In this document: piece after piece, positions 1 to 64,000 of the stretch
How the letters are laid out: each line of letters starts with the position of its first letter
Numbering within the stretch: position 1 is the stretch's first letter
From: an uncultured delta proteobacterium
GTDB taxonomy: Bacteria > Desulfobacterota > WTBG01 > CAIYCZ01 > CAIRTM01
DNA length: 64,000 nt
Reading direction: 5' to 3'
Assembly (NCBI GenBank): GCA_903881505.1
Contig: CAIRTM010000075.1
Location: forward strand, 20,878-84,877
Program-made: the position numbers and the translations under genes
The notes under the pieces: model-generated
What the model was told of the DNA's origin: nothing
What the model saw: only the letters and a program-made list of their open reading frames with translations
Databases searched by the model: none

Positions 1-1094
1 ATCTTGGCTTTGGGCGAGGTGGTGACGACCAGCGTGTGAAAATTTTCGGCCGTTTTCTGGACGGCCTGCATGATGCATTGCACATCAACCACCATGGCGT
101 CAACCGCGCCGGTCGCGATGGCGAGCTCCTGCTGCAGAAAGTTGCCCGCAATCGGCAGGCCGTGGCGCATCAGGATCTCATTGGCCGTGCAGCACATGCC
201 GGCCACGTTGATGCCGGCTGCGCCGTTCTTTTTCGCAAGGTCGAGCAGGTCCGGGTCCTGCGAGGCCACCACCACCATTTCGGAGAGCAGCGGCTCGTGC
301 CCGTGCACGATCACGTTGACTTCGTCGGCCTTGAGCACGCCCAGGTTGATGCTGCCGGCAACCGGCACGGGCGTGCCGAACATGACATCCTGCAGCTCGG
401 TTGCGATCAGCGATCCTCCCCAGCCGTCGGAAAGCGCGCAGCGGGCGGCCTGGGCGGTGATGTTTTTATAGTCCTGGTCAACGCCGGTGTGTGTGCGGTG
501 CATCAGCTCAACCACTTCGCGATCGATGCCGCGCGGGGCCAGCCTGTGTTTGCGCCACAACTCCTGGCGCTTGAGGGGCGCGCGTTTCAGAAATACCAGC
601 TCGCCTTCCTGCTGCCCGAACTGGGATACGCACTTTTCACCCACCTGCACAGCCAGCTCCTGCACAGACAGGTTTGCGACATCAAGGCCGAAGTCAAGCC
701 CCAGCTGCAGCAGCTTCTGCTCATCCTTGATGCCGTAGCCGGGGATTTCACCGCGGGCGGCCAGCAGAAACACTTCGGCAACGCCCCGGCCGTGATCAGA
801 GTGGGCGGCAGCGCCGGCCGCAACCATGCGGGCGAAATTGCGCGAAGCAATCGTTTCCTGCGTGGCGCCGCACAGGCCCACTTTGGCGGGTTCGCCTGCC
901 TCCTTTGCGGAAACCACCCGGCAGGGCCCCATGGCGCAGTTTTTACAGCATACCCCCGCTGCCCCGATCGGGCAGGGCCGCATGGCAGAGGCGCGGTCAA
1001 ATACGGTTTCAATGCCGCGTTGTGCGGCAATTTCGATCATCTGGCGGCTGGCGTCGCAGCTGGTCAGATGTTCATGTACTTTTTTTTTCGTCAT
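1..1094 (-). CDS. cooS: Anaerobic carbon-monoxide dehydrogenase catalytic subunit (CooS/AcsA family), N-terminal ~365 aa. The 3' end runs off the window. Starts at the ATG whose complement ends at 1094, with an AAGGAG RBS.
   Basis: Minus-strand translation begins MTKKKVHEHLTSCDASRQMIEIAAQRGIETVFDRASAMRPCPIGAAGVCCKNCAMGPCRV. This is the CODH N-terminal Cys cluster, and the remainder reads as a sensible CooS-like protein. It is not in the ORF track because it is truncated by the window edge. Confidence 0.8.
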   Translation of the reverse strand, partial: MTKKKVHEHLTSCDASRQMIEIAAQRGIETVFDRASAMRPCPIGAAGVCCKNCAMGPCRVVSAKEAGEPAKVGLCGATQETIASRNFARMVAAGAAAHSDHGRGVAEVFLLAARGEIPGYGIKDEQKLLQLGLDFGLDVANLSVQELAVQVGEKCVSQFGQQEGELVFLKRAPLKRQELWRKHRLAPRGIDREVVELMHRTHTGVDQDYKNITAQAARCALSDGWGGSLIATELQDVMFGTPVPVAGSINLGVLKADEVNVIVHGHEPLLSEMVVVASQDPDLLDLAKKNGAAGINVAGMCCTANEILMRHGLPIAGNFLQQELAIATGAVDAMVVDVQCIMQAVQKTAENFHTLVVTTSPKAK

Positions 1095-1111
1095 GAGTTT
1101 CTCCTTGAACC

Positions 1112-2536
1112 TTACGCAGGCTTCTTGCGGCGCTCAGAGCCGTAGCCTTCGCTGTACCAGTAATGCAGGTCTGTTGTAACGTGCTGCAGCTTCTCATCGC
1201 GGCCGCGCACGATATCCCGCCAGTCGTTTTTCAACGGGCCGCTTTCATCGCCGGCTGCGATGGGCTCCCAGCTTGACAGGGGCTTGAAGGCCGGTTTCGT
1301 TTCGGCAGCGCGCGGCGCAGGCTCCGAAGATGGTGCTGCGGCCCGGGGGCGCTGCTCCTCTTCTGCTGCGGGCGCTCCGCTTGACAGCAGCAGTCCGGTG
1401 CGCTCATCATCCGGGTCAAGCGCCTTGATCAGTGCCACGGCATAACCGGGCGCAAGCTCGATGGGCATGTCCATGATCTTGACGATCTCGCACAGCGCGC
1501 CTTCGCGCAGGCGCTCGGCAACCGCGGAGGCCTCGCCGCTCACGGCTGCACCCGTTTTTTTGCTGCCGGTAGGTCTTGTCACAACAGCGGGCATTTCAAA
1601 GCCGCCCAGCTGCGCGATATAGGTGCGCACCTGACGGATTGCCTCGGGGTGGCGCATGACCAGCAGTCCGGCCCCGGCGCCGAGCAGGGTTACAGCGGTC
1701 ACGGCCTCCATGAGTATACCGCGCTCGGCTGCATCGCCCATGGCCTCATCAGAGGGCATTTTTGCTTCCTTGCATTTCCAGACCTCGTCGGCCAGGTTGC
1801 ACAGGAACGGGCACTGGAGCCGCTGGTCGTCCTGCGTGAGCGCTGCCTGGCGGATGCGCTCCATAACCGAGTAGGTGTATTCGAGCCCGTATCCGAGCCC
1901 GCCGGTTGTCGGGTCGATAATAATTTTTTCAATCGGCACGCCCAGGTTGTTGAGCAGAATGTTGAGCTGCTTGGCAAGGTTGATGTCAATCGGGCTGTTC
2001 GCCACGAGGCTCAGGTCATGGGCCAGGGCCTTGGCGCCCAGCTGCTTGTGATTGGCCTCATCAACCGGGCCGATCAGGATATGGGCGTCAGCGCATTCCT
2101 CGGCGACACGGGACAACACCTCGGCATCCTTTTCCACGTTAGCCGTGCCCCAGACCAGCAGCGGCACGTCGATAGCGTCAGCCACGGCCCGGGCGGTCCG
2201 GGCGGCTTCCTCGGCGCTGCGGTCGAGCCCGTTGGGATCGGTGCTTTTGAGCCACAGCTGGATAAAGTCAGCGCCGTACTCATTCTGGGCTTTCAGGGCC
2301 CAGGCAACCGGGTCGCTCAGTACATCCGCGTACGGCTCCGCGCAGGCCGGGGCCCAGTCCTGCGGCGCGCAGTCGAGTACCTGTATGCCGATGCGCGGTG
2401 CGTTGGGCATCTCGCCCTCAAAGCGGCAGAAGGGGAAAGCTGTGTCGCCGCCGATCGTGAAAGCTCGGCCGCCGGTACCTATGGTTTTGGTGCGCACGCT
2501 GCCCAGGTAAGTCTGGCGGGGGATGTCGATTGTCAT
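1112..2536 (-). CDS. cdhD: Acetyl-CoA decarbonylase/synthase delta subunit, also called corrinoid Fe-S protein small subunit (CdhD/AcsD). It has an Ala/Pro/Glu-rich C-terminal extension.
   Basis: 474-aa ORF with an N-terminal TIM-barrel-like region (TIGGDTAFPF, ILIGPVDEANH, IIIDPTTGGLGYGLEYTYSVMERIR) typical of the CFeSP small subunit. RBS GGAGAAACACC precedes the ATG at 2536. It lies directly upstream of cooS. Confidence 0.75.
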   Translation of the reverse strand: MTIDIPRQTYLGSVRTKTIGTGGRAFTIGGDTAFPFCRFEGEMPNAPRIGIQVLDCAPQDWAPACAEPYADVLSDPVAWALKAQNEYGADFIQLWLKSTDPNGLDRSAEEAARTARAVADAIDVPLLVWGTANVEKDAEVLSRVAEECADAHILIGPVDEANHKQLGAKALAHDLSLVANSPIDINLAKQLNILLNNLGVPIEKIIIDPTTGGLGYGLEYTYSVMERIRQAALTQDDQRLQCPFLCNLADEVWKCKEAKMPSDEAMGDAAERGILMEAVTAVTLLGAGAGLLVMRHPEAIRQVRTYIAQLGGFEMPAVVTRPTGSKKTGAAVSGEASAVAERLREGALCEIVKIMDMPIELAPGYAVALIKALDPDDERTGLLLSSGAPAAEEEQRPRAAAPSSEPAPRAAETKPAFKPLSSWEPIAAGDESGPLKNDWRDIVRGRDEKLQHVTTDLHYWYSEGYGSERRKKPA

Positions 2537-2618
2537 GGTGTTTCTCCTGCTGTATCTATCGGGCTGTTGAAAAACGCCCGTTCTCCGTAAAAGGTCTCCT
2601 GCGGAGGACGGGTCCTAT

Positions 2619-2642
2619 AGGGGCGAAAAATTTTTCGCCCCT
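2619..2642. terminator. Perfect 24-nt palindrome AGGGGCGAAAAATTTTTCGCCCCT. Bidirectional rho-independent terminator downstream of folD, separating it from cdhD-cooS.
   Basis: 12-bp GC-rich stem flanked by an A5/T5 core, about 45 nt 3' of the folD stop. Confidence 0.7.
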
Positions 2643-2685
2643 ATCCAGGCAGGCACAGGGGCCAGACCCTACTAACACCTCATTT

Positions 2686-3594
2686 TCACTGCAGGCCGCA
2701 GGCGATCTGGGCGGCCCGAACCGTGTTTTTCATCAGCATGGTGATGGTCATGGGCCCCACGCCGCCCGGCACGGGAGTGATGGCGCCGGCGATCTCGCGG
2801 GCAGCCTCGAAATCGACATCGCCCTTGAGGATGGCTATCTTTTTGCCGGTCTTCTCGCTGATCTTTTCCCCGACCCGGTTAACCCCCACATCAATAACAC
2901 AGGCTCCCGGTTTTATCCACTCCGGTTTTACCAGCCCCGGCACGCCCGCGGCCACGATCAGGATGTCGGCCCTGCGGCAGTGGCTGTCCAGGTTCTTTGT
3001 GCGGGTATGCACCACGGTAACGGTGGCGTTGGCGCCCGGTGCTTTTTGCAGCAGCATGTTGGCAATCGGCTTGCCTACGATATTGGAGCGGCCCACCACG
3101 ACAACCTCGGAGCCGCTGGTTTCAAAGCCGGAGCGCACGATCAACTCCTGGATGCCGGCCGGGGTGCAGGGCGGGAATTTGACCTGGTCGCCGCCGATCA
3201 TCAGACGGCCAACGTTCACGGGATGGAATCCGTCAACGTCCTTGTCCGGGTCAATGGCGTTCAAGACGGCTGATTCGTCAATGTGCACCGGCAGCGGCAG
3301 CTGAACGAGAATGCCGTGAATGACCGGGTCGCGATTGTATTTTTCGATCAGGGAAAGCAGCTTTTCCTGCGAAATGTCTCCCGGCTGGCTGTCCTGCACG
3401 GAATGAAAGCCGAGCTCGTGAGCTGTTTTCTGCTTGGCGGTCACATAGCTGACCGAGGCCGGGTTGTCTCCCGCCAGGATCGTGACCAGGCCGGGCGCTA
3501 CGCCGTGTTTCTGCTTGAGCTCTTCAACCGCGGTTTTGAGCTCTTCCCTGATCTGCGCGGCAATTTCTGTTCCGCTGATAATGCGTGCTGTCAT
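2686..3594 (-). CDS. folD: Bifunctional 5,10-methylene-THF dehydrogenase / methenyl-THF cyclohydrolase.
   Basis: Translation MTARIISGTEIAAQIREELK...ILAGDNPASVSYV...GILVQLPLP...PCTPAGI...VVVGRSNIVGKP...VPGGVGPMT carries canonical FolD motifs. Start chosen at the internal ATG (3594) preceded by GGAGGT. The upstream part of the 365-aa ORF is non-coding. Confidence 0.9.
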   Translation of the reverse strand: MTARIISGTEIAAQIREELKTAVEELKQKHGVAPGLVTILAGDNPASVSYVTAKQKTAHELGFHSVQDSQPGDISQEKLLSLIEKYNRDPVIHGILVQLPLPVHIDESAVLNAIDPDKDVDGFHPVNVGRLMIGGDQVKFPPCTPAGIQELIVRSGFETSGSEVVVVGRSNIVGKPIANMLLQKAPGANATVTVVHTRTKNLDSHCRRADILIVAAGVPGLVKPEWIKPGACVIDVGVNRVGEKISEKTGKKIAILKGDVDFEAAREIAGAITPVPGGVGPMTITMLMKNTVRAAQIACGLQ

Positions 3595-3694
3595 GGTGAT
3601 AATTACCTCCTGGCGGTTACATGCACACGAATGCATGTCATGATCGGTGTGTTGTTTTGAAATCCAATACCTTGTGTAGTGTTGCCGGTCTTTT

Positions 3695-3763
3695 GTCATT
3701 GCGAGGGAGCAGCGCGGCTGAGAAATCTTGAAAGCCACGATTTCTCCCTGCGGTCGAAATGAC
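3695..3763. repeat. Palindromic interspersed repeat copy A. GTCATTGCGAGGGAGCAGCG...GAGAAATCttgaaagccacGATTTCTC...CGAAATGAC, with the inverted termini GTCATT/AATGAC.
   Basis: Imperfect terminal inverted repeats plus an internal GAGAAATC/GATTTCTC hairpin. A second copy lies at 54036-54101. It is intergenic between folD and cooC. Confidence 0.6.
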
Positions 3764-3785
3764 AAAGACAAAAAATTGCGCACGG

Positions 3786-4553
3786 TCAGTTCGCAAGCAT
3801 GCTCTCGGCAATCTGATCCATGGCCCGGACCGCCGGGCTGTCATCGGGCAGTTCCATCACGGGGCGGGCGGCAATTTCAAATTCCGGCAGCAGGGCGTCT
3901 GCAGGCACACGGCCTGCAAGCGCAATGCCGGTTGCCGCAAGCGCGCCTGTGAACTGCGCTGAAAGTTCTTGCGGTGCCCGGTTGACAACAAGCAGCACGC
4001 GGCCAACCTGCAGCTTCATCTCCTTCGCCAGATCGCGCACGCGCTCTGCTGCTTTAAGACCGTTCAGGGAATAGTCGGATACCAGCACCAGCGTGTCAAC
4101 GGCCTGGGCCGTGCGCCGGCTCAAGTGCTCAAGCCCGGCTTCGTTGTCGATCACTACAAAGGGGTAGTTCCTGCCCAGAGTCTCCAGATATTTGCGCAGC
4201 ATATTGTTGATATAGCAATAGCAGCCCGGTCCTTCGGGCCGGCCCATCACCATCAGGTCGATGTCGCGTGATTCAACCAGGGCCTGTGCAAGCTGCATTT
4301 CAAGCCAGGCTTCCTTGGGCATGCCGGCCGGCACCTGATCGCGGTTGGCGAAAAAATCCTCGCGCGTGCCCCCGATGGTCGCAAGTGTCTTGTCGGCGCA
4401 CATGCCAAGGGCTGCGGGCAGGTTCGTATCAGGGTCAGCGTCAACCGCAAGCACAGGTCGTTTGCCGTTTTTGAGAAGGCAGCGGATAAGAAGCGCGGCA
4501 ATGGTTGTTTTGCCGGTGCCGCCCTTGCCGGCGATCGCGATGACCCGGCTCAC
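3786..4553 (-). CDS. cooC: CODH nickel-insertion accessory ATPase (CooC/AcsF family, MinD-like P-loop).
   Basis: MSRVIAIAGKGGTGKTT deviant Walker A, 255 aa. GTG start at 4553 overlaps the upstream TGA stop (GTGA), implying translational coupling. Confidence 0.85.
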   Translation of the reverse strand: MSRVIAIAGKGGTGKTTIAALLIRCLLKNGKRPVLAVDADPDTNLPAALGMCADKTLATIGGTREDFFANRDQVPAGMPKEAWLEMQLAQALVESRDIDLMVMGRPEGPGCYCYINNMLRKYLETLGRNYPFVVIDNEAGLEHLSRRTAQAVDTLVLVSDYSLNGLKAAERVRDLAKEMKLQVGRVLLVVNRAPQELSAQFTGALAATGIALAGRVPADALLPEFEIAARPVMELPDDSPAVRAMDQIAESMLAN

Positions 4554-6496
4554 TGTGCTGCTCCTGCGCGGGCTTTCGGCAGTGCTGCGTTCGGAAACAG
4601 CCGCGCGTCCGTGTGCGGCAGAAACATCGCGGCAACGTAGCGGTCCATGAAGGAGCTGTCGTCGCTCAATTCGATATTGGTCATATTGCGGCTGATACGC
4701 TCGGCGGCCTCAAGCACGGCGCCAGACAGGCAGCCCAGCTGCGCGCCCAGCAGGGACGCGTTGCCGATGAAGCTGAAGCGCTCAGGAGCGATATCGGGCA
4801 GCAGGCCGATGGTAACGGCCTCGCGCACGTTGAGAAAATCGCCGAACGCGCCGGCGATAATGACCTGCTGCAGGTCGTTGAATTGCAGACTCGCTTTTTC
4901 GAGCAGGCACTGGCATCCGGCGAACATGGCGGCCTTGGCCCGCAGCAGGTTGCTGATATCGGGCTCGGTAATGACCACGTCCTCTCCGCCGTTTTCCTCG
5001 CGGCTGCTGAGAACGAACTCCCTGCCGTCAGGGCCTGTGCGGATGCGCTTTGTGGGGCACTGCGTGTTGAAGCGCCCGTTTTGATCGATAATGCCGGCTG
5101 TCAGAAAACAGGCCAGAATGCTGATGGCGCCTGATCCGCAGATGCCCCGTGCCGCGGCGTGACCGACCGTGATGATCATCGGCTCGAGCGTCTCTGGGTC
5201 GATGTGCAGGCGCTCGATCGCACCGGGAGCAGCGCGCATGCCGCATCTCAGCCCGCCGCCCTCGAAGGCCGGCCCTGCCGAGCAGGAGGCGGTCATCAGC
5301 CAGTCACGGTTGCCCAGAACGATTTCGCCGTTGGTGCCGATGTCGATAAACAGGCACAGCTCCGGCCGCGTTGAGAGCCCCGAGGCAAGCACGCCGGCAA
5401 CAATATCGCCGCCGACGTAGGCTGCCACGGCCGGGAAAAGCTGCAGCGGTATTCCGGCCGGCAGGCGCAGACCCGCCTGCTGTGCGCTCACAGGAGGGAA
5501 AACATTGACGACCGGCGTGTACGGCGCCTGGCGGATATGCCTGGTTTCAAGGCCAAGCAGCAGGTGGCTCATGACCGTGTTGCCGGCCGCGATGACATGC
5601 GATATGCAGCCGGGCTCGATGCCGGCATCGTTTACAAGCCGGTCGATGATACTGTTCAGCCCCTCAAGCACGGACTGCCGCAGAATCTCTCGGCCGCCGG
5701 GTTTCTGGGCCCGCACCATGCGGGTGATCACGTCGTCGCCGTACTTGATCTGTGGATTGTAATGGGATGCAAGCGCTTTCGTCTCGCCGGTGCGCAGATC
5801 GAGCAGCCTGCCCCACAGCGACGTGGTGCCCACATCGATGGCAATTGCGAAGGCCCGCGGGGTTGTATCGCCAGGCTCAACGCGTATAATACGCAGCAAC
5901 GGAGCAGGCCCGGCACCGTTGCCGGCCGGCGAATGGCAGGGGTGCGGCTCAAGCAAAACCGTTACACGCCATCTGCCTGCCCGCGCGGCCTGCGGCAGCT
6001 CATGCAGGACCGCAGGATCAAGCGTGAGCGCGTCGAATCCGTGCTGCTGCTTCAAGGCGCGCATGAGCCTGGCCGCATCCGATGCCGTGTCGGTCAGCGA
6101 AGGCGAATCGATTGTCACGCACACCTTGCGCACGGGCGGGATGGTTAGGTCCGCAGGGGCCGGACCGGGCGCCTCAGCGCGGCCGGCGTGAAGCTCCTGC
6201 GGCGGCACTTGAAGTCTTGAGGTGTGGATAAGGGCAATCGCCGTATCGCTTTGTACCCGCGTGCCGCAGGCCAGCCGGAAGCCATCCTCAATATCCTGCG
6301 CGGCGAGCAGGCCGCCGGGCGCGCCGTCGACCGTGCCGGAGACGAGCCTCACCCGGCAGCGTCCGCAAATCCCCTGGCCGCCGCAGGCCGCGTTGATGTG
6401 CACGCCTGCCTCCATGGCCGCATCAAGCACGGTTGTGCCCTGTGGCACGCTCACGCGCACATCAAGGGGCTGAAAAGTTATGGTAACGTTTTTCAT
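4550..6496 (-). CDS. Reductive activator of the corrinoid Fe-S protein (RACo/AcsV-like). N-terminal plant-type 2Fe-2S ferredoxin domain plus C-terminal ASKHA ATPase domain.
   Basis: 648 aa. The N-terminus reads QPLDVRVSVPQGTTVLDAAMEAGVHINAACGGQGICGRCRV (2Fe-2S ferredoxin). The long C-terminal region has ASKHA-like Gly-rich segments (IDVGTTSL, DIGTNGEIVLG). It sits between fhs and cooC. Confidence 0.7.
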   Translation of the reverse strand: MKNVTITFQPLDVRVSVPQGTTVLDAAMEAGVHINAACGGQGICGRCRVRLVSGTVDGAPGGLLAAQDIEDGFRLACGTRVQSDTAIALIHTSRLQVPPQELHAGRAEAPGPAPADLTIPPVRKVCVTIDSPSLTDTASDAARLMRALKQQHGFDALTLDPAVLHELPQAARAGRWRVTVLLEPHPCHSPAGNGAGPAPLLRIIRVEPGDTTPRAFAIAIDVGTTSLWGRLLDLRTGETKALASHYNPQIKYGDDVITRMVRAQKPGGREILRQSVLEGLNSIIDRLVNDAGIEPGCISHVIAAGNTVMSHLLLGLETRHIRQAPYTPVVNVFPPVSAQQAGLRLPAGIPLQLFPAVAAYVGGDIVAGVLASGLSTRPELCLFIDIGTNGEIVLGNRDWLMTASCSAGPAFEGGGLRCGMRAAPGAIERLHIDPETLEPMIITVGHAAARGICGSGAISILACFLTAGIIDQNGRFNTQCPTKRIRTGPDGREFVLSSREENGGEDVVITEPDISNLLRAKAAMFAGCQCLLEKASLQFNDLQQVIIAGAFGDFLNVREAVTIGLLPDIAPERFSFIGNASLLGAQLGCLSGAVLEAAERISRNMTNIELSDDSSFMDRYVAAMFLPHTDARLFPNAALPKARAGAAQ

Positions 6497-6497
6497 A

Positions 6498-8261
6498 CTA
6501 GAACAACCCGTGGACCTTGCCGGTTTTGGTGTCGATGTCGATGCGGCGGAACGCCGGGTTGGAGCCCGTGCCGGGCATCAGGCTGATGGAGCCCGCGCAG
6601 GGGCACAGAAACCGAGCGCCGGAGAAAATCAAAATGTCCCTGATCGGCAGCACCCAGCCCCTGGGCACGCCCTTAAGCGAGGGGTCATGGCTCAGGCTCA
6701 GATGGGTTTTAACCATCAGCGTGGCATAGTCGGCGTACTGCGGATCGTTTTCACATATCTTTGCTTTCTGCAGGGCTTCGGGTTCCCAGAACACGCCGTC
6801 AGCTCCGTAAATTTCCTTGGCGATCAGTTCCACGCGATCGCGCAGCTTCATCTCGAGAGGGTACATGTAGGTAAAATCATTTTGCTCCTCGCATGCCTCG
6901 ATCACCGCATCAGCCAGCTCAAGCGCCCCCTCGCCGCCGCGCAGCCAGTGCTCGCTCGCGGCACAGCGCGCGCCGGCGGCCTCAGCGGCTTTTTTTACCA
7001 TGGCAACCTCGGCTTGTGTGTCCGCGCAGAACGTGTTGATGCACACGACCGGGGTAATGCCCGCTTTTTTCAGAATGCCGATGTGGTGCACCATGTTGCA
7101 CAGGCCCTGTTCCAGCAGGCGCAGGTTTTCACGCGTGTATTCCTCGGGCAGGGGCTTGCCCGGTATGACCGCCGAACCGCCGCCGTGCATTTTCAGCGCC
7201 CGTATGGTTGCGGTCAGCACCGATACATCCGGCTTCAGGCCGCTCAGGCGGCATTTCACGTTGCAGAATTTTTCAAACCCGATGTCGGCGGCAAAGCCGC
7301 TTTCGGTCACGTGATAGTCGAACAGCTTCAGCCCGATGCGGTCGGCGATAATCGATGACTGCCCCACGGCGATGTTGGCGAACGGGCCGGCATGCACCAT
7401 ACAGGGCTGGTACTCGGCCGTGCACAGCAGCGTAGGGTTGATGGTATTGCGCATCCAGGCGGCCATGGCGCCGCCCACCTCGAGATCACCGGTGGTAACG
7501 GGGCGTCCCTGTTTGTCGAAGGCCACCGTGATTTTATCGAGCCGCTCGCGGAGGTCGGCCAGGTTGCGCGCTACAGAGAGAATGGCCATGCACTCGGAGG
7601 CGGCAACGATGCCGAACTTTGACTGCATGGTGAAGCCGTCATAGCGGCCGCCGATACCGATGATGATGTTGCGCAGGCTCTGGGCGCACACGTCCAGAGC
7701 CCAGCCGAATTCGACACGGGTGGGGTCGATGTCAAGGCGGCGGATGCCGCTCAGGCGCAAAAGCTGCTCGTCTGAGTAGTTGCGCTCGTGCTGCATGCGC
7801 GCGGTCAGGGCTGTCATGGCGAGGTTGTGCGCGTTCATGATGTCGTTGATGTCGCCGGTCAGGCCCAGCGAAAATTCGGTCATGGGAATCAGGAGCGCGT
7901 TGCCGCCGCCCGCGGCCGTACCCTTGACGTTCATGGTGGGACCGCCCGATGGCTGGCGCAGGGCGCCGCCCGCGCTTTTGCCGCGTTTGCCCAGGCCTTC
8001 GAGCAGGCCTATCGAGGTCGTGCTTTTGCCCTCGCCGAGAGGGGTCGGGGTAATGGCGGTAACCTCGATATACTTGCCGTCCGGCTTGTGGCGCAGGCGC
8101 TCGATGATGCGCATGAAATCAAGTTTCGCCAGCCGGCCCATAGGCAGCAGCTCGCCGTTTTCAAGGCCCAGCATGCCCTGCATGCGGGCGTGATCGGGCA
8201 TGAGCTCTTCAGCCGCCTCGGATATCTGCCAGTCCTGCAATATGCGCGGATCGTACGGCAT
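6498..8261 (-). CDS. fhs: Formate--tetrahydrofolate ligase.
   Basis: 587 aa with the hallmark [17 protein letters not shown]-loop and overall FTHFS architecture. Confidence 0.95.
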
Positions 8262-8376
8262 GAGATGGTCCCTCTGTGGTCCTGAAATTCAGCCCTGTGC
8301 TTCGTGTGCCGGCAGAAGCAACCAGGTGGACGTAAAGGCTGGTGAAGTCGTAAAAAGTTTGAAAATGTTACGCTTA

Positions 8377-8440
8377 GTCATTCCGGCGCAGGCCGGAATC
8401 CAGGGATTTAAAGTGCGCGGACAAAAAACTGGACACCAAT
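8377..8440. repeat. Palindromic intergenic element GTCATTCCGGCGCAGGCCGGAATCCAGGGATTTAAAGTG. Possibly a distant relative of the 3695/54036 repeat family.
   Basis: Begins with the same GTCATT hexamer, followed by an 8-bp hairpin ATTCCGGC/GCCGGAAT. It lies in the fhs-cysK intergenic region. Confidence 0.4.
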
Positions 8441-8611
8441 CTTAACCGGTGCGACGACTTTTTACGGCTTCATCAATAATTAACGTTCTTCGCCTGAACG
8501 TGCCTGTGGCAGTACGCGCATCAGCCGGAGAAGCGAGAACCGCTGTGCCGCACGACTATATATATAGGGAAGGCAGTATATTTCGCGGAAGTATTTTTGT
8601 CAAACCGCAAA

Positions 8612-9520
8612 TCAGGGCGGGCATTTCGAGCAGGTAGAGCGGAACAGGGCCGTGGTGAGGTAGCGGTCGCCGCGGTCGCAGATCAGCGTGACAATGGTGC
8701 CGCTTGACATGTCGGCGGCCAGCTTGAGCGCTCCGGCCACGGCAGCGCCGCTTGACATGCCCGCGAAAATGCCTTCGGTCAGGGCAAGGGAGCGGCAGGT
8801 TTCAAAGGCAAGTTCGTCATCAACCGTTAGTATTTCATCCAGGCGGTTCTGCTCGTAAATCTGCGGGACAATCGCCTCCTGCATGTTCTTGAGCCCCTGG
8901 ATCGCATGCCCGGGCCGCGGCTCAACACCCACGATCCGGACGCCGGGCTTTTTCTCCCTGAAGTAGCGCGAAACTCCCATGAGCGTGCCGGTTGTGCCCA
9001 TGCCGGCCACGAACACATCGATCTCCCCGTTTGTCTGGCTCATCATCTCCGGGCCGGTGGTTTCATAATGTGACAGGAAATTGTTGGGATTGCTGAACTG
9101 ATTGGGCATGTAATATTTTTCAGGATGTTCTGCGACTATCTGGTGGGCGCGCCGGATAGCGCCGTCGGTGCCTTCCTTGGCAGGGGTCAGGATAACCTTG
9201 GCGCCGTAGGCCTCCAGAATGCCCCTGCGTTCCATGCTCACGCAGGCCGGCATGCACAACTCGACCTTGTAGCCCTTGGCTGCGCCGATCATGGCAAGCG
9301 CGATACCCGTATTGCCGGAGGTCGGCTCGAGGATAACCCTGTCCGGGGTCAGCTCCCCGTTTTTTTCGGCTTCCTTGATCATGAAGTACGCCGGCCGGTC
9401 CTTGACCGAGCCGCCGGGGTTGTTGCCTTCGAGCTTGCACAAAATGCGCACGCGGTGATTGGGATTCATGCCCGTCAGTTCCACCACCGGAGTGTTGCCT
9501 ATGCCCGCGAGAATGCTCAT
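8612..9520 (-). CDS. cysK: Cysteine synthase (O-acetylserine sulfhydrylase), PLP-dependent.
   Basis: MSILAGIGNTPVVEL...KLEGNNPGGSVKDR...TSGNTGIALA...GMGTTGT motifs. Start at the internal ATG 9520. 303 aa, with an unusual C-terminal tail ...STCSKCPP. Confidence 0.9.
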   Translation of the reverse strand: MSILAGIGNTPVVELTGMNPNHRVRILCKLEGNNPGGSVKDRPAYFMIKEAEKNGELTPDRVILEPTSGNTGIALAMIGAAKGYKVELCMPACVSMERRGILEAYGAKVILTPAKEGTDGAIRRAHQIVAEHPEKYYMPNQFSNPNNFLSHYETTGPEMMSQTNGEIDVFVAGMGTTGTLMGVSRYFREKKPGVRIVGVEPRPGHAIQGLKNMQEAIVPQIYEQNRLDEILTVDDELAFETCRSLALTEGIFAGMSSGAAVAGALKLAADMSSGTIVTLICDRGDRYLTTALFRSTCSKCPP

Positions 9521-9596
9521 GGCCTGCCTTTCATAGTGTTTCAGATGCCGTCCCTGTGCAAAAAAAAATGAAAATATACCTGTCCGGGGGCATGCG

Positions 9597-10769
9597 TCAA
9601 GATTTTTTAAGCAGGGTGCCCGGAATAATCGCGCCCTCGCCGAAAGCGTCCCGAATGCGGTCAACAGCGCGGTTGAGATGCTCTGTTTTCCGGCCGCGCC
9701 CCTGCTCCTCGAAAAGAGTCAGCTGCCGCGGGGTACCGAAACAGCACAAATTGGAAATGCTTATGCCCAGCAGCCTGACCGGACGGCGGCCGGCTTCTGT
9801 TTTCGCAAGCAGACCGCAGCAGGAGCGGTAGATAGCGCCGCTGTCATCAACCGGATCGTGGAAAGTTATTGAGCGGGTGATCTGCTGGAAGTCTGAGTAC
9901 TTGACCTTCAGGCAGACCGTGCGCCCCCGGGAGCCCTCACGCCTGAGCCGCGCGCCAACCTTCACGGCAAGCGTTAGGAGCTCCTGGCGGGCTGTTTCCG
10001 CATCCCGTATGTCCTCAGCGAACGTTTCCTCACTGCCGATTGATTGTGCCTCCTGTCCGGTTTCAACCGGCCGCTCATCAACGCCGCAGGCCAGCCGGTG
10101 CAGGGCTTCGCCCTGTGATCCGAGTTTGGAAATGAGCAGGTCGATTGGAAGGCCGGCCAGGTCGCCGATGGTTTGCACACCCATCAGGTGCAGGGATCGG
10201 CAGGTAACCGGACCGGCGCCCCACAGGCGTTCAATCGGCAGCGGGGCCAGAAACTCCCGCTCGCGTCCCGGTTCAACCACGGTCAGACCGTCGGGCTTGA
10301 GATAGTCGGATGCCATCTTGGCAACTGATTTGTTTGAGGCCACCCCGGCTGAAACGCTCAATCCCAGCTCATCGCGCACGCAGCGCTTGATCTTCCCGGC
10401 CATTTCAGGCGGGGAACCGAACAGGCGCACCGATCCGGTCACATCGAGGAAGGCCTCATCGATTGACAGCGGCTCAACCAGCGGGGTGAAACGCTCAAAA
10501 ATTTCGAACACCTGACGGGAGACCTCGCTGTAGCGCCGCATGCGCGGCGCACGGTACACGCCTGCAGGGCAGCGCCGCCGGGCTTCGGCAATCGGCATGG
10601 CCGAGTGCACGCCGAAGGAGCGCGCCTCGTAGGACGCGCTTGCCACCACCCCCCGGCGGCTGGCGCCGCCCACGATGACCGCACATCCTCGAAGCGAAGG
10701 ATCATCCAGCACTTCAACAGCCGGGTAAAAGGCATCCATGTCAAGATGAATGACCGCTTTGGTCCACAT
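9597..10769 (-). CDS. dinB: DNA polymerase IV (Y-family, error-prone).
   Basis: MWTKAVIHLDMDAFYPAVEVLDDPSLRGCAVIVGG N-terminus and the ...SIDEAFLDVTG... motif. About 391 aa from ATG 10769. The ORF-track N-extension is probably non-coding. Confidence 0.85.
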   Translation of the reverse strand: MWTKAVIHLDMDAFYPAVEVLDDPSLRGCAVIVGGASRRGVVASASYEARSFGVHSAMPIAEARRRCPAGVYRAPRMRRYSEVSRQVFEIFERFTPLVEPLSIDEAFLDVTGSVRLFGSPPEMAGKIKRCVRDELGLSVSAGVASNKSVAKMASDYLKPDGLTVVEPGREREFLAPLPIERLWGAGPVTCRSLHLMGVQTIGDLAGLPIDLLISKLGSQGEALHRLACGVDERPVETGQEAQSIGSEETFAEDIRDAETARQELLTLAVKVGARLRREGSRGRTVCLKVKYSDFQQITRSITFHDPVDDSGAIYRSCCGLLAKTEAGRRPVRLLGISISNLCCFGTPRQLTLFEEQGRGRKTEHLNRAVDRIRDAFGEGAIIPGTLLKKS

Positions 10770-11005
10770 GGTAATGCCGGCGGGGGGCAGGGGCCGCAAA
10801 AAACATTTGTCCATTTCTTTGCCCACTCCAACGAAATGACTCAAAGGGGGCCCTGCACCGCAGTCCGCCTGGAGCGGATGCCCTCGCCGAGCGCACGCAC
10901 GCGCGGGCGTCTGTACGGACGAAACAATTCGCCCTCTTACCCTGGCCGGTAGTGATCCCGCCATGACGGAAAAAACGCAGCGGACAGACCTTTGTCAGCA
11001 GCCTG

Positions 11006-12691
11006 CTATACCCGCGTAAGCTGGCGGTACTTGATGCGGTGGGGCTGGTCTGCGGCGGTGCCAAGCCGGCGATGCCGGTCCTCTTCGTATTCGCTGTAAT
11101 TGCCTTCAAACCAGAAGGCCCTGCTGTCGCCCTCGAAGGCAAGAATATGCGTGGCGATGCGGTCGAGAAACCAGCGGTCGTGGCTGATCACCACCGCGCA
11201 GCCGGCGAAATTTTCAAGACCCTCCTCCAGCGCGCGCATGGTGTTCACATCAAGGTCGTTGGTCGGCTCATCCAGCAGCAGTACGTTGGCCCCCTCCTTG
11301 AGCATACGGGCCAGGTGCACCCGGTTGCGCTCGCCGCCTGAAATTGCACTTACTTTTTTCTGCTGATCAGAGCCTGAAAAATTAAACCGCGAAACATAGG
11401 CGCGCGCATTCATTTCCCGCGTTCCAAGCGTAATGTTCTCCCTGCCGTCTGAAATCATTTCAAAAATGGTTTTATCGGGGTCAAGCACATCGCGGCTCTG
11501 ATCAACGTAGGTCAGCTTGACGGTTTCACCGATACGAATGCTTCCCGCATCAGGCTGCTGCTGGCCCGTGATCATCCGGAACAGGGTTGTTTTACCCGCG
11601 CCATTTGGACCGACAACACCGACGATGCCGCCCGGCGGCAGCGCAAAGCTAAGGTTTTCAACGAGCAGGGTATCGCCAAACCCCTTTTTTACATTTTCAA
11701 ACTGTATGACGATATCGCCCAGGCGCGGACCCGGCGGAATATAGATCTCAAGATCGCGCGCCTGCTGCTGGTTCTCCTGCGACAGCAGCGACTCATAGGA
11801 ATTAACACGGGCCTTGGATTTGGCGCGCCGGCCCTTGGGCGCCATTTTGATCCATTCAAGCTCGCGCTGCAGGGTCTTCTGGCGCTCGGTAGCCTGCTTT
11901 TCCTCCTGTGCAAGGCGCTTCTGCTTCTGGTCAAGCCAGGACGAGTAATTTCCTTTCCAGGGAATGCCCTCTCCGCGGTCAAGTTCCAGGATCCAGCCGG
12001 CGACATTATCCAGAAAATAGCGGTCATGCGTTACGGCGATAACCGTGCCGGCATAGCGCTGCAGATGGTTCTCGAGCCATGCCACGGTTTCGGCGTCGAG
12101 ATGGTTGGTTGGCTCGTCCAGCAGCAAAATGTCGGGCTTTTTCAGCAGAAGGCGGCACAGGGCCACGCGCCGGCGCTCGCCGCCTGATATGACCTTCACG
12201 GGCGTATCGCCGCCCGGGCAGCGCAGCGCATCCATGGCCATCTCAAGGCGCGCGTCCAGATCCCAGGCATCCAGCGCGTCAAGGCGCTCCTGCACCGTAC
12301 CCTGGCGCGCAAGAAGCTTTTCCATGTTTTCGTCGGACATGGGCTCGCAAAACTTCTCGTTGATCGCGTTGAATTCCGCCAGCAGATCAACGGTTTCCTG
12401 CACGCCCTCCTCAACGACCTCGCGCACGGTTTTATCATTGTCAAGCAGCGGCTCCTGCTCGAGGAAACCGATTGTGTAGCCTTCCGAGAGCAGGGCCTCG
12501 CCGTTGAACTCATGGTCAATGCCGGCCATGATGCGCAAAAGCGTGCTTTTACCCGAGCCGTTCAGGCCCAGCACGCCGATCTTCGCCCCGTAAAAATAGG
12601 ACAGCGAAATGTCTTTGAGCACCTGCTTCGTGTTATGAAACTTGCTCACCCGCATCATGGAATAGATTACTTTTTTATCATCAACGCTCAT
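11006..12691 (-). CDS. ettA: ABC-F family ATPase, energy-dependent translational throttle EttA-like. Two ABC cassettes, no transmembrane domain.
   Basis: [18 protein letters not shown]...[23 protein letters not shown] plus a second cassette [17 protein letters not shown]. Start at ATG 12691 with a perfect AGGAGAAGG RBS. Confidence 0.85.
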
Positions 12692-12809
12692 ACAAATGCC
12701 TTCTCCTGAATTGTTCCGATATGCCAATTTTTCCGCCCGGCGTGATAAAATCCGCAGACGGTCTTATCTGTTATAGCCTGAAACACTATATGAAACGGTA
12801 TCTGCGAAG

Positions 12810-12964
12810 CACGTGTAAAAAGGCCGCAGGCAAGGCGTGCAAATCCGAAGGAATGCGGCGTACATTTGGTACGCCGCAGTGACTGGGGAAGCAGCACAAC
12901 GCAGCCCTTCGGCGAAGCTCAGGGCCGTGAGCCTGTCGAACGGCATCCGGTCTTTTTACACGTG
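12810..12964. repeat. About 155-bp element bounded by 17/18-bp inverted repeats (CACGTGTAAAAAGGCCG ... CGGTCTTTTTACACGTG). It contains an internal 10-bp-stem hairpin (TGCGGCGTAC...GTACGCCGCA). Candidate MITE or structured RNA between cysE and ettA.
   Basis: Left arm 12810-12826, right arm 12947-12964, seen directly in the sequence. No convincing ORF inside. Confidence 0.55.
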
Positions 12965-12966
12965 CT

Positions 12967-13893
12967 TCATATGTAGTACATGTAGACGTCTGCCGGCGCA
13001 AGCTGATCCCTGCCCTTATACACCAGATTGGGCGGCTGATGCGTGATGGTCGTGTCCGGCGGGATCGATTCGAGCAGCCAGACATTACCGCCGATAATGG
13101 AATTTTTCCCTACGACCGTATCGCCGCCCAGAATAGTCGCACCCGCATAGATCACGACGTTATCCTCGATGGTGGGGTGGCGCTTGCCGCCCTTGACAAT
13201 TCGGCCGTCCTGATCCTTCTTGAAGCTCAGCGCGCCCAGGGTAACGCCCTGATAGATGCGCACGTTGTCGCCGATCTCTGATGTTTCGCCGATAACCACG
13301 CCGGTGCCGTGATCGATAAAAAAACGTTCGCCGATGTGCGCGCCGGGATGGATGTCAATGCCGGTTGCGCGGTGGGCAAACTCGGTCATGATGCGCGGGA
13401 TCAGCGGCACATCCAGATGGTAGAGCTCATGGGCGATGCGGTACACGGCGATCGCCAGCAGGCCCGGATAGCTGACGATGATTTCATCAAAGCTGCGCGC
13501 GGCCGGATCGCCTTCATAGGCGGCCTCCACGTCGCCGGTCAGCTTCTCCCGAACCGCGGGTATCGCTCCCAGAAACGCGATTGTTTTCGCGACCGCCTGC
13601 TCGGCAAGACTTTCTGCCGCATGGTCAGCGCCTTTCAGGCTCTTTGCAATTTCATGGGCCAGGCTGTGGTACATCGAAACTGTTTTTTCCCAGATATAAA
13701 GCCGGATCTCCGAGCGGCTCATTTCCTGTTTTTCAAAATAGCCGGGGAACAAAACGTTGATAATATCCTGAACGATCTCCTCCACGGCAGCGCGGCCGGG
13801 CAGGTTGGCGCCCTCGATGTGGTTGATGCCGCGGTCGGTTGCGTAGCTGTCAAGAATCTGCGTGATGATATGGGCAAGCTGCTGTGAAGGCAT
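12967..13893 (-). CDS. cysE: Serine O-acetyltransferase.
   Basis: 308 aa. C-terminal hexapeptide-repeat left-handed beta-helix region (GVVIGETSEIGDNVRIYQGVTLG...) and N-terminal SAT helical domain. Confidence 0.85.
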   Translation of the reverse strand: MPSQQLAHIITQILDSYATDRGINHIEGANLPGRAAVEEIVQDIINVLFPGYFEKQEMSRSEIRLYIWEKTVSMYHSLAHEIAKSLKGADHAAESLAEQAVAKTIAFLGAIPAVREKLTGDVEAAYEGDPAARSFDEIIVSYPGLLAIAVYRIAHELYHLDVPLIPRIMTEFAHRATGIDIHPGAHIGERFFIDHGTGVVIGETSEIGDNVRIYQGVTLGALSFKKDQDGRIVKGGKRHPTIEDNVVIYAGATILGGDTVVGKNSIIGGNVWLLESIPPDTTITHQPPNLVYKGRDQLAPADVYMYYI

Positions 13894-13899
13894 GTCCGG

Positions 13900-15084
13900 C
13901 TACCCTGCCTGCGGCGGCAGCTCGTCGCGGCCGAAAGGCGACAGTTCCCGCAGCCGCCGCTCAATGCGCAGCATGTTCTCGACGATATAGTCCACGTCTT
14001 CAGCCGTCGTGTACCGGCTCAGGCTGAAGCGCACCGAGCCGTGCACGCGGGTAAACGGCACGCCCATGGCTCGCAGCACATGCGACGGCTCAAGCGAGCC
14101 CGAGGTGCAGGCAGAGCCCGACGAGGCCGCAATGCCGGCCTCGCTGAGCAGCAGCAGGATCGATTCGCCCTCAATATATTTAAAGCTGATATTGGCCGTG
14201 TTGGGCAGCCGGCCGGCGGTATCGCCGTTCACCGAGGCGTCAATGGCGCGATCGAGCAGGCTTTTCTCAAGACGGTCGCGCAAAGCCCTAACCGTTGTAT
14301 TCTCGGCATCGATGCACTCCCGGGCCAGTTCGCACGCCCTGCCGAGGCCGACGATGCCGGGCACATTCTCCGTTCCTGCCCGCCGCCCGAGTTCCTGATG
14401 GCCGCCCAGCAGCCAGGGCGAAAAGTGCGTGCCCTTGCGCACGTACAGCACCCCGACGCCCTTGGGCGCGTGCAGTTTATGGCCCGATATCGACAGCAGG
14501 TCGATCGAAGAGCCGCCCAGATCTATCGGGATCTTGCCGGCCGCCTGCACCGCATCACAGTGAAAAACCGCTCCGGCAGCGCGCGCCATCACGGCCGCCT
14601 GCTCGACCGGAAAGAGGACGCCGGTCTCGTTGTTGGCCCACATCAGCGACACAAGCGCGGTATCATCGCTCAAGACCTCGCGCAGTTCATCCAGGTCGAG
14701 CCTTCCTTCACGGTCGACGGAGAGCTCGCTCACGCGGTAGCCGCTCTGACCCAGGTATTGAAAAACATTTTTCACGGCCGGATGCTCCACGCGGGACGTA
14801 ATGATGTGCCTTTTGTCCGGCGTGGCCGCCAGCACGCCGCGAATGGCGGCGTTATCGCTTTCCGTGCCGCAGGAGGTAAAAATAATTTCAGACGGCTGCG
14901 CTCCCAGCAGCGCCGCCACCTGGGCGCGGGCGCGGTCGATGTGCTTTTTTACCTGCCCGCCGAACTGGTGCATGCTGGAGGGGTTGCCGTAGAGCCGGGT
15001 GAAAAACGGCTGCATGCTTTCAAGCACCTCGGGCGCGGTCATGGTGGTTGCGTTGTTGTCGGCATAGACCTCGCGGATGCTCAC
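13900..15084 (-). CDS. nifS: Cysteine desulfurase, NifS-type.
   Basis: VYADNNATT N-terminus, the SGHKLHAPKGVGVLYV lysine-PLP motif, and the active-site loop SSGSACTSG. GTG start overlaps the nifU stop (GTGA). Confidence 0.9.
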   Translation of the reverse strand: MSIREVYADNNATTMTAPEVLESMQPFFTRLYGNPSSMHQFGGQVKKHIDRARAQVAALLGAQPSEIIFTSCGTESDNAAIRGVLAATPDKRHIITSRVEHPAVKNVFQYLGQSGYRVSELSVDREGRLDLDELREVLSDDTALVSLMWANNETGVLFPVEQAAVMARAAGAVFHCDAVQAAGKIPIDLGGSSIDLLSISGHKLHAPKGVGVLYVRKGTHFSPWLLGGHQELGRRAGTENVPGIVGLGRACELARECIDAENTTVRALRDRLEKSLLDRAIDASVNGDTAGRLPNTANISFKYIEGESILLLLSEAGIAASSGSACTSGSLEPSHVLRAMGVPFTRVHGSVRFSLSRYTTAEDVDYIVENMLRIERRLRELSPFGRDELPPQAG

Positions 15085-15926
15085 GGCTTTACCTCCTCAA
15101 CATAAAGAGCGGGGCTGACGAATTCCTTCAGCTTGGGCTCAATGTATTTTTTCAGCGTAAACGATGAGCTGGCGCATGACGAGCACATGCCCCGGAGCGA
15201 AACCACGACCCGATCGCCGTCAACATCGATCAGCTCGATATCGCCGCCGTCAGCCTTGAGCATGGGCCGGATTTCGTTTTCAAAGGTCTGCTCGATCAGC
15301 TTCATTTTTTGAATATTGGTCAGCTTCGCGGCCGCGGGTTGCGCAGCGGCAGGCGCGGCCTGCGGGGCGATCCGGTCAAGAATCTCCTGTATGCGGCCGT
15401 GGCACTGGCGGCAGCCGCCTCCGGCCTTGGTATAATTGGTGACATCCTCGATTTTCCTGAGAGCGTTGTCCCGGGCAACCCGCTCGATTTCTTCAGCGGT
15501 CACGCCGAAGCATTCACACACAATCTGCTTTTTGCCCGCGGCAGCCTCCTGCGCGCTCACCCCGCGATAATTCAGCACGGCCGCTTCGAGTGCTTCATGC
15601 CCCATAACCGAGCAGTGCATTTTCTCGGCAGGCAGGCCGCCGAGATAGTCGGCGATATCGCGGTTGGTTATTTTTTCCGCTTCGCTCAGCGTTTTACCGA
15701 TAATCATTTCGGTCAGCGCGGAGGCCGATGCTACCGCGCTGCCGCAGCCGAAGGTCTGGAATTTCGCATCCGTGATAACTTCATTCCCGTCAATTTTGAG
15801 CATCAGCTTCATCTGGTCCCCGCAGGCAAGGGAGCCGGCCTCGCCGACAGCGTCGGCATCGGGGATATCCCCGACATTGCGGGGATTCATGAAATGCTCT
15901 TTTACCTTGTCGGTATAATCCCACAT
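15081..15926 (-). CDS. nifU: Three-domain NifU Fe-S scaffold: IscU-like N domain, central BFD-like 2Fe-2S domain, C-terminal Nfu domain.
   Basis: The sequence contains GSLACGDQM, FGCGSAVASASALTE, CECFGVTAEE...GGGCRQCHG and a C-terminal ...GMCSSCASSSFTLK. Confidence 0.9.
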   Translation of the reverse strand: MWDYTDKVKEHFMNPRNVGDIPDADAVGEAGSLACGDQMKLMLKIDGNEVITDAKFQTFGCGSAVASASALTEMIIGKTLSEAEKITNRDIADYLGGLPAEKMHCSVMGHEALEAAVLNYRGVSAQEAAAGKKQIVCECFGVTAEEIERVARDNALRKIEDVTNYTKAGGGCRQCHGRIQEILDRIAPQAAPAAAQPAAAKLTNIQKMKLIEQTFENEIRPMLKADGGDIELIDVDGDRVVVSLRGMCSSCASSSFTLKKYIEPKLKEFVSPALYVEEVKP

Positions 15927-15965
15927 AACAAACTCCTTTACAGATTTTCCATCCGTGGAGGCATA

Positions 15966-16508
15966 TCAGGATGCCGCCGGCGCGATCCCGGCAAGCACCC
16001 GCTCATACACCGCATAATCTGCCGCGCTGAAAAGCGCGAATACCACCCGCTCAAGCGGGGACGGCTCCTGCAGGTGACGCACAGCCGCAGCCAGTGCAAT
16101 GGGTGCGGCCTTTTCAATCGGGTAGCCGTAAACTCCGGTACTTATTGAGGGAAACGCAATGCTTCTGGCGCCATGCTGGCGTGCAAGCTGCAGGCAGGCC
16201 CGGTAAGCGCCATCGAGGAGCTCCGGCTCGCCGCGCGTGCCGTCGCGGTAGACCGGCCCGACCGCATGAATGACCCAGCGTGCGCTCAGGCGGCCGGCCG
16301 TGGTAATCACGGCAGTTCCGGTCGGGCAGGACCCGATCGCGCGGCATTCGGCCATGATCTGCGGCCCTCCGGCGCGGTGAATCGCGCCGTCAACCCCGCC
16401 GCCGCCTGCCAGGCGGCTGTTGGCGGCATTGACCATCGCGTCAACCGCAAGACGCGTAATATCACCCTGATACAGCTCAACGGCTGCGTTTGCTACACTG
16501 ATTCGCAT
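15966..16508 (-). CDS. Macro-domain protein (ADP-ribose / O-acetyl-ADP-ribose processing, YmdB-like).
   Basis: MRISVANAAVELYQGDITRLAVDAMVNAANSRLAGGGGVDGAIHRAGG is the canonical macro-domain N-terminus. 180 aa from ATG 16508. Confidence 0.8.
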   Translation of the reverse strand: MRISVANAAVELYQGDITRLAVDAMVNAANSRLAGGGGVDGAIHRAGGPQIMAECRAIGSCPTGTAVITTAGRLSARWVIHAVGPVYRDGTRGEPELLDGAYRACLQLARQHGARSIAFPSISTGVYGYPIEKAAPIALAAAVRHLQEPSPLERVVFALFSAADYAVYERVLAGIAPAAS

Positions 16509-16792
16509 GCCTGCCTGCCCGGATAGAAATGATAAACGTATATAACACAAACAGGGATTGTTTGACAGCGCATATTTTTTAGGGCCGGCAGCCGCAAACG
16601 GCCGATGCGGACAGCACCGGCAAAGTCCCGGACCCTGAATACGGCTTTTTCTGGCAGTGGTTTTATGCTATAGTGCGCACTAAAAATCAGCCGATGAAAC
16701 CTGCCCGCGCACAGGCATCGGCAATGCAGACACACCACAGTCACTGCGACAGGCGCCACGCGCGTTCCTGTTCCGCGCCGGACACCGCCCCC

Positions 16793-17953
16793 ATGCGATT
16801 TTCCCTCGATGCTACTGACGGCCGCGCACGAGCCGCCACCATTGATCTGCCGCACGGCACGCTCACGACGCCCGTATTCATGCCGGTCGGAACGCAGGGT
16901 ACCGTGAAAGCCATGACGAACGCGCTGCTTGAAGACATCGGGGCGCAGATCGTCCTCGGCAATACCTACCACCTGTACCTGCGGCCCGGAGCCGATATTA
17001 TAGCCCGGGCCGGCGGCCTGCACCGCTTCAGCGCATGGCAGCGTCCCTTTCTGACCGACTCGGGCGGCTATCAGGTCTACTCGTTAGCGAAGCTGCGCAC
17101 CTTGAACGACAGCGGTGTCAGTTTTCAGTCCCACGTGGACGGCAGCATGGTCGAGTTCACGCCTGAAAAGGTCGTTGCGTTTCAGGAACTGCTCGGCGTC
17201 GACATCATGATGCAGCTTGACGAATGCCCTCCGACCACGGCCGATCGCGACCAGATCACGGCCGCGGTTCAGCGCAGCCTGCTGTGGGCCGCTCGCTCGC
17301 GCGAGGCCTGGCGGCGAGATGAGTGCGCCCTGTTCGGCATTGTGCAGGGAGGGCTGCATGCCGACCTGCGCGCCCAAAGCGCTGCCGGCCTCATCGCGCT
17401 TGATCTGCCCGGATACGCACTGGGCGGATTCTCGGTCGGCGAGGATATGCAGCAGTCCTATCCGGCCATCGCGGCAGCCGCTGCCTTGCTGCCGCCGGAC
17501 AGGCCGCGCTACCTCATGGGCATCGGGTTTCCCGAGGACATCGTGCGCGCGGCGGGATTCGGCCTTGACATGTTCGACTGCGTGCTGCCCACGAGATGCG
17601 CCCGCAACGGCCTGTGCTTTTACTCGGGAGGCCGCCTGCGCATAAAAAACGCCTGCTACCGCGACGATATGAGTCCGATAGACCCCCAGTGCACGTGTTA
17701 TGCCTGCCGCACGGTTTCACGGGCCTACCTGCGGCATCTGTTTCTTGCCAATGAAATAACCGCATGCGTATTGATGACGATCCATAACCTGCACTATTAC
17801 CTTGAGCTGTGCCGCGGCATGCGCGCCGCGATTATGGCCGGCCGGTTCCGTGAATTTCACGACGGTTTCCTTGCATCGCCTGCAGGTCGTGCCCATGGCG
17901 CGGCCGAAGCTGCCGGCGGTCCCGCATGCGCGCAGGCGCGCAGGAAGACGTAA
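16793..17953 (+). CDS. tgt: Queuine tRNA-ribosyltransferase (tRNA-guanine transglycosylase).
   Basis: MRFSLDATDGRARAATIDLPHGTLTTPVFMPVGTQGTVK, the internal ...LDECPPTT..., and the zinc site CTCYAC.R..LRHL. Start at ATG 16793. Confidence 0.9.
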   Translation: MRFSLDATDGRARAATIDLPHGTLTTPVFMPVGTQGTVKAMTNALLEDIGAQIVLGNTYHLYLRPGADIIARAGGLHRFSAWQRPFLTDSGGYQVYSLAKLRTLNDSGVSFQSHVDGSMVEFTPEKVVAFQELLGVDIMMQLDECPPTTADRDQITAAVQRSLLWAARSREAWRRDECALFGIVQGGLHADLRAQSAAGLIALDLPGYALGGFSVGEDMQQSYPAIAAAAALLPPDRPRYLMGIGFPEDIVRAAGFGLDMFDCVLPTRCARNGLCFYSGGRLRIKNACYRDDMSPIDPQCTCYACRTVSRAYLRHLFLANEITACVLMTIHNLHYYLELCRGMRAAIMAGRFREFHDGFLASPAGRAHGAAEAAGGPACAQARRKT

Positions 17954-18211
17954 TGGCGATCCTCCGCGGCAGGCAGCCGCACCGGGAATCGCCGCCCGGC
18001 TCGGGATACCGCTGGTGCTCACAGCAGGAACAGTATGTTGCAATCGGCGTGTGCAAAAAACGAGCGGATTCAAAAGCGCGCTGCCGCCGCTGCCTGAAAC
18101 ACTGGCAGCAGTGGAGCTCGCAGCTGCCGCTGCCGTTCGGCAAGGCACCCTTGACGTGAATTAATGATAGAATTTCACGGCTGTTTCCGTTATAGTGGCA
18201 CGCGAGGCACT

Positions 18212-18514
18212 ATGAAAAACGATACGACCGTACATGTGACAGCGCGGCTGCGGGCGCGGCCGGACACGCAGGCGGCGCTCAGGGATGCGGCCCGGGCCCT
18301 GACGGGCCCCACGCGCAAAGAAACCGGATGCCTGCGCTACGACCTGTATGAGCACAGCAGCCAGACCGGCTGTTTTTTATTTATTGAACAGTGGCAGACC
18401 GCGGATGACCTTGCGCGCCATCTGCAGCAGCCCCATATACAGGCGTTTATACAAAAATCGGGCGATCTGCTGGCAGAGCCTTTGCAGATCGCTCAGTGGC
18501 AGGCTCTTGACTGA
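18212..18514 (+). CDS. Antibiotic-biosynthesis-monooxygenase (ABM) domain protein, about 100 aa.
   Basis: Small ferredoxin-like fold signature (VHVTARLRARPDTQAALRDAARALTGPTRKETGCLRYDLYEH...FLFIEQWQTADDLARHL). Confidence 0.6.
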   Translation: MKNDTTVHVTARLRARPDTQAALRDAARALTGPTRKETGCLRYDLYEHSSQTGCFLFIEQWQTADDLARHLQQPHIQAFIQKSGDLLAEPLQIAQWQALD

Positions 18515-18570
18515 TTCGTGCCAGACATCAGCCGCACTGACGTACCGGAATTTTTATTGAAGGCAGCCTC

Positions 18571-19047
18571 ATGGACATTAAATATACGCAGCCCTTTGTA
18601 GACGCCACCGTGAAAGTGCTTGAAACCATGGCGTTCATAACCCCGACGCTCAGGCAGGTCGGCCCGTGGGAAAAGACCGTGGCAGCTGGCCAGGTGGTCG
18701 GTATCATCGGATTGTCCAACGAGGATGAGCGCCTGCAGGGGTTCATGTCGCTCGGCTTTACCGAGGCCTCCATATGCCGGATTGTGTCAAACATGCTGGG
18801 CGAGGAGTTTACGCATATCTGCGATGAGATCCGCGAAGCAGTCGGCGAAATTGCCAACATGATATCTGGCCAGGCGCGCCAGGGCCTGTCCGCGCGGGGC
18901 GTCAAGCTGCAGGCGGCCCTGCCGAGCGTCATCTCCGGCACCGACCTGGTGGTTGACGGCACCGAGAAAACCCCGCATGTCATGATTACATTCGACACGG
19001 AAAGCGGGCCGTTTGAAATCGGGCTGTGCATAAACGGCCTGCCCTGA
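18571..19047 (+). CDS. cheX: CheX/CheC-family chemotaxis CheY-P phosphatase.
   Basis: 158 aa. [21 protein letters not shown]...[20 protein letters not shown]...[10 protein letters not shown] matches the CheX size and pattern. Confidence 0.6.
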
Positions 19048-19081
19048 CAGCAAAAAGGCGCCCGTCGCCCACGGAGAATAC

Positions 19082-20314
19082 ATGCACAAGATACCCGTTC
19101 ACAACCCCGTCGTTGAACTTGACGGCGATGAAATGACCCGCATTATCTGGCACAGCATCAGGGATGACCTGATCATGCCGTTTCTGGATATCGACCTGCG
19201 CTATTTCGACCTGTCGATTCAAAACCGTGACGCAACCGATGACGGCGTGACCCTTGACGCCGCACGCGCCATAGCCGAACATCACGTCGGCGTCAAATGC
19301 GCGACCATCACCCCGGACGAAGACCGCGTACGCGAATTCAACCTGAAAAAAATGTGGAAAAGCCCCAACGGCACGATCCGCAACTTTCTCGGCGGTACCG
19401 TGTTTCGCGCGCCCATTATCTGCAAAAACATTCCGCGCCTGGTCCGGAGCTGGTCTAAGCCAATCGTGGTCGGTCGCCATGCGCATGCCGACCAGTACCG
19501 CGCCACCGATGTGCTGATTCCGGGCCCCGGCAGGCTGCAGCTGGTCTTCTGCCCGGAAGGAGGCGGCGCCCGGCAATCCTGGGATGTGGCTGAATTCAAG
19601 GGGCCCGGCGTTGCAATGGGAATGTACAACTATGATGATTCAATCCGGGATTTCGCGCGCTCCTGCATGAACTACGCCCTGCAGCTGGGCTATCCGCTGT
19701 ATTTGAGCACGAAAAACACTATTTTAAAAACCTACGACGGCCGCTTCCGCGACCTGTTTCAGGAGGTCTTCGACAACCAGTTCGCCGATGCATTTAAAAG
19801 CGCGGGCCTGACCTACGAGCACCGTCTGATCGATGACATGGTGGCGCAGGTGCTCAAGTGGGAGGGCGGCATCGTGTGGGCCTGCAAGAATTACGACGGC
19901 GACGTGCAGTCCGACACGGTCGCGCAGGGGTTCGGCTCGCTCGGGCTGATGACCTCGGTGCTGGTATGTCCTGACGGCAAAACCGTCGAGGCCGAAGCGG
20001 CCCACGGCACGGTTACGCGCCACTTCCGCCAGCATCAAAAGGGCCAGGAGACCAGCACCAACCCCGTCGCCAGCATTTTCGCCTGGACTACGGGCCTCGC
20101 GCACCGCGCCCGGCTCGACGGCAACAGCCGGCTCGGATCCTTTGCCGCGGCCCTGGAGCGCACCTGTATCGAAACCATTGAATCCGGCATCATGACCAGG
20201 GATCTGGCAGCCGCCATACACGGCACAAACGAACCCGACCGCTCAACATGGGTGACGACGCGCGGGTTTCTCGAACATATCCTCGACGGCCTGGGACGGC
20301 ACATGGCCGGATAG
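19082..20314 (+). CDS. icd: NADP-dependent isocitrate dehydrogenase, eukaryote-like homodimeric type.
   Basis: 410 aa with IDH1/2-like motifs ([31 protein letters not shown]). Confidence 0.9.
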
Positions 20315-20383
20315 CAGCCGCGCAGTAACCGGTGCTGTTGCGCGCGTCAATAAGTATATACAACCCGGCAGCCCGGCGCCCGC

Positions 20384-21268
20384 ATGCCCTCGGATACTAA
20401 GGCCTCGATCATTGACAGCATATTCAGCGCAAAGCTCCCACCCGAGCTGTTTGAGCGCTTCGCGCAGTTTATCCGGCAGCGCTGCGGCATACGCATCGAC
20501 CAGGCAAAGCAGGCCATGCTCGAAGGCCGGCTGCGCAAGCGCATGCGCGCGCTCGGCCTGCCCACCTTTGAAGCCTACGCCGACTATCTCTTCAACCGGA
20601 AAAACGGCGATACCCGCGAGATTATTCATTTCCTTGATACGGTCACGACCAACAAAACCGATTTTTTCCGCGAGGCGCCGCACTTTGACTACCTGCGCCG
20701 CAGCCTGCTGCCGGAATTCATGGCGCAGCGCGACCGGCGCCGCGTCAGCACCTTCAGGATATGGAGCGCCGGCTGCTCAACCGGCGAGGAACCCTACAGC
20801 CTGGCCATGGTACTCAATGAGTTCGCTGAACAAAATCCGGCATTCAGCTATGCCATTCTCGCGACCGATCTATGCGTGCGCGCGCTGGCCACGGCTAAAG
20901 CCGGCATCTATGACATCGATCAGCTGGACGATGTCAGCCCCGAATACCGCCTCAAGTATTTCACCGCCGCCCGCACGCCCGACAGGCGGCAGCTGCGGGT
21001 TGTGCCGGCACTGCGCGAACATGTCGTGTTCAAGCGCTTCAACTTCATTACGCCCGTGTTTCCTATCCGGCAGCCGCTGCAGGCGATCTTCTGCCGCAAT
21101 GTTATGATATACTTCGACAGGCCCACGCGCGAACAGCTCATCAGCCGGTTTATCGACACGCTGGCTCCCGGCGGCTGCCTGTTCACCGGGCACTCGGAAT
21201 CACTTGCCGGCTTCCTGACCGGCCTGACACCGGTCGCTGCCGCGGTATATCGAAAGCCGCCGCACTGA
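20384..21268 (+). CDS. cheR: Chemotaxis protein methyltransferase CheR.
   Basis: The CheR SAM-dependent MTase domain (RIWSAGCSTGEEPYSLAM...ILATDL...IFCRNVMIYFD) is preceded by the N-terminal helical domain. Confidence 0.85.
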   Translation: MPSDTKASIIDSIFSAKLPPELFERFAQFIRQRCGIRIDQAKQAMLEGRLRKRMRALGLPTFEAYADYLFNRKNGDTREIIHFLDTVTTNKTDFFREAPHFDYLRRSLLPEFMAQRDRRRVSTFRIWSAGCSTGEEPYSLAMVLNEFAEQNPAFSYAILATDLCVRALATAKAGIYDIDQLDDVSPEYRLKYFTAARTPDRRQLRVVPALREHVVFKRFNFITPVFPIRQPLQAIFCRNVMIYFDRPTREQLISRFIDTLAPGGCLFTGHSESLAGFLTGLTPVAAAVYRKPPH

Positions 21269-21319
21269 GGGCAAAGCGCTTCAGGCTGCATACAGCAAAC
21301 GCGAGGCACCGCACAAGAC

Positions 21320-21931
21320 ATGACAGAAATACTGCATACCTTTTGGGACGGATTTGACCTGACGCAGTATTTGGGCATGTTTTCGGTGCCCGGGGCATTC
21401 GCGCCATTTCAGGGCTGGCTGAATATCGCGCTGGGCCTGATGCTGTGTTTTTTCGGCGCGCGCCTGTTCGGCGTCTCGGTTGTCTGTATTTCCGGGCTGC
21501 TCGCCGGGCTGGGCAGCTATGTGTGGCTGGCCGCGCGCATCGATGCAAACCCGGCCCTGGTGATCGCGCTGATCGCGGCGGTGCTGTGCGCGCTCGTGGT
21601 GCGCAGCCTGCTGCGCATAGGTTTTTTCCTGCTGGGTGTTGTCCTGGGCGGAAGTATTGCGGGAACCCTGATGGGCGACAGCATCTGGGTCGTGGCCGCC
21701 ATGCTTGCATGCGGCATTGTGAGCATGCTGATGTACCGCGCCTTTGTCGGGCTTATCTGCGCGGCACTGGGCGCGGTGCTGCTTGCCAACGGCCTGCTGG
21801 CCTGGATCGCGCCCGAAGCGCTGTCAAACCGGTATATGTTCCCGGGCCTTGTTGCGCTGCTCTTTACGTTCGGCCTGTTTTTCCAGGCAGGATTTCTGCG
21901 GAACAAAAAGCCTGAACCGGACGACGAGTAA
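21320..21931 (+). CDS. Polytopic inner-membrane protein of unknown function (about 6 TM helices).
   Basis: 203 aa, strongly hydrophobic with Gly/Ala/Leu-rich helices. No recognisable catalytic motif. Confidence 0.6.
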   Translation: MTEILHTFWDGFDLTQYLGMFSVPGAFAPFQGWLNIALGLMLCFFGARLFGVSVVCISGLLAGLGSYVWLAARIDANPALVIALIAAVLCALVVRSLLRIGFFLLGVVLGGSIAGTLMGDSIWVVAAMLACGIVSMLMYRAFVGLICAALGAVLLANGLLAWIAPEALSNRYMFPGLVALLFTFGLFFQAGFLRNKKPEPDDE

Positions 21932-21987
21932 GCTGGCATTCCAGAGGCTGAACAAAACTCTTACCACGACAGGAGCGTAGAACGGCT

Positions 21988-22347
21988 ATGGATATCACGC
22001 ACACCATCGCACAGCTTAAACAGGATCCTGAGTTTGCCAGAAACGTCGGCATGGTTCTTATTCACAACGGCATTGTCCGGGCATGGTCGCGCTCCGACGG
22101 TTCCCCGGTATCATCAGTCGACGTCACACCCGACCACGGACGCATTGAGGCCCTGCGCCGCGAATACGAGAAGAAACCCGGCATCTACAAGGTCATTGTC
22201 GAGGCAAAATCAGGCACATTAAAGCCCGGCGATGATCTGCTCTTCATCATCGTCGCGGGCGATATCCGCGAACATGTCAAACCCGTGCTGGCCGAACTGC
22301 TGGACAGGATCAAGGCGGAAGCCGTTAAAAAAGCGGAGCTCCCCTGA
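21988..22347 (+). CDS. MoaE-like molybdopterin synthase catalytic subunit (short form).
   Basis: GIVRAWS...IEALRREYEKKPGIYKVIVEAKSGTLKPGDDLLFIIVAGDIREHV resembles the MoaE core. Only 119 aa. Confidence 0.45.
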   Translation: MDITHTIAQLKQDPEFARNVGMVLIHNGIVRAWSRSDGSPVSSVDVTPDHGRIEALRREYEKKPGIYKVIVEAKSGTLKPGDDLLFIIVAGDIREHVKPVLAELLDRIKAEAVKKAELP

Positions 22348-22414
22348 GCAGACACGATACTATCGTTTGTGAGCTGGGATTTTAAAATACGGGGTTAAGC
22401 ATGACAGGCGTAAG

Positions 22415-22447
22415 AAAGCCGCCGTGTTTATGCTGCACGGCGGCTTT
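22415..22447. terminator. Bidirectional hairpin terminator with 12-bp stem AAAGCCGCCGTG/CACGGCGGCTTT, between the convergent MoaE-like and outer-membrane genes.
   Basis: Perfect stem with a 9-nt loop, sited between two convergent stops. Confidence 0.6.
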
Positions 22448-22511
22448 CCAATGTGTATATTCCGCTGACGCCGGCAAAGCCGTGAAAGCCTCCCTCGGGA
22501 AGCAGGCCGTT

Positions 22512-23159
22512 TTAGCGGCTGTACGTCAAGCCCACCACGTACGACGCGAAATTTTTACCGTCATATGACGACCAGAACGGGTCTGCGGTATGCGCGAATC
22601 TTCCTTCGGTGCGCAGGGACCATGCTGATTTGAACAGCTGCCAGTCCTTTCCCACCAATGCCCCGACTGTATACAGGCAGTGCGATCTGCCGATATCCGA
22701 ATAGCGGTGCTCCCTGCTCCAGTCCCGGTTTTCGAATTTCGGAAAGCTGCTTACATAGGACAGCCCGGCGAGTACACCAACATACAGCATCCTGTCAAAA
22801 AGGTTCCTTTTAAGAACAAGATTGCACCCGGTTTCATGAAATCCCGTATCCTGGTCATGATCAGGCTGCTCATTGGCCTTATGCGCGGAATAATGCAGTT
22901 CGCCGCCAAGGGTCCACTGGTTCCAGCTGTCGTTGAGCAGATGCGCAACCAGCGAATCACTCTCCGCCCGCAGTGATATGCGCTTTACAATGTTGTCGCT
23001 GTGATCCCCCTGCAGCGAATCGGGCAGCCATGAATCTCTGCCATAGGAAAAATCGACACCGATTTTTTCGAAGCTCCAGGGCTTGTCAGCGGCCCGGGCC
23101 GTTGCCGCAGCCAATAGAATTGAACTGCATACCACCGCCATTCTGAACCATTTTTTCAT
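22512..23159 (-). CDS. Secreted putative outer-membrane beta-barrel protein (signal peptide).
   Basis: MKKWFRMAVVCSSILLAAATARA signal peptide, then alternating aromatic/hydrophilic strands. Lower local GC. Function unknown; a PagL/OmpW-like lipid A deacylase is only a guess. Confidence 0.55.
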   Translation of the reverse strand: MKKWFRMAVVCSSILLAAATARAADKPWSFEKIGVDFSYGRDSWLPDSLQGDHSDNIVKRISLRAESDSLVAHLLNDSWNQWTLGGELHYSAHKANEQPDHDQDTGFHETGCNLVLKRNLFDRMLYVGVLAGLSYVSSFPKFENRDWSREHRYSDIGRSHCLYTVGALVGKDWQLFKSAWSLRTEGRFAHTADPFWSSYDGKNFASYVVGLTYSR

Positions 23160-23495
23160 CGTAAGCCTTTCTTTCTCTGTAGTTTAAAATACTATTGAAA
23201 AAATTGCCCGGCTGTCGGGAAATTTCCAAGCACCGTCACAGGATTAGATATGTATCGGCCCAAGATTAAAAAAAATTAATCTATTTTTGGCGACCGGATC
23301 ATTGTGTGCGCTCCGTTCAACCGGACTACATCAGATAATCAGGCAAAAAGAAAACCTGGTTTGCGGAAAAACACAGGGGCCTGCGCCGGCTATGCGCTGG
23401 TCTGCGGGGCACCGGGGCCGGATGCGGTAAAAAATTCCACGGAAAACAGTTCGGCAGTCAGGAAATGCCTTACTGAAACCTGCTGTATCGGGGCC

Positions 23496-24119
23496 TCAGC
23501 TTTGGCCCTGCTGCGGGCCCTTCGTCCCCATAAATTCCGGCATGGTGGCTTCGCCCGCATGGCTGATGCCCTCGCGCCGCACGACGGCAGCAGCCGTCAT
23601 CCACAGAATTTTCAGATCAAGCGGCAGTGAGCAATTATCAACGTACCAGACATCCAGCGCAAACTTTTCCTCCCAGCTGATGGCATTGCGGCCGTTGACC
23701 TGTGCCCAGCCGGTCACGCCGGGCCGCACTTCCATGCGCCGGGCCTGCTCGGGCGTATAGCGCGCAAGGTACTGCATGAGCAGGGGCCGGGGGCCGACGA
23801 TGCTCATGCTGCCCGCAAGCACATTCAGCAGCGTCGGCAGCTCGTCAAGGCTGCACGCACGCAGAAAACGGCCCAGCCTGGTCAGGCGCGCAGCGTCGCT
23901 TGCGGCCACGTCCTCGCCCGGGACAGGCGCGCGCATGGTCCTGAATTTTATGAGGTTGAAAGGACGTGCGTGCAGGCCGGGGCGCTGCTGCCGGAAGAAC
24001 ACCGGGGCGCCCATCGTGGCGCGAATACAGACGCTGACAACGATTAATACCGGCAGCGCCGCAATCAGCATGCACAGGCTGACGGTAATATCGAACAAAC
24101 GCTTGATACAGGGGTACAT
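23496..24119 (-). CDS. Small bacterial sugar transferase (polyprenyl-phosphate hexose-1-phosphate transferase, WbaP/PssY C-terminal domain type).
   Basis: 207 aa with one N-terminal TM helix and the ...DELPTLLNVLAGSMSIVGPRP...RPGVTGWAQVNGR motifs. Confidence 0.8.
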   Translation of the reverse strand: MYPCIKRLFDITVSLCMLIAALPVLIVVSVCIRATMGAPVFFRQQRPGLHARPFNLIKFRTMRAPVPGEDVAASDAARLTRLGRFLRACSLDELPTLLNVLAGSMSIVGPRPLLMQYLARYTPEQARRMEVRPGVTGWAQVNGRNAISWEEKFALDVWYVDNCSLPLDLKILWMTAAAVVRREGISHAGEATMPEFMGTKGPQQGQS

Positions 24120-24176
24120 GCCGGTACCTGATAATGGCAGCGGGCCATTGGAAAATTCTGCCCGCGTATCACCCGC

Positions 24177-24650
24177 TCAGACGGGCCGTTTCTTCCTGCT
24201 GCGCTCGATTTCCGCCTGTACAAGCTGTGCATGCTCTTCCGAGCTGTCACGCAGATAACGCAGCAGATTTGAATATTCCAGCCGCACCTTGAAATGCTGA
24301 AAAATATTTTTAGCGATGAGCGATTTTTCAAGATCGCGGCCAAGCTCAAGCGCATGCTCGGGGGTAATCTGATCCTGGCGCGCAAGCTCACAGGTCTTTT
24401 TTACATAGTCGATGATTGACTCAATAGCGCCAAGCCTGGTTGCACCTTCAGCAAAGGAAGCATCGTTCTGGTAGGTGAGCCGGTACAGCTTCTGCACGGC
24501 CTCGGCGTGTTCATTCTCTTCCCTGACAAGCTTCAGCCACAGTTCCCGCTGCGCGGGAAATTTTTCCGCAAACAGTGCATACAGCTCAGCAAGTCCCTGC
24601 TCAAGCTCATGCATGCGCATGAGTATTTTGATCTGATTTTCTTCAAGCAT
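24177..24650 (-). CDS. Ferritin-like diiron-carboxylate four-helix-bundle protein (hypothetical).
   Basis: 157 aa, all-helical, with two E...EExxH-type motifs (REENEHAE, SSEEHAQ). Confidence 0.45.
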   Translation of the reverse strand: MLEENQIKILMRMHELEQGLAELYALFAEKFPAQRELWLKLVREENEHAEAVQKLYRLTYQNDASFAEGATRLGAIESIIDYVKKTCELARQDQITPEHALELGRDLEKSLIAKNIFQHFKVRLEYSNLLRYLRDSSEEHAQLVQAEIERSRKKRPV

Positions 24651-24731
24651 GGATCAGCAGCCCCTGTAAAGAGTATTTATTACAAGCACCTGTTACACCG
24701 AATATGATTCTAAGCCGTGCGCCGGAGTCTG

Positions 24732-25853
24732 TCAAGCCGGGGCGTTTTCATGTCCTTCGAGCAGCAGCGGCAGGCGGTCGGCTACCAGCATACCGCGTAT
24801 TGTAGGTACAACGCGGCCGGAGCGGACGGTAATGAGGCCTTCGCGTTCAAGCTGCGCAAGCGTGCGCTCGTCAGAGCCCACATCCGCAAGCGCAGCACCA
24901 CGACTTGTTCGCAGGCCGAGCATCAGGCGCTCGAGGCGGAGCTGTTCGACCGAAAGGGTTTCCTCATCGGCAAGTGGGAAAGCACCATCTTCGAGCAGGC
25001 GGCAGTAGCCCTGCACGGAATCAACATTCCACCAGCGCTTGTGCCCGTCAAAGGAATGCGCTGCAGGGCCGAGGCCAAGGTACGGCAGATGCCGCCAGTA
25101 GCGGCTGTTGTGCCGGGCCTCGCAAGCCGCATCACGGGCATAATTTGAAACCTCATAGTGCTGATAGCCTGCCCCGCCCAGGAATGAATCGGCGAACAAA
25201 AAAAGCTGTTCAAGTGTGTCCTCTGATTCCGGGCTCAGGCTGTTCTCCTGCTGCATGCGAAAAAAAACTGTTCCGGGCTTGATGGTCAGCTGATAGCAGG
25301 ACAGATGAGCGGGCTGCAGTCGGAGGGCCTGCGCGAGATCAGCCTGCCAGTCCTGACGGGGCAGGCCGTACATGAGGTCAAGACTGACGTTCTCAAACCC
25401 GGCTGCGGCAGCATGTTCCACAGCCTCAAGCGACTGGCGCGCCGTATGCCTGCGCTGCAAAAAACCCAGCACGCCGTCGTCGAAGGACTGAACGCCGATG
25501 CTGAGACGGTTAAAGCCGAGGCTGCGCAGGACGCGTGCCTTTTCAAGGCTCATGTCATCGGGGTTGACCTCGATCGTGCACTCGGCATCCCCCACAACCG
25601 ACACGCTGGTGCGCACACGCTCCATCAAGAGGCCAAGCTGTCGTTCACTCAGCAGGCTGGGCGTACCGCCCCCGAAATAAACGGTTTTAAAACGGGGGAA
25701 AGACCCTCGGTACAGGTCCAGTTCGCGGCACACGGCCGCGCACCAGGCATCGGTCATACCCGCTGCCGCGATCGAAAAAAAATCGCAGTAGGGGCATTTC
25801 GAGGCGCAAAACGGCACGTGAATGTAGAGGCCGGCCGCGCCCGGGTCAGTCAT
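24732..25853 (-). CDS. hemW: Radical-SAM heme chaperone HemW (formerly annotated HemN-like).
   Basis: YIHVPFCASKCPYCDF CxxxCxxC, GGGTPS, and the HemW C-terminal domain. Start ATG 25853 overlaps the lepA stop by 8 nt. Confidence 0.85.
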   Translation of the reverse strand: MTDPGAAGLYIHVPFCASKCPYCDFFSIAAAGMTDAWCAAVCRELDLYRGSFPRFKTVYFGGGTPSLLSERQLGLLMERVRTSVSVVGDAECTIEVNPDDMSLEKARVLRSLGFNRLSIGVQSFDDGVLGFLQRRHTARQSLEAVEHAAAAGFENVSLDLMYGLPRQDWQADLAQALRLQPAHLSCYQLTIKPGTVFFRMQQENSLSPESEDTLEQLFLFADSFLGGAGYQHYEVSNYARDAACEARHNSRYWRHLPYLGLGPAAHSFDGHKRWWNVDSVQGYCRLLEDGAFPLADEETLSVEQLRLERLMLGLRTSRGAALADVGSDERTLAQLEREGLITVRSGRVVPTIRGMLVADRLPLLLEGHENAPA

Positions 25854-27642
25854 TTTCCGACTTGAGGATCGCAACAAAAGCTTTTTGCGGGATCTGGACA
25901 TCGCCCACCATTTTCATGCGGTCCTTGCCCTTTTTCTGTTTCTCGAGCAGTTTGCGCTTGCGGGTGATGTCGCCGCCGTAGCATTTGGCGGTTACGTCCT
26001 TGCGGAACGGATTGATGGTGGAACGGGCAATAACACTGCCGCCGATCGCGCCCTGGATGATAATCTTGAACATCTGGCGCGGGATCTCCTCCTTGAGCCG
26101 CTCGCAGTACTGCAGGGCGCGCGGGCGGGCGTTGTCGCGGTGGCTGATGAAGGAGAGCGCGTCGACCTTTTCGTGGTTCACCATCATGTCGACCTTCACC
26201 AAGTCACCGGGCCGGTGCTCGAGGTACTCGTAGTCAAAGGAACCGTAGCCCTGCGTGATGGTCTTCAGCCGGTCATAAAAATCATAGATGATTTCCGCCA
26301 GCGGCATGTCGAAGTTGACCTCGATGCGGCCCGGGGACGGATAGGTAAAGCGCGAGTTGCTGCCGCGCCGCTCCGTGCACAGCTTCATGACCGCGCCCAT
26401 GTAGCGCTCGGGGATGATGATCGAAATGCGCACGTAGGGCTCAAAAGCCGTGTCGATCACGGTCGGGTCGGGATAATACTGCGGGTTTTCAATAGTGAGC
26501 TCAGTACCGTTTCTGAGCGTAAACTTGTACTGCACCGACGGCGCGGTCATGATAATTGCCTGGTCGTATTCGCGCTCCATGCGTTCCTGCACGATTTCAA
26601 GGTGCAGAAGGCCCAGGAATCCACAGCGGAAGCCCTGCCCCAATGCCGCGGAAGAATCCTTCTGGTAATTGAGCGCTGCGTCGTTAAGCTTGTACTTTTC
26701 AAGCGCCTCGACAAGGCCCGGGTAGTCGTCGGCCGCAATCGGATACACGGAGGAAAACACCATCGATTTAGGCTCTTTAAAACCGGACAGCGGTGCGGCA
26801 GCCGGATTGCTGTCGAGCGTGATGGTGTCGCCCACGCGGGTGTCGCTCACGGTCTTGATGCCGGCGATGATATAGCCGACCTCTCCGGCAGAAAGCACGG
26901 AGCGCTTTTCAAGCTTAATGCGGAATACGCCGACCTCCTCAACGCGGTAGCAGGCCCCGTTGGACATGAAGCGGATCGTGTCACCTGCCCTGACCGTCCC
27001 GTTGAACACCCGGCAGCTGACCACGGTGCCGCGGAACTGGTCATAGTTGGCGTCAAAGATCAGCGCGGCAAGCGGAGCGGACGGGTCTCCCTGCGGCGGG
27101 GGCAAGCGGTCGACCACGGCTTCAAACACCTGCTCGATGCCGGTGCCGGCCTTGGCCGAGCACAAAAGCGCTCCGTTTGAGTCAAGGCCCAGCTCGATTT
27201 CGATTTCCTCCTTCACGCGCTCGATGTCGGCCGCGGGCAGGTCGATCTTGTTGATGACCGGGATGATCTCAAGATCGTGCTCCATGGCTGCGTACAGGTT
27301 GGCAAGCGTCTGGGCCTCGACCCCCTGCGCGGCGTCGACCAGCAGCAGCACCCCTTCGCAGGCCGCAAGCGCGCGTGAAACCTCGTAGGAAAAATCAACA
27401 TGCCCGGGCGTGTCGATCAGGTTGAGAACGTACTCCTGACCGTCTTTCCCGGTATAGGGCAGGGCCACGGTCTGGCTTTTGATGGTGATGCCGCGCTCCT
27501 GCTCGATGTCCATGCTGTCCAGCAGCTGGTCGTGAAAGTCACGCGCGCTGATGAGGCCGGCGTGCTGAATAAGGCGGTCGGCCAAGGTGGACTTGCCGTG
27601 GTCAATGTGGGCGATGATGCTGAAGTTGCGAATATTGAGCAT
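25846..27642 (-). CDS. lepA: Elongation factor 4 (LepA).
   Basis: MLNIRNFSIIAHIDHGKSTLADRL...DTPGHVDF...NKID. 598 aa from ATG 27642. The 190 upstream codons of the ORF-track entry are non-coding. Confidence 0.95.
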   Translation of the reverse strand: MLNIRNFSIIAHIDHGKSTLADRLIQHAGLISARDFHDQLLDSMDIEQERGITIKSQTVALPYTGKDGQEYVLNLIDTPGHVDFSYEVSRALAACEGVLLLVDAAQGVEAQTLANLYAAMEHDLEIIPVINKIDLPAADIERVKEEIEIELGLDSNGALLCSAKAGTGIEQVFEAVVDRLPPPQGDPSAPLAALIFDANYDQFRGTVVSCRVFNGTVRAGDTIRFMSNGACYRVEEVGVFRIKLEKRSVLSAGEVGYIIAGIKTVSDTRVGDTITLDSNPAAAPLSGFKEPKSMVFSSVYPIAADDYPGLVEALEKYKLNDAALNYQKDSSAALGQGFRCGFLGLLHLEIVQERMEREYDQAIIMTAPSVQYKFTLRNGTELTIENPQYYPDPTVIDTAFEPYVRISIIIPERYMGAVMKLCTERRGSNSRFTYPSPGRIEVNFDMPLAEIIYDFYDRLKTITQGYGSFDYEYLEHRPGDLVKVDMMVNHEKVDALSFISHRDNARPRALQYCERLKEEIPRQMFKIIIQGAIGGSVIARSTINPFRKDVTAKCYGGDITRKRKLLEKQKKGKDRMKMVGDVQIPQKAFVAILKSEND

Positions 27643-27895
27643 GATGCTGAATGCTGTCCGATCTATGCGTGCCAGATTGCTCTCAGAGCTTGTGTTTGCA
27701 AACTGACGGATTATAAAGTAAAGTCGATAGGTTGTCAAAGTATAGTACGCGCAGGGACCTGCACTAGCTGTAGGCCGGACCAAAAACCGCAATAATGGGC
27801 AATGCCCGTTACAGTGCCGGACACGCTGCGCTGAGTCCGGCCTACACCAGGACCGCACTGTCAGGTTCGTGTCCGGCTTATTACATGAGCAGACC

Positions 27896-29644
27896 ATGCT
27901 GCGAATCGCGCTGATATACCCACCTCCCTGGAAACTCGCCCGCGCGGGTGAAGCTCCGTATGCTGGCGCTGAAGGTCCGCCGGAAGGCGGTCCCTTTGAA
28001 CACTGCCTGCGCGGCGACAGCGAGCATATCCCGCTCGGGCTTCTGAGCCTTGCGGCGCAGGCGCGCGCTGCCGGCCATGACGTGACCGTGCTGAACCTGT
28101 TCGCATTCGCGTGGCGGGACATCGAGCAGATTATCGCATCTGTCCAGGCCGGCCTGTTCGGCCTGAGCTGCTTCACGCTCAACCGCCGCGGGACCCTGAT
28201 GCTGGCTGACCTCATCCGGCGCCTGCACCCTCATGCACACATAACCGTGGGCGGTCCGCATGCCTCCACCCTGCCCTGCGAACTGCTCAACCATTGCAGC
28301 GAGATCGACACCGTGGTGATCGGCGAGGGCGAGCAGACATTCATGGAACTCATCAGCCGGATTGAAAACCGGGCAACGACAGAAGGGATTCCCGGCACAG
28401 CCTGGAACACGGTTGACGGGCCGCGCAGCGCAGGTCCGCGCCGCCCGATTGAACACCTTGACAACCTGGTGCCGCCGTCGCGCTACTTTGATGACCATAT
28501 CGTGCTCTCCTCGCGCGGCTGCCCGTGGGACTGCTCCTTTTGCGCTTCACGCGTACTCTGGGGCCGGGGCTGCCGCAACCACTCAACAGACTATGTGCTT
28601 GACATGCTTGAGGAACTGGTGCACACGCACGGCCAGTGCGCAATCGCCTTCAAGGATGAAACCTTCACAGCCGACCGGCAGCGGACACTGGCTCTGTGCC
28701 GGGGCATTCGTGAACGCAGACTGAACATTGCCTGGAGCTGCGACACCCGGGCCGATGTGCTGGACGCGGAGCTGCTGAACGCAATGCGCTCATCCGGATG
28801 TCAGCGCCTCAGCCTCGGTGTTGAATCTGCCGATGAAGGAATTTTAAAACGGCTTAATAAAAAAATCTCCCCTGCCTCTGTGCGGGAGGCCACACGGCTT
28901 GCGCGCGGTGTGGGCCTGAGCGTGCGTTACTACATGATCGCTGGCAGCCCCGGGGAAACCATGGCGAGCCTGCAGCGCAGCCTCGATTTTGTGCGCGATG
29001 CCGGACCCTGTGAAGTCATCTTCAACCCCTTTACCCTGCTGCCGGGTACACGTGACTGGGAGCAAGCCGTTCACAGCGGCCGCTACAGCGTGGAATATTT
29101 TTTTACGGATACTTTTTTCGAGCTGCAGCCGGCCGCGCTCGACAGCGGAAGTACGGGCGATGAACTGCGCGACTGGCTGCGGGCCAACAGCGGACTTCGC
29201 CATGTCCGCCACTTCACGGTCGAGGAATGCCGTGAATTTGTAAGGATGTTTCCCGACCTTGCCAGCGCTCATCTTGATCTTGCCGAAGCACTGCTGCGCA
29301 ATAATGATGCAGCCACCGCCGAGCAGACCGCCTTCAGGGCGCTTGAGCTGAACCACCCCCAGCCCGGTTTGTGCCGCAACCTGCTTGCCTGCTGCGCGCT
29401 GCGGCAGGGACGTCTGCAGCAGGCTCTCGAACTTCTGCTGGCAGCTGCCGAATGCGGCTGTCATAGCGTCGTTGAGCGCAACATAGCCGCAGCTCAGCGC
29501 TGGGCAGCCCTGGGCGGCCCGCAATCAGGAGTTCCGCTCGAGTTTGACTGCGGCACAAACTTCGAGATCTCACGCCCCCGCCGCCAGCCGATCGGACCCG
29601 GCGAGCTTGAAATCAAAGGACGCATCTACGCGCCTGTGTTCTGA
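27896..29644 (+). CDS. B12-binding-domain radical SAM protein (class B) with C-terminal TPR-like domain.
   Basis: N-terminal cobalamin-binding Rossmann region (LRIALIYPP...VTVLNLFAF...ITVGGPHAS), radical SAM core SSRGCPWDCSFCAS, and a C-terminal helical repeat region (ALLRNNDAATAEQTAFRALELNHPQ...). Confidence 0.75.
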   Translation: MLRIALIYPPPWKLARAGEAPYAGAEGPPEGGPFEHCLRGDSEHIPLGLLSLAAQARAAGHDVTVLNLFAFAWRDIEQIIASVQAGLFGLSCFTLNRRGTLMLADLIRRLHPHAHITVGGPHASTLPCELLNHCSEIDTVVIGEGEQTFMELISRIENRATTEGIPGTAWNTVDGPRSAGPRRPIEHLDNLVPPSRYFDDHIVLSSRGCPWDCSFCASRVLWGRGCRNHSTDYVLDMLEELVHTHGQCAIAFKDETFTADRQRTLALCRGIRERRLNIAWSCDTRADVLDAELLNAMRSSGCQRLSLGVESADEGILKRLNKKISPASVREATRLARGVGLSVRYYMIAGSPGETMASLQRSLDFVRDAGPCEVIFNPFTLLPGTRDWEQAVHSGRYSVEYFFTDTFFELQPAALDSGSTGDELRDWLRANSGLRHVRHFTVEECREFVRMFPDLASAHLDLAEALLRNNDAATAEQTAFRALELNHPQPGLCRNLLACCALRQGRLQQALELLLAAAECGCHSVVERNIAAAQRWAALGGPQSGVPLEFDCGTNFEISRPRRQPIGPGELEIKGRIYAPVF

Positions 29645-29702
29645 TTGAGGGGATACGGACGGACTTTCCTTCGAAGGAACAATAGCCGCAGCGCTTTCCC
29701 GG

Positions 29703-31157
29703 TTACTGTCCAGCCGGGGTGCCTGTGGCATTGTCAGCCGCGGCGGTTGCATCTTCCGTCATGGCCTCGGCCTGCAGCACCCAGCCGCCGCCCATGGCCT
29801 GATACACCGCAACAACCGATGCAAGCGCAGAGCTTGAAAGCTGGGCCCATTTGAGTTCTGCCGGAAACAGCTGCTGCTGGGCCTGCAGCACCGTGGAGTA
29901 GGGCGCGTAGCCGCCGTTGTACTGCAGCGTGGCAAGGTGCTCGTAGTTCCGGGATGCGTTAAGCAGCCGGGTCTGCGCAGCAAGCTGCTCGCCGAGCTTC
30001 TCCCGGGAGGACAGGGCGTTCTCGGTATCGGCGAAAGCGTTCTGCACCGCCGCTTCATAGGCAGCCAGCGCGGCCTTCTGGCTGGCCGAGGCCTGCTTCA
30101 CCTGGCCGTAAATGGCGCCGAAGGTGAACAGCGGCCCCTGTACCGTTCCGGTGAACGTCCAGGATTTGGACGGATCCTTAAACAGGCGGTGCAGCTCCTC
30201 GCTTGCCTTGCCGTAGGCGCCGGTGAGCGAAATCGTCGGAAAATACAGCGCACGGGCCGCGCCGATGAGCGCGTTCTGGGCAATCAGATTTTCTTCGGCC
30301 CGGAGCACATCGGGCCGCTGGGCCAGCAGGTCGGAGGGCAGGCCAACGGGTACGGCCGGGGGAGCGAGCTCCTGAATCGTCTTTCCCCGGGGTATGGGGC
30401 CCGGGTTGCGCCCCAGCAGGAGCGACAGGGCGTTCTCCGTCTGGATGATCTGCTCCTGGATGTCGGGTATGGCGGCGGCGGCGGTCTCGTACTGCGTGCG
30501 CGCCTGCGCCACGGTCATTTCGGAGACCTGCCCGTACTGGAACTGCAGCTCGAACAGCCTCACCGATTCGCCGTAGGCCGCCAGGGAGCGCTGCGATACA
30601 GCCAGCTGTTCGTCAAGGCCGCGAAGAGCAAGATAGCTTTTGGCCACCTGTGCCACCAGCGAAAGAATCACGCCCCGCCTGGCTTCCTGCGTTGCCAGAA
30701 GGTCGGCCCGGGCGGCCTCGGTCTGCCGGCGAATCCGGCCCCAGAGGTCAAGCTCCCAGCTGGCCAGTCCATAGGCCTCAAACGTGCTGCGGGCATCGGG
30801 CCTCCCCCCCGGCAGGGTCTCGTAAAGCGTTCCGCTGGGCCGCTGCCGGGTGGCGCTGCCCTCATAGCCCAGCTGCGGGAACAGGGGAGATCTCACCTGC
30901 ATGAGCACGGCCTCGGCCTGCTCGACATTGGCAGCGGCGATCTTCACATCCTTATTGCCTGCAAGCGCCTCGGCGATGAGAGCGTCAAGCACGGGGTCGC
31001 CGAACTGCTGCCACCATGCGGTATCGATAATATCGGCCGCCTCCTGCGGCGCGTAGCGGTAGGATTCGGGCACATCCAGGCCGGGCCGGCGGTAATCAGG
31101 GCCCAGGGCGCAGCCGGCAAGCAGGACAATGGCGATGAGGAACGCCCGGCGCAGCAT
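29703..31157 (-). CDS. RND efflux outer-membrane factor lipoprotein (NodT/OprM family).
   Basis: MLRRAFLIAIVLLAGCALGPDYRRP lipobox and NodT N-terminal signature, with two coiled-coil/beta-barrel repeats. Confidence 0.85.
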   Translation of the reverse strand: MLRRAFLIAIVLLAGCALGPDYRRPGLDVPESYRYAPQEAADIIDTAWWQQFGDPVLDALIAEALAGNKDVKIAAANVEQAEAVLMQVRSPLFPQLGYEGSATRQRPSGTLYETLPGGRPDARSTFEAYGLASWELDLWGRIRRQTEAARADLLATQEARRGVILSLVAQVAKSYLALRGLDEQLAVSQRSLAAYGESVRLFELQFQYGQVSEMTVAQARTQYETAAAAIPDIQEQIIQTENALSLLLGRNPGPIPRGKTIQELAPPAVPVGLPSDLLAQRPDVLRAEENLIAQNALIGAARALYFPTISLTGAYGKASEELHRLFKDPSKSWTFTGTVQGPLFTFGAIYGQVKQASASQKAALAAYEAAVQNAFADTENALSSREKLGEQLAAQTRLLNASRNYEHLATLQYNGGYAPYSTVLQAQQQLFPAELKWAQLSSSALASVVAVYQAMGGGWVLQAEAMTEDATAAADNATGTPAGQ

Positions 31158-31158
31158 G

Positions 31159-34100
31159 TCAGCGTCCCTCCCGATTATCCGGCAGCATTGGCGCAGGACT
31201 CTTTTTCTTGTCTTTCTTCTCCTTTGAACGCTCGGCAAGGCGGTCAAACAGGTAGAAGAACAGGGGCACATAGAGCATGGCAAGGGTGGTTTCGCCGAGC
31301 ATGCCGCCAATGATGCCCGTGCCGATGGAATGGCGCGCGTTGGCGCCCGCGCCCGTCGCGATCGCAAGCGGCAGCACGCCGAGGATGAAGGCAAGGGAGG
31401 TCATGATGATGGGGCGCAGCCGCTCCTCGCCCGCCTTGATCGTGGCGTCGATAATGGAAAGGCCTTTCTGGCGAAGCTCTACGGCAAAGGTCACGCGCAG
31501 CACCGCGTTTTTGGCTCCCAAACCGATGAGCACCAGCAGGCCGATCTGGAAGTACACATCGTTTTCAAGCCCGCGCATCCAGTTGAGAATGAGCGCGCCC
31601 AGGATACCGAACGGCACGGCGGTCATGACCGAGCCCGGCAGTGACCAGGACTCGAACTGCGCGGCCAGGATCAGGAACACGATGATGAGGCCGAAGATAA
31701 AGGCGGCCGATGACGTGCCGCCCGACTTCTTCTCCTCGAACGCCAGGCCCGACCATGAATAATCAAACCCCTGCGGCAGCACCTCGGCGGCCACTTCCTC
31801 CATGACCCTGATGGCCTCGCCCGAACTGAACCCCGCCGCGGCCCCGCCCGTGATCTGGGCAGCCGGAAAGCCGTTGAAATGCGGCAGCAGGTCCGTGCCT
31901 GCGATATATTCAGTTTTTGCAAGGGCCGACATGGGCACCATGTTTCCGGCCGACGAACGCGTGTAGAGTTTGGAAATATCTCCCGGGTTCTCGCGGTAGG
32001 GCGCGTCGGACTGCAGCACCACGTTCCACACGCGGCTGTACTGGTTGTACTGGCTCACCTGCACGGAGCCGAACTGGGCCTGGATGGCGCTGTACACGTC
32101 CTGCACCGGCACCCCCAGAAGCACGGCCTTGTCGCGGTCCACCGTGATGCGCATCTGCTGCGACACGGCGTTGAAGGTCGTGTTCAGGCCCGTCAGCTCG
32201 GGCCGCGTGCGCGCCCTGGCCAGGAATTGCTGCGTTATCTCATACAAGCGCTCGGGCTGGCCGGCCCCCTTGTCCTGGATCCAGAACTCGAACCCGCCCG
32301 TGGTGCCGATGCCCGGAATGGCGGGAGGAGCAATGGGTATGAACCTGCCCTGCTCCAGGCCCTGTGCTCCGGCAGCGACTTTGAGCAGCACCGCTTTGGC
32401 GTTCTCCGCCTTGGCTTTGGCAATGGATCCGTAGCGCTCTTTGAAGTCCTTGAGCTTGACGAAAAAGGTCGAGGTGTTGCTTTTGTACTGGGCATCCAGC
32501 AGGCTGTAGCCGTTGACTTCCGTGCAGCTCAATACCGCCGGGTCGCTGCCGAAAATTTTCGCTATTTCAGCCCCCATGTCGGCCGTGCGGTTGAGGCTGG
32601 CGCCGCCGGGCATGAACAGCGTACCCAGCACATACCCCTGGTCCTCGTTCGGTACAAAGCTCGTGGGCAGCACCTTGAACAGCACGACCAGCAGCGCGAC
32701 AAGAAAGGCCAGCGCCACGAAGGCTTTTTTCACATTGTGGATGACCCACAGCACCAGGTCTCCGAACCACAGCGTGACGCGGTCGACCTGGCGGTTGAAC
32801 CAGCCGAACAATCCCGTCTGTTTGAGCCCGGCATGCTTGAGCATCAGGCCGCACATGGCCGGCGTGAGCGTGAGGGCGATGAAGCCCGACAGCGCCACCG
32901 ATATGACGATCGTGATGGCGAACTGCTTGTACAGCTGCCCTGTGGTGCCGGGCAGGAATGCGGCCGGGATGAAGACCGAGGCCATGACGAGCACCACGGC
33001 GATAAGGGACGTGCCTATTTCCTCCATGGCGCGGATGGTGGCCTCCCGTGGCCCGAGCTTGTTCACGACCATGTTGCGTTCGACATTTTCGACAACGACG
33101 ATGGCGTCATCAACAACCATGCCGATGGCCAGCACGATGCCGAACAGGGTGAGCAGATTGATGGAAAAGCCCATGGCAAGCATGCCGATGAAGGTGCCGA
33201 TCAGGGAGACGAAAATCGCCACCGTGCAGATGATGGTCGAGCGGAAGCTCTGCAGGAAGAGATACACCACGAGCACGACCAGTATCACGGCCTCCCACAG
33301 GGTCTGGATGACTTCCTCGATGGAGATGCGCACGAAATCGTTGGTGTCAAGCGCCAGGAAGTATTCGATGCCGTCGGGCATGGTGCGCTTCATGTCCTCC
33401 ATGACCTGCATGACGCCTTTTGACACCTCCAGGCCGTTGGCGCCCGGCTGCTGGTAGACGCAGATGAAACTCGCGGGCATGCCGTTGAAGCGGTTGCGGT
33501 CGATGTACTGGCGCCGGCCGACCTCGGCACGTGCCACGTCTTTGACGCGCACGATGGCGCTGCCGTCGCGGCTGGCGCGCAGGATGATGTTTTCATACTG
33601 CTCCGGGTCGGTGAACTGGGGCTGGGTGACCATGGGAAACGTCAGCTGCGTTTTGCCCGAGTTGGGCTCCTGCCCGATCTGTCCCGCCCCGAACAGGGCG
33701 TTCTGGTTGGCCACTGCCTGCTGAATGTCGGTCGTGGTGATGCCAAGGGATGCCATGCGGTCGGGGTTCATCCAGATGAGCATGGCCTGGTCGGGCACGC
33801 CGAACATGGCCGACTGGCCCGCGCCGTTCACGCGTTTGATCGCGTCCAGCACGTAGATGTTGGCGTAGTTGTTCACGTAGTCGGGGCTGTAGCGGCCGTC
33901 CTTGTTGAACAGGGCGATGATCATCATGATGCTGGAGGACTTTTTCTGCACCGACACGCCGTACTGCTTCACGGCGTCGGGCAGCTGAGGAGCCGCCAGG
34001 CTCACCCGGTTCTGCACCTGCACCTGCGCCATGTCCGGGTCGGTGTTCAGGGTAAAATACACCGTGATGGTCATCTGGCCGGTATTGGAGCTCGTGGAGG

Positions 34101-34338
34101 TCATGTAGAGCATGTTGTCGACGCCGTTGATCTGGGCCTCGATGGGCGCGGCCACGGCATCGGCCACGGTTTTCGAGTCGGCGCCGGGATAGGTCGTAGT
34201 GACCGTCACCTGCACGGGCGTGATGGTGGGATACTGCTCGATGGGGAGCATTTTCATGCACACCAGGCCCGCTATCGAGATAATGAGCGCGACAACGGTT
34301 GCGAATATAGGCCGCTCTATGAAGAATTTCGAGAACAT
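31159..34338 (-). CDS. RND multidrug efflux permease (AcrB/MexB family).
   Basis: 1059 aa with 12 TM helices and large periplasmic loops. The N-terminus MFSKFFIERPIFATVVALIISIAGL is typical. RBS GGAGAGG. Confidence 0.9.
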   Translation of the reverse strand: MFSKFFIERPIFATVVALIISIAGLVCMKMLPIEQYPTITPVQVTVTTTYPGADSKTVADAVAAPIEAQINGVDNMLYMTSTSSNTGQMTITVYFTLNTDPDMAQVQVQNRVSLAAPQLPDAVKQYGVSVQKKSSSIMMIIALFNKDGRYSPDYVNNYANIYVLDAIKRVNGAGQSAMFGVPDQAMLIWMNPDRMASLGITTTDIQQAVANQNALFGAGQIGQEPNSGKTQLTFPMVTQPQFTDPEQYENIILRASRDGSAIVRVKDVARAEVGRRQYIDRNRFNGMPASFICVYQQPGANGLEVSKGVMQVMEDMKRTMPDGIEYFLALDTNDFVRISIEEVIQTLWEAVILVVLVVYLFLQSFRSTIICTVAIFVSLIGTFIGMLAMGFSINLLTLFGIVLAIGMVVDDAIVVVENVERNMVVNKLGPREATIRAMEEIGTSLIAVVLVMASVFIPAAFLPGTTGQLYKQFAITIVISVALSGFIALTLTPAMCGLMLKHAGLKQTGLFGWFNRQVDRVTLWFGDLVLWVIHNVKKAFVALAFLVALLVVLFKVLPTSFVPNEDQGYVLGTLFMPGGASLNRTADMGAEIAKIFGSDPAVLSCTEVNGYSLLDAQYKSNTSTFFVKLKDFKERYGSIAKAKAENAKAVLLKVAAGAQGLEQGRFIPIAPPAIPGIGTTGGFEFWIQDKGAGQPERLYEITQQFLARARTRPELTGLNTTFNAVSQQMRITVDRDKAVLLGVPVQDVYSAIQAQFGSVQVSQYNQYSRVWNVVLQSDAPYRENPGDISKLYTRSSAGNMVPMSALAKTEYIAGTDLLPHFNGFPAAQITGGAAAGFSSGEAIRVMEEVAAEVLPQGFDYSWSGLAFEEKKSGGTSSAAFIFGLIIVFLILAAQFESWSLPGSVMTAVPFGILGALILNWMRGLENDVYFQIGLLVLIGLGAKNAVLRVTFAVELRQKGLSIIDATIKAGEERLRPIIMTSLAFILGVLPLAIATGAGANARHSIGTGIIGGMLGETTLAMLYVPLFFYLFDRLAERSKEKKDKKKSPAPMLPDNREGR

Positions 34339-34351
34339 GCGCCTCTCCGGG

Positions 34352-35536
34352 CTACTGTTTGGATGCTTGGCCGCCCTGCGTATCCCTGATTTTTACGGCG
34401 CCGCCGGGGCGCACGGTCATGCCGCCGTCCACAACGATGCGCTCGCCGCCCGTCAGCCCCTCGGTGATGAACCAGTCACCACCCTGCCAGTCTCCGACCG
34501 TCACGGGCCGCGGCTCGGCCTTGTCGTCCTTGTCCAGAATCCAGATGAAATGCCCCTTGGAGCCCTGCTGCACGGCGCGCTGGGGCACCAGGATGGCATT
34601 GGGCCTCACGGCCCCTTTAAGCCGCACGCGCACGTACTGGTTGGGGCGCAGCACGTTGTCGGGATTATCAACGCTCACGCGCAGCAGAAAAGTGCCGGTC
34701 TGCGTGTTGTAAGAAGGCGCCGCGAACGTGATCTTCCCCGTATTGGGAAATGTCGAGCCGTCCACGAGAATGATCTCAACGGTATAGTTCGCGTCGGCAG
34801 GCGGCCGGATCCTGCCGCTTTGCACCTCGTTGCGGCTGCGCTGCAGCTCGTTCTCGGAGATGCTGAAATTGACCCACATGGGCGAGAGGGCCTCCACGGT
34901 GGTGAGCTGGCTGTTCTGGGGGTTGATATAGGTGCCGTCCTGCTGGAGCGCGGCGCTGGTGATGCCGTTCACCGGCGAGGTGATCACGGTGTAGGACAGG
35001 TTCAGCTTTGCCTGCTCGACCTGCGCCTTTGCCTGCTCCACAGCGGCCGCCGTTGAATCGAAACGGCCCGTTGCATCATCGAGGTCCTTCTGCGACAGTG
35101 CATTTTTCTCGGCCAGCGGCTTTGTGCGCTCATAGTTCTGCTGCGCCGTCGTGTGGGCGGCCTGCTGCCGCGCAAGCGCTGCCTGCGCCTGGTCAAGCTG
35201 CACCTTGAAAGGCTTCTGGTCCATCAAAAAGAGCGTATCTCCCTCTTTCACGATGGAGCCTTCCGTGTATACGCGCTTTTCGAGAAATCCGCTTACCCGG
35301 GCATGGATGTTCACCTGACGCGAACTCTGCGTCTGGGCGACATATTCCGGCGCTATGGGAACATCCTGCGGCACCACGATCATGGCCGTGACCTCGGGCG
35401 TTGCCGGCCCCGGTGACTGCTGGTCCCTGCCGCAGCCTGCCTGCAGGCACAGCAGGGCCAGAATTACGAACGGTTCGGGGCGGAAAAAACGGCAGCGCTG
35501 CCGGCGGAACGCAGCGTGTACTCCACGGGTTTTCAT
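34352..35536 (-). CDS. RND efflux periplasmic adaptor (membrane fusion protein, AcrA family), lipoprotein.
   Basis: MKTRGV...[11 protein letters not shown] lipobox, then coiled-coil, lipoyl and beta-barrel segments. Start ATG 35536, 6 nt after GGAGGA. Confidence 0.85.
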
Positions 35537-35602
35537 CATGTCCTCCTGCAAAAGGCCTGTTGACAGCGCCGAGATGCTTGAAATGTGCCTGCAGCGGGAG
35601 CA

Positions 35603-35632
35603 AGTATAGCCGCAGGGCGGAGTGCATGTCAA
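35603..35632 (-). promoter_or_regulatory. Near-consensus sigma70 promoter for the RND operon. Read on the minus strand: TTGACA-18-TATACT.
   Basis: The minus-strand -35 hexamer TTGACA (35632-35627 on the + strand) and -10 hexamer TATACT (35608-35603) are separated by an 18-nt spacer, about 60 nt upstream of the adaptor ATG. Confidence 0.5.
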
Positions 35633-35686
35633 GCACGACAGCCCGCACCCGGCTGCCCGGGTGCAGGCAGCGCGGCAAACTTTATG

Positions 35687-35715
35687 TTGACACCCGTCCG
35701 CTCACTGCCTATACT
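35687..35715 (+). promoter_or_regulatory. Near-consensus sigma70 promoter TTGACA-17-TATACT for the UDP-sugar dehydrogenase gene.
   Basis: -35 at 35687-35692, spacer 17 nt, -10 at 35710-35715, ATG 40 nt downstream. Confidence 0.5.
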
Positions 35716-35754
35716 TTGCCCCGTCAAAAAACCTTTTTCCGGCAGGAAATCCCA

Positions 35755-37032
35755 ATGCTCCAGCTTGCAAGCGCGCGCATAGCGATCATCGGACTCGGAT
35801 ACGTGGGCCTGCCGCTGGCCGTCGAATTCGGCAGGCATTTCCCGACGCTGGGCTTCGACATCAATGCCGGACGCATACGCGAACTCGCCGGCGGATGGGA
35901 CCGTACGCTCGAGGTTGACCGCGACGAACTCGCCTCGGCACCCCTGCTGCGCTACGAAAGCGACCCGGCCGCGCTCAGGGACTGCAACACCTACATCGTC
36001 ACGGTCCCCACCCCGATCGATGAGCATAAAAGGCCCGACCTCACGCCGCTGCAGCGGGCAAGCGAGCTGCTTGGCATGGTCGTTAAAAAAGGCGATGTGG
36101 TGGTATACGAATCAACGGTCTATCCGGGCTGCACCGAGGACGATTGTATCCCAATCATCGAGCGCGCCTCCGGCCTGCGATTCAACATCGATTTTTTTGC
36201 GGGCTACAGCCCTGAGCGCATCAACCCCGGCGACAAACAGCACCGGGTGACCGGCATCGTGAAAGTTACCTCGGGATCCACGCCCGGGGCGGCCCAGTAC
36301 GTCGACGGCCTCTACCGCACCATCATTACGGCCGGTACGCACCGGGCCAGCAGCATCAAAGTCGCCGAAGCGGCCAAGGTCATCGAAAACACGCAGCGTG
36401 ATGTCAATATCGCCCTGATCAACGAACTCGCCCTGATCTTCAACCGGCTCGGCATCGATACCCTGGAAGTGCTCGAGGCCGCCGGCAGCAAATGGAACTT
36501 CCTGCCGTTCCGGCCCGGCCTTGTAGGCGGACACTGCATCGGGGTCGACCCCTACTACCTCACGCACAAAGCGCAGGAAATCGGCTACCACCCGGAGGTC
36601 ATACTCGCCGGCCGGCGCATCAACGACACCATGGGCCTCTACGTGACTGATACGGTCGTCAAGCTGATGACGCGCAAGCGCATCCACGTGGTGGACTCCG
36701 ACGTGCTGGTCATGGGGCTTTCGTTCAAGGAAAACTGCCCCGACATCCGCAACACGCGGGTAATCGACATTATGCGTGAATTCCAAAGCTACAACGCCCG
36801 CGTCGACGTTTACGACCCGTGGGTCGATCCCGCCGAGGCCGAGCGCGAATACGGCGTCACAACGCTGAAGGATATTCCTTCGAAGCAGTATGACGCCGTC
36901 ATAGTCGCCGTGGCGCACCGCGAGTTCGCCGAGATGGGTGCTGCGGGCATCCGCCGCCTTTTGAAGCCCAGTTCGGTGCTCTTCGACATCAAGCACGTTC
37001 TGCCCCGGGAAGCCTCTGACGCGCGGCTGTAG
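35755..37032 (+). CDS. Nucleotide-sugar dehydrogenase (UDP-GlcNAc/UDP-ManNAc 6-dehydrogenase family, WbpA/TviB-like).
   Basis: [22 protein letters not shown] Rossmann N-terminus. The catalytic Cys sits in GGHCIGVDP. 425 aa. Confidence 0.85.
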
Positions 37033-37149
37033 CATCGCTGCTGCGTCCGGCCGCATCGTGTCCGCATACGATTGCCGCGCCCGGGAAATGCGCATCCGCG
37101 AAGTTTTTCCCGCGCACAGAGAGGCTCCCGGCAACCAGGAAAGCCGGCC

Positions 37150-37785
37150 ATGCCTGTCATTACCATTGACCCGAACGCGCCCGACGAACAGGCCCTGCGC
37201 GAAGCAGCAGCCATCATCATGCAGGGCGGCATCGTGATCTATCCGACCGAAACCGTGTACGGGATCGGCGTGCGCTATGACGATGAGCAGGCCCTTGCTC
37301 GCCTGTTCGACCTGAAAGGCCGCGCCGACCGTAAGCCGGTTTTACTGCTGCTGCAGCGCTCCGAAGACTTGCAGCGCATCAGCAGGAACGTGCCGCCCGA
37401 GGCGCTGCTGCTTGCAGAGCGCTTCTGGCCCGGGCCCCTGACCCTGGTGGTGCCGGCCGCCCCTGATCTCTCAAGGGCCCTCACCGGCGGCGGCGCCACG
37501 GTCGGCTGCCGCATTTCAAGCCACCCGGTGGCAGCCGCCCTCGCTCTGGCCTGCGGCCTGCCCATTACCTCCACCAGCGCAAATCTCAGCGGCGGGCCCA
37601 ACCCGTCGTCAATTGCCGATATCCCGTCTGATGTCATCTCCCGGGCCGATATTGTCATTGACGCCGGTTCAACGGCCTGCAGCCTTCCCTCAACCGTCTA
37701 TGATGTTTCCCGCTCACCGTTCCGCCTTGTGCGGCCGGGCTGCATTGCCGAGTCCGACATCATCTGCGCGCTGAACCTGCGCTGA
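37150..37785 (+). CDS. tsaC: L-threonylcarbamoyladenylate synthase (YrdC/TsaC family).
   Basis: IVIYPTETVYGIG...FDLKGRADRKPVLLL...TSTSANLSG motifs. 211 aa. Confidence 0.85.
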   Translation: MPVITIDPNAPDEQALREAAAIIMQGGIVIYPTETVYGIGVRYDDEQALARLFDLKGRADRKPVLLLLQRSEDLQRISRNVPPEALLLAERFWPGPLTLVVPAAPDLSRALTGGGATVGCRISSHPVAAALALACGLPITSTSANLSGGPNPSSIADIPSDVISRADIVIDAGSTACSLPSTVYDVSRSPFRLVRPGCIAESDIICALNLR

Positions 37786-37906
37786 ATAAACCGCAGTGCG
37801 CAAAATCTGCCTAAAATTCTAATGGATAGCTATATAATAACCGATATGCTGAAGAGTTGAAAATTTATATACATATCACGAATGCGATCTTCCTGCTCTC
37901 ACAGCC

Positions 37907-38566
37907 ATGATTCACATCCATCAGGCATCGAAATACTACAACAACGCCATCCCCGCGCTGGTAGATATCAGCTTTAAAATTAACAAGGGCGATTTTGTTT
38001 TTATCACCGGCCCCAGCGGCGCGGGCAAGACAACCCTGCTGAGGCTGATGTTCTGCGCCGAGCGCCCGAGCTCAGGCGAGATCATCCTCAACGGCGTCAA
38101 TATCAGCCGCATCAAGCCGTCGGCGATACCCGCGCTGCGCCGCAGCATCGGAGTTGTTTTTCAGGACTTCAAGCTCATTGACAGCCGGACGGTGTATGAA
38201 AATGTGGCCTTCGCGCTCGAGATAACCGGGGCGGGCGCCAAGACCATTAAAAAAAAGGTCTGGCAGACCCTGAAGTGGGTCGGCCTGCTGCAGAAAAAAG
38301 ACTCCCTGCCGCCCTGCCTTTCCGGAGGCGAGCAGCAGCGCGTGGCGATCGCGCGGGCCATCGTCAACAACCCGCTCCTGCTGCTGGCCGATGAGCCGAC
38401 CGGCAACCTGGACCCGCAGCTCTCCCTTGATATCATGAGGCTGTTCAAGGCCATCAACGCGCGTGGCACCACCATCGTGGTCGCAACGCACAACCGCGGC
38501 ATGGCCGAGCAGTTCTCCGATAAAATAATCTGCCTGAGCAGGAGGCATTCGATTGAACCCTGTTAA
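37907..38566 (+). CDS. ftsE: Cell-division ABC ATPase FtsE.
   Basis: GPSGAGKTT Walker [15 protein letters not shown] signature, 219 aa, immediately followed by ftsX. Confidence 0.9.
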
Positions 38567-39470
38567 CGCCGCCGCCCGGTTGCGCTACTGTGTCGCAAGC
38601 GCGCTGAACAACCTGCGCCGCAACCTGGCGCTCAGCCTTATCACCACCTCAACGATCGCCGTGATGTTTACGATCTGCACCGCGATGCTGCTGGTGCTGC
38701 TCAACCTGTCGGCATTCATGCAGACCTGGGCCGATCAGCTGCAAATTATCGTCTACTTCGAGATGAAGGCTTCAGAAAAGGACATGCAGCGTTTTGAGAA
38801 GGAAATCGCGGGGCGGCCCGAGGTCGAGCAGGCCCGGCATGTCTCGCCCGAGGAGGCCATGAGCCTTTTGAAACGCTCGCTTGAGGGGCAGGACGGCATT
38901 TTATACGGCCTGCCGGACAACCCGCTGCCGGCATCGCTTGAAATCAGGCTGCGCAAACCCTACCTCACGAATGAAGCAGTACAAGCCTTCGTGGCCGGCA
39001 TTACCCGTGAGCCGCCGGTGGCCGACATCGAGTATGGGCAGCGCTGGCTTGAGCGTTTCGTCGCTTTTTTTGAGCTGGCGCGGCTGATCGGCCTGCTGCT
39101 GGGCGTCTTTTTAATTATATTCACCTACTGCATCATCGCCAACACCATCCGGCTGATGGTCTACAGCCGCCGCGATGAGATCGAAATCATGAAACTGGTC
39201 GGCGCCGGAAGCCTGATGGTCAAGTTTCCCTTCTGGCTGGAAGGCGCACTGCAGGGCTCATGCGGCGCTGTCGCGGCGCTGCTGATTATTTTTGGAGCTG
39301 AAAAACTGGCCATGGATAATCTCGCCGCCATCCTGAACTTCTATTTCGGCTCCGGCAGCTATGTGTTCCTGACCTGGCCGATGGCGGCTGCCGTTACCGC
39401 GTCAGGCGGATTGCTCGGCCTGGCGGGCAGTTTTTTCGCCGTCAACCGTCTTGACGCACACTACAGTTGA
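38553..39470 (+). CDS. ftsX: Cell-division permease FtsX.
   Basis: 305 aa. One N-terminal TM helix, a periplasmic domain, and three C-terminal TM helices. Overlaps ftsE by 14 nt. Confidence 0.85.
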
Positions 39471-40651
39471 CCATGTCGGCGCGTATTCCTTTTATGCTAT
39501 GGTGTGTGCTGCTGGGCGCAGCCCTTGCCCCGGCGCCGGCCGCGCGTGCGCAAACCGCACAGGCCGCAGAGTCCGGGCAGACCTCGCTGAAGGATGTCAG
39601 CGACAAAATACAGCAGCAGAAAAAAAAGCTCGCGCAGGTTGAAAAAGAAGAGGCCGAAGTCATCAGCCGCCTGCATGAAATCGAACAGCGCCTGCTGGGG
39701 GAAAACAGGCAGTATGAAAGCATCGCACAGGAAATCAACGGCCTGCAGGAGGATATAGGCAGGGCCCGCAGCCGCGTGCTGGCCGCACAGAAGGAATCCG
39801 GCGCTCAGCAGCAGGTCGCGGGGAAACGCATCAGCGCCCTGTACAAATACTATCGCCGCAGCGGGCTGCGCATTCTGCTCTCAAGCCAAAACTACAGCGA
39901 CCTGCTGAGGACCGAATATGCGCTCGGCTTGATCGTCGATCGCGATTATGCGCTTTTGAACCGCTCGATCGCGGCGCTCAGGCAGCAGCGCCACTATGAA
40001 GCCGAGCTGCAGTCGCGCCAGGGCAGGCTCGAGGAATCACGCTTGCAAATCGCCCGGACACGCGAGCAGATCAAAAGCACGCAGCAGGAGCGCTCGTCGC
40101 ACCTCGACGAAATCCAGCAGGAAAAATCCCTGCAGCTCAAGGCCCTCCGGGAGCTCGAGGAATATTCCCGCCGGCTGCAGCAGTTCATCGACGAACTGCC
40201 CGGGTCAAAAAAAGAGTATGCCCCCTCAGGCACGCCCTTTTCGCAGATGCGCGCCCGCCTTGAGTTTCCGCTCAAGGGCGACATTATCGAGCGTTTCGGC
40301 AAGCAGGAGCATCCCGAGCTGAAAACCCACACGTACCAGAAGGGAATTACCATCAAGGCGCCCGCCGGCACGCCGGTGCGGGCCGTGCATGACGGCAGGG
40401 TCGCCTTTGCCGACTGGTTCAAGGGCTACGGGCTCATGATCATTATCGACCATGGCGAGCACTACTACAGCCTGTCGGCGCACGCCTCCGAGCTGCTGAA
40501 AAAGGTCAATGATGTCGTGTCCGCGGGCGAGACGATCGCGCATGCGGGTGACACCAATTCGCTCAAGGGCGCGGGGCTCTATTTTGAAATCAGGCATTAC
40601 GGCAAGCCGCAGGATCCGCTCGTCTGGCTGAAAAAAGGCGGCAACAGGTAA
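39467..40651 (+). CDS. envC: Murein hydrolase activator EnvC-like (coiled-coil plus degenerate M23/LytM domain).
   Basis: Signal peptide, a long Q/E/R-rich coiled coil, and a C-terminal M23 domain (GITIKAPAGTPVRAVHDGRV...IIIDHGEHYYSLSAHA). Overlaps ftsX by 4 nt. Confidence 0.8.
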   Translation: MTMSARIPFMLWCVLLGAALAPAPAARAQTAQAAESGQTSLKDVSDKIQQQKKKLAQVEKEEAEVISRLHEIEQRLLGENRQYESIAQEINGLQEDIGRARSRVLAAQKESGAQQQVAGKRISALYKYYRRSGLRILLSSQNYSDLLRTEYALGLIVDRDYALLNRSIAALRQQRHYEAELQSRQGRLEESRLQIARTREQIKSTQQERSSHLDEIQQEKSLQLKALRELEEYSRRLQQFIDELPGSKKEYAPSGTPFSQMRARLEFPLKGDIIERFGKQEHPELKTHTYQKGITIKAPAGTPVRAVHDGRVAFADWFKGYGLMIIIDHGEHYYSLSAHASELLKKVNDVVSAGETIAHAGDTNSLKGAGLYFEIRHYGKPQDPLVWLKKGGNR

Positions 40652-40681
40652 CGGCCGGAGCGGCGCACGATTTTTTTGCAT

Positions 40682-40711
40682 TTGCCTGCCGCTGCCGCTA
40701 TCGGCTATAAT
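40682..40711 (+). promoter_or_regulatory. Sigma70-like promoter TTGCCT-18-TATAAT upstream of ctpA.
   Basis: -35 at 40682-40687, -10 TATAAT at 40706-40711, and an AGGAG RBS 8 nt before ATG 40747. Confidence 0.45.
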
Positions 40712-40746
40712 CTGAACAGGTAACCTTCGAACACACAGGAGCTCTC

Positions 40747-42039
40747 ATGCATAAACGCCATATCGCTGCGGTCGTTGCCGCGCTCTGCCTGATGCTTACC
40801 GGCGGCGCCCGGCCCGGCCTTGCATCCAACCCGTATGAAAACTATGAGCACCTGAAAATTTTTTCCGATGCCCTGTCGCTGATACAGAAAAACTATGTCG
40901 ACGAAGTTGATCTGCAAAAGGCCATGTACAACGCGATCGAGGGCATGGTTTCACGGCTTGACCCGCACTCCTCCTTCATGACTCCCGAGGTGTACCGGGA
41001 AATGCAGGTTGAAACCAGGGGCACATTCGGCGGACTCGGCATTGAAATAACCCTCCGGGAAGGGCTGCTTACGATTGTCGCTCCGATTGACGGCACGCCG
41101 GCCTACCGTGCCGGTCTCAAAACCGGCGATCACATCGTGAAAATCGACGATGCGCCGACCAAGGACATGAATCTTATGGACGCGGTCAGAAAAATGCGCG
41201 GCGAGCCCAACACGCCCGTTACCATCCATATCATGCGCAACGGCTTTGCCGAACCGCAGGCGTTTACGCTCGTGCGCGATGTTATCAACGTCATCAGCGT
41301 GCGCTCCGATGTCATGGATGAGTATTACGGCTACCTGCGCATAGCCCAGTTTCAGGAAAACACCGCCCGCGAGTGCCGCAAGGCCCTGGAGTCACTCGAA
41401 AAACGCCAGCCGGCCCTCAAGGGGCTGATCCTCGACCTGCGCGGCGATCCCGGGGGACTGCTTGACCAGGCGGTCAAGGTTGCCGATGAATTCCTGGATG
41501 AGGGCATGATCGTGTACACCGAAGGGCGCCTCGAAAGCCAGAAAATGCAGTTTTTCGCTCAAAAAAACCAGACACCGCGCTCCTGGCCCATGGTCACGCT
41601 TGTGAACGCCGGCAGCGCGAGCGCCTCTGAAATCGTGGCCGGTGCCCTGCAGGACCACAAGCGCTCCGTGATCGTCGGGACTCCGACATTCGGCAAAGGG
41701 ACCGTTCAAACCGTCATCCCCTTAAGCGACGGCTCAGGCCTGCGCATTACAACGGCGAAATACTTCACCCCGAACGGCCGCTCCATTCAGGAAAAGGGCA
41801 TTGTGCCCGATATCGCCGTGCAGGACCGCACCGATACACAGGCCGGCCCGGCAGGAGGATCGACGGCTGTCCGCGAGAAGGATATCGTCCGCGAATTCAA
41901 CGGCGGCGCCCAGCCCCCGGCGAATGATTCCGATCAGTCCTCCGGCAGCGTTTCCAATGAAGCAGACCCGCCGCTGGCGACAGCGCTGACCATCCTTAAA
42001 AGCTGGCACCTGATGCAGCCCGGCGCGGCAGCGCCCTGA
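40747..42039 (+). CDS. ctpA: Carboxy-terminal processing protease (S41, CtpA/Prc family) with PDZ domain.
   Basis: FGGLGIEIT...PIDGTPAYRAGLKTGDHIVKIDD (PDZ) and LILDLRGDPGGLLDQAV...NAGSASASEIVAGALQD...GTPTFGKGTVQ (S41 Ser/Lys dyad). Confidence 0.9.
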   Translation: MHKRHIAAVVAALCLMLTGGARPGLASNPYENYEHLKIFSDALSLIQKNYVDEVDLQKAMYNAIEGMVSRLDPHSSFMTPEVYREMQVETRGTFGGLGIEITLREGLLTIVAPIDGTPAYRAGLKTGDHIVKIDDAPTKDMNLMDAVRKMRGEPNTPVTIHIMRNGFAEPQAFTLVRDVINVISVRSDVMDEYYGYLRIAQFQENTARECRKALESLEKRQPALKGLILDLRGDPGGLLDQAVKVADEFLDEGMIVYTEGRLESQKMQFFAQKNQTPRSWPMVTLVNAGSASASEIVAGALQDHKRSVIVGTPTFGKGTVQTVIPLSDGSGLRITTAKYFTPNGRSIQEKGIVPDIAVQDRTDTQAGPAGGSTAVREKDIVREFNGGAQPPANDSDQSSGSVSNEADPPLATALTILKSWHLMQPGAAAP

Positions 42040-42103
42040 GGCACCATGTCAGGGCATGCGCCATTCATGTGATGAGGAAGTCTACAGCGGGCGGGATAAA
42101 AAA

Positions 42104-42137
42104 CAGGGGGGGGGCCGGAGTACCGGCTCTCCCCCTG
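42104..42137. terminator. GC-rich hairpin (CAGGGGGGGGGCCGG...CCGGCTCTCCCCCTG) between the convergent ctpA and fabD genes. Bidirectional terminator.
   Basis: About 15-bp stem with a small internal mismatch, between two convergent stops. Confidence 0.55.
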
Positions 42138-42155
42138 CACCAATGCGGGCGCGCC

Positions 42156-43091
42156 TTACAGCGCGGCGGTAAAATCTTTCAGCGTTTCGAGGTTCTCGAT
42201 ATTTTTCATGTCCACGTCGCGGCTGATATTGCGCATCAGGCCGCGCAGCACTTTGCCGGGCCCGACTTCCAGCGCCCGGTCAACGCCCTCGGCGATCATT
42301 TTCTCCATTTCCTCGATCCAGCGCACCGGTGAATTGACCTGGCGGGCAAGCAGGGTTTTCACATCAGCCGCACCGGGATAAAAATCAGCGGTCACATTTG
42401 CCAGCACAGGAATGCCGAGCGCACCCACCTGAACGGGTGCCAGAGCCTCGGCCAGCAGCCGGTCAGCGGCAGGCTTCATCAGGGTGCTGTGAAAGGGAGC
42501 GCTTACCGGCAGCATCACGGCCCGCTTGGCGCCTTCGGCCTCTGCCTTTGCTGCGGCACGCTTTACGGCCTCGATATGTCCTGAAATAACGATCTGGCCC
42601 GGGCAGTTATAGTTGGCCGGGGCCACATGCTCGCCCTGGGCAACATCAGCGCAGATCTGTTCAACCTTGGCCGTATCCATGCCCAGAATGGCGGCCATGC
42701 CGCCCACGCCGACCGGAACGGCCTCCTGCATGAATGTGCCGCGCTTGCGCACCACGCGCACGGCATCGGCAAAGGCCAGTGCGCCGGATGCCACCAGCGC
42801 GCTGTATTCACCCAGGCTGTGGCCGGCAACAACCGCCGGCACAATACCGGTTTCCTTCTGCAGCACACGCAGGGCCGCAACGCTCACCGTCAGAATGCAC
42901 GGCTGGGTGTTGGCGGTCAGCTTCAGCGCGTCTTCCGGGCCTTCAAAGCACATTTTTGAAAGGCTTTCGCCCAGGGCCGCGTCAGCCTCGGCGAACACGT
43001 CGGCGGCCTCCTTGAAATTGTCCCTGAGTTCCTTGCCCATGCCTACATACTGTGAGCCCTGTCCGGGAAAAAGAAACGCCCACTTTGCCAT
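42156..43091 (-). CDS. fabD: Malonyl-CoA:ACP transacylase.
   Basis: MAKWAFLFPGQGSQYVGMG...VAGHSLGEYSAL motifs. 311 aa. Confidence 0.95.
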   Translation of the reverse strand: MAKWAFLFPGQGSQYVGMGKELRDNFKEAADVFAEADAALGESLSKMCFEGPEDALKLTANTQPCILTVSVAALRVLQKETGIVPAVVAGHSLGEYSALVASGALAFADAVRVVRKRGTFMQEAVPVGVGGMAAILGMDTAKVEQICADVAQGEHVAPANYNCPGQIVISGHIEAVKRAAAKAEAEGAKRAVMLPVSAPFHSTLMKPAADRLLAEALAPVQVGALGIPVLANVTADFYPGAADVKTLLARQVNSPVRWIEEMEKMIAEGVDRALEVGPGKVLRGLMRNISRDVDMKNIENLETLKDFTAAL

Positions 43092-43359
43092 GTCTCAATC
43101 CTCCAATAAAATTAATGTACGGCGCTGTCAAAGCGCCTTGCTGGTATTTAAAAACCTGCGGCATTTCCGGAGCAGTGCCCGGTGTGCACGCACAGGGTAA
43201 ATCCCTGTGCGGTCGGGAATACGTGCAACGCTCAAGACAGTCTTTCAGGAAAGCCTGCAGCGAAAAAAAATGAGTATAATTGAGCGCCCTGTGCCTGTCA
43301 ACTCAAAAAGGCCCGCCTGCTCCAAACCTAGCGGAAATGCGGGCTTTTTCGACCCTGCG

Positions 43360-43388
43360 TTGACTTCTCGCGACCGGGTGGTTATAGT
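43360..43388 (+). promoter_or_regulatory. Consensus-like sigma70 promoter TTGACT-17-TATAGT ending 8 nt before the TPM-gene ATG. Implies a leaderless or near-leaderless transcript.
   Basis: -35 at 43360-43365, spacer 17 nt, -10 at 43383-43388, ATG 43397. No room for a Shine-Dalgarno. Confidence 0.45.
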
Positions 43389-43396
43389 GATAGCCT

Positions 43397-44188
43397 ATGA
43401 ACACGCTGCACGGCATACCCCGTTACCGCCTGGCAGGCACGCTCGTATGCGCATGCATGCTGGCATGCCTGGCCGCGGCTGCACCGCACAGTGCCTACGG
43501 GGCATTCCCCCGGCCGCGCGGGGCTGTGAACGATTTCGCGGGCGTGCTTTCGACCGCGGCTGCCGCGCGCATGGAGGCCCTGGCAGAAGAGATTCTCCAG
43601 AAAACCGGCACGGCCGTTGTCGTGGGGGTTTTCTCCTCCCTTGACGGAAGCGATCCGGACCAGTTCGCCAATGAACTCTATGAAGCCTGGGGGATCGGCA
43701 AAAAAGGCGAAGACAAGGGCGTACTGATCATGCTGGCCGTGCAGGAGCGCCGCGTGCGCATCGAAACCGGCTACGGCGTTGAAGGCGTGCTGCCCGACGG
43801 GCTTGCCGGGAGCATCCTTGACCGCTACGTTGTACCGCAGCTCAGGCAGAACCGCTTTGACGAGGGTCTGCTCAATGCCGTGGCAGCTGTCGGACAGGTG
43901 CTTGCCCGCGATGCGGGCGTCCGGCTCACCGGCGCCGTGCAGGCCCCGGCCGCGCAGCGCAACGGTGCTTCACGGCGGCCCGGCGGGCTGATGTCATTTG
44001 TGCCCCTGATTTTCATCGCCCTGATGCTGTGTACGCGCTCGGGCAGGCGCATGCTGCCCCTGCTGCTGTTCATGGCCCTCTCGGGCGGGCGGGGCGGCGG
44101 CGGTTTCGGCGGGGGCGGGTTCAGCGGCGGTTTCGGCGGTTTCGGCGGCGGCATGTCCGGCGGAGGCGGCGCGGGACGGGGGTTTTAG
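43397..44188 (+). CDS. TPM-domain (YgcG-like) protein with signal peptide, C-terminal TM helix and Gly-rich tail.
   Basis: Has the TPM-core phrases GAVNDFAGVLS...VVVGVFSSLDG...LYEAWGIGKKGEDKGVLIMLAVQERRVRIETGYG. The C-terminal tail is GGRGGGGFGGGGFSGGFGGFGGG. Confidence 0.75.
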   Translation: MNTLHGIPRYRLAGTLVCACMLACLAAAAPHSAYGAFPRPRGAVNDFAGVLSTAAAARMEALAEEILQKTGTAVVVGVFSSLDGSDPDQFANELYEAWGIGKKGEDKGVLIMLAVQERRVRIETGYGVEGVLPDGLAGSILDRYVVPQLRQNRFDEGLLNAVAAVGQVLARDAGVRLTGAVQAPAAQRNGASRRPGGLMSFVPLIFIALMLCTRSGRRMLPLLLFMALSGGRGGGGFGGGGFSGGFGGFGGGMSGGGGAGRGF

Positions 44189-44288
44189 AGGGCTGGTGCA
44201 GCTCGGAGTCGGGAGTTCGGAGCGGGGAGAAAGAGTAAAAGAAATGAAGAGGCAGGCCCTGCCTGCCCGTTTGGAGAGGTAATGAACG

Positions 44289-45032
44289 ATGGCAGGCATA
44301 CCCAAGAATCCGGAAGAAATATTCGAGCCTGTGTGCGCTGACTTCGAAGCCCTGTACGGAGGCGACCTGCTCAGCGTCATCCTCTACGGCAGCTGCGCGC
44401 GCGGCGAATATGTGCCCGGGAAATCCGATATCAATTTCATGCTGATGCTGTCCGAAAACGGGATCACGCAGCCTGGCAGGGCCCTGGCAACAGTTGAAAA
44501 GTGGCGCCGCCGCGCGGTTGCGACCCCTTTGCTGCTCACGCGTTCCTACATTGAAACCTCGATTGACTCCTTTCCGATCGAGTTCCTGAATATCCGGGCC
44601 GCCTACCGTGTGCTGCGCGGCGAAGATCCGCTCAAACAGCTCGTTTTCGACCACCTGATGCTGCGCCTGCAGTGTGAGCGGGAGCTGAAGGGCAAACTCT
44701 TGCACCTGCGCGCGCAATTTCTGGAAACATCCGGAAACGCCCGCCGCATCAAAGAGCTGATTGCGCGCTCCCTGCCGACATTCTCGGCACTCTTCCAGGC
44801 CGTTGTGGTTCTGCGCGGCAAACCCGTGCAGCAGGGCCGCGCCGCGCTGCTGGGCGCCATGCAGCAGGTCCTCGGCCTGGATCAGGCTCTGTTTACTGAC
44901 CTGTACGCCGTGCGTGAAGGCCGCATGCGCCTGAACACGGCCGGATCAATCGCACTTATGGAACGCTATATCAAAGAGGTACGGCGCCTGGCCCTGGCGG
45001 TTGACAGCCTTGAGCCGGGCCCGGCATCATAA
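44289..45032 (+). CDS. Nucleotidyltransferase-fold protein (Pol-beta superfamily) with C-terminal all-helical domain. The NTase motif is variant (GS-x10-SDIN).
   Basis: LSVILYGSCARGEYVPGKSDINFMLM matches the hG[GS]...D.[DE] NTase signature, except Asn replaces the second acidic residue. 247 aa. Confidence 0.55.
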   Translation: MAGIPKNPEEIFEPVCADFEALYGGDLLSVILYGSCARGEYVPGKSDINFMLMLSENGITQPGRALATVEKWRRRAVATPLLLTRSYIETSIDSFPIEFLNIRAAYRVLRGEDPLKQLVFDHLMLRLQCERELKGKLLHLRAQFLETSGNARRIKELIARSLPTFSALFQAVVVLRGKPVQQGRAALLGAMQQVLGLDQALFTDLYAVREGRMRLNTAGSIALMERYIKEVRRLALAVDSLEPGPAS

Positions 45033-45063
45033 AAAACCATCCCCATATTTCAGGAGGAACAGT

Positions 45064-45630
45064 ATGAAGAAGACGCTACGCAGCATAGTGATGATCGCAG
45101 CAGCCCTGTACCTGTGCACTACGCTTTCGGGGTGCGGCACCTACAACCGTCTGGTTACCCTTGATGAGGGCGTCAAGGAAGCCTGGTCACAGGTGGACAC
45201 CCAGCTGCAGCGCCGCTTCGACCTGATCCCCAACCTGGTCGAAACGGTCAAGGGCTTTGCGGCCCAGGAGAAAGAAGTGTTCATCAAGGTGACGGAAGCG
45301 CGTTCGAGAGTGGCCGGGGCCGGCACGATCCCCGAAAAGATCGAGGCCAACAACCAGCTCACCTCGGCCCTGAGCCGCCTGCTGGTCGTTGCCGAGCGCT
45401 ATCCCGACATCAAGTCCAACGAAAATTTCATACGCCTGCAGGATGAGCTGGCCGGCACGGAAAACCGCATAGCGGTCGCCCGCCGGCGCTACAACGAGGC
45501 GGTCAAAGAGTATAACGTGAAAGTGCGCTCGTTCCCCTCGAACCTGATGGCAAAGGCATTCGATTTTGAAAAGGCCGAGTTCTACGAGGCCCCGGCTGAA
45601 GCCTCCGCGCCGCCGAAGGTGCAGTTTTAA
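45064..45630 (+). CDS. lemA: LemA-family lipoprotein/membrane protein.
   Basis: LemA core (RLVTLDEGVKEAWSQVDTQLQRRFDLIPNLVETVKGFAAQEKEVF...ALSRLLVVAERYPDIKSNENF...VARRRYNEAV). Start ATG 45064 after a CAGGAGGAA RBS. Confidence 0.85.
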   Translation: MKKTLRSIVMIAAALYLCTTLSGCGTYNRLVTLDEGVKEAWSQVDTQLQRRFDLIPNLVETVKGFAAQEKEVFIKVTEARSRVAGAGTIPEKIEANNQLTSALSRLLVVAERYPDIKSNENFIRLQDELAGTENRIAVARRRYNEAVKEYNVKVRSFPSNLMAKAFDFEKAEFYEAPAEASAPPKVQF

Positions 45631-45657
45631 CAGGGGCGACCGGCCGGTTGCGCTAAT

Positions 45658-45692
45658 CGGGCAGGCACAGGGGCCTGCCCCTGCAATTTTTT
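45658..45692 (+). terminator. Rho-independent terminator after lemA (GGGCAGGC-acagg-GCCTGCCC followed by CTGCAATTTTTT).
   Basis: 8-bp GC stem and a U6 tract seen directly. Confidence 0.6.
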
Positions 45693-45777
45693 GCCGCCCT
45701 TGTAACGCGCGCGCACGTTTTGCTCGACGGCGCTGCAATGGGTTCCAAAACGTTAAAAACAAAAGGCCTTACTCTCC

Positions 45778-46542
45778 GTGCTTATAGATACCCACGCCCA
45801 TCTCGACCTTGATGACTTCGATGCCGACCGCGAAGCGGTCATAGCGCGCGCCCGCGCTGGCGGCGTCGGGCGCATCATCACCATCGGCATCGGCCTTGAC
45901 GAGTGCCGCCGGGCCATCGAGATCGCTGAAGCGCACCCGTTCATATATGCCGCCATCGGCATGCATCCGCACAACGCTTCAATGGTTGACCTGGCCGCGC
46001 TTGATTTTCTCGAAACACACGCCCGCGATACCCGCGTGGTCGCGCTTGGGGAAATAGGCCTCGATTTTTACCGCAACCGCAGCCCGCGACAAGACCAGGT
46101 GCGGGCCTTCCGCGCCCAGCTCGACCTGGCCGCTGCCCTGAAACTGCCGGTCGTGATCCACGACCGCGACGCGCACGAAGATACCCTGCGGATCCTGCGC
46201 GAGGAAAAGCCGCCCTGCGGCGGGGTGCTGCACTGTCTCTCCGGCGACACCACCATGGCGCGCGCCTGCATCGACCTTGGTTTTCTGATATCGATTCCCG
46301 GCACGATCACGTTCAAGAACGCCGCAACGCTGCACAGCGTTGTCGCTGACACGGGGCTCGAACACCTGCTGATCGAGACCGACTGCCCGTTCCTGACACC
46401 CGCGCCGCACCGCGGCAAACGCAACGAGCCGGCCTACGTGCGCTTTGTGGCGGAAAAGATCGCGGAGCTGAAAAAAACAAGCGTCGAGGACGTCATCGAG
46501 CGCACCGGCGCCAATGCCTGCCGCCTGTTCGGCCTGCGATAG
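45778..46542 (+). CDS. tatD: TatD-family metal-dependent deoxyribonuclease/hydrolase.
   Basis: (V)LIDTHAHLDLDDF...GEIGLDFY...VIHDRDAHEDTL...HCLSGD...ETDCPFLTP. GTG start. Confidence 0.85.
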   Translation: MLIDTHAHLDLDDFDADREAVIARARAGGVGRIITIGIGLDECRRAIEIAEAHPFIYAAIGMHPHNASMVDLAALDFLETHARDTRVVALGEIGLDFYRNRSPRQDQVRAFRAQLDLAAALKLPVVIHDRDAHEDTLRILREEKPPCGGVLHCLSGDTTMARACIDLGFLISIPGTITFKNAATLHSVVADTGLEHLLIETDCPFLTPAPHRGKRNEPAYVRFVAEKIAELKKTSVEDVIERTGANACRLFGLR

Positions 46543-46701
46543 GGGCGAACAGAGGTCTGCCCTCGAACATATGAAACCACGAGGGAACAGACTCAATCTG
46601 CTCCCGGGGCACTAATTGAGCTAAACGTCAAGCGTCCTGCAGAATGCGTCTCTCTAGAATGCAAAGAAGCGTCTTGCAGTGAACTGCTCATGCAATAATT
46701 T

Positions 46702-46760
46702 TACCGTGAAATCCGGTTTTTGTATGATAGAGTTCCCGTAACTTTTAACACGTGGCAGCA
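46702..46760. repeat. Repeat copy 1 of a local intergenic motif (CGTGAAATCCGG...AGTTCCCGTAACTTTTAACACGTGGCAGC).
   Basis: Related copies sit at 48310-48370 and 49405-49440. Each is 90-190 nt upstream of a + strand gene start. Confidence 0.5.
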
Positions 46761-46832
46761 TGGGGGGCTCTCGGATGCGCATCGCAAGAACTAATTGTTG
46801 CCATGTTTTCGGATGATTCCCAAGGTGGGTGT

Positions 46833-48143
46833 ATGAAAAAAAGACCGGCGCTGCTCTGTATTTTCGCATTGTTGTTGCTACTCACAAACCTTCTGCCCGC
46901 AGCACACGCCTCGACTATTTCCGCTAAACTCCGTGAACTGTACGCTGTGGGCGACTATCCTGCTATCGCAAAACTTCTTGAAAAAAGAATCGACGAAATT
47001 GAATCCGCAACCGCTGCAGGCAGCACCAAAGCCGACGGCAAAGAGATCTACAACCTACACCTGATGCTTGCGCATGTCTGCGCATGGCAGCTGGACAGGT
47101 TTAATGACGGTCTTGCAGAGTACGAAAGAGCGCTTGAGCTGAGGCGGGAACAGGAAAGGGAGGCACTGCAAAAAAAAATCGGGCCGAACATGTCAAGCCC
47201 GGCGCTCGAATATTTATTTATGGCTGGCATGTATGAACACATAAAAGATTACGCACGGGCAGTGGAATACTATCAAAAAACCCTTCAGGAGGCAAAAGCG
47301 TACAGCGATGCTTTAGCCAGCAGCGGTGAACGGGTTTTTCTGGGCAACGATCTTACGTACTTAATACAGTACGCAATCGACACCATCCAAATACAACTTC
47401 AGTCAGCAAAAACGTATACGCCTTTGGCAAAAAAAATTGACTTGATGCATGAAAGCAACCCGATGATGATGAACTTCATGTTCGCCACTGTATTTCCGGA
47501 ACAGGAATATATCTTCGAAAACAAAAGTTTTGTATTAGAAAACAATAACCTGAATATGGAGGCATTTATAAAACACAATGCCGCCAGCACGTATTCAATG
47601 TTGCTGGAAGGCGGCTTGCTGACGGGCGGTTTGACTGCAATCACTGACGATTCAATACAACGGGCCGCAGAAGCATTTCTCAAAAAATATCCTGACAGTT
47701 ACCTGTCTCTTGCGACTGGATTTTTGCTGTCCCAAAATTTTCTGAAAAATGGAGATGCCGAAAAAGCGCAATCGCATCTGGATGCGCTTAAAAAAACGGC
47801 AAAAAAAAGGAATATCGAGTTAGTTATCGAGCCGGACAAAAAGTTTGCCTCACCCGAGTCTACCTGGGAAGCCCTTCGCCAGGCTATGGCGGTCGGAGAT
47901 ATTGAAGCTGCCCTGTCATGCCACACCCCCGGTGACCCGAAATACCGAGAAATCTACAGTAAGTTTGGGCCGGAAATCTTAAAAAAAATTGGGGCGGACA
48001 TGAAGCCCATAGAAAAAATAAGTGCTGACGAACAAACAGCCAAGTATCGCGCCAACCGCAAGCACAAGGACATCGATAAGGAAATCACGTATTACGTATA
48101 CTTTGTAAAAACATACGGGGAGTGGAAAATAGAAAGCATGTGA
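46833..48143 (+). CDS. Secreted hypothetical protein (signal peptide, N-terminal TPR-like helical region, C-terminal alpha+beta domain).
   Basis: MKKRPALLCIFALLLLLTNLLPAAHAS signal peptide. Lower GC (about 45-50%) than the surrounding DNA. Flanked by copies of a short repeat. Confidence 0.6.
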   Translation: MKKRPALLCIFALLLLLTNLLPAAHASTISAKLRELYAVGDYPAIAKLLEKRIDEIESATAAGSTKADGKEIYNLHLMLAHVCAWQLDRFNDGLAEYERALELRREQEREALQKKIGPNMSSPALEYLFMAGMYEHIKDYARAVEYYQKTLQEAKAYSDALASSGERVFLGNDLTYLIQYAIDTIQIQLQSAKTYTPLAKKIDLMHESNPMMMNFMFATVFPEQEYIFENKSFVLENNNLNMEAFIKHNAASTYSMLLEGGLLTGGLTAITDDSIQRAAEAFLKKYPDSYLSLATGFLLSQNFLKNGDAEKAQSHLDALKKTAKKRNIELVIEPDKKFASPESTWEALRQAMAVGDIEAALSCHTPGDPKYREIYSKFGPEILKKIGADMKPIEKISADEQTAKYRANRKHKDIDKEITYYVYFVKTYGEWKIESM

Positions 48144-48309
48144 GAGCCTGGATGCGGCTTGAAGCATCCTGGCTACAGTGTGCTTGCTGCGAAGGCCCTG
48201 AGCATTCTGGGGGAGGTTGTTAATAAAATACACAAACATTCTCTGCCCACCCGTGTCAGAAATTGTCCTTTGTAAACAAAGTTGCTCGGAGCTGAAATGC
48301 TCCATTTTT

Positions 48310-48370
48310 CGCGTGAAAATCGCCCTCCCCTGTGGTAAAGTTCCCGATACTTTTTGATGGCTCCGCAAGA
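48310..48370. repeat. Repeat copy 2 (CGTGAAAATCGCC...AGTTCCCGATACTTTTTGATGGCTCCGC).
   Basis: Aligns with 46702-46760 at about 70% identity over about 55 nt. Confidence 0.5.
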
Positions 48371-48499
48371 AGTCGTCACACCGGTAAAAACCGGTGCCCA
48401 GTATTTCACTAACTACTTAAATTCCTGGACTCCGACCGGAGTTTATCCTGAGCACAGCCGAAGGGCCGGAAAGACTCGCAACAACTGAGGGTTTAGAAG

Positions 48500-49324
48500 A
48501 TGGCTGAACAGAAACGACGATTCACTCCGCTGCACATCGAGGCGACATCGCTTCCCGACGCCTGGTTCCAGACCGTGTACCGCTGCGTGGAACAGGGGCG
48601 CGATTTCACGATCGACCGCGGCTCGTACGCGGGCCAGAAGCGCCTTGAGTTCGACTACATCACCGTGCACATCCGCTACCCCGGCTCGCGGCCCCTGCTG
48701 CCGCAAATCCCCTCGCAGTACAACCTGCCCAACCCCGTGGCCGACGACTATCTGGACGACTACGTGCCCTATCTCATGACCGGCGCGATGCAGCCCGGCG
48801 AATCATACACCTACGGCCAGCGCATGTGCCGCTATCCGCTTGATTCGGCCTGGCATGAGTACAACAGCAAAACCAACACCGACATCCTCATCCGGGAACC
48901 CGAGGTGTGGAACAATCCCCTGATCATTATCCGGGACGGCAACGGCCTGTTCCTGAACCAGATCGAGCTTCTGATCTGGACCTACAAGAACAAGGGATTT
49001 CGCAACAACCAGATGGTGCTGCAGGTGGCCCACCCCACCGACATGCTGCTGCAGGACCCGCCCTGCCTGCGTGCGATCGACACCCGCATCCAGGACGGCA
49101 GCCTGCACTTTATCATCAACTTCCGCTCCTGGGACCTCTGGGGCGGCTTTCCCGCCAACCTTGCCGGCATGCAGATGATGAAGGAATACATCGCCTCCGA
49201 GATCGGCGTGCAGGACGGTGAAATGATCGTCTGCTCCAAGGGCCTGCACATGTACAACTATGTGTGGGAGCTGGCCGAGTGTTTGCGCGGGAAAACGATC
49301 GAAGAATTCCGCGCGGGCACATAG
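48500..49324 (+). CDS. Divergent thymidylate-synthase (ThyA) fold enzyme. Could be a pyrimidine-nucleotide C5 methylase or hydroxymethylase.
   Basis: 274 aa. The ThyA catalytic core is conserved: PPCLRAIDTRIQDGSLHFIINFRSWDLWGGFPANLAG (Cys nucleophile; RSxD...P.N.A) and GEMIVCSKGLHMYNY (the GD.H.Y.NH-like motif). YTYGQRM matches the YGKQWR motif. The N-terminal half is very divergent from canonical ThyA. Confidence 0.6.
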   Translation: MAEQKRRFTPLHIEATSLPDAWFQTVYRCVEQGRDFTIDRGSYAGQKRLEFDYITVHIRYPGSRPLLPQIPSQYNLPNPVADDYLDDYVPYLMTGAMQPGESYTYGQRMCRYPLDSAWHEYNSKTNTDILIREPEVWNNPLIIIRDGNGLFLNQIELLIWTYKNKGFRNNQMVLQVAHPTDMLLQDPPCLRAIDTRIQDGSLHFIINFRSWDLWGGFPANLAGMQMMKEYIASEIGVQDGEMIVCSKGLHMYNYVWELAECLRGKTIEEFRAGT

Positions 49325-49404
49325 CAGGCTTTTAGAAATCCCTTCAATAGGCAAACAAGCCGTTTCCCTTGCATGCGGTGACTAGGCAAACGTCAGGATT
49401 GATA

Positions 49405-49440
49405 AAAACATCTGCCCTGGCATGTGACTTTTAACACGGG
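49405..49440. repeat. Repeat copy 3 (partial): GTGACTTTTAACACGGGCAGTTACACG.
   Basis: Shares the core ACTTTTAACACG(N)GGCAG with copy 1. Confidence 0.45.
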
Positions 49441-49609
49441 CAGTTACACGCTCCGCAGGCTGTATACGAAAAATAGCGGCCCCTGTATCGAGGGTATTTT
49501 TCGTGCGGTTTTCAGCCAGGCAAAATGCATTTGCATTATTCTGTTAACATGTTATTTTCCTGACAATTATTAACTCCTTCCGCGGGTGGGTTTGCACGGG
49601 AAATCCGAT

Positions 49610-51118
49610 ATGGCAAAGACCTTTCAGCCCGGCTATGATGTGGTCGTTATCGGCAAAGGCATTGCGGGTTTAACAGCGGCCGTGAATGCCGCCGCCCGGG
49701 GAGCATCGGTAGCCCTCGTTTACCACAGCACCCTGTGTTCTTCACATCTGGCCTATGAAGGTGTCTTCCGCTTTCCGGAAAACATCGACGAACTGGACCA
49801 CATGGTCCGCGAACACGGCTGCGGTTTGGCCGACCCGAAACTGCTGGCCGCTTTTTTCCACCACTACCGGGACTTCGGTCAGGACGATCTGGAACGGATT
49901 TTCCCGCTGGCCGGTGCAAAGCCGATCGGCAAAAAACACCGGCTGGGAGGTCCCGGCATTCTGGCCGACCTGGAGCACCTGTGCAACTCGACCGGCGTCA
50001 CCTTTATTCGCGGGACAGTGGTCAAAATCGATGCGCCAGACGGGATCCTGTCCGCCGTGCGCATGTATCACGTACGGCGCCTGATCACCATACAAGCCAA
50101 AAGCGTCATTATTGCATCCGGCGGCGGCATCGGGAACATATACGGAACCTCCGATAATTGCGCAGCCTGCTGCCCTCCCGGAACGGCACTGGCCCTGAAC
50201 GCAGGCGCGCGCCTGAGGGACCTGGAATTTATCAGCTTTCATCCGTTTGGCGCAATCGGCTGCCGGACCCATGACGGCACAACACCGGTATTTACCTTTT
50301 TCAGCATAGGGGAAAATACAGAAATCTACAGCAACGAGACAAACCGCAGAATCCCTTTTATCGAAGACCTGATTGCGACAAGAACCGCCGACAAAAACCC
50401 GCATGATAACATTTTCAGGATTGCCCGTACCGTTTGGCAGAACAACGGCATCCATATATTCAAAAACATCCGCGGCAGCCTGCAGCGAATCAACCTGTCG
50501 GTTGTGGCGCACAGCCTGATCGGCGGCATTGAGGTAAACGCCGACTTTAAAACCGCTGTCAATGGCCTGTACGCAGCCGGAGAAGCGGCTGCGGGGCTGA
50601 ACGGCGCCGGCCGGCTGCCGGGCATGGCCCTGCTGGAGGGATATATTTCCGGGAAACAGGCCGGCATCAATGCCGCGGACCATGCCGGCAAAAGCGGTTT
50701 TTACCCGGTTGACCCGGACGGATTTTTCCCGGCCTCGATGCGCTTCGGCATGTTTTCAAATCTAACGGATACAATAAAACAGATCGCAGATGCAGCCCTC
50801 TTTATTGAAAGAACGGCTGCCGGGCTTCAACTCGCGCGGAAAAGGCTTCTGAAGCTCCAGTCGGGAATCCTGAAGAACCATCTCGCCCAGCATATCGAAA
50901 ACGACCTTTTAGAAACGGCCTTGGCCATGGTCGATGCTTCTCTTCTCAGAAAAGAAAGCCGGGGCAACTTTTCCCGTCAGGACTTCCCGGGTATGGATCC
51001 GGGCATGCAGCGAAACATCGTCATCCAGAAAAATCGCCCCGATTCTGAAATTACCGTCTCCTGGAGCAATGAACCTGCGGCCTTTTTGGCCTGCAGCAAC
51101 GGACAGCCGTCTTTTTGA
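49610..51118 (+). CDS. FAD-dependent oxidoreductase of the L-aspartate oxidase / fumarate reductase flavoprotein family.
   Basis: YDVVVIGKGIAGLTAAVNAA dinucleotide fold, HSLIGGIEVNADFKTAVNGLYAAGEAAAGLNGAGRLPGMALLEGYISG, and a C-terminal ...LLRKESRGNFSRQDFP. About 503 aa from ATG 49610 (or GTG 49586). Confidence 0.7.
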   Translation: MAKTFQPGYDVVVIGKGIAGLTAAVNAAARGASVALVYHSTLCSSHLAYEGVFRFPENIDELDHMVREHGCGLADPKLLAAFFHHYRDFGQDDLERIFPLAGAKPIGKKHRLGGPGILADLEHLCNSTGVTFIRGTVVKIDAPDGILSAVRMYHVRRLITIQAKSVIIASGGGIGNIYGTSDNCAACCPPGTALALNAGARLRDLEFISFHPFGAIGCRTHDGTTPVFTFFSIGENTEIYSNETNRRIPFIEDLIATRTADKNPHDNIFRIARTVWQNNGIHIFKNIRGSLQRINLSVVAHSLIGGIEVNADFKTAVNGLYAAGEAAAGLNGAGRLPGMALLEGYISGKQAGINAADHAGKSGFYPVDPDGFFPASMRFGMFSNLTDTIKQIADAALFIERTAAGLQLARKRLLKLQSGILKNHLAQHIENDLLETALAMVDASLLRKESRGNFSRQDFPGMDPGMQRNIVIQKNRPDSEITVSWSNEPAAFLACSNGQPSF

Positions 51119-51155
51119 CCGGCAAACAGACAAAAACAGCGATTCTCCAAAGCGC

Positions 51156-51878
51156 ATGCAAAAACAAACATCTGTTCCCGAACACCCGGTCATCGGCATC
51201 CTCGGCTGGGAAGACAGCAACACGGCAAGCATATACGGCAGCATCGCCGCTCCGGGCACCTTTTCGTTTCCCGTCCTGTTCATGCCCGTCACCGGGGCCT
51301 GTTATGAAACCGTTATTGCACACCCGGACCGGCGGATATTGAATGCGATGCTTGCGGCAGCCAGGCACATGGAAAAATCCGGCGTCAAGGCGATAACCAC
51401 CAGCTGCGGGTTCAACGCCATATTCCAGTCCGACCTTGCCGGAGCGGTTTCTGTGCCGGTAGTTACGTCCACCCTGCTGCTGATCCCGTTTATCGCCGGC
51501 GCCATCGGCGGCGCAAAAAGGATCGGCATTATAACTGCCGACAAAAATCACCTGACCCGCGGCCTTCTGGAAAAATCAGGGGTTTCCGGCCAGACGCCTC
51601 TGTGTGTCTACGGCATAGAAAAAACCGCAGCCTATCCCCATACCTGCCAGAATGCGCGGCCCGAACTGGTGGACCGGGACGAGTTCCGCAGAGAGGTGAC
51701 CGGTATCGCGGAATTGATGGTTACTGAAAATCCCGACCTGGGCGCCATTGTCCTGGAGTGCACCATTTTGCACGTCTTTGCAGACGACATCAAACGTATG
51801 ACCGGGTTGCCGGTATTTGATATCGTCTCCCTCACCAATTACATGTACAACGCCGTTGCGCGCAGTACTTCACCCTGA
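51156..51878 (+). CDS. Asp/Glu/hydantoin-racemase-superfamily protein (Asp racemase / maleate isomerase / arylmalonate decarboxylase-like).
   Basis: 240 aa with two conserved Cys in ITTSCGFNA and VLECTIL contexts, and an N-terminal IGILGW. 37 nt after the flavoprotein stop. Confidence 0.6.
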   Translation: MQKQTSVPEHPVIGILGWEDSNTASIYGSIAAPGTFSFPVLFMPVTGACYETVIAHPDRRILNAMLAAARHMEKSGVKAITTSCGFNAIFQSDLAGAVSVPVVTSTLLLIPFIAGAIGGAKRIGIITADKNHLTRGLLEKSGVSGQTPLCVYGIEKTAAYPHTCQNARPELVDRDEFRREVTGIAELMVTENPDLGAIVLECTILHVFADDIKRMTGLPVFDIVSLTNYMYNAVARSTSP

Positions 51879-51902
51879 TGACCCGGTCATTCGGGATGGG
51901 GT

Positions 51903-52979
51903 GTGGGGCGGAATACTGCCGAAGGCATTGAATTTTTTATAGACAGTTCAACGACGGAAAACAGTTTGGTAGAAATTGTACACAACCCCCGACTGATCCA
52001 GACGGACCTGCCGGTATGCGCATCGGAGGGATACCTGAAGTCCGCCGCAAAAACCTACGGCTGGTTTGTCAGTCCTGAATTCATCCTGCCCTTTTATACC
52101 TTGAACCGGGCTTTCACCAGGCACATGATTTTCACTTCGGGCCCCGTAAAAAACACCCCGGCGACTACCATACAGCAGGAAAAAGCGTTTCTGACAGACG
52201 TGGTCGCCCGGTGCCGCCGCATGGCTGTCGATGTAATCAGCCAGCCGAAAACAACGGCGCTCTTTACCACGTATCCCGACGGCGCCATCTGCATCCCGTG
52301 GGGATGTTATCAGGTTGACCTTCTCAAAAGCGAAGATGAGCTGTTTTCCAGGTTACATGCCAGCCGCCGCCGTGTTATCCGGAAGGCGGAACGGGAGGGT
52401 GTTTGCATCTTCCGCGGCCCCGAACACATTAATGCCTGCCATAGGCTCATTGTACGGACGCTGGAACGACAGGGCCGGCCGGGCATACCGCATGCGCAGT
52501 TAGCGGCCTATCAGGAACATCTGCCGCTGAACGTATCATTTTATCTGGCATGCCATAACCGCGCAGACCATGCCTGCGCCGTCCTGGTACATGACAGCGA
52601 AACCGCCTTCTACATTCACGGCGGAAGTTGCACAACGCCGCATCACGGTGCTGCAAGCCTGCTTCACTGGACCGCCATGCGGGACATGAAATGCCGGGGG
52701 CTGAAGACCTACAATTTTGTCGGCGGCAGGATCCGTCCGGTCAAGGGGTCGAAGCAGGAATTCATTCAGCTGTTCAAATCACGATTCGGAACCACCTTTA
52801 CGAGCGGTTATTTATGGAAGTATCCGTTGAGCCCCTGGAAACACAGCCTGTACCGGACGTACAATCGTTTCAAAGGCCTGGCCAGGGGGAAATATCATTA
52901 CGAAGACATCATCGACAACGAGATCAGAACCGGCAGCATGGAAAAATCAACACTGATTAATAATGCTCTCCGGACATAA
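51903..52979 (+). CDS. FemAB-like / GNAT-fold acyl- or aminoacyl-transferase (pfam Acetyltransf_6-like).
   Basis: 358 aa. C-terminal ...SFYLACHNRADHACAVLVHDSETAFYIHGGS...GAASLLHWTAMRDMKCRGLKTYNFVGG matches the FemX/FemAB-family core. GTG start 24 nt after the preceding stop. Confidence 0.6.
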   Translation: MGRNTAEGIEFFIDSSTTENSLVEIVHNPRLIQTDLPVCASEGYLKSAAKTYGWFVSPEFILPFYTLNRAFTRHMIFTSGPVKNTPATTIQQEKAFLTDVVARCRRMAVDVISQPKTTALFTTYPDGAICIPWGCYQVDLLKSEDELFSRLHASRRRVIRKAEREGVCIFRGPEHINACHRLIVRTLERQGRPGIPHAQLAAYQEHLPLNVSFYLACHNRADHACAVLVHDSETAFYIHGGSCTTPHHGAASLLHWTAMRDMKCRGLKTYNFVGGRIRPVKGSKQEFIQLFKSRFGTTFTSGYLWKYPLSPWKHSLYRTYNRFKGLARGKYHYEDIIDNEIRTGSMEKSTLINNALRT

Positions 52980-53061
52980 TCCGGTCCGCAGGGCATATTC
53001 GGAATTTTCAAAGGTACTGCGGAACAATAACAAAAACCAACCCGTTGCAATCCACCTGTTT

Positions 53062-54006
53062 ATGAAAAAAACGATTTTAATCGTCCTGCACAAACATGAC
53101 TCGCCGCTGCAAAACTCCTGCTATGTAATCAAGTATTTCATCCAGCGATGGGCGGAACAGGGATATACCGTTTTGAGCGCTAACGGCACCGACAAAAAAA
53201 TTGATGCGGATATCGTGATCAATCATGTTGACTTAACCGTTACGCCTTCGAACTACATCCGTTATTTCAGCGCATATAACAAAAAAATTAATACGGATGT
53301 AACGGATATTTCCAAAACAGCTGTCAGCAACTGCATTTTAAAACCGGGTGCAAGCCATGCCGGTCCGGTAATTGTGAAAACGAACAATAATTGCGGCGGG
53401 CTGAGAGAAGAGAACATGCGGATGCGCTCTCGAAGCATGGCTGCCTGCGCACGAAAGATTACATCGGTTTTGTCAAACCGTATCAAGAAGGCCGAAATAC
53501 ACAATAGCGCATTGCAATCATCAGGGGTAACGCCATCAAACTGCAGACACATTGACACTGTTAAAAACTGGAACCATGTCACAACGCTGGATAACAGAAA
53601 CTATCCGATCTTTGACAGTGTCCACCAGGTACCCGCCGGCGTTTGGAATAATGAAGCTCTGGTTGTCGAACGATTTATGCCGGAACGTGACGCCGCGGGC
53701 AACTATGTATGCAGATACCTCTATTTTCTGGGAGATAAATCCTTTTGTGTTGTCACAACATCGGAAAATCCTGTCGCCAAAAGCCAGATCATCGGCAGGC
53801 AGATTCTACCGGGCCCCGGGCCGGTAGAGTTGCAACAATTTCGCAGGACATTCCGCATGGATTACGGAAGACTGGATTACACCTTAGTAGACGGCCGGGT
53901 TTGGCTGTTTGATGCCAACAGGACCCCAACGTTTTCTCCGGAAACCTATGCGACATACAGGGAGCAGATTGATGCGTTGTCGGAAGGGATACACTCATTT
54001 TTTTAG
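53062..54006 (+). CDS. ATP-grasp-fold ligase (RimK/Ddl-like), putative.
   Basis: 314 aa. C-terminal ...ALVVERFMPE...YLYFLGDK...LDYTLVDGRVWLFDANRTPTFS resembles the ATP-grasp C-domain (E/D...N metal ligands). Low GC (about 45%). Confidence 0.5.
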   Translation: MKKTILIVLHKHDSPLQNSCYVIKYFIQRWAEQGYTVLSANGTDKKIDADIVINHVDLTVTPSNYIRYFSAYNKKINTDVTDISKTAVSNCILKPGASHAGPVIVKTNNNCGGLREENMRMRSRSMAACARKITSVLSNRIKKAEIHNSALQSSGVTPSNCRHIDTVKNWNHVTTLDNRNYPIFDSVHQVPAGVWNNEALVVERFMPERDAAGNYVCRYLYFLGDKSFCVVTTSENPVAKSQIIGRQILPGPGPVELQQFRRTFRMDYGRLDYTLVDGRVWLFDANRTPTFSPETYATYREQIDALSEGIHSFF

Positions 54007-54035
54007 AGCATGTAACTAAATAGCGTAGTTTGATC

Positions 54036-54101
54036 GTCATTGCGGGCGCAGCGAGAAATCTTTATAAAAACGACAGGATATCTCCCCGCGGCAGAGATGA
54101 C
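54036..54101. repeat. Palindromic interspersed repeat copy B. GTCATTGCGGGCGCAGCGAGAAATCT...ATATCTCCCCGCGGCAGAGATGAC.
   Basis: Same termini and GAGAAATCT core as copy A at 3695-3763. Intergenic between the ATP-grasp and membrane-protein genes. Confidence 0.6.
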
Positions 54102-54180
54102 ACTGCTTATATGGTTATGGTAAAAAAAAATGCTCTAAATCATCTTCAACTTCTTATACAGGTAAAAGCTGTTTTTCCCT

Positions 54181-55086
54181 ATGGCCAAACATAAACGCCT
54201 TATCGCTTTATTCCTTATATTCATTGCCCTATTGTTTCTCTTTCGGTGGGAAGTTAAATTTGCCTTTACAGCTCTCTGCAAAGGACAGCTGCAGGAAGCA
54301 GTTACGAACTCCTCATCGCAGGAGCAAACCGCCACCCTGCCATACAAGGCACTCTACCAAGGCACGCAGGCCATCACCATCGACCGTGACAGTGCTGTTA
54401 TGAATTTCACAAGGCCTTCAGCCCTTGACCGCTTGAGTTTGCAGGAAATCGCCGACTTCCGAATGAAAAAGGTAGCCCAATACAGCTTTCTTAACATTTT
54501 TCCTCCCGGCTACAATCCGCTTGCGGGCGCAAGCGCCAGAATCTACAAAAAGATTGAGCCGGGGGCGCTTTGGGTCGGACAAACTCCTTTCTACATAGCC
54601 AATCCCTACCTGCTCATAATTTTGTCGAACGCATACCGGGTTCTGCCCATAGATCTTCCCTGCCATGACCTGTCCGTCACCTACGACAGCGCAATCATCG
54701 AAGAACGGCTGCAGGGTGCTACGGCAAAATGTTTTTTTGATCTGGTCTACGGAGAAAGTGCGGAACACCCCGGAACGCTGCGCGTCAATATGGTGAATGC
54801 GTACGACAGCGGATTTCACTATGTAAGCATTGATAAGGAACAGTCCTTAAACATACAGGCATATAAGTCTTCCGGCAACATTGTTGGCGGTCTTTTCAGC
54901 CAGCCATCTTTTTATCACAGGGGGCGGCATGGCTCTAACAATATAAGCCCCGAGGATAAAAACGGCTGGATTACTCTGCAAGAAGAAGGTGCGGCCACCA
55001 GAATATTTTTTAAACTCTGGAGAAACAAGCCTGCTTCTCCAGAAAACACCGCTGATATGCTGTATATTATTTATATTATTCCTTAG
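54181..55086 (+). CDS. Membrane-anchored hypothetical protein (N-terminal TM helix, about 270-aa extracytoplasmic domain).
   Basis: MAKHKRLIALFLIFIALLFLF signal anchor. Low GC. No recognisable motif. Confidence 0.5.
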   Translation: MAKHKRLIALFLIFIALLFLFRWEVKFAFTALCKGQLQEAVTNSSSQEQTATLPYKALYQGTQAITIDRDSAVMNFTRPSALDRLSLQEIADFRMKKVAQYSFLNIFPPGYNPLAGASARIYKKIEPGALWVGQTPFYIANPYLLIILSNAYRVLPIDLPCHDLSVTYDSAIIEERLQGATAKCFFDLVYGESAEHPGTLRVNMVNAYDSGFHYVSIDKEQSLNIQAYKSSGNIVGGLFSQPSFYHRGRHGSNNISPEDKNGWITLQEEGAATRIFFKLWRNKPASPENTADMLYIIYIIP

Positions 55087-55485
55087 GCAATGAAGCTGTG
55101 ACAACACGTGCTCTGCGGATACAACAACCATCGGACAGCAAACAACAGCCTTTCATCGTACCATCAGCAGTTTAAGAATCCATAACAGTTCAGTCCTCGT
55201 GGATAATCGGGATCAAAGGTGTCATATGTGGTGATTTGCTCATCGGCATAATACTCCGATGGCGGCGAGTTGATCTTTGGCGGCGGCCGCTTCTGCGACT
55301 CCCCCAGCCCCAGATGCTGCACTACAGAGAGGCAAAATTGTTATGTGTCAGCCAAAAGGCGACAGAACTGCATTTAGAATAATACAACTGTTGCAAAATT
55401 TGCTGCTGACGGGAAAACCTAACGGGTGAATTAGTATAACCTCGGCATAATCATTTCCGGGCGGTTTCCGTGTTAAACATAAAAA

Positions 55486-55528
55486 TACAACAGCCCCTGT
55501 GCATGATTCGCACAGGGGCTGTTTTTAT
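55486..55528. terminator. Bidirectional rho-independent terminator (CAGCCCCTGTGC-atgattc-GCACAGGGGCTG with T tracts on both sides) just 3' of groEL.
   Basis: 12-bp stem flanked by TTTTTAT on + and TGTATTTTTAT on -. Confidence 0.75.
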
Positions 55529-55551
55529 ATCAAGGCAGCGCGGCTGCTGTA

Positions 55552-57222
<1,671 letters not shown>

Positions 57223-57244
57223 TCATAAAAATAGATAAAATTGA

Positions 57245-57535
57245 TTACTTTTCGATAACACCCAGGATATCATCTTCACGCATGATCAGGTGCTCGTCGC
57301 CTTCAATTTTGACCTCGGTTCCAGCGTATTTGCTGAACAGCACTCTGTCACCGGCTTTTACATCAGGAGCGGTGCGCTCGCCCTTGTCGTTGAGCTTGCC
57401 TTTGCCTACAGCGATGACTTTGCCTTCCATCGGCTTTTCCTTTGCGGAATCAGGAATTATAATACCGCCCTTTGTTTTTTCTTCGCTTTCCAGCCGTTTA
57501 ACAATGATACGGTCCTGCAACGGTCTGATTTTCAT
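57245..57535 (-). CDS. groS: Co-chaperonin GroES (Hsp10).
   Basis: [35 protein letters not shown]..., 96 aa, RBS GGAGGAAA. Confidence 0.98.
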
Positions 57536-57784
57536 GGGTGTTTCCTCCTGTCAACGAATCGGTAAACGGTTGTTATTAACAAAACAGAACAAACTCTGTT
57601 GGATAAATCAGTTTATTTCCGACAGCCTGTGTCTGTTGTCCTGCTCCGGCGCATTGTTCGTGTCTGCCGGAATGATCACAAAAAATAAGACCAAAACATT
57701 GAAAGTCAACCTGCCGGTCAAAAAAATGTGACTTTTGGCCTTCCGGCCCGGCAAGGTACATACCGTTGATTTCAGGGTGTGATG

Positions 57785-58399
57785 TTAATCTTCCCCGGGC
57801 GCAGCCGGAACGCGTGAAACAAGCACCCGCGCAGGCCGGAGCAGTTTATCCCCCAGCATATAGCCTTTTTGAAACTGTTCAAGAACGGTATTGTCTGCAT
57901 GATCCGGATGCTCCTGCTGGGCCATGGCCTCATGAAATGCCGGATTAAAAGGCTCGCCAACTGCATGCAGCGGTTTTATGTCGAACTTTTCCAGCGCGCC
58001 CAGCAGCTGCTTGAGGATCATCTCCAGACCCGTAACAACCGGCTCGACTTCGGCTGCCTGACGAGACTGTTCAAGCGCCCGTTCAAAGCTGTCCACCACC
58101 GGCAGTATTTCAAGGGCGATACGTTCGGTACCATATTTCATGAGCCCTTCTTTTTCGCGGATCACACGCTTGCGGTAATTGTCAAACTCGGCCATGGTGC
58201 GCAACAGGCGGTCGGACAGATCGTTTTTTTCCTGCTCAAGCGCCTGCAGGCGCTCGTCCTCTTCGGCTGCTTCCCCGGGGGCAGTATCAACACAGCCATC
58301 CGGCACGGCATTGCCATCTGGCGGCGAAACTGCACTGCCGACATCAAACGTACTTTCAGGGCTTTCATGATTAACGGTTTTTTTCTTTTTATGACTCAC
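57785..58399 (-). CDS. grpE: Nucleotide exchange factor GrpE.
   Basis: Coiled-coil plus C-terminal beta domain (...FDNYRKRVIREKE...KFDIKPLHAVGEPFNPAFHEAM...). GTG start. Confidence 0.9.
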   Translation of the reverse strand: MSHKKKKTVNHESPESTFDVGSAVSPPDGNAVPDGCVDTAPGEAAEEDERLQALEQEKNDLSDRLLRTMAEFDNYRKRVIREKEGLMKYGTERIALEILPVVDSFERALEQSRQAAEVEPVVTGLEMILKQLLGALEKFDIKPLHAVGEPFNPAFHEAMAQQEHPDHADNTVLEQFQKGYMLGDKLLRPARVLVSRVPAAPGED

Positions 58400-58619
58400 C
58401 GGATCGCTCCATGCTGAGGGGTGTTCGTGCGTGCGACGGCAGGCTGCTGTCCGTACAGGTTCTTATGTGCGCTGGTACGGGGTAAATATAAGACCGGCAG
58501 GCAAAATGTCAAGCGCCCAGGGCGCGGAAAAATTAAAGAATACTTCGGCGTAATCGATAATTTAATTATGTGCACGGGCATTTGTTTGTGCTATGTGTAG
58601 CATATTGTGCTGGCGGCCT

Positions 58620-58648
58620 CTTCCGCATGCGCTCAGCGCATGCGGAAG
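58620..58648. promoter_or_regulatory. Perfect 13-bp-arm palindrome CTTCCGCATGCGC-tca-GCGCATGCGGAAG, 32 nt upstream of the MCP start and about 220 nt upstream of grpE. Operator or terminator-like.
   Basis: Seen directly, followed on + by GGCTACTTTTTATTTATG. Confidence 0.5.
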
Positions 58649-58679
58649 GGCTACTTTTTATTTATGTGCGGGGGTGCAT

Positions 58680-60644
58680 ATGAAAAACGGTCTGCGTGAA
58701 AAGTTCCTGGTTCCGACAATCTGCCTTATTCTTATAGGACTGTCCATTACCAGTTTTGTCTCATACCGCAGGGCGCGCAGCATGCTGGTTGACACAGTCA
58801 ATGGTCAGCTGCGTCAAAACACCGAATCAATTCTGGATTTTATCGCTTCCTGGGCGGAAAACCGCAGGCAGGATGTTGCCCTGTGGGCATCGCAAAACAA
58901 CATCGTGCAGGCGATCGGCATGGCGGGCGAGGACGCCGATGGCCAGAGCGGCAGTTTCGTGTTCGTGCGGGAGGTGAATGAGGATTTGCGTAAATACGCA
59001 CAGGCAAATCCTGCGTATGCTGAAATCGGTGTCGCCGGCCGTACCGGGGTTGTATTGACCACGAGTCTTATCGATGTCGTGATGGATGAGGGCCGACGCG
59101 GCGGGGGCGATTTCATCCTCGGGAAAAATATCCGGGAGGCGGATTTCTTTCAAAATGCACTCAAGGGATCGGCCTTTGTAAGCAGTGTGCGTCTTAACCC
59201 TGAAACCGGCAAGCCGGTTTTTGTTATTGCGTCACCGGTCGTGCAGGCTGTGGAAGGCGCAGCCGGCAGTGTCATCGGTGTTCTTTACGGCATGGTCGAC
59301 GTGCAGTACTTTTCCAGGCAGTTCGTTGAACAGAGAAAAATAGGCCAGAACGGGCGTGTCTTCATCATCGACAGGGAAGGCATGGTGATAGCGCACTCCG
59401 ACCAGAGCCGGATATTGACCGAGAATATAGCAAAGACCTCAATCGGCGCAACAATCCTTTCACAGAAAGACGGACTTGCGCAGTCTTCTGAAGGCGGGCA
59501 GGACTGGCTCGTTGGCTTTAAAACCGATACAGCCCTTGGCTGGACGGTTGTGGCGGTTGCCAGCATGGATGAGCTGATGGCGCCGGTGCGCAGCCTTGCA
59601 GGGTTTAATGGTATAACGACTATCATCATTCTGATAATTGCTGTCGGGGTTATTATTTATGTTGCCGCGCGTGTGAGCAGCCCCATTAATACAATTACGG
59701 CATCCCTGTATATGGTCGCCAGGCAGGTTTCGGGCGCGTCGTCCCAGATATCATCGGCCAGCCAGCAGCTGGCGCAGGGCGCGGCATCTCAGGCATCCTC
59801 GATTGAGGAAACATCGGCCTCGCTGGAAGAGCTGGCCTCCATGGCCAACCATAATGCCGACAACGCCCAGCAGGCAAGCAGTCTTTCGCAGGAGGCAACC
59901 GAGGCCGCTGACAGCGGCGCCGCGGCCATGCAGAAACTGCTGCAGTCCATGGACGGTATCAGCGCCAGCAGCAGCGAGGTTGCAAAAGTCGCCAGGGGCA
60001 TTGAAGAAATCGCTTTTCAGACAAATCTGCTTGCCCTGAACGCCGCTGTTGAGGCCGCGCGCGCCGGCGAGGCCGGCAGGGGCTTTGCCGTTGTGGCTGA
60101 TGAGGTGCGCAACCTTGCCCAGCGCGCATCCGAACAGGCCAGAGTAACCAGCACACTGATAACCGAAAGCGGCAACCGCACACGCGAGGGCGGCACGCAG
60201 GCTGCTGAAGCCAATGCCGTGCTCAAGGTTATTCAGGAGCGGGTGGCCAAGGTTGTCGGACTGGTAAGTGAGATTTCAGCGGCCAGCAAGGAACAGGCCC
60301 AGGGCGTTGAGCAGATCAACAAAGCCGTTTCAACCATGGAACAGATCGTGCAGCAGAATTCGGCGAACGCCGAGCAGTCGGCATCCGCCAGCGAGGAGCT
60401 CTCCGCCCAGGCGTTCCAGATGAAGGAGCTGGTCAGCACGCTCAACGAGCGCGTTGCCGGGTCTTCGGCTGCCAGGGAAGAGCAGGACGCCGGACACGGC
60501 AAAAGTCTCCCGGGAGCCCATGGCAGCACAGCCTCAGGGTCGTCCTCAGCCCTGCCGGCGCCCGGGAAAAAACATGACCGGGCCGCGCTCAAGGCGCAGG
60601 AGCTGATTCCTTTTGACGATGACGACGATTTGCATGATTTTTAA
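58680..60644 (+). CDS. Methyl-accepting chemotaxis protein with periplasmic Cache-type sensor domain.
   Basis: N-terminal TM, an about 280-aa periplasmic domain, a second TM, HAMP, and the MCP signalling domain (...[42 protein letters not shown]...). Acidic C-terminus [10 protein letters not shown]. Confidence 0.9.
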
Positions 60645-60995
60645 GATGCACCCGTAAAAATCTCCGCCTTCCCCGTACTGTTTTTAACAGCCGGGCAGTG
60701 TACATGCTGGCGTGGAACCTATTGCCCGGGACCAGCGAAAATACAAAGATACCTCACCTGCTCTGCATGTACATGTACGGCCATCGATCTGGAACACTGC
60801 TCCGTGTTCCAGAGTACGCAACTTTTTACTATAGCCTTACATTACGCATAAGGACTATTTGTCCTTGATTTTATTCTTCCGTAGAAACATAATCGCTGTA
60901 CATCATTGGAGCCGCCCTGCTCCGTCATGCTATGAGCGCGTTTGGATGGAAGCGGGTGTTTACCGCCATTAATTATTAAACAGAGGGGGACAATC

Positions 60996-61853
60996 ATGAA
61001 ACGATGCATCTGTATCACCCTTGCTGCCATTGCGGGGCTGTGCCTTGCGGCAGCAGCTCCCGCCGGCAGTTCGGCTGCGGAAGGGAAAAACGTCATACTT
61101 GCCACCACGACGAGCACGCAGGACTCAGGGCTTCTGGATGCGCTTTTGCCGCAGTTCGAGAAACAAGCCGGCTATTTCGTGAAGACCATAGCGGTTGGCT
61201 CAGGCCAGGCCATGGCCATGGGAGCCCGGGGTGAGGCGGATGTGCTTCTGGTGCACTCGCCTGCCGATGAGAAAAAGTTCATGGACGAGGGCAATGGATC
61301 GCGGCGCCAGCTCGTGATGCACAATGATTTCATCATCATCGGCCCGGCTGATGACCCTGCGGGCATACAGGCAGCCGCAAACGCTCCCGAAGCTTTCAAA
61401 CTGATCGCTGAAAAAAACGCCCTGTTTATATCCAGGGGAGATAATTCCGGCACACATTCAAAAGAAAAGAAGATCTGGGAGTCCGCAGGGGTAAAGCCGG
61501 ACGGGCAGGGCTGGTATCAGCAGACAGGTCTGGGCATGGGCCAGACCCTGGCGGTAGCCGCGGAGAAAAAAGGCTATACGCTTGCCGACCGGGGGACCTA
61601 TCTTTCACAGCAGAAAAATCTCGGCCTGCCGGTTCTGTGCCAGGGTGATAAAAGCCTTTTGAACGTGTATCATGTTATAGAAGTTAGCCCGCTTAAATGG
61701 CCCAAGGTGAATGCGGCGGGCGCGAAGGCGTTTGCCGACTTCATGGTCGCTCCTGACACGCAGAAGCTGATCGGCGCCTTTGGTGCTGAAAAATTCGGGG
61801 CGCCGCTGTTCGCCCCCGATGCGGGTAAAGCGGTTGAAAGCCTGGGCAGGTAA
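60996..61853 (+). CDS. tupA: Tungstate/molybdate ABC transporter periplasmic binding protein (TupA/WtpA-like).
   Basis: Signal peptide, then ILATTTSTQDSGLLDALLP (TupA signature) and a PBP fold. RBS GAGGGGGA. Confidence 0.8.
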   Translation: MKRCICITLAAIAGLCLAAAAPAGSSAAEGKNVILATTTSTQDSGLLDALLPQFEKQAGYFVKTIAVGSGQAMAMGARGEADVLLVHSPADEKKFMDEGNGSRRQLVMHNDFIIIGPADDPAGIQAAANAPEAFKLIAEKNALFISRGDNSGTHSKEKKIWESAGVKPDGQGWYQQTGLGMGQTLAVAAEKKGYTLADRGTYLSQQKNLGLPVLCQGDKSLLNVYHVIEVSPLKWPKVNAAGAKAFADFMVAPDTQKLIGAFGAEKFGAPLFAPDAGKAVESLGR

Positions 61854-61943
61854 CAGAAGGCAGACCTACCCGCTGCGTTCGCTGCAGCTTCCGGTACATT
61901 GGGATTGCAATCTTTTTAAAAATATTTAACACTGGAGCCCCCG

Positions 61944-61966
61944 CCCGGACAGCGGGGGCTTCGTGC
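61944..61966 (+). promoter_or_regulatory. Intercistronic GC hairpin GCCCCCGC-ccggaca-GCGGGGGC between tupA and tupB. Attenuator or partial terminator.
   Basis: 8-bp GC stem. The downstream U tract is weak (TTCGTGCTT). Confidence 0.4.
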
Positions 61967-62050
61967 TTGGGCCAAAGGCAGATGCTGAGTCCGCAGTATG
62001 CCGGCTCGCACATCAATCCCTTATAAATAAGCGGCAAGGGCTGGTAGAGC

Positions 62051-62749
62051 ATGGAACTTGTTTTCGACGGCATCTGGCAGGCCATTGTGCTGCTCGTCAC
62101 GCTTGACCGCGAGACGTGGGGCATAACTCTTCTGTCCCTGCAGGTCTCAGGCGCGGCAACGTTTATAAGCCTGCTGATTGGCATGAGCGCCGGCATCGGC
62201 CTTGCACTTGCCGAATTCCGGGGCAGAAACCTGCTGGTGAGCGTCATCAACACGGGCATGGGTTTGCCGCCGGTCGTGGTGGGCCTGTTCGTCACGATCA
62301 TGCTGTGGCGCAACGGCCCGCTGGGTTTTTTTGAGATGCTCTATACGCCCGGAGCCATTGTGCTGGCGCAGGCCGTCATCGCAACGCCCATTGTTGCGGG
62401 CATCACGGTGGCGGCCATTCAGAACCTGCCGCGCAACCTTCGCCTGCAGATACTGGCGCTGGGGGCCACGCGGCTGCAGATGGTCCGACTGCTCATGCGA
62501 GAGGCGCGCCTGCCCCTGCTTGCGGCCGTGATGGCGGGATTCGGGGGAGTCATTTCCGAAGTTGGCGCCTCCATCATGGTGGGCGGCAACATCAAGGGCT
62601 GTACCCGTGTTCTCACCACGGCCACGGTCATGGAAACCGGCAAGGGCAATTTCGATATCGCCATCGCCCTTGGCATTATCCTGCTGGGCCTGACCTTTGC
62701 CGTAAATTATGTATTGACGCTTGTGCAGCAGCACGACAGGCCCCGATGA
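62051..62749 (+). CDS. tupB: Tungstate/molybdate ABC transporter permease.
   Basis: 232 aa, 5-6 TM helices, and the ABC permease EAA-like loop ...ALGATRLQMVRLLMREARLPLL. Confidence 0.8.
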   Translation: MELVFDGIWQAIVLLVTLDRETWGITLLSLQVSGAATFISLLIGMSAGIGLALAEFRGRNLLVSVINTGMGLPPVVVGLFVTIMLWRNGPLGFFEMLYTPGAIVLAQAVIATPIVAGITVAAIQNLPRNLRLQILALGATRLQMVRLLMREARLPLLAAVMAGFGGVISEVGASIMVGGNIKGCTRVLTTATVMETGKGNFDIAIALGIILLGLTFAVNYVLTLVQQHDRPR

Positions 62750-63840
62750 ACGCATCTTCCGTCATTCTCGAGCTGAACAATGCGGATGTGCGGCGCGGCG
62801 GCGTCCGAGTGCTCGATGTGCCCCGGTTCCGCCTGCGTCGGGGTGAGATCATGTGCCTTGCGGGACCCAACGGTTCGGGCAAGACAACCCTGCTGCTGAC
62901 GCTCTCCTGCCTGCTTGAGCGTGCGCAGGGTGAACTGCGGTTCAAGGGACGGCCGGTAGCCGGACGCGAATCAGCGCTTGCCTATCGCAGGCATACGGCC
63001 AGCGTTTTTCAGGAACCCCTGCTGTTTGACGCGAGCGTTTATGAAAACGTGGCCTCAGGGCTTAAGCTCCGGGGCGTGCCGCGGCAGGAACTGCGGCAGC
63101 GGGTCGAAAAAAATCTTGAGCGTTTTCGTATCGCTCACCTGGCAGGACGCGCGGCGCGTAAACTTTCAGGCGGCGAGGCCCAGCGCACAAGCCTTGCCCG
63201 GGCCTTGGCCACCGATCCTGAAATTCTTTTCCTTGACGAGCCGTTTTCAGCCCTTGACCCGCCCACGCGCGAAGCGCTTATCGATGATCTCGAGCATAGT
63301 ATCCGCGATACCGGCATTGCCGTGGTCATGTCCTCACACGATCAGGCAGAGGCGCTCAGGCTGGCCGACACAATGGCCGTGATGCGGCAGGGAATGGTCT
63401 TGCAGGCCGGACCGCCTGATGAAATCATGAATTTTCCCGTGGATGAGTTTGTGGCGTCCTTTGTGGGCATGGGCACGGTGCTGAGGGGCCGGGTCGTCAG
63501 CGCCGGCCCGGATACGGTGCGGGTTGCGGTGGCTGAGACGATGATTGAATGCGTTGGCGGCATCGAGGCGGGCCGGCAGGTGGTGCTGTGCATACGTCCT
63601 GAAAATGTGACGATTTCCGCACCCGGCAGCCATAAAGCTGACAGCGCCCGCAACCGTTTTGCGGGCATTGTCAAGCGCATCATTCCCATGGGCCATTTTC
63701 TCAAGGTGCAGCTCGACTGCGGTTTTTTTCTCTCGACCAACATCACTCGCCGCTCGCAGGAGGAACTGGGCCTTGTGGAGGGCGGTTCGGTTGTTGCCAG
63801 TTTTAAGGCAACGGCCGTGCACCTGATACCTCATGCGTAG
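62746..63840 (+). CDS. tupC: Tungstate/molybdate ABC transporter ATPase with C-terminal TOBE/MOP domain.
   Basis: GPNGSGKTTLL Walker A, LSGGEAQRTSLARAL, DEPFSALD, and a C-terminal beta-rich TOBE region. Overlaps tupB by 4 nt. Confidence 0.85.
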   Translation: MNASSVILELNNADVRRGGVRVLDVPRFRLRRGEIMCLAGPNGSGKTTLLLTLSCLLERAQGELRFKGRPVAGRESALAYRRHTASVFQEPLLFDASVYENVASGLKLRGVPRQELRQRVEKNLERFRIAHLAGRAARKLSGGEAQRTSLARALATDPEILFLDEPFSALDPPTREALIDDLEHSIRDTGIAVVMSSHDQAEALRLADTMAVMRQGMVLQAGPPDEIMNFPVDEFVASFVGMGTVLRGRVVSAGPDTVRVAVAETMIECVGGIEAGRQVVLCIRPENVTISAPGSHKADSARNRFAGIVKRIIPMGHFLKVQLDCGFFLSTNITRRSQEELGLVEGGSVVASFKATAVHLIPHA

Positions 63841-64000
63841 GGATGTGCCGCAGTCAGCGCCGGGCGATTGCCTGTTCGACATTGCCCTGAAGGGTTGAAC
63901 CAGAACGAGGCCGCGCTTTGTCTGTATGTGCCCCGATGCTTATTCTGAGGGTCGGCCCCGCGGTCTGGCAAAGTCACTTTTTCAAGCCGCAAAGCAGTAC

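Follow-up and report, generated by a model that had tools for sequence, protein, structure and literature searches.

Copies A and B, two dispersed palindromic repeats located 50 kb apart in the window (the whole 64-kb stretch of DNA that was analysed), are probably REPIN/BIME-like inverted doublets of a YGTC-tagged non-coding hairpin, which would be active in single-stranded form and spread in trans by a putative factor. Both are ageing passengers in the spacers where they now lie; copy A retains one perfect arm while copy B is decayed.

Copies A and B and the 8377 element

The original prediction placed two homologous copies at 3695-3763 and 54036-54101, with GTCATT starts and (A/G)ATGAC ends, and both were recovered. 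Their homology was assessed by local alignment and with an nhmmer profile in place of a gapless repeat finder, which missed the pair because of indels. The A-B alignment scored 39, better than any other non-self match of A or B in the 64-kb window, the next best of which scored 28. The blocks common to both copies in a gapped alignment are GTCATTGCG, GCAGC, GAGAAATCTT, AT.TCTCCC.GCGG and GA.ATGAC, and the pattern GTCATT-N35-65-ATGAC matched the window three times when 0.59 matches were expected. The arms were scored with R1, a covariance model built from the modules of other genomes only and run on the window. The features of the two copies are:

3695..3763, no strand assigned: copy A, inverted doublet with tags outward, in the cooC-folD spacer
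3739..3763, minus strand: arm of copy A, canonical short module GTCATTTCGACCGCAGGGAGAAATC (R1 42.9 bits, E 2.7e-6)
3695..3727, plus strand: arm of copy A, degenerate long-type module GTC ATTGC GA (15 nt) GA GAAAT C (R1 13.8 bits, E 1)
3728..3738, no strand assigned: variable spacer (loop) of copy A
54036..54101, no strand assigned: copy B, degenerate inverted doublet
54036..54060, plus strand: arm of copy B, short module GTCATTGCGGGCGCAGCGAGAAATC (R1 24.4 bits, E 0.009)
54076..54101, minus strand: arm of copy B, GTCATCTCTGCCGCGGGGAGATATCC (nhmmer arm profile, E 6.7e-5)

Copy A is thus a heterodimer in which a perfect short module is combined with a degenerate arm of the long type, and copy B is a decayed dimer. 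The minus-strand arm of copy A comprises the tag, the ATTTC/GAAAT stem, GA..GA, a C:G pair and C-GCA-G, and is an exact match to the pattern used for the genome scan described below; a single stem pair is broken in its plus-strand arm, where a G is opposite an A. The palindrome of copy A continues to 3688-3769 (GTCTTTTGTCATT...AATGACAAAGAC) and its sequence did not differ among three metagenome contigs of the same organism. One stem pair is also broken in the plus-strand arm of copy B, in which GA is changed to GG; the minus-strand arm has an intact ATCTC/GAGAT stem and a decayed centre, and R1 gave no hit there at E <= 10. The plus-strand arms of A and B share an odd ATTGC...GAAAT stem with one G opposite an A, a variant which recurs elsewhere since about eight distinct loci of a metagenome scan contained such a hybrid arm paired with a canonical partner. 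The base before GTC is a thymine in both arms of copy A (tGTC and tGTC), and a cytosine and a thymine in those of copy B (cGTC and tGTC). Modelled as RNA or DNA, either strand of copy A folded into a strong hairpin (z -2.9 to -4.0), and the fold of copy B was weak (z -0.4 to -1.7).

Copy A occupies the spacer between the stop of cooC, 22 nt away, and the start of folD, about 100 nt away; these two genes are on the minus strand, in a Wood-Ljungdahl operon of the same strand which comprises FTHFS, RACo, cooC, folD, acsD, cooS, acsB, acsC and acsE. Copy B follows the stop of gene 52963-54006 by 30 nt and precedes gene 54181-55086 by 80 nt, the two genes being on the plus strand. The proposed intergenic position was thus confirmed for both copies, but the 'ATP-grasp' and 'membrane protein' labels given to the genes flanking B found no counterpart in Pfam, which gave no hit for either gene. 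A third GA-type copy of the same organism, an inverted doublet between acsC and acsE just outside the window (L001 16930-17007), has a left arm identical to the minus-strand arm of copy A at 24 of 25 positions.

A third element of the window had been proposed as a possible relative at 8377-8440. This element is real, but within the superfamily it is a member of another family (CGTC-1, see below), and it extends from 8377 to 8456. Its features are:

8377..8403, plus strand: CGTC-1-type REP unit, aGTC ATTCCGGC GCAG GCCGGAAT CCAG
8429..8456, minus strand: inverted degenerate partner with three G.T pairs, cGTC GCACCGGT TAAG ATTGGTGT CCAG
8345-8359 and 8457-8471: outer 15-bp inverted repeat, GAAGTCGTAAAAAGT / ACTTTTTACGGCTTC, which brackets the CGTC-1 dimer

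The unit has a perfect 8-bp stem, a 4-nt GCAG loop and a CCAG tail, and it was scored at 18.7 bits (E 0.12) by R1 at 8377-8400 of the plus strand. Nearly the same composite, with a perfect partner, is present at another locus in a relative (L004 19782-19860), and the outer motif GTCGTAAAAAGTC also brackets GA-type doublets at three other loci (L044, L151 and L152). About 74 kb of the source organism contained three GA-type doublets and one CGTC-1 dimer.

Anatomy, covariation and distribution of the module

Six arms were aligned to give a consensus (GTCATTnCGnnCGnnnnGAGAAATC), which was used as the scan pattern (GTCATTNCGNNCGNNNNGAGAAATC) over 185,579 species genomes. At least 120 stretches were found, in metagenome-assembled genomes (MAGs) and isolates of many phyla, when about 17 were expected by chance according to our own estimate (about 1.2e12 searched positions and 18 fixed bases). 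The matches listed, which are not a random sample, include Bacteroidota, Chloroflexota, Desulfobacterota, Ignavibacteria, Gamma- and Betaproteobacteria, Clostridia, Nitrospirales, Omnitrophica, Armatimonadota and Hydrogenedentota among the bacteria, archaeal MAGs labelled Methanosarcinales and Bathyarchaeota, and at least one isolate, Flavobacterium olei JCM 31673 (L052). The REP-like dispersed palindromic family of the original prediction thus exists, with a conserved and covarying structure, and is far larger than had been supposed.

Among the matches listed, 150 modules were compared at the positions left free by the pattern. Several of these were nearly fixed (T7, A10 and G16 in 148 modules each and A15 in 141), and the free positions 11 and 17 (x:y) were paired in 137 modules, as C:G in 63, G:C in 42, A:T in 29, T:G in two and T:A in one. 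The canonical module, of about 25 nt, can therefore be written GTC-ATTTC-GA-x-C-GNA-G-y-GA-GAAAT-C, that is, a YGTC tag, a 5-bp stem starting with AT, a tandem G.A/A.G, a covarying pair and a C-G pair closing a GNA triloop, followed by the closing stem and C(T). The tag and the tandem GA..GA are invariant across modules. The base before GTC was a thymine in 161 and a cytosine in 27 of 194 modules, and the tail after ...AATC was TT in 66 modules, TC in 46, TG in 35, TA in 18 and CC in only 11.

A search in which the stem was unconstrained and only the tag, GA..GA and CG.AG were fixed, with about 0.1 arms expected, gave 28 further arms. All five stem pairs were formed in 24 of them, with seven different stem sequences (ATTCC/GGAAT, ATTCT/AGAAT, ATCCT/AGGAT, ATCCC/GGGAT, ATCTT/AGGAT, ATCTC/GAGAT and ATGCT/AGCAT). 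Covariation was tested on an alignment of 45 distinct sequences (A3) against 500 shuffles. Paired cells represented 96.5% of the alignment as opposed to 82.5% in the shuffles, the number of cells changed on both sides was 56 instead of 16.6, and the covariation score was 0.457 instead of 0.188; none of the 500 shuffles reached the observed values, and the signal was lost when the partners were slid. Pair 4:24 was A-U in 44 and pair 5:23 was U-A in all 45 sequences, as they are in all arms of A, B and the 8377 element, and a few G.U pairs occurred in the covarying fold. The strong covariation of the stem therefore indicates that the fold is under selection. A covariance model was the check proposed in the original prediction for conservation of structure; R1 found both copies, and the stems covary. 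Since the nearest-neighbour energy of a single module as DNA was weak (-2.6 kcal/mol, z -0.7), the support for the fold comes from covariation.

The inner mini-hairpin, usually x-C-GNA-G-y, can be replaced by hairpins of 5-24 nt, always between the conserved GA..GA. One replacement centre is a nested GA-x-GA-[x'CGNAGy']-GA-y-GA, and the others, up to about 20 nt long, are Watson-Crick hairpins of the ordinary kind. Modules are arranged as inverted doublets with the tags outward, as solo units and occasionally as tandem arrays; 34 clean doublets, with spacers of 5-102 nt, were obtained with a strict score, and under looser conditions 87 of the 150 modules had a partner arm.

In five unrelated genomes (L025 ~2140-2210, L010 ~3723-3790, L098 ~6860-6932, L036 and L020), a complete module is immediately preceded, on its 5' side, by a tandem array of 19-23-nt units. 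Each unit consists of about 10 nt of flank and the first 11-14 nt of the module, stopping at or just before the GNA loop; slippage or nicking may have occurred at that point.

The copies lie in intergenic spacers beside ordinary genes, in either orientation. Solo modules showed no orientation bias with respect to the flanking genes (25 sense, 26 antisense, 20 between convergent and 12 between divergent genes), and a crude test against local GC skew also gave no bias (52 and 59), in particular none towards the lagging-strand template, the preference shown by IS200/IS605 elements. All-against-all clustering of the 2,163 ORFs of 120 loci, done to find a recurrent neighbour, brought out generic families only, for example histidine kinases and ABC transporters. 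No Pfam family had more than three members among the 148 nearest genes, and no transposase was present among the families listed or examined. No RAYT flanked by modules was found in the window, in the 120 8-kb loci or in about 1.3 Mb of DNA examined, and three short contigs bounded by modules (L037, L061 and L024) carried ordinary genes and no transposases. BLAST against the PLSDB plasmids and the INPHARED phages gave no match, and only 22 stretches of IMG/VR contained the module. Rfam 15 gave no match at gathering thresholds in the window, and only two weak and unrelated matches at E <= 1 on five loci with canonical copies. Literature searches by sequence string (GTCATTGCGAG, GTCATTTCGA and TCGAAATGAC) yielded nothing beyond primers and papers on other subjects.

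At seven loci of Bacteroidota (L028, L033, L047, L059, L106, L109 and L084), the modules have as neighbours, 20-40 nt away, long and perfect GC-rich hairpins of the type GGGG(A/T)TGN..GGCGGC-loop-GCCGCC..CCCC. They are another repeat family, which co-occurs with the modules in mosaic spacers.

Relationship to known repeats

The CGTC-tagged REP superfamily was described by Di Nocera, De Gregorio and Rocco in 2013 (BMC Genomics 14:522, PMC3733652), with families CGTC-1 to -4, and includes RPE-4/RPE-6 of Rickettsia and dRS3 of Neisseria. Its members have an unpaired CGTC or TGTC (or CCTC) tag, an 8-9-bp stem starting with AT, a 4-5-nt loop and a CCA tail; they are intergenic, mostly head-to-head dimers which can fold into a larger hairpin, occur in five phyla and have no dedicated transposase (PMC3733652). 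They are mostly located downstream of ORFs, and many are plausibly transcribed (PMC3733652). Every one of the listed CGTC-1 features was found in 8377-8403, whose translation, VIPAQAGIQ, can be compared with the VIPAKAGI of PMC3733652. The 8377 element is thus a typical CGTC-1 dimer, related to A and B at the superfamily level only.

The module of A and B shares with this superfamily the YGTC tag, the AT at the start of the stem, the head-to-head dimers, the intergenic location and the lack of a locally linked transposase, and A, B, the L001 copy and the 8377 element are all dimers. However, the superfamily has a continuous 8-9-bp stem with at most one mismatch and a 4-5-nt loop, whereas the GA-type module has 5 bp, the tandem G.A/A.G, 2 bp and a GNA triloop; its tail is CT(N) rather than CCA, and its spread is far wider than the five phyla reported for CGTC REPs. 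A and B could therefore be placed in none of the four CGTC families because of their stem continuity, loop length and tail, and they appear to be a new structural variant of the superfamily, with a GA mismatch, outside these families. Repeats with more than one stem mismatch were dropped by the pruning used in PMC3733652, so that such a variant would not be catalogued there.

GTAG REP/BIME/REPIN repeats with their RAYT (TnpA_REP; E. coli and Pseudomonas) resemble the module in being short imperfect palindromes with an unpaired 5' tag, arranged as inverted doublets in intergenic spacers without target-site duplication, and they act as a folded single strand (PMC6006769). However, their tag is GTAG rather than YGTC, and REPIN families are lineage-specific whereas the GA-type module is nearly identical across phyla. 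The analogy thus fails on membership, since neither a GTAG tag nor, in the DNA examined, a RAYT was seen, and a REP/RAYT-like system transmitted vertically does not account for the near-identity across phyla.

DNA mini-hairpins of the d(GCGAAGC) type, with a GNA triloop and sheared G.A pairs, are unusually stable in single-stranded DNA. The core of the module, x-C-GNA-G-y, is often literally GCGAAGC and is flanked by 5'-GA/3'-AG, but d(GCGAAGC) is a structural motif and not a genetic element, and the nearest-neighbour prediction for the module is modest, as given above. Several other readings were rejected: the hammerhead, for which there is no CUGANGA core, the K-turn, for which there is no 3-nt bulge before the GA pairs, the integron attC site, for which there is no GTTRRRY core site, and the CRISPR, as the spacers of the tandem arrays resemble each other.

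Turnover between relatives and origin of the copies

Copy A is absent from relatives whose FolD is at least 90-95% identical (L004 and L167). At the same point, after the shared ...GCGCAA..TTTGT, these relatives have a GTAG-type REP (GTAGGGGCACGGCATGCCGTGCCCCTAC) and another repeat instead; the cooC-folD spacers of the relatives are too diverged to give exact insertion boundaries for A. Copy B abuts a segment of about 1.4 kb (54102-~55480, with a 301-aa gene at 54181-55086) which is absent from a relative (L165/L166) whose neighbouring protein at this site is 80% identical. At the corresponding place, before a conserved groEL terminator, that relative has another doublet from this superfamily (L165 7137-7260; R1 24.9 bits). 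The original prediction that one copy marks an island border was correct in part: B lies inside, and not at the edge of, a low-GC stretch of 46-55.5 kb, but it does adjoin the segment missing in the relative. That segment (54102-55480, compared with L165 7261-7390) is the part of the window with the lowest GC content (0.47) and carries the 301-aa ORF, for which Pfam gave no hit; it was probably gained recently, or lost in the relative.

The GA..GA pairs form on one strand only, and the active form would for that reason be the folded single strand; a binding site in duplex DNA is ruled out by the variable length of the inner hairpins. A trans-acting putative enzyme would probably recognise the tag and the hairpin and make or move copies, and RAYT and REP offer the analogy for the leading candidate, a nuclease of the HUH type that acts on single-stranded DNA. 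We infer mobility from dispersal and from turnover between relatives only; the weak energy of a single module, the lack of a lagging-strand bias and the near-identity of the module across phyla speak against this reading. A bolder version, to which we give a rather small chance, is that the GA-type YGTC module is the footprint of an undescribed and very widespread system, in which a conserved enzyme other than the known RAYTs would recognise the hairpin of single-stranded DNA or of RNA, with its tag, tandem sheared G.A and GNA mini-hairpin, and would copy or maintain it in bacteria of many phyla and in some archaea; the near-identity across phyla would then reflect constraint by the enzyme and not descent, and the arrays of the five genomes would be scars left by the enzyme acting at the loop.

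The modules could instead work mainly as RNA, as mRNA stabilisers, processing sites, attenuators or small RNAs, selection on the fold being due to this use. Copy A lies inside a co-directional operon just past cooC, the fold covaries and includes a few G.U pairs, and REPs are mostly found downstream of ORFs and in many cases plausibly transcribed (PMC3733652). However, solo modules were sense and antisense in nearly equal numbers (25 and 26), some are between divergent genes, no Rfam family was matched, and the same module is found beside unrelated genes in many phyla, which argues against a gene-specific regulator. The dedicated small RNA or insulator considered in the original prediction is not supported by the same orientation counts and Rfam result. 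No T-tract terminator was found at A, and the interior of B contained only a weak 6-bp terminator candidate, on the strand opposite to the flanking genes; the reading as an intrinsic terminator, which would have a GC-rich hairpin followed by a T-tract on the transcribed strand, was rejected. A main role as RNA thus seems unlikely. In the reading that we favour, A and B, when transcribed, would probably act only as generic intercistronic hairpins, for instance by slowing 3'-exonucleases after cooC. It seems less likely still that the hairpins owe their maintenance or importance to a use as targets of site-specific insertion or recombination and mark points of rearrangement. dRS3 of Neisseria is a target site for filamentous prophages. 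Similarly, REPs serve IS110/IS1111 elements as targets, as the GTAG REP does for IS1111 in Coxiella (PMC5896051); moreover, B abuts the segment absent from L165/L166, where another doublet of the superfamily is found, and the site of A holds a different type of REP in close relatives. On the other hand, no integrase, IS110-type gene or prophage was present among the genes examined beside A, B and the other copies, the case consists of one indel beside one copy, and a role as target accounts neither for how the repeat arose nor for how it spread.

Ordinary MITEs, that is, deletion derivatives of DDE-type insertion sequences whose terminal inverted repeats would be the arms, would account for the inverted-repeat architecture, the length of 65-80 nt and the dispersal. 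We consider them very improbable: target-site duplications were lacking in 28 of 30 doublets, a result equal to that of the shuffled control, and at A, B and the L001 copy, a large number of copies consist of a single arm or a tandem array, each arm is a covarying hairpin in its own right, and neither a transposase among the 148 nearest genes nor a copy in the PLSDB plasmids was found. The MITE-like family of the original prediction, taken strictly, was therefore not retained, no related transposase having been found. Chance similarity, or generic GC-rich hairpins, would fit the observation that B alone folds no better than shuffled sequence, but an independent model from other genomes found both A and B and the positions left free by the pattern are conserved. 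This explanation, to which we give practically no credence, is refuted by the A-B alignment, the pattern count in the window (3 instead of 0.59), the genome scan and R1. The reading of A and B as REPIN/BIME-like doublets spread in trans is the one we favour.

We know of no mobilising enzyme for the CGTC-tagged REPs since their description in 2013. The anatomy of the module is sharply defined, covarying and nearly invariant across very distant lineages, and it thus offers a practical handle for finding the missing factor, by phylogenetic profiling against protein families or by pull-downs with a 25-nt oligonucleotide such as d(GTCATTTCGAGCGAAGCGAGAAATC). For annotation, recognition of the module accounts for many of the spurious 'hypothetical proteins', of the contig breaks and of the hypervariable spacers of operons that are met in metagenome-assembled genomes. 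The consequence for the window is modest: its elements, which lie in spacers of a Wood-Ljungdahl operon and a low-GC gene cluster, are passengers in decay; the value lies in the module family and not in the decaying copies A and B.

Other repeats were observed in the window and in related genomes. The folD-acsD spacer (window 2610-2680) contains two hairpins of the GTAG-REP kind, TATAGGGGCGAAAAATTTTTCGCCCCTAT then CCAGGCAGGCACAGGGGCCAGACCCTAC (with GTAG on the other strand), and similar units are found in the acsC-acsE spacer of the same organism (L001 ~17060-17125), so that the spacers of the Wood-Ljungdahl operon hold both REP superfamilies. A 163-nt composite palindrome at 12806-12968, with an outer inverted repeat GAAGCACGTGTAAAAAGGCCGCAGGC / GCATCCGGTCTTTTTACACGTGCTTC (26 nt, 88%), encloses a repeat of about 75 nt (GCAAGGCGTGCAA...GAATGCGGCGTAC-loop-GTACGCCGCAGTGA...GCAGCACAACGCAG), which is also present in the cooC-folD spacers of three relatives (L004, L005 and L167) and is a separate dispersed repeat family. 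On the minus strand at 10813-10840, overlapping the start codon of a dinB-like gene, the module's tag and outer stem surround a decayed centre in the sequence GTC ATTTC GT TGGAGTGGGCA AA GAAAT GGAC (R1 E 8.7; nhmmer E 18). This may be the relic of a solo module whose 3' stem contains the ATG of the downstream gene. Finally, a clean head-to-head CGTC dimer, aGTC ATTCCCGA..TCGGGAAT CCAG followed by CTGG ATTCCGGG TCAAG CCCGGAAT GACg, was found just downstream of folD in an 85% relative (L007 10941-11013, NCBI CP070737.1); the gene order is different there, and the neighbourhood of folD therefore attracts repeats of the superfamily in that genome also.

Follow-up and report, generated by a model that had tools for sequence, protein, structure and literature searches.

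The window, that is, the whole 64-kb stretch of DNA that was analyzed, carries on its minus strand the genes nifU (positions 15081-15926), nifS (13900-15084), cysE (12967-13893) and an ettA-type ABC-F gene (12691 to 11006), in this order. Identical CysE was found only on metagenome contigs, and the nearest named homologues belong to Deltaproteobacteria/Desulfobacterota MAGs. Gene calls in identical contigs place the ettA start codon (12689-12691, minus strand) 276 nt after the cysE stop codon, leaving a spacer of 275 nt. A repeat search of the window detected an inverted repeat in this spacer, with 26-nt arms at 12806-12831 and 12943-12968 that are 88% complementary. The arms share an exact 17-nt core, GAAGCACGTGTAAAAAG. 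This 17-mer has two sites in the 64 kb, both of them arms of the element, and 0.09 sites were expected. Between the arms, a 10-bp hairpin was found at 12854-12863/12869-12878, in agreement with the initial annotation.

We folded both strands, as the initial annotation had proposed, and both were far more stable than shuffled sequences. The cysE-sense strand gave -79.9 kcal/mol (z = -6.4) and the opposite strand -88.3 kcal/mol (z = -7.2); 0 of 200 shuffles were as stable as the element. A covariance model of the family described below matched the window copy at 12800-12934 with 71.3 bits (E = 2.9e-13). The idea that the repeat is a chance inverted repeat without significance was discarded, since it is ruled out by the arm occurrences (0.09 expected, 2 observed), the two fold z-scores and the family membership at 71 bits. 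A scan of the whole window against Rfam (release 15) at the gathering threshold, also proposed before, returned no match. At E ≤10, positions 12600-13100 and two canonical family copies gave noise only.

The inner hairpin served as the motif for a genome scan. The exact pattern TGCGGCGTAC-N4-7-GTACGCCNCNTTCC was searched for in one-genome-per-species contigs and detected at least 120 loci in at least 93 assemblies. Among the matches listed, 20 assemblies had two to four loci each, and the isolate Desulfosarcina cetonica JCM 12296 had at least three. The host orders among the matches listed were Desulfobacterales, Syntrophales and Desulfobulbales, along with three Nitrospirota and one Rokubacterium. 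Hosts among these matches included Desulfosarcina, Desulfococcus, Desulforapulum, Desulfatirhabdium, Syntrophus and Smithella, as well as Syntrophobacteraceae, Desulfocapsa, Desulfurivibrio and Desulfatiglandales. The covariance model (model R1), built from 63 canonical copies, revealed eight extra copies in the same 0.7 Mb, none of which had been detected by the exact pattern. At least 10 matches lay within ~100 nt of a true contig end, as expected of repeats that break assemblies; copies at such ends were seen at L014, L019, L027, L047, L060, L070, L079, L084 and L098, and at the L004 end. This suggests that repeats of this family routinely break short-read assemblies of Desulfobacterota MAGs.

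No further copy was found in the 64-kb window by blastn or by an arm-pattern search. When the covariance model was run on the window with filters off, it returned this copy and, through its arms, a second type of element (B-type). The B-type element, at window positions 8335-8480, has arms TGGTGAAGTCGTAAAAAGT and ACTTTTTACGGCTTCATCA of the same arm superfamily around an unrelated core, GTCATTCCGGCGCAGGCCGGAATCCAGGG. A near-identical B-type unit is present in the cysE-ettA spacer of L005, L006 and L128. PLSDB plasmids gave no blastn match, and the arm specific to the window had no match in JGI metagenomes. A search of the Desulfobacterota literature for a family of this kind found no description. 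As judged from Rfam 15 and the searchable literature, with ISfinder and the repeat databases outside this scope, the family is apparently undescribed, which is not proof of novelty.

Read on the strand equivalent to cysE sense, family members have the order L1, a core of ~70 nt, R1, a linker and R2. L1 is GAYGGnTTCGTAAAAAGnCC. The core consists of CTGCGTTGCGC ... ATCCYTCGTCAC, the hairpin TGCGGCGTAC-loop-GTACGCCTCA and then TTCCTC-RGGAT ... GCGCGCCTTGC. Arm R1 complements L1 across the family and is followed by a linker of 8-12 nt. R2, GACTTTTTACGAGTTCATC, is an imperfect inverted copy of L1 and is well conserved between genomes. The family ends are L1 GAYGGnTTCGTAAAAAG and R2 ...CTTTTTACGAGTTCATC, and the terminal inverted repeats are formed by GAYGGnTTCGTAAAAAGTC of L1 and the reverse complement of R2, GATGAACTCGTAAAAAGTC. 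Members are 135-180 nt long and non-coding, with reading frames broken by variable loop lengths and inserts. Their consensus structure is built from an outer stem and two short helices, to which an internal helix (P3) and a hairpin (P4) are added. Orthologous spacers have the inner hairpin and the neighboring core in common, and their closing stems differ. Extra small hairpins were seen at varied points of the core (L009, L024, L033, L081, L045/L091/L119 and L013 4261-4436), and in L013 4261-4436 the extra hairpin takes the place of P4. These additions resemble the variable stems of structured RNAs or nested mini-palindromes.

For a test of target-site duplication, the ends were set as GAYGG...TTCATC. 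Flanking direct repeats agreed at 6/6 positions in 21 of 36 copies and at 5/6 or more in 30 of 36. When the flanks of different copies were paired in permutations, a mean of 5.2 and a maximum of 13 copies reached at least 5/6. The per-position profile of the duplication had a sharp peak at length 6, few copies having 7, and the target consensus was A-(A/T)-N-N-T-T. More duplications were found in the extra copies L085, L064 and L013 (TTTTGT, AAGTTTT and AATGAT). Thus, multiple copies, inverted ends and 6-7 bp target-site duplications together mark a MITE family; with the small size, four MITE features are present at the family level. The initial annotation had favored a MITE from the letters of this one spacer, and the family bears this out: it occurs in many genomes, with several copies each, inverted ends, duplications, unrelated neighbors and both orientations.

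A different mode of movement was weighed, in which the element is a REP/BIME-like unit (REPIN) moved by a RAYT-type tyrosine transposase and not a cut-and-paste MITE. REPs are mobilized by RAYT and are not known to make target duplications. Like REP, BIME and REPIN units, which have GTAG or CGTC tags, the present family is intergenic and palindromic. The arms of its main subfamily begin with GACG and end with CGTC, resembling the CGTC tag described for one REP superfamily; REP elements are described as 20-40 bp long (PMC3733652). Against this stand the clear 6-7 bp flanking duplications, the length of 135-180 nt with a complex core of 70 nt instead of a 20-40 nt palindrome, and the second arm class (see below) and the window copy, in both of which the CGTC tag is absent. 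We regard a REPIN as very improbable and keep the MITE reading.

Next, we analyzed the surroundings of the copies. Copies adjoin unrelated genes in both orientations. Gene ends facing the element were 3' ends in 81 cases and 5' ends in 71. Copies were arranged in tandem with their neighbors in the two orientations (20 and 14), between convergent genes (8) and between divergent genes (5). No bias of the copies for a gene end or an orientation was seen. Neither a gene-specific RNA nor a dedicated terminator fits these family marks.

The context also bears on the alternative given in the initial annotation, a locus-specific RNA made up of a cysE 3'UTR with terminator and an ettA 5' leader that attenuates the ABC-F gene. 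The position between cysE and ettA, the very stable fold and the retention of a spacer element in all close relatives would suit such an RNA. However, the same element stands beside unrelated genes in both orientations in at least 93 assemblies, and no specific link of the family to ABC-F genes was seen. The closest relatives (L128/L005/L006) have lost the core and yet keep ettA, and in L005/L006 a family copy also follows ettA. Neither a terminator-like hairpin with a U-tract nor an Rfam leader was found in the window element, and in the family G·U pairs are not in excess over A·C. Attenuation control of ettA is thus already largely refuted, and we give it hardly any weight next to the MITE reading.

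If the family is one of MITEs, a transposase acting in trans would have moved the element. An autonomous parent of 1-2 kb would be expected to have the ends GATGAASTCGTAAAAAGTC. Searches of 0.94 Mb of flanks and of viral contigs revealed neither an autonomous IS nor a transposase whose ends match. Long-range arm pairs turned out to be adjacent elements and not an IS, and the ORFs beside solo arms were ordinary metabolic genes, with no transposase among them. Recurrent neighbor proteins were sigma-54 activators, RND pumps, ABC ATPases and acyl-CoA synthetases, with no transposase partner. A scan of viral contigs with the R2 consensus yielded one more small element, located at the end of a contig, plus four chance matches inside a phage gene. 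Parentage by ISL3 was considered and rejected, since the duplication measures 6-7 bp instead of 8.

Comparison with the family changes the anatomy of the window copy (all features on the minus strand). The initial annotation had described a 155-bp element with 17-bp terminal inverted repeats. The repeat is real; its arms are 26 nt long, and comparison with the family extends the element to ~12790 through a degenerate third arm, TACCGTTTCAT, so that its length is probably ~179 nt rather than 155. The visible 17-bp pair exists as well, as the internal stem of L1 and R1; the ends flanked by duplications in other copies are those of L1 and R2. The left arm L1, GAAGCACGTGTAAAAAGACCGGATGC (12943-12968), is homologous to the family arm GAYGGnTTCGTAAAAAGnCC via a graded series in orthologues. 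It is followed by a 38-nt hairpin insert, CGTTCGACAGGCTCACGGCCCTGAGCTTCGCCGAAGGG (12905-12942), without counterpart in the 63 canonical copies. This insert shifts the covariance-model alignment of the window left arm, and it recurs at the same core position in L118, the arms of which differ. The conserved family core, CTGCGTTGYGC ... TCGTCAC-hairpin-TCATTCCTC ... GCRCGCCTTGC, occupies 12832-12904 and contains the helices P2, P3 and P4. P4, the inner hairpin used for the scan, has the sequence TGCGGCGTAC-caaat-GTACGCCGCA (12854-12878), and a compensatory variant, GCAGCGTAC/GTACGCTGC, is present in L075. The inner right arm R1, GCCTGCGGCCTTTTTACACGTGCTTC (12806-12831), was detected as the complement of L1. 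It pairs perfectly with L1 over 17 nt, where the orthologous arms in L129 and L130 have two to three mismatches.

The 38-nt hairpin (window 12905-12942, ...CAGGCTCACGGCCCTGAGCTTCGCCGAAGGG) resembles a CTGAGC...GTCGAAGGG palindrome in an element at positions 1-120 of L208. This hairpin may represent a tiny palindromic repeat in its own right that became nested in MITEs. At window positions 2617-2644 and 51775-51836, we also noticed palindromes, perfect or nearly so, that have A/T tracts (e.g., ATAGGGGCGAAAAA/TTTTTCGCCCCTAT). These look like ordinary bidirectional terminators and gave weak, non-significant covariance-model matches.

The outermost parts of the window copy were assigned by analogy with the family. 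The linker and degenerate outer arm R2, GCAGA-TACCGTTTCAT, would lie at 12790-12805, its position after R1 being that seen in the family. The segment TACCGTTTCAT (12800-12790) is identical to R2 of L085 (CTTTTTACCGTTTCATC) and is followed by ATAG. By the family rule, the left duplication is a 6-7 bp A(A/T)NNTT sequence that ends in T and stands just before the GA of the element. Accordingly placed, the presumed left copy is ACATAT on the cysE strand (12969-12974). The flanks of the window element read ...ACATAT|GA on the left and ...TTTCATATAG on the right. The right duplication is presumably reduced to the remnant CATATAG, together with the displaced old cysE stop codon TAG (12786-12788), within 12786-12792; this assignment requires a 5-nt deletion. 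The duplication of the window copy itself is thus a 5-nt CATAT remnant. From here, ~100 nt lead to the ettA start codon.

The left junction coincides with the end of cysE. The last T of the presumed left duplication is the first base of the cysE stop codon TGA (12967-12969; ORF 12967-13893), and the GA is provided by the first two bases of the element. Because the outer arm starts at 12968, this GA lies inside the stem, where it pairs with TC at 12806-12807. With T as the last base of the duplication and GA as the first bases of the element, each insertion writes a TGA at its left junction, and a mirror-image TGA is present on the other strand at the R2 end. An ORF of at least 100 codons ended exactly at the junction in 23 of 92 copies, in comparison to 0-3 at other positions, and cysE of the window is one of the genes with a junction TGA. 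A further class of ORFs ends at a TAA inside GTAAAAAG, and likewise at the R2 end. In L008, L031, L048, L057 and L087, which use the junction TGA, the bases after the right duplication are AA, AG or GA, indicating that the insertion cut through an old stop codon, which was thereby restored. When the element lands in the AT-rich final codons of a gene or in its stop codon, the gene thus still ends correctly. The junction stops may reflect targeting of AT-rich stop-codon neighborhoods or the survival of harmless insertions. Rickettsia palindromic elements (RPE) are inserted in frame inside genes and translated. Both they and the present family are palindromic repeats that join reading frames; here, however, the element supplies stop codons and ends the frame at its first bases.

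We then compared orthologous cysE ends. A family element was present at the cysE stop codon in all relatives with at least 89% CysE identity and additionally in L007 at 86%; the occupied sites were L129, L130, L128, L131-134, L004 and L007, and L005/L006 had the left arm. Absence from relatives, which the initial annotation had named as evidence against the element, was therefore not observed at or above 86% CysE identity. The site in L129 reads TAA|CGCATTCGTAAAAAG, and that in L130 is similar. In L128, L005 and L006 it reads TGA|AGCACTCGTAAAATG, with the core deleted and the left arm alone kept. In these three, the core is replaced ~40 nt after the cysE stop codon by a run of nine C (GTGCCCCCCCCCTGCGG), which is followed by unrelated repeats. 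Thus, the core is dispensable in that lineage. In L133, it is partly deleted. In L131-L134, L004 and L007, an element of the second arm type is bordered by short stubs of the first type (TGACGC(G)TT(C)GG ... AAACGCGTTC), an arrangement that could have arisen by nested insertion or by conversion between family members.

Relatives with at most 76% CysE identity lacked the element and had no ettA downstream. Their element-free cysE genes end with ...TATATGTATTATATATAA (or TAG), an AT-rich target, and include ...ATATAA and ...ATTTAG endings. Among the relatives compared, no clean empty site was found, the element-free ones (≤76%) being distant and non-syntenic. The left arms form a graded series from the consensus GACGGCTTCG through AACGCATTCG (L129), AACGCACTCG (L130) and GAAGCACTCG (L128) to GAAGCACGTG in the window. 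R1 follows this series, and two to three of the first 10 positions are mismatched in L129 and L130. The window copy has changed at two positions on both arms, and three mismatches were resolved in it, which gives the perfect 17-bp stem. Between the window and L129, identity amounts to 86% for the element, 83% for cysE DNA and 66% for the remainder of the spacer.

The presence of elements at the same site in relatives indicates that the window copy is old and probably immobile. The insertion would have occurred in the common ancestor of the clade with at least 86% CysE identity. Landing at ...ACATAT|AG, the element would have displaced the old stop codon TAG to 12786-12788, and a later 5-nt deletion would have shortened the right duplication. 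The predicted end of cysE before insertion is ...TACTACATATAG-TGTTTCAGG.... After insertion, the outer arm R2 probably decayed, and the L1:R1 stem and the core were kept. We conclude, with a probability of about 80%, that the window element is an old, probably immobile copy of a MITE (a non-autonomous DNA transposon), and that its family is spread across Desulfobacterota and a few other phyla of anaerobes.

Many copies contain the same core between other arms, (T)AG-CAGGCTGTTGAAAAACG. On either side of this second arm class stands CTAG, TTAG or TTAA, and the flanking repeat is perfect in four of ~12 copies with a recognizable outer arm. The TAG or TAA in the flank is the stop codon of the upstream gene. 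On evidence weaker than that for the main subfamily, this points to a core that moves between two kinds of ends; the second arm class could be of the IS630-derived (Correia/RUP) type. Since the same core occurs in the second arm class with a different flanking repeat, it may have a function of its own. A relic, CAGGCTGCTGACAAAGGTCTGTCCGCTGCGTT (window 10974-11005, minus strand), was noticed directly after the ettA stop codon TAG (11006-11008). It corresponds to the left arm of the second arm class plus the initial bases of its core. In L005/L006, this place holds a complete copy, and in L007 it holds another relic. In the window, cysE and ettA thus both end against family elements.

The conservation of the core and stem requires separate consideration. 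In the consensus fold, 92.1% of the cells were paired, as compared to 35-46% when partners were slid. The covariation score was 0.362, versus at most 0.078 for slid and 0.12 for shuffled alignments. All five pairs of P3 show double changes. The pairs comprised 1643 Watson-Crick, 33 G·T, 62 A·C and 82 other combinations, and the mismatch in the hairpin is C·U. With 33 G·T against 62 A·C, no RNA strand can be named: there is no sign of an RNA from the cysE-sense-equivalent strand and at most a weak, 2:1 hint at one from the other strand. The core and P3 show stronger conservation and covariation than would be needed in a plain MITE. At the cysE site, a divergence no faster than that of cysE, together with matched arm substitutions, indicates that the fold is maintained.

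Several causes could have kept the stem paired. One candidate is selection on a folded RNA or DNA, e.g., as a stable stem-loop, a transcription stop or an insulator between cysE and ettA. Another is quasipalindrome correction by template switching; in one event, such a switch would use one arm as the template for the other and so account for the perfect 17-nt tract. The third candidate is conversion from other family copies. Selection, template switching and conversion all fit the data.

A rival explanation assigns a function to the core. According to it, the ~70-nt core and its closing stem are a functional structured RNA or single-stranded DNA that was spread by transposon ends and is host-selected at the locus; the core could be a mobile bidirectional terminator, an RNA-stability module, or a protein-binding or catalytic RNA, perhaps of a new class. 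The strong covariation, including P3, argues for such a function, as does the finding that two arm classes with different flanking repeats carry the same core. Unpaired core columns are at least 90% conserved across orders, but this invariance is partly due to ascertainment, since 22 core bases were fixed by the scan pattern. Within the arms, conservation is highest in the AAAAA-stem-TTTTT frame. In the comparison with L129, the element diverges as slowly as cysE, in contrast to the rest of the spacer (66% identity), and its arms show matched changes in situ. On the other side, the mismatches have no RNA signature (33 G·T, 62 A·C and 82 other), the copies show neither an orientation bias nor a 3'-end preference, and no Rfam family matches. 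Moreover, L128/L005/L006 have lost the core, and part of it is deleted in L133.

The conserved A5-stem-T5 frame suggests a terminator role. As the criterion for an intrinsic terminator, we used a short G+C-rich hairpin with a loop of 3-8 nt and a U-tract directly after it. In the element, the T5 tract follows a branched domain of ~110 nt and not a simple hairpin. A scan detected no canonical terminator or promoter, and no terminator hairpin was found on either strand in 12500-13200. The absence of a gene-end or orientation bias weakens the terminator idea further. On balance, we think it rather unlikely that the core is a functional module that rides on at least two kinds of transposon ends, was seeded at gene boundaries across phyla and has been kept by selection.

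Among known small elements, Correia (Neisseria), RUP (Streptococcus pneumoniae) and Nezha (cyanobacteria) have a TA duplication and an IS630-type origin. In contrast, the main subfamily described here makes a 6-7 bp A(A/T)NNTT duplication, so an assignment of this subfamily, including the window copy, to the IS630-derived type was rejected. The present family also differs from these three in its inner arm R1, its core conserved across orders and the lack of a known parent IS. Bacterial MITEs in general are short non-coding elements that occur in multiple copies and have inverted ends, target duplications and long stable hairpins; they are mostly intergenic and can overlap gene ends (PMC10969869, PMC3184786). 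All these features are shared by the present family. Chunjie, a MITE from Geobacter uraniireducens Rf4, is 178-235 bp long, with 21-bp inverted ends and 9-bp direct repeats (PMC3184786). It occupies A+T-rich sites, forms a very stable hairpin, has copies overlapping genes and can sit in an operon (PMC3184786, PMC10969869). Both Chunjie and the present family are MITEs of the former Deltaproteobacteria with A+T-rich sites, a stable hairpin and gene overlap; they are set apart, by description, by the length of ~135-180 bp and the 6-7 bp duplications found here. Another small interspersed repeat has a fold that resembles a terminator (PMC10969869, PMC3049150). The A5-stem-T5 frame, present on both strands, is similar, whereas canonical terminator geometry and a 3'-end preference were not found in our family.

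For the window, these results provide no evidence of a special control of ettA. Hundreds of elements of this family are probably present in the genomes and MAGs of sulfate reducers and syntrophs, where they break assemblies, create spurious ORFs and, in about a quarter of cases, set the stop codon that a real gene uses. Annotation would benefit from a name and a covariance model for the family. The junction, at which a target T and the GA of the element make TGA, illustrates how a transposon can land harmlessly on gene ends. The family also poses a question, in that its core and stem are conserved across orders and are kept paired at a fixed locus.

Follow-up and report, generated by a model that had tools for sequence, protein, structure and literature searches.

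The gene that lies between those for a TPM-domain protein and LemA in the window (the whole 64,000-nt stretch of delta-proteobacterial DNA analyzed here) belongs, as judged from the comparison of loci, to a conserved envelope cassette of three genes that many anaerobic bacteria carry and that is present in hundreds of lineages at the least. The product of this middle gene (termed NT below) has the two-domain nucleotidyltransferase (NTase) fold of the KNTase/ANT type, as established by profile and fold searches. LemA and YgcG-type TPM proteins are widespread in bacterial envelopes and have no agreed biochemical function; in a large set of lineages, a third protein with a recognizable nucleotide-binding fold is their obligate and often translationally coupled partner. 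The best explanation, held tentatively and at somewhat less than an even chance, is that the three genes make up a single conserved envelope cassette in which NT would be a cytoplasmic regulatory or adaptor subunit, probably nucleotide-binding, that serves a periplasmic, membrane-anchored TPM-LemA module. The whole finding is drawn from comparative genomics.

Locus layout and flanking signals

Three open reading frames were confirmed on the forward strand, encoding TPM, NT and LemA (Table 1). As a sequence-only reading of this DNA had proposed, they are co-directional and closely spaced, with intergenic gaps of 100 nt (TPM-NT) and 31 nt (NT-LemA). The trio is flanked on that one strand by a promoter-like site (5') and a terminator-like hairpin (3'). 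The latter, which the same reading had placed after the group, was recovered by the consensus scan; the hairpin (45668-45683) stands 38 nt past the LemA stop codon and is followed by a T-run. The downstream neighbor, tatD, starts at 45778.

Table 1. Features of the TPM-NT-LemA locus, in window coordinates
Feature	Position	Strand	Remarks
Sigma-70-like promoter	43360..43388	+	TTGACT (43360), 17-nt spacer, TATAGT (43388); consensus scan
TPM gene	43397-44188	+	263 aa; PF04536; identical gene call on public contigs
GC-rich hairpin	44250..44268		GGCAGGC..GCCTGCC; listed on the - strand by the scan
NTase-like (NT) gene	44289-45032	+	247 aa; profile and fold searches, alignments
LemA gene	45064-45630	+	188 aa; PF04011; start as called on four public contigs
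Intrinsic-terminator-like hairpin	45668..45693	+	CAGGGGCCTGCCCCTG then CAATTTTTTG; consensus scan

The promoter-like site scored 10/12 in the consensus scan. Its -35 and -10 elements (within GGGTGGTTATAGTG) and their distance to the TPM ATG were kept in two relatives, L164 and L165 (84% and 76% protein identity), in which the flanking intergenic DNA has diverged. No Shine-Dalgarno motif was found in the sequence upstream of this ATG. Because the ATG lies only 8 nt downstream of TATAGT, the TPM mRNA probably has no leader or almost none, and the earlier suggestion of a consensus promoter that yields a leaderless transcript gains comparative support from the conserved spacing. Within the TPM-NT gap, GGAG repeats precede the GC-rich hairpin, which is partly conserved in L165; L164 carries an insertion of about 200 nt in this spacer. 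The intergenic regions were searched against Rfam with no RNA family match. The hairpin could be a candidate RNA processing or attenuation element. For LemA, the ATG at 45064 is most likely the start, and a TTG at 45001 is less likely; an AGGAGG ribosome-binding site is located 6 nt upstream of the ATG, and gene callers made the same choice on the four public contigs.

The TPM and LemA proteins

The TPM open reading frame matched Pfam PF04536 over residues 44-167 (E 3e-38; 131.1 bits, cut-off 22.1; domain positions 1-124 of 125). The protein is of the YgcG type, with a Sec signal peptide (cleavage near AYG/AF) and a periplasmic TPM domain; past this domain come a transmembrane (TM) segment at approximately 195-215 and a loop of basic residues (RSGRR), followed by another, short hydrophobic stretch and a tail rich in Gly. 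The signal peptide, the TM segment and the tail recur in TPM orthologs, the tail in 67/67. LemA matched PF04011 over the full-length domain (E 7e-63; 211.3 bits, cut-off 26.2), and its score against the MamQ equivalog (114.9 bits) fell below the cut-off of 250. It is a LemA family lipoprotein that features a lipobox (L-S-G-C) and the LemA four-helix domain, and the lipobox places this domain in the periplasm. The lipobox is found in the nearest relatives and is replaced by an N-terminal signal-anchor in more distant ones. NT carries neither kind of export signal. TPM has been proposed to assist the assembly of membrane complexes in a chaperone-like manner (PMC11237479, PMC12419801), and LemA-like bundles have been proposed to be membrane scaffolds (bioRxiv 10.64898/2026.07.15.738315).

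Fold of the NT protein

Sources annotate NT only as a "predicted nucleotidyltransferase". A single-sequence search of the PDB gave only marginal matches, and a family profile was needed. All 41 aligned family members matched PF01909 (best E 6.6e-6), and the family profile matched the chain of a solved NTase domain (E 1.8e-6); given these two results, the NTase assignment is more than chance. The broad family profile was matched to that of ANT(3'')(9) at 90.7% probability. Full-length matches of NT were to AadA, AAD(9) and KNTase, and the closest folds were those of ANT(3'')(9), KNTase, GlnE, DrrA and HalB, all of which are active transferases. The predicted model has a beta-sheet in its N-domain and, at 122-239, five helices toward the C-terminus, i.e. 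an MNT-like N-domain (ca. 1-118) and a HEPN-like helical bundle (ca. 122-239). The hG[GS] nucleotide-binding loop and alpha/beta core that define the Pol-beta-like superfamily were both found, as was the ANT/KNTase arrangement of an NTase domain and a HEPN-like helical domain in one chain of ca. 250 aa. Thus, the searches did not place NT in an unrelated helical family devoid of the NTase fold; they returned a KNTase/ANT-like layout, in keeping with the likeness to kanamycin NTase or MNT/HEPN modules drawn earlier. The C-domain, previously put at 150 aa, is indeed helical, but it is shorter (ca. 125 aa, residues ~122-239).

The active site and its conservation

NT reads L32-Y-G34-S35, ten residues, and then S46-D47-I48-N49, exactly the hG S x10 S-D-I-N motif that had been read from the letters. 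In hhalign, S46-D47-I48-N49 fell on S49-D50-I51-E52 of KNTase and on S46-D47-I48-D49 of AadA, with only residues ~3-62 aligned against these single sequences. The placement of N49 on KNTase E52/AadA D49 agrees with the earlier claim that Asn replaces the second metal-binding Asp. The [DE]-h-[DE] metal-carboxylate pair on beta-2 is absent, and D47-I48-N49 is found instead. The consensus of the third-carboxylate strand (K-R-x-V-S-T-P-L-F-L-T) contains no Asp or Glu; in the profile alignment, which has low confidence in this segment, AadA E87 is opposite a non-acidic residue (S/A78).

Conservation was assessed in 138 sequences (the window protein and 137 family representatives). N49 was kept in 130, and Glu was found there in only 2. 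D47 was present in only 107, with Asn in 19. The other conserved sites were D93 (135), E98 (134), G111 (138), D113 (130), R126 (131) and E130 (134), the last two of which are part of the C-domain family motif L-R126-L-Q-C-E130-R-E132-L-K-G-K136. A mapping of the C-domain onto the ATP-binding residues of AadA was rejected, as the alignment was too unreliable. In the window's own clade, the G-S pair (G34, S35), S46, D47, N49, E132 and K136 vary little or not at all. By co-variation statistics computed without correction for phylogenetic non-independence, about 22% of the family clusters lose D47 jointly with S35, N49, E132 and K136 and nonetheless remain part of the cassette; the second motif set (D93, E98, D113, R126 and E130) is retained where D47 is lost. 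The NT family neatly illustrates how an NTase fold can drift from catalysis as a new, putative conserved surface takes over.

It is possible, albeit doubtful, that NT is instead an active KNTase-like nucleotidyltransferase with a non-canonical site. A single Mg-NTP would then be held by D47 and N49, and a C-domain helix would supply a general base (E132) and a phosphate-binding residue (K136), like E145 and K149 of KNTase. As acceptor it would use a small molecule, an intermediate linked to lipid, or a protein (e.g. the TPM tail), and the product would feed the TPM-LemA module. That the nearest folds all belong to active transferases accords with such an enzyme, as does the near-invariance of the seven residues in the window's clade. 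The canonical residues are, moreover, lost together and not piecemeal, as would be expected if they made up a single functional site. A global alignment, when forced, pairs E132-x-x-G135-K136 with E145-x-x-G148-K149 of KNTase; however, this C-domain alignment was not significant (probability 4.7%) and was treated as a lead only. What argues against catalysis is that an invariant Asn replaces the second metal carboxylate and that beta-3 lacks the acid; equivalent carboxylate substitutions are used to inactivate the NTase fold, although Asn is able to ligate Mg2+ through its carbonyl oxygen. Finally, because the cassette is kept in the clusters without D47, the shared function cannot depend on such a reaction.

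Conservation of the cassette

In a first set of loci, TPM was located upstream of NT in 60/63 and LemA directly downstream in 67/68; the complete TPM-NT-LemA trio was present in 40 of the 44 evaluable relatives. A distant subgroup (27-36% identity) has the order NT-TPM-LemA, and the trio was complete in 30/31 of its loci, S-N-x-N variants included. The scan of this subgroup was seeded with a six-sequence subset, as the broader alignment of distant members was too diverse. Of 65 loci in this subgroup, 53 have an NT stop codon that overlaps the TPM start codon. When both gene orders were taken together, NT was linked to TPM and LemA in 70/75 fully evaluable loci. The middle protein is therefore not missing beside LemA/TPM in relatives, since the adjacency is conserved in two gene orders. 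The earlier description of the TPM/LemA pair as "split here" had to be abandoned: the NT gene is a fixed third member of the cassette, not a local insertion. The family comprises 878 clusters at 50% identity (E <1e-30), mostly from Thermodesulfobacteriota and other sediment anaerobes. A literature search for LemA with TPM and an NTase yielded no description of the trio.

We considered whether the three genes are functionally unrelated and adjacent only through incidental synteny in a single lineage. Among the nearest relatives the whole neighborhood (M23 peptidase, CtpA, FabD, the trio and TatD) is syntenic, as this explanation would have it. However, only the three genes were conserved together across 160 loci from diverse lineages, with varying flanks, and the trio persists through the change in gene order, with stop/start overlaps. 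Coincidence of this kind is hardly credible.

The resemblance of the N-domain to MNT antitoxins and of the C-domain to HEPN toxins raised another alternative, i.e. that NT is a fused MNT-HEPN-type toxin-antitoxin or anti-phage defense gene that merely happens to lie between TPM and LemA. Weak matches to PADLOC PDC-S09 (E 3e-10, residues 7-59 only) and to NCBIfam Hailong HalB (NF051895) were also obtained; the latter, at 14.4 bits over residues 30-57 only, was far under the cut-off of 190. The C-domain has no conserved Rx4-6H: no conserved His follows R126 or R131, and H139 is Gln in most sequences. Further, NT is locked to TPM and LemA in the 70/75 loci cited above, with variable flanks and no defense-island context. 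We judged this alternative highly improbable. The PADLOC and NCBIfam matches were confined to the N-terminal motif, and the defense and toxin-antitoxin readings were rejected.

A proposed cytoplasmic adaptor

The observations that bear on the adaptor reading are that NT keeps the G-S loop, S46 and the first metal Asp, that N49 is invariant and the third acid absent, and that the trio survives a change of order. Classical two-metal nucleotidyl transfer by NT would not be expected. The protein most likely binds nucleotide (Mg-NTP) and may act as a regulatory or adaptor subunit, a role that fits the earlier proposal that NT might be an NTase with a regulatory role or without activity, or else a nucleotide-binding partner, as the canonical site is degenerate in about one-fifth of the clusters that are still in the cassette. 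NT could reach the TPM protein via the only part of the latter exposed to the cytoplasm, i.e. the TM segment, the basic loop, and possibly the Gly-rich tail. A cytoplasmic state could thereby be coupled to a TPM-LemA scaffold at the periplasmic side of the inner membrane. The residues conserved throughout the family (D93, P96, E98, G111, D113, R126 and E130), presumed to form one surface, are the candidate partner- or ligand-binding site.

NT is cytoplasmic and the TPM and LemA domains are periplasmic, so any contact must use the very small cytoplasmic portion of TPM, the tail topology of which is uncertain. The invariance of G-S, S46, D47, N49, E132 and K136 in the window's clade would also be expected of an active non-canonical enzyme.

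A further reading, which we regard as unlikely, is that the trio is a trans-membrane device. A cytoplasmic NTase-derived nucleotide sensor or single-metal AMPylator would act on the C-terminal tail of TPM and control assembly of the periplasmic TPM-LemA scaffold in the maintenance of the envelope or of membrane complexes. If true, this would open the biology of LemA and TPM to mechanistic study for the first time. The cassette provides a testable handle on these two widespread proteins, along with a natural series of variants having an intact or a degenerate site.

Comparison with known systems

Like ANT(3'')(9)/AadA and ANT(4')-Ia (KNTase), NT combines within ca. 250 aa a Pol-beta-type NTase domain at the N-terminus with a HEPN-like helical C-domain, and its G-S loop and S-D-h-x motif are in register with theirs. 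It differs from them in having Asn, not Asp/Glu, as the second metal ligand and no acid at the AadA E87 position. Identity to these enzymes is 10-14%, and the NT gene is tied to TPM and LemA, with no resistance context. The NT motifs S-L-D-x-F-P-x-E-F and L-R-x-Q-x-E-x-E-x-K-G-K were not found in the AadA/KNTase sequences compared. Unlike in MNT/HEPN modules, the domains of NT are fused, and both the Rx4-6H RNase motif and a toxin-antitoxin context are lacking. The AMPylators GlnE and DrrA/SidM are much larger, multidomain proteins; their motif is the canonical G-x11-D-x-D, which NT lacks. MiD51, Mab21 and the DZF domains of NF45/NF90 are NTase-fold proteins that have lost the catalytic carboxylates and serve as nucleotide-binding or scaffolding subunits. 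These are eukaryotic and unrelated to NT in sequence and context, and the likeness is a functional analogy only.

In classical LemA-TPM (YgcG) operons, genes of the same two Pfam families lie side by side and point in one direction. Six LemA loci, all on plasmids or chromids, were sampled; LemA was followed directly by TPM/YgcG in 3 of the 6, and no match to the NTase-like gene was found in any of the six. LemA comes first in the classical order, often with a second TPM gene, whereas in the cassette described here LemA is last and the NT gene is obligatory.

Gene order and conservation of the cassette

The gene for NT, a 247-aa nucleotidyltransferase (NTase)-like protein, is a constant component of a cassette whose other two genes encode a TPM-domain protein and LemA. 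The sequence-only reading had described three closely spaced, co-directional ORFs in 43397-45630, and this arrangement was borne out (gaps of 100 nt between TPM and NT and of 31 nt between NT and LemA). The LemA start was assigned to the ATG at 45064 (gene callers; four public contigs with identical proteins), yielding 188 aa; AGGAGG is located just 5' of this codon.

Features of the window locus and its surroundings
Feature	Position	Orientation	Basis or remark
TPM-domain protein, 263 aa	43397-44188	co-directional with NT and LemA	PF04536, E 3e-38, full-length domain
NT, 247 aa	44289-45032	co-directional with TPM and LemA	PF01909 below threshold, residues 27-52, E 0.0027
LemA	45001/45064-45630	co-directional with TPM and NT	PF04011, E 7e-63
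Sigma-70-like site, TTGACT-17 nt-TATAGT	end 8 nt 5' of TPM ATG		simple consensus scan
Hairpin with T-run	45668-45693	3' of LemA	simple consensus scan
fabD promoter, TTGACA-17-TATACT	43301-43273	- strand	
436/463-aa ORF	46752-48143		no Pfam match; start of lower-GC stretch
Thymidylate synthase	48500-49324		next after the 436/463-aa ORF

Two sets of loci from relatives were compared. The first comprised 80 genome loci (NT identity 42-55%), mostly from Thermodesulfobacteriota but also from KSB1, Zhuqueibacterota, and others. TPM was upstream of NT in 60 of 63 evaluable loci and LemA directly downstream in 67 of 68; where both flanks were present, the full trio was found in 40 of 44. The exceptions were three loci lacking TPM (L020, L035, and L078) and one lacking LemA (L043). 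The second set consisted of 80 metagenome loci found with distant S-N-x-N members as seeds (NT identity 27-36%) and featured the order NT, TPM, LemA. TPM followed NT in 51/52 of these loci and LemA followed TPM in 36/37, with 30/31 full trios; the NT stop and TPM start codons overlapped by 4 nt or 1 nt in 53/65. Because it is kept through rearrangement and is accompanied by translational coupling, the linkage is strong evidence that the three products work together.

All-against-all ORF clustering of the first set found only TPM, NT, and LemA to be common to the loci; the next best clusters were antisense shadow ORFs, and real neighbors occurred in at most 14 of 80. Incidental synteny was rejected given this exclusive sharing, the two gene orders, and the stop/start overlaps. 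A toxin-antitoxin or defense role for NT was also rejected, on grounds that include the clustering and the linkage counts. At one locus (L049, 4217-5382), the NT gene is followed by LemA in two tandem copies.

LemA was also sampled in the forward direction, at six diverse loci from plasmids and chromids. The classical LemA-then-TPM/YgcG arrangement was present in three, so the premise that LemA and TPM genes are frequent neighbors holds in this small sample; in the others, LemA was paired with HtpX, DUF2207, or an unnamed 524-aa protein. No NT homolog was found at any of the six. Compared to the classical loci, the cassette with NT is an architectural variant in its own right, with LemA last. 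Outside the cassette (L167-L172), the partners of LemA are YgcG with a second TPM gene, HtpX, DUF2207, and the 524-aa protein, which suggests that LemA serves several envelope proteins as a generic adaptor.

Fold and active site of NT

The NT family is large: a word-indexed search returned 2063 matches, and an exhaustive search returned 4158 clusters at 50% identity with E up to 1e-3 (878 with E up to 1e-30). Members are mostly 240-250 aa long and, where named, are called "predicted nucleotidyltransferase" or "hypothetical protein". PF01909 was matched by 41/41 aligned members (best E 6.6e-6), and the family profile retrieved a solved NTase-domain chain (E 1.8e-6). An AF2 model calculated on the alignment was confident (pLDDT 92.5, pTM 0.82); in it, an alpha/beta N-domain is followed by five long helices at the C-terminus (122-239). 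NT therefore has an NTase fold of the ANT/KNTase type, and because of the profile matches and the model, its earlier comparison to kanamycin nucleotidyltransferase (KNTase, ANT(4')-Ia) and MNT/HEPN modules was correct. One representative, P0190 (366 aa), carries ca. 120 hydrophobic residues with three or four TM-like segments N-terminal to the NTase-like domain; this single case may be a variant anchored in the membrane or a fusion or artefact of gene calling, and it hints that NT acts at the membrane.

The motif described from the sequence, G34-S35, ten residues, then S46-D47-I48-N49, is matched exactly. For hhalign, the KNTase and AadA (ANT(3'')(9)) sequences were confirmed against PDB chains; the NT tetrad was placed opposite S49-D50-I51-E52 of KNTase and S46-D47-I48-D49 of AadA. 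A broader family profile aligned globally to a three-sequence ANT(3'')(9) profile (90.7% probability), with the AadA catalytic base E87 opposite a Ser/Ala position. No acidic residue was found in the family alignment along that whole NT strand (consensus K-R-x-V-S-T-P-L-F-L-T). The non-canonical active site is a trait of the whole family.

Conservation was counted over 138 sequences (the window protein and 137 representatives). In the motif, G34 is kept in 137, S35 in 128, S46 in 134, and N49 in 130; position 47 is Asp in 107, Asn in 19, and Glu in 5. Elsewhere, the counts were D93, 135; P96, 135; E98, 134; G111, 138; D113, 130; R126, 131; and E130, 134. In p-values that ignore shared ancestry, loss of D47 accompanies loss of S35 (9e-8), N49 (3e-6), E132 (0.002), and K136 (0.01); the same test, with the same proviso, detected no accompanying loss of D93, D113, R126, or E130. 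We read this sequence pattern as two conservation modules, a putative nucleotide-site module, apparently dispensed with in ca. 22% of clusters, and a universal, family-defining module.

Topology and proposed function

In the TPM protein, a signal peptide precedes the TPM domain; a strong TM segment, a basic loop, and a second, short hydrophobic stretch come next, and a Gly-rich tail completes the chain (tail present in 67/67 orthologs; same layout in the second set). LemA has an L-S-G-C lipobox in the window and nearest relatives and elsewhere a signal-anchor at a positively charged N-terminus; either would render the LemA domain periplasmic. No export signal was found in NT, whose N-terminus is conserved and hydrophilic. 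At the level of prediction, the compartments of the three proteins are established. The final residue of the TPM tails is a conserved aromatic (GGGGASGSW or GGGGATGRW in L084-L163, the second set; GGGGAGRGF in the window), which suggests a C-terminal recognition motif.

Classical two-metal transfer by NT is unlikely: Asn stands in place of the second carboxylate, no beta-3 acid is present, and the first Asp is absent from a fifth of the family that nevertheless retains the cassette. The main alternative to the model given below is that NT is active as a non-canonical transferase, in which D47 and N49 would work with an E132/K136 pair in the C-domain, by analogy with E145/K149 of KNTase; the alignment underlying this analogy is not significant, and we consider such an enzyme rather improbable. 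The function common to the family probably resides in the universally conserved D93, E98, D113, R126, and E130. In the most economical model, which is advanced tentatively as a little short of probable, NT would be a cytoplasmic, usually nucleotide-binding subunit that docks on the small part of the TPM protein exposed to the cytoplasm and regulates or scaffolds a periplasmic TPM-LemA assembly. This docking model fits published proposals that TPM domains act like chaperones in the assembly of membrane complexes (PMC11237479, PMC12419801) and that LemA-like bundles are membrane scaffolds or remodellers (bioRxiv 10.64898/2026.07.15.738315). In a Flavobacterium sppA mutant, lemA, a TPM gene, and an ECF sigma factor are induced together (PMC13236525), which lends weak, indirect support to an envelope role.

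The NTase fold and the TPM and LemA families are already known, and NT is annotated only generically. The searchable literature contained no description of the cassette or its two gene orders, nor of the invariant D-x-N site or the two-module conservation pattern. Nothing is overturned; two long-standing proteins of unknown function become part of a testable three-component system.

Transcription signals and the wider window

A consensus promoter and leaderless mRNA had been proposed for TPM, and the scan located the site. The -35 and -10 elements (the latter within GGGTGGTTATAGTG) and their exact spacing to the TPM ATG are kept in two relatives (NT 84% and 76% identical), whereas the remaining fabD-TPM intergenic DNA has diverged; this comparison supports a putatively leaderless or near-leaderless mRNA. 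The terminator noted after the trio would correspond to the hairpin 3' of LemA. Rfam returned no family matches in the region.

A symmetric hairpin (AAAAAGGCCCGC...GCGGGCTTTTT, 43309-43350) lies between the divergent fabD and TPM promoters and looks like a bidirectional terminator or operator; its left arm, CAACTCAAAAAGGC, is kept in the 76% relative. Conserved GGAG repeats (GGAGTCGGGAGTTCGGAG) open the TPM-NT spacer (44189-44288), which also includes a GC hairpin; in the 84% relative (L164, 3700-4000), ca. 200 nt are inserted in this spacer.

Synteny with the 76% relative (L165; TatD, then DprA, then TopA) ends directly after tatD. From there (46543-64000), the GC content is 0.50-0.55, compared to about 0.60; a genomic island or a rearrangement may account for this stretch.

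What the first reader, a model, noticed from the sequence alone, without database searches (positions are those of the whole stretch)
46543..49609. A shared motif of about 25-55 nt (core ACTTTTAACACGNGGCAG preceded by AGTTCCCG(T/A)A and CGTGAAA) recurs upstream of three consecutive transcription units.
Copies lie at 46702-46760, 48310-48370 and 49405-49440. Each sits in the leader of a + strand gene: the secreted hypothetical, the ThyA-like gene and the flavoprotein operon. This suggests a common cis-regulatory site, so the three units may form one regulon under a single, unidentified regulator. Alternatively, these are remnants of a small mobile element that delivered or rearranged this island. 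The same intergenic regions contain further local repeats, AAGCGTC(C/T)TGCAG twice at about 46620-46680 and a perfect palindrome AATGCATTTGCATT at 49525-49540, consistent with dense regulatory DNA.
Basis: seen in the sequence. Interest (0 to 1): 0.6.

Follow-up and report, generated by a model that had tools for sequence, protein, structure and literature searches.

The report
Two old paralogous promoters, not three
Two of the three "motif copies" are an anciently duplicated, conserved promoter pair in front of a TPR gene and an archaeal-type thymidylate synthase gene. The third is a short, probably chance or relic match outside any promoter, so there is no three-operon regulon and no mobile element.

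Summary
Copy 1 (46692-46757) and copy 2 (48301-48358) are truly related: the local alignment beat 1000 of 1000 shuffles, and CGTGAAA-N13/14-TGnTAnAGT occurs only at these two places in 64 kb. No motif is shared by all three copies beyond ACTTTT.

Copy 2 is the native promoter-like element (P_A) of the archaeal-type ThyA-like gene. It is conserved in about 10 related Desulfobacterota lineages, roughly 50 nt before the start codon. Copy 1 is its old paralogue (P_B), which sits 1-4 kb upstream of P_A in six lineages and precedes a variable cargo, here the TPR gene. Both have a T-tract, an invariant CGTGAAA at -35, a 16/17-bp spacer, an extended -10 (TGnTAnAGT) and a conserved RTAAYTTTT start region. 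I read this as sigma-70-type promoter architecture.

Copy 3 (49424-49443) matches only 20 of 21 nt of P_B's downstream part, and its significance is borderline (p about 0.02 locally, E about 0.4 window-wide). It has no -35 or -10. It lies in a lineage-specific junction after ThyA, about 90 nt upstream of the flavoprotein operon's own conserved promoter (TTGCAT-16-TGtTATTTT, 49531-49558).

A metagenome scan and an HMM scan found no dispersed copies, and there are no terminal repeats or target-site duplications. This is an ordinary feature, of modest interest.

The parts
46692..46757 (+). It has a T-tract at 46699-46702, the -35 box CGTGAAA at 46705-46711, a 16-nt spacer, extended -10 TG at 46725-46726 plus TAGAGT at 46728-46733, and the conserved start region TCCCGTAACTTTTAACACGTGG at 46734-46755.
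   Evidence: nhmmer with the family HMM gives E=2.5e-11. The pattern matches here. Orthologous elements occur in L005 (2568-2634), L090, L145/L126, L113 and L136.
48301..48358 (+). It has a T-tract at 48305-48309, CGTGAAA at 48312-48318, a 17-nt spacer, TG at 48333-48334 plus TAAAGT at 48336-48341, and the start region TCCCGATACTTTTTGA at 48342-48357.
   Evidence: nhmmer gives E=1.6e-15. The element is conserved upstream of ThyA-like orthologues in L005/L143, L135, L118, L101/L093, L125, L136, L123, L100/L090 and L126/L145.
49424..49443 (+). It has no -35 or -10 boxes. It is probably a chance match or a relic.
   Evidence: Searches show borderline statistics. It lies inside the lineage-specific segment 49348-49508 and is absent upstream of the flavoprotein-operon orthologues L094, L095 and L096.
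49531..49558 (+). Conserved promoter-like element of the flavoprotein-racemase-FemAB-like-hypothetical operon: -35 TTGCAT at 49531-49536, a 16-nt spacer, and TG at 49550-49551 plus TATTTT at 49553-49558.
   Evidence: The window, L094, L095 and L096 align over this block. The palindrome itself is not conserved.
48360..48486 (+). An insertion-bearing stretch of the ThyA-like leader, about 100 nt longer than in L005, L118, L101 and others. It contains the hairpins CACCGGTaaaaACCGGTG and ACTCCGaccgGAGT. It separates P_A from the ribosome-binding site.
   Evidence: Alignment with L005, the family alignment and the fold. L135 shares the insertion and carries a further nested insert of about 146 nt.
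46630..46679 (+). Two direct repeats of AAGCGTCYTGCAG, 37 nt apart, lying 25-75 nt upstream of the -35 box of P_B. Their function is unknown, and they are not conserved in L005.
49457..49511 (+). A long imperfect hairpin (CGAAAAATA...TATTTTTCG core) between copy 3 and the flavoprotein-operon promoter. It may be a terminator for the ThyA-like gene.
   Evidence: The fold has a z-score of only -1.3. The terminator scan did not flag it, so this assignment is tentative.

Best explanation
Copies 1 and 2 are two paralogous sigma-70-type promoters, P_B and P_A. They arose by an old duplication in a subclade of Thermodesulfobacteriota and have been kept at orthologous positions ever since.

**Shared architecture.** Each has:
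- a T-rich tract;
- an invariant CGTGAAA(A/T)T box at the -35 position;
- a 16-17-bp spacer of free sequence;
- an extended -10, TGnTA(A/G)AGT;
- a conserved (G/A)TAA(C/T)TTTT region around the presumed start site.

**What each drives.** P_A drives the archaeal-type thymidylate-synthase-like gene. P_B drives whatever lies between the two promoters. Here that is the TPR secreted-protein gene, after loss of a small SpoIIAA-like gene that precedes it in relatives.

**Copy 3.** It is not a member of this family. It is a 20-nt match to the start region of P_B with no promoter boxes. It lies after the ThyA-like stop codon in a junction segment created by a rearrangement, and about 90 nt upstream of the flavoprotein operon's own conserved promoter.

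**Shown versus inferred.** Shown: the paralogy, the orthologous conservation, the box-and-spacer pattern, the absence of dispersed copies, and the separate promoter-like block of the flavoprotein operon. Inferred: that these elements are active promoters, where transcription starts, and which sigma factor or regulator acts on them.
For: **Copy 1 and copy 2 are related.**
- The similarity is far beyond chance.

**P_A is conserved.**
- It is conserved upstream of ThyA-like orthologues found independently by gene homology: L005, L090/91/92 and L093.
- Six more lineages were recovered by the metagenome pattern scan, and all of them carry ThyA-like downstream.
- The boxes are conserved while the spacer varies, for example CGCCCTCCCC, TGCTCTTTCA and TGATTTTTCG.
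- The element ends about 50 nt before the ATG in lineages without leader insertions.

**P_B is conserved.**
- It was found by HMM in L005, L090, L145/L126, L113 and L136, always 1-4 kb upstream of P_A on the same strand.

**The duplication is old.**
- A-versus-A identity (0.62-0.87) and B-versus-B identity (0.57-0.95) exceed A-versus-B identity (0.48-0.75).
- Within-genome A-B identity (0.65) is about the same as between-genome A-B identity (0.62). This points to an old duplication without gene conversion.

**The geometry fits a sigma-70 promoter.**
- GTGAAA, then 16/17 bp, then TGnTAnAGT has T-12, A-11 and T-7 plus the TG extension. This can be read directly from the sequence.

**The flavoprotein operon has its own promoter.**
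- A different promoter-like block is conserved in four lineages.
- Copy 3 is absent from all of the orthologues.

**The family is not dispersed.**
- The window holds only two HMM hits at E<10 in 64 kb.
Against: - No transcription start data exist. The simple consensus scan did not flag GTGAAA/TAAAGT, which scores 8 of 12. For copy 1 it flagged an overlapping TTTACC-17-TATGAT instead.
- A second -10-like box, GATAAT or GATACT, lies just downstream. In a more distant orthologue, L007, the equivalent TATACT pairs with a good TTGAAT -35. The exact -10 and start site are therefore uncertain.
- CGTGAAA is invariant in every member, and the start region is also conserved. This is more than a generic sigma-70 promoter needs, so a specific regulator may be involved.
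- Part of the apparent invariance comes from ascertainment. The metagenome members were found with a pattern that fixes TTTTNNCGTGAAA and TGNTANAGTT.
- Copy 3 has a parallel in L136. There, a B-type leader fragment without promoter boxes recurs in front of another gene. A relic or functional short element therefore cannot be excluded.
Confidence: 0.7

Rival explanations
1. The shared boxes are the operator of one dedicated transcription factor, so the TPR gene and the ThyA-like gene form a small regulon, possibly together with the flavoprotein operon through copy 3. The most obvious candidate is the MarR-family protein that four relatives encode divergently right next to P_B. This rival partly overlaps the best explanation, because an operator can sit inside a promoter.
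For: - CGTGAAA(A/T)T and (G/A)TAA(C/T)TTTT are invariant or nearly so in both paralogues across lineages whose spacers and flanks have diverged to 50-70% identity.
- In L090, L145/L126, L113 and L136, P_B lies in the divergent intergenic region next to a MarR gene.
- TTTTC-N4-GAAAA is a short dyad in P_A (sequence).
Against: - No MarR homologue lies in the 64-kb window or in the 17.6 kb of L005.
- The dyad has different arm spacing in P_A and P_B: 4 nt versus 2 nt, or a 15-bp register in the window. It is therefore not a conserved palindrome (my reading).
- No further sites occur in 64 kb.
- Long contigs of relatives (95-207 kb) each gave a single strict-pattern hit.
- The flavoprotein operon's conserved promoter shows none of the boxes.
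- Part of the box invariance comes from how the members were found.
Confidence: 0.25
2. The copies are remnants of a small mobile element (a MITE, a REP, or an insertion-sequence end) that delivered or rearranged the low-GC island.
For: - The locus is rearrangement-prone. The cargo between P_B and P_A varies.
- The window carries a 38-kb inversion with a breakpoint just after ThyA-like.
- GC content drops at 46.5-55.5 kb.
- Small insertions sit in the ThyA-like leader.
- Copy 3 sits in a junction segment, and L136 and L113 show shuffled B-type leader fragments.
Against: - There are only two copies in 64 kb.
- In the metagenome scan the family occurs only at this locus type. The remaining hits, about 47, have no extended similarity. 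I estimate that number is what chance would give; the tool did not compute it.
- The viral scans gave only unrelated hits.
- Both copies are orthologously fixed in position and orientation across lineages.
- I saw no terminal inverted repeats or target-site duplications at the ends of the homologous blocks (sequence).
- No related sequence lies at the other inversion junction, 10.85-11.0 kb.
Confidence: 0.05
3. The conserved sequences are transcribed cis-regulatory RNA, such as a riboswitch, an attenuator or a protein-binding leader shared by the mRNAs.
For: - The conserved (G/A)TAA(C/T)TTTT(A/C)AACAC stretch would lie at the 5' end of the transcripts.
- A B-type leader fragment recurs without the upstream boxes in L136 and, as copy 3, in the window.
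Against: - Rfam gave no hit at the gathering threshold in the window, and none at E<=1 in 46400-49700.
- The predicted folds of the leaders are no more stable than shuffles, with z-scores of -0.01, -1.3 and -1.3.
- The most conserved boxes (T-tract, CGTGAAA, TGnTAnAGT) show promoter-type geometry with a free spacer and no stem-like complementarity.
- The leaders downstream of the start region are unrelated between P_A and P_B, and tolerate 100-250-nt insertions.
Confidence: 0.05
4. For copy 3 only: the 20-of-21 match to P_B is a coincidence.
For: - 20 of 1000 shuffles reach it among the three intergenic regions, on one strand and with three pairs tested.
- The E-value is 0.35-0.54 when the query is searched against the whole window.
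- Background loci contain the 11-mer class A[CT]TTT[TC]AACAC at 0.003 per kb of strand. That predicts about 0.4 in the window, against 2 observed.
- There are no promoter boxes and no conservation in orthologues.
Against: - It is on the same strand, within 2.7 kb of P_B, and matches exactly the part of P_B that is conserved across lineages.
- L136 offers a parallel case.
Confidence: 0.55

Closest known systems
Sigma-70 (RpoD) promoters with an extended -10 (TGnTATAAT) and an upstream A/T-rich tract
   Same: - A -35-like hexamer, GTGAAA, matches TTGACA at 4 of 6 positions.
- The spacer is 16-17 bp.
- TGn is followed by a hexamer that keeps T-12, A-11 and T-7.
- A T-rich tract lies just upstream.
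- The element sits about 50 nt before the start codon in lineages without insertions.
- The boxes are conserved and the spacer is free.
   Different: - The -35 box is a fixed non-consensus CGTGAAA(A/T)T in every member.
- An extra 10-15-nt start region is conserved, and it contains a second -10-like GATAAT.
- No start-site data exist.
- The simple consensus scan scores the element below its threshold.
MarR-family regulated divergent promoters, where the regulator gene is transcribed divergently from its target operon and the operator overlaps the promoter
   Same: In four relatives P_B lies in the divergent intergenic region beside a MarR gene. The boxes are conserved beyond what the polymerase needs.
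   Different: - No MarR gene is near the element in this window or in L005.
- No conserved palindrome could be defined.
- Binding was not tested.
REP elements and MITEs (dispersed short intergenic repeats)
   Same: The sequence is short and intergenic, it is seen more than once, and the region is rearrangement-prone.
   Different: - There are only two copies, both at one locus.
- Their positions are orthologously conserved.
- There are no terminal inverted repeats or target-site duplications.
- There is no stable hairpin.

Real insertion-type repeats do exist nearby, in the ThyA-like leader at 48360-48486, but they are unrelated to the motif.
Cis-regulatory leader RNAs (riboswitches, attenuators)
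   Same: It lies upstream of metabolic genes, and part of the conserved sequence is probably transcribed.
   Different: There is no Rfam match, no fold stability above shuffles, and no complementarity between the conserved blocks.

Membership tests
Sigma-70-type promoter with extended -10 | A -35-like and a -10-like hexamer separated by 16-18 bp, with T-12, A-11 and T-7 retained and TG at -15/-14 | tested here: met
   Copy 1 reads GTGAAA (46706-11), 16 bp, TGa TAGAGT (46725-33). Copy 2 reads GTGAAA (48313-18), 17 bp, TGg TAAAGT (48333-41). Each hexamer matches the consensus at only 4 of 6, and the tool's 9-of-12 threshold is not reached.
Sigma-70-type promoter with extended -10 | A conservation pattern of fixed boxes and a free spacer across orthologues, at a constant short distance from the gene start | tested here: met
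   The 13-member alignment and the P_B alignment. The element ends about 50 nt before the ThyA-like ATG in L005, L101, L118, L125, L136, L123, L100 and L126.
Sigma-70-type promoter with extended -10 | A primary transcription start 5-9 nt downstream of the -10 | not testable with these tools
   No transcriptome or 5'-end data are available for this uncultured organism.
REP / MITE-type dispersed repeat | Many copies dispersed through the genome | tested here: not met
   There are two HMM hits in 64 kb. The strict-pattern metagenome scan found the family only upstream of ThyA-like loci, with 2 hits on the L005 contig and 1 each on contigs of 95-207 kb. The whole genome of this MAG could not be scanned.
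REP / MITE-type dispersed repeat | Terminal inverted repeats, target-site duplications, or a stable palindromic hairpin | tested here: not met
   Inspection of the ends of the homologous blocks showed none. The folds are not more stable than shuffles.
Transcription-factor regulon operator | The same site upstream of several separate transcription units | tested here: inconclusive
   Two adjacent units share it. The third unit, the flavoprotein operon, has a different conserved promoter and only a partial, borderline match. No unlinked sites occur in 64 kb.
Transcription-factor regulon operator | Dyad or direct-repeat symmetry, and a cognate regulator | tested here: inconclusive
   The short TTTTC..GAAAA dyad has inconsistent spacing between P_A and P_B. 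A MarR gene is adjacent to P_B in four relatives but absent from the window. Binding could not be tested.
Cis-regulatory RNA (Rfam families) | A match to a curated covariance model, or a conserved and unusually stable structure | tested here: not met
   Rfam gave 0 hits at gathering in the window and 0 at E<=1 in 46400-49700. Fold z-scores run from -0.01 to -1.5.

The most novel reading that the evidence does not exclude
P_B and P_A may be more than two promoters. They could be a conserved pair of directly repeated control elements, recognised by one dedicated regulator (for instance the neighbouring MarR of the relatives). The pair brackets a slot upstream of an archaeal-type thyA in which cargo genes are repeatedly exchanged. 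Cargo seen so far includes TPR, SpoIIAA-like, ICMT and methyltransferase genes and toxin-antitoxin modules; in one lineage even the gene after P_A has changed. On this reading, recombination at or next to the repeated start-region sequence (TAAYTTTTMAACAC) drives the turnover. Copy 3 in the window, and the leader fragment without promoter boxes in L136, would be scars of such events.
Probability: 0.12. Interest if true: 0.45.

Novelty: new member of a known kind. Interest (0 to 1): 0.2.

Why it matters
The result corrects a tempting over-reading. Three adjacent operons do not share one motif, so the data support neither a three-unit regulon nor a mobile-element footprint.

What is there is a clean example of two paralogous promoters kept for a long time at one locus of uncultured sulfate-reducer relatives. 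That gives a concrete, testable promoter model for a group with almost no experimental promoter data: T-tract, then CGTGAAA, then 17 bp, then TGnTAnAGT.

It also flags the region upstream of an archaeal-type thymidylate synthase gene as a hotspot of gene turnover. The practical value is for annotation and for anyone who wants to express or study these genes. It does not open a new biological question.

Tried and rejected
**Searches that found nothing relevant**
- Rfam found nothing at gathering across the whole window or at E<=1 across 46400-49700.
- RNA folds of the three leaders and of copy 3 gave z-scores from -0.01 to -1.5, so there is no structure signal.
- Two viral-contig scans, one with each half of the motif, gave 2 and 3 hits. 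All were in AT-rich contigs and none had extended similarity.
- A literature search for Desulfovibrio promoter and start-site data gave nothing specific to this motif, and I did not pursue it (two searches were syntax errors).

**Sigma-factor and operator ideas rejected by inspection**
These comparisons rest on consensus sequences recalled from my own knowledge.
- ECF-type sigma promoters, including the GGAACTT that appears on the reverse strand: the box spacing is 22-23 nt rather than 16-17, and there is no downstream gene on that strand.
- Sigma-32 (CTTGAAA-N13-15-CCCCAT) and sigma-28: the box spacing does not fit.
- Sigma-54: only a weak GG-N10-GC is present.
- NrdR, Rex, CRP/FNR and LexA-type operators: I could find no second half-site.

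**Tests of a recombination origin**
- Inversion mediated by promoter copies: no related sequence lies at the left junction, 10.74-11.04 kb.
- Concerted evolution of P_A and P_B: within-genome identity is not higher than between-genome identity.

**Synteny footprinting that did not help**
The genome contigs relatives at 70-81% ThyA identity (L006-L014, L033) have unrelated upstream regions. The one exception is a short TTCCCG..ATACTTTTTG echo in L007. None of the other window genes tested has a homologue in the genome-contig loci.


Full report
**Context.** The window comes from an uncultured Thermodesulfobacteriota (delta-proteobacterial) genome. The closest species-level relative found is MAG VGSH01000026 (L005), with 96% amino-acid identity for the ThyA-like protein. 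All genes around the finding are on the + strand:
- TatD, 45778-46542
- a TPR-containing secreted hypothetical, 46833-48143
- a ThyA-like protein, 48500-49324
- a flavoprotein of the FAD_binding_2 family, 49610-51118, followed by a racemase-like gene, a FemAB-like gene and a hypothetical

The ThyA-like protein's best NCBIfam match is TIGR03283, at 98.9 bits, which is below that model's cutoff. GC content falls from about 0.60 to 0.46-0.56 between 46.5 and 55.5 kb.

**Checking the observation.**
- Copies 1 and 2 share two in-register blocks: ATGC..TTTT..CGTGAAA and TG.TA.AGTTCCCG..ACTTTT (families D13 and D15).
- AGTTCCCGWWACTTTT occurs exactly twice in 64 kb, against 0.01 expected.
- CGTGAAA-N12-16-TGNTANAGT occurs twice, against 0 in shuffles.
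- The best local alignment of the two intergenic regions scores 22, against 11.8 +/- 1.7 in 1000 dinucleotide shuffles, none of which reached it.
- Copy 3 shares GT(A/G)ACTTTTAACACG(T)GGCAG with copy 1, 20 of 21 with one gap. It has neither AGTTCCCG nor CGTGAAA. Copy 2 lacks AACACG..GGCAG.
- The copy 1 / copy 3 match is reached by 20 of 1000 shuffles, and its E-value is 0.35-0.54 when searched against the whole window.
- Intergenic regions 2 and 3 show no similarity to each other.

There is therefore one solid pairwise relationship and one borderline one. No three-way motif exists beyond ACTTTT.

**What copy 2 is.** I fetched relatives in three independent ways: by ThyA-like homology, by TPR-protein homology, and by a strict DNA pattern in metagenomes.
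- In L005 the 156 nt upstream of ThyA-like, including copy 2, are 87% identical to the window, although the neighbouring genes differ.
- In L090/91/92 and L093, where the TPR protein is 67-69% identical, the same block lies upstream of ThyA-like: ATTTTTCCCGTGAAAAT(T/C)G, then N9-10, then TGGTAAAGTT, then ..CG.TAA.TTTT.
- The pattern TTTTNNCGTGAAAN{12,16}TGNTANAGTT gave 60 metagenome hits. Thirteen belong to this family. Ten of these precede a ThyA-like orthologue of 86-97% identity, and one (L113) is at the orthologous position.
- The other hits, about 47, show no similarity outside the fixed positions. By my own rough estimate that is about the number chance would give.
- In the alignment the boxes are fixed while the spacer varies. 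The element ends about 50 nt before the ATG in lineages without insertions.
- The geometry is that of a sigma-70-type promoter: GTGAAA, 17 bp, TGgTAAAGT with T-12, A-11 and T-7, preceded by a T-tract. I call it P_A.
- In the window and in L135, an insertion of about 100 nt carrying hairpins (48360-48486) separates P_A from the ribosome-binding site. L135 has a further nested insert.

**What copy 1 is.**
- The L005 contig gave two pattern hits. The second, L005 2568-2634, aligns with window copy 1 over about 110 nt, including the GTAACT.T.AACAC.TGGCA part. There it precedes a higA-like antitoxin gene, not a TPR gene.
- An HMM built from the 13 members found further, more diverged second copies in L090, L145/L126, L113 and L136. 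They lie 1-2.7 kb upstream of P_A on the same strand, with E-values from 3.5e-5 to 0.036.
- These second copies align with copy 1. The consensus is TTTT(T/C)(T/C)CGTGAAAT..G.TTTTT.GTATG(G/A)TA, followed by (G/A)TAA(C/T)TTT(T/C)AACAC..GG. I call this element P_B.
- A-versus-A and B-versus-B identities exceed A-versus-B identities. Within-genome A-B identity (0.65) equals between-genome identity (0.62). The duplication therefore predates the radiation of this subclade, and the copies have not homogenised each other.
- In L090, P_B precedes a SpoIIAA-like 133-aa gene and then the TPR gene. In the window that small gene is missing, and homology with L090 resumes about 20 nt before the TPR start codon.
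- The genes between P_B and P_A differ between lineages: TPR, ICMT, a methyltransferase, toxin-antitoxin modules.
- In L090, L145/L126, L113 and L136, P_B lies next to a divergently transcribed MarR-family gene. Neither the window nor L005 has a homologue nearby.

**What copy 3 is.**
- The flavoprotein-racemase-FemAB-like-hypothetical cluster is a conserved four-gene unit in three other lineages, with 68-80% identity for the flavoprotein.
- Their upstream regions share with the window only the block TTGCA(T/A)TATT..GT.A...TG.TATTTT and, in L094, the ribosome-binding region. In the window this block is a good promoter-like element at 49531-49558.
The inverted repeat itself is not conserved.
- Copy 3 (49424-49443) lies about 90 nt upstream of that promoter, inside 49348-49508. 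This segment has no counterpart in ThyA-like relatives, whose homology ends at 49331-49347, or in flavoprotein-operon relatives, whose homology starts near 49509.
- A long imperfect hairpin (49457-49511) lies between copy 3 and the promoter. The terminator scan did not flag it.
- Copy 3 has no -35 or -10 boxes.
- A parallel exists in L136. There, a B-type leader fragment (TTTTCAACACACGGTAGATACAAGGGG) recurs before the ICMT gene without the CGTGAAA box. In L113 the same leader follows P_A.
- Copy 3 may therefore be a relic of recombination among these elements, but the statistics allow plain chance.

**Mechanism.** The best-supported reading is that P_B and P_A are promoters read by the housekeeping-type RNA polymerase holoenzyme, and that their similarity is inherited. 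The invariant, non-consensus CGTGAAA(A/T)T box and the conserved RTAAYTTTT start region go beyond what a generic promoter needs. They leave room for a shared regulator, and the MarR protein next to P_B in relatives is the obvious candidate. I could not define a consistent dyad, and part of the invariance comes from how members were found. Which hexamer is the true -10 is also uncertain. A GATAAT/GATACT box lies 5 nt downstream, and in the more distant L007 the equivalent TATACT pairs with a good TTGAAT -35. No start-site data exist.

**Alternatives rejected.**
- A mobile element or REP is not supported: two copies in 64 kb, no dispersed copies in the scans, fixed orthologous positions, and no terminal repeats or target-site duplications.
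- A structured RNA is not supported.
- By inspection, the box spacing does not fit ECF, sigma-32, sigma-28 or sigma-54 promoters.

**Verdict.**
- The regulon idea is defensible for the TPR and ThyA-like units only.
- The mobile-element idea is not supported.
- The feature is an ordinary kind of thing, a duplicated and conserved promoter, in an undescribed lineage-specific form.
- Interest is low to modest.

Noticed in passing
window ~10.85-11.0 kb and ~49.33-49.35 kb: In all relatives (L005, L090, L123, L126, L135, L136), ThyA-like is followed directly by DinB, then a PALP enzyme, then formate-tetrahydrofolate ligase. In the window these three genes lie at 10.96 to 6.5 kb on the minus strand. 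This implies an inversion of about 38 kb, with one breakpoint just after ThyA-like. I found no repeat shared by the two junctions.
   Followed up: partly
window 48360-48486; L135 143-288: The ThyA-like leader carries an insertion of about 100 nt containing perfect small hairpins. It is absent from L005 and most relatives. L135 shares it and has a further nested insert of about 146 nt. Pieces of that nested insert match window 8376-8437, 3732-3764 and 54077-54103, so a small insertion-repeat family is present in this genome.
   Followed up: partly
window 12806-12905: A sequence of about 100 nt recurs at 75-87% identity in intergenic regions of relatives: twice in L005, and once each in L090, L126/L145 and L123, near DinB. 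This is another short repeated or conserved non-coding element of unknown nature.
   Followed up: no
window 49610-54006; L094, L095, L096: The flavoprotein (aspartate-oxidase/fumarate-reductase-like), an Asp/Glu-racemase-like protein, a FemAB/GNAT-like protein and a hypothetical of about 310-350 aa form a four-gene cluster. The cluster is conserved in three other lineages, in different neighbourhoods, and its function is unknown.
   Followed up: partly
window 48500-49324: The ThyA-like protein is closest to the archaeal (methanogen-type) thymidylate synthase model TIGR03283, at 98.9 bits against a cutoff of 174.55. It is only weakly similar to classical ThyA. The 80 best loci kept come from Thermodesulfobacteriota, Spirochaetota, several archaeal MAGs and a few other bacterial groups.
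   Followed up: partly
L005 1889-5093; L113; L145 8449-10772: The slot between P_B and P_A holds different genes in each lineage. L005 has a toxin-antitoxin island: RHH/PIN, higA twice (2649-3000 and 4739-5092, 91% identical), Phd/RelE-like, and MntA/HepT. L145 has a methyltransferase. In L113 the gene after P_A is nucleoside-2-deoxyribosyltransferase-like rather than ThyA-like.
   Followed up: partly
window ~47766 (inside the TPR gene): Four independent assemblies of the same organism (L003, L004 and two without DNA) all start exactly 734 nt upstream of the ThyA-like ATG, next to long A-runs at 47790-47810. This points to a recurrent assembly break or strain heterogeneity in the TPR gene.
   Followed up: no
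window 48288-48309: The terminator-like hairpin GGAGCtgaaatGCTCC plus its T-run, lying after the TPR gene, overlaps the T-tract of P_A. The same T-run may therefore serve as terminator tail and as promoter upstream tract. The hairpin is different in L005.
   Followed up: no
window 46630-46679: AAGCGTCYTGCAG occurs twice, 37 nt apart, with AGAATGC also repeated between the two copies. The repeats lie just upstream of P_B. They are not conserved in L005, where this position is the 3' end of a PIN-toxin gene.
   Followed up: partly
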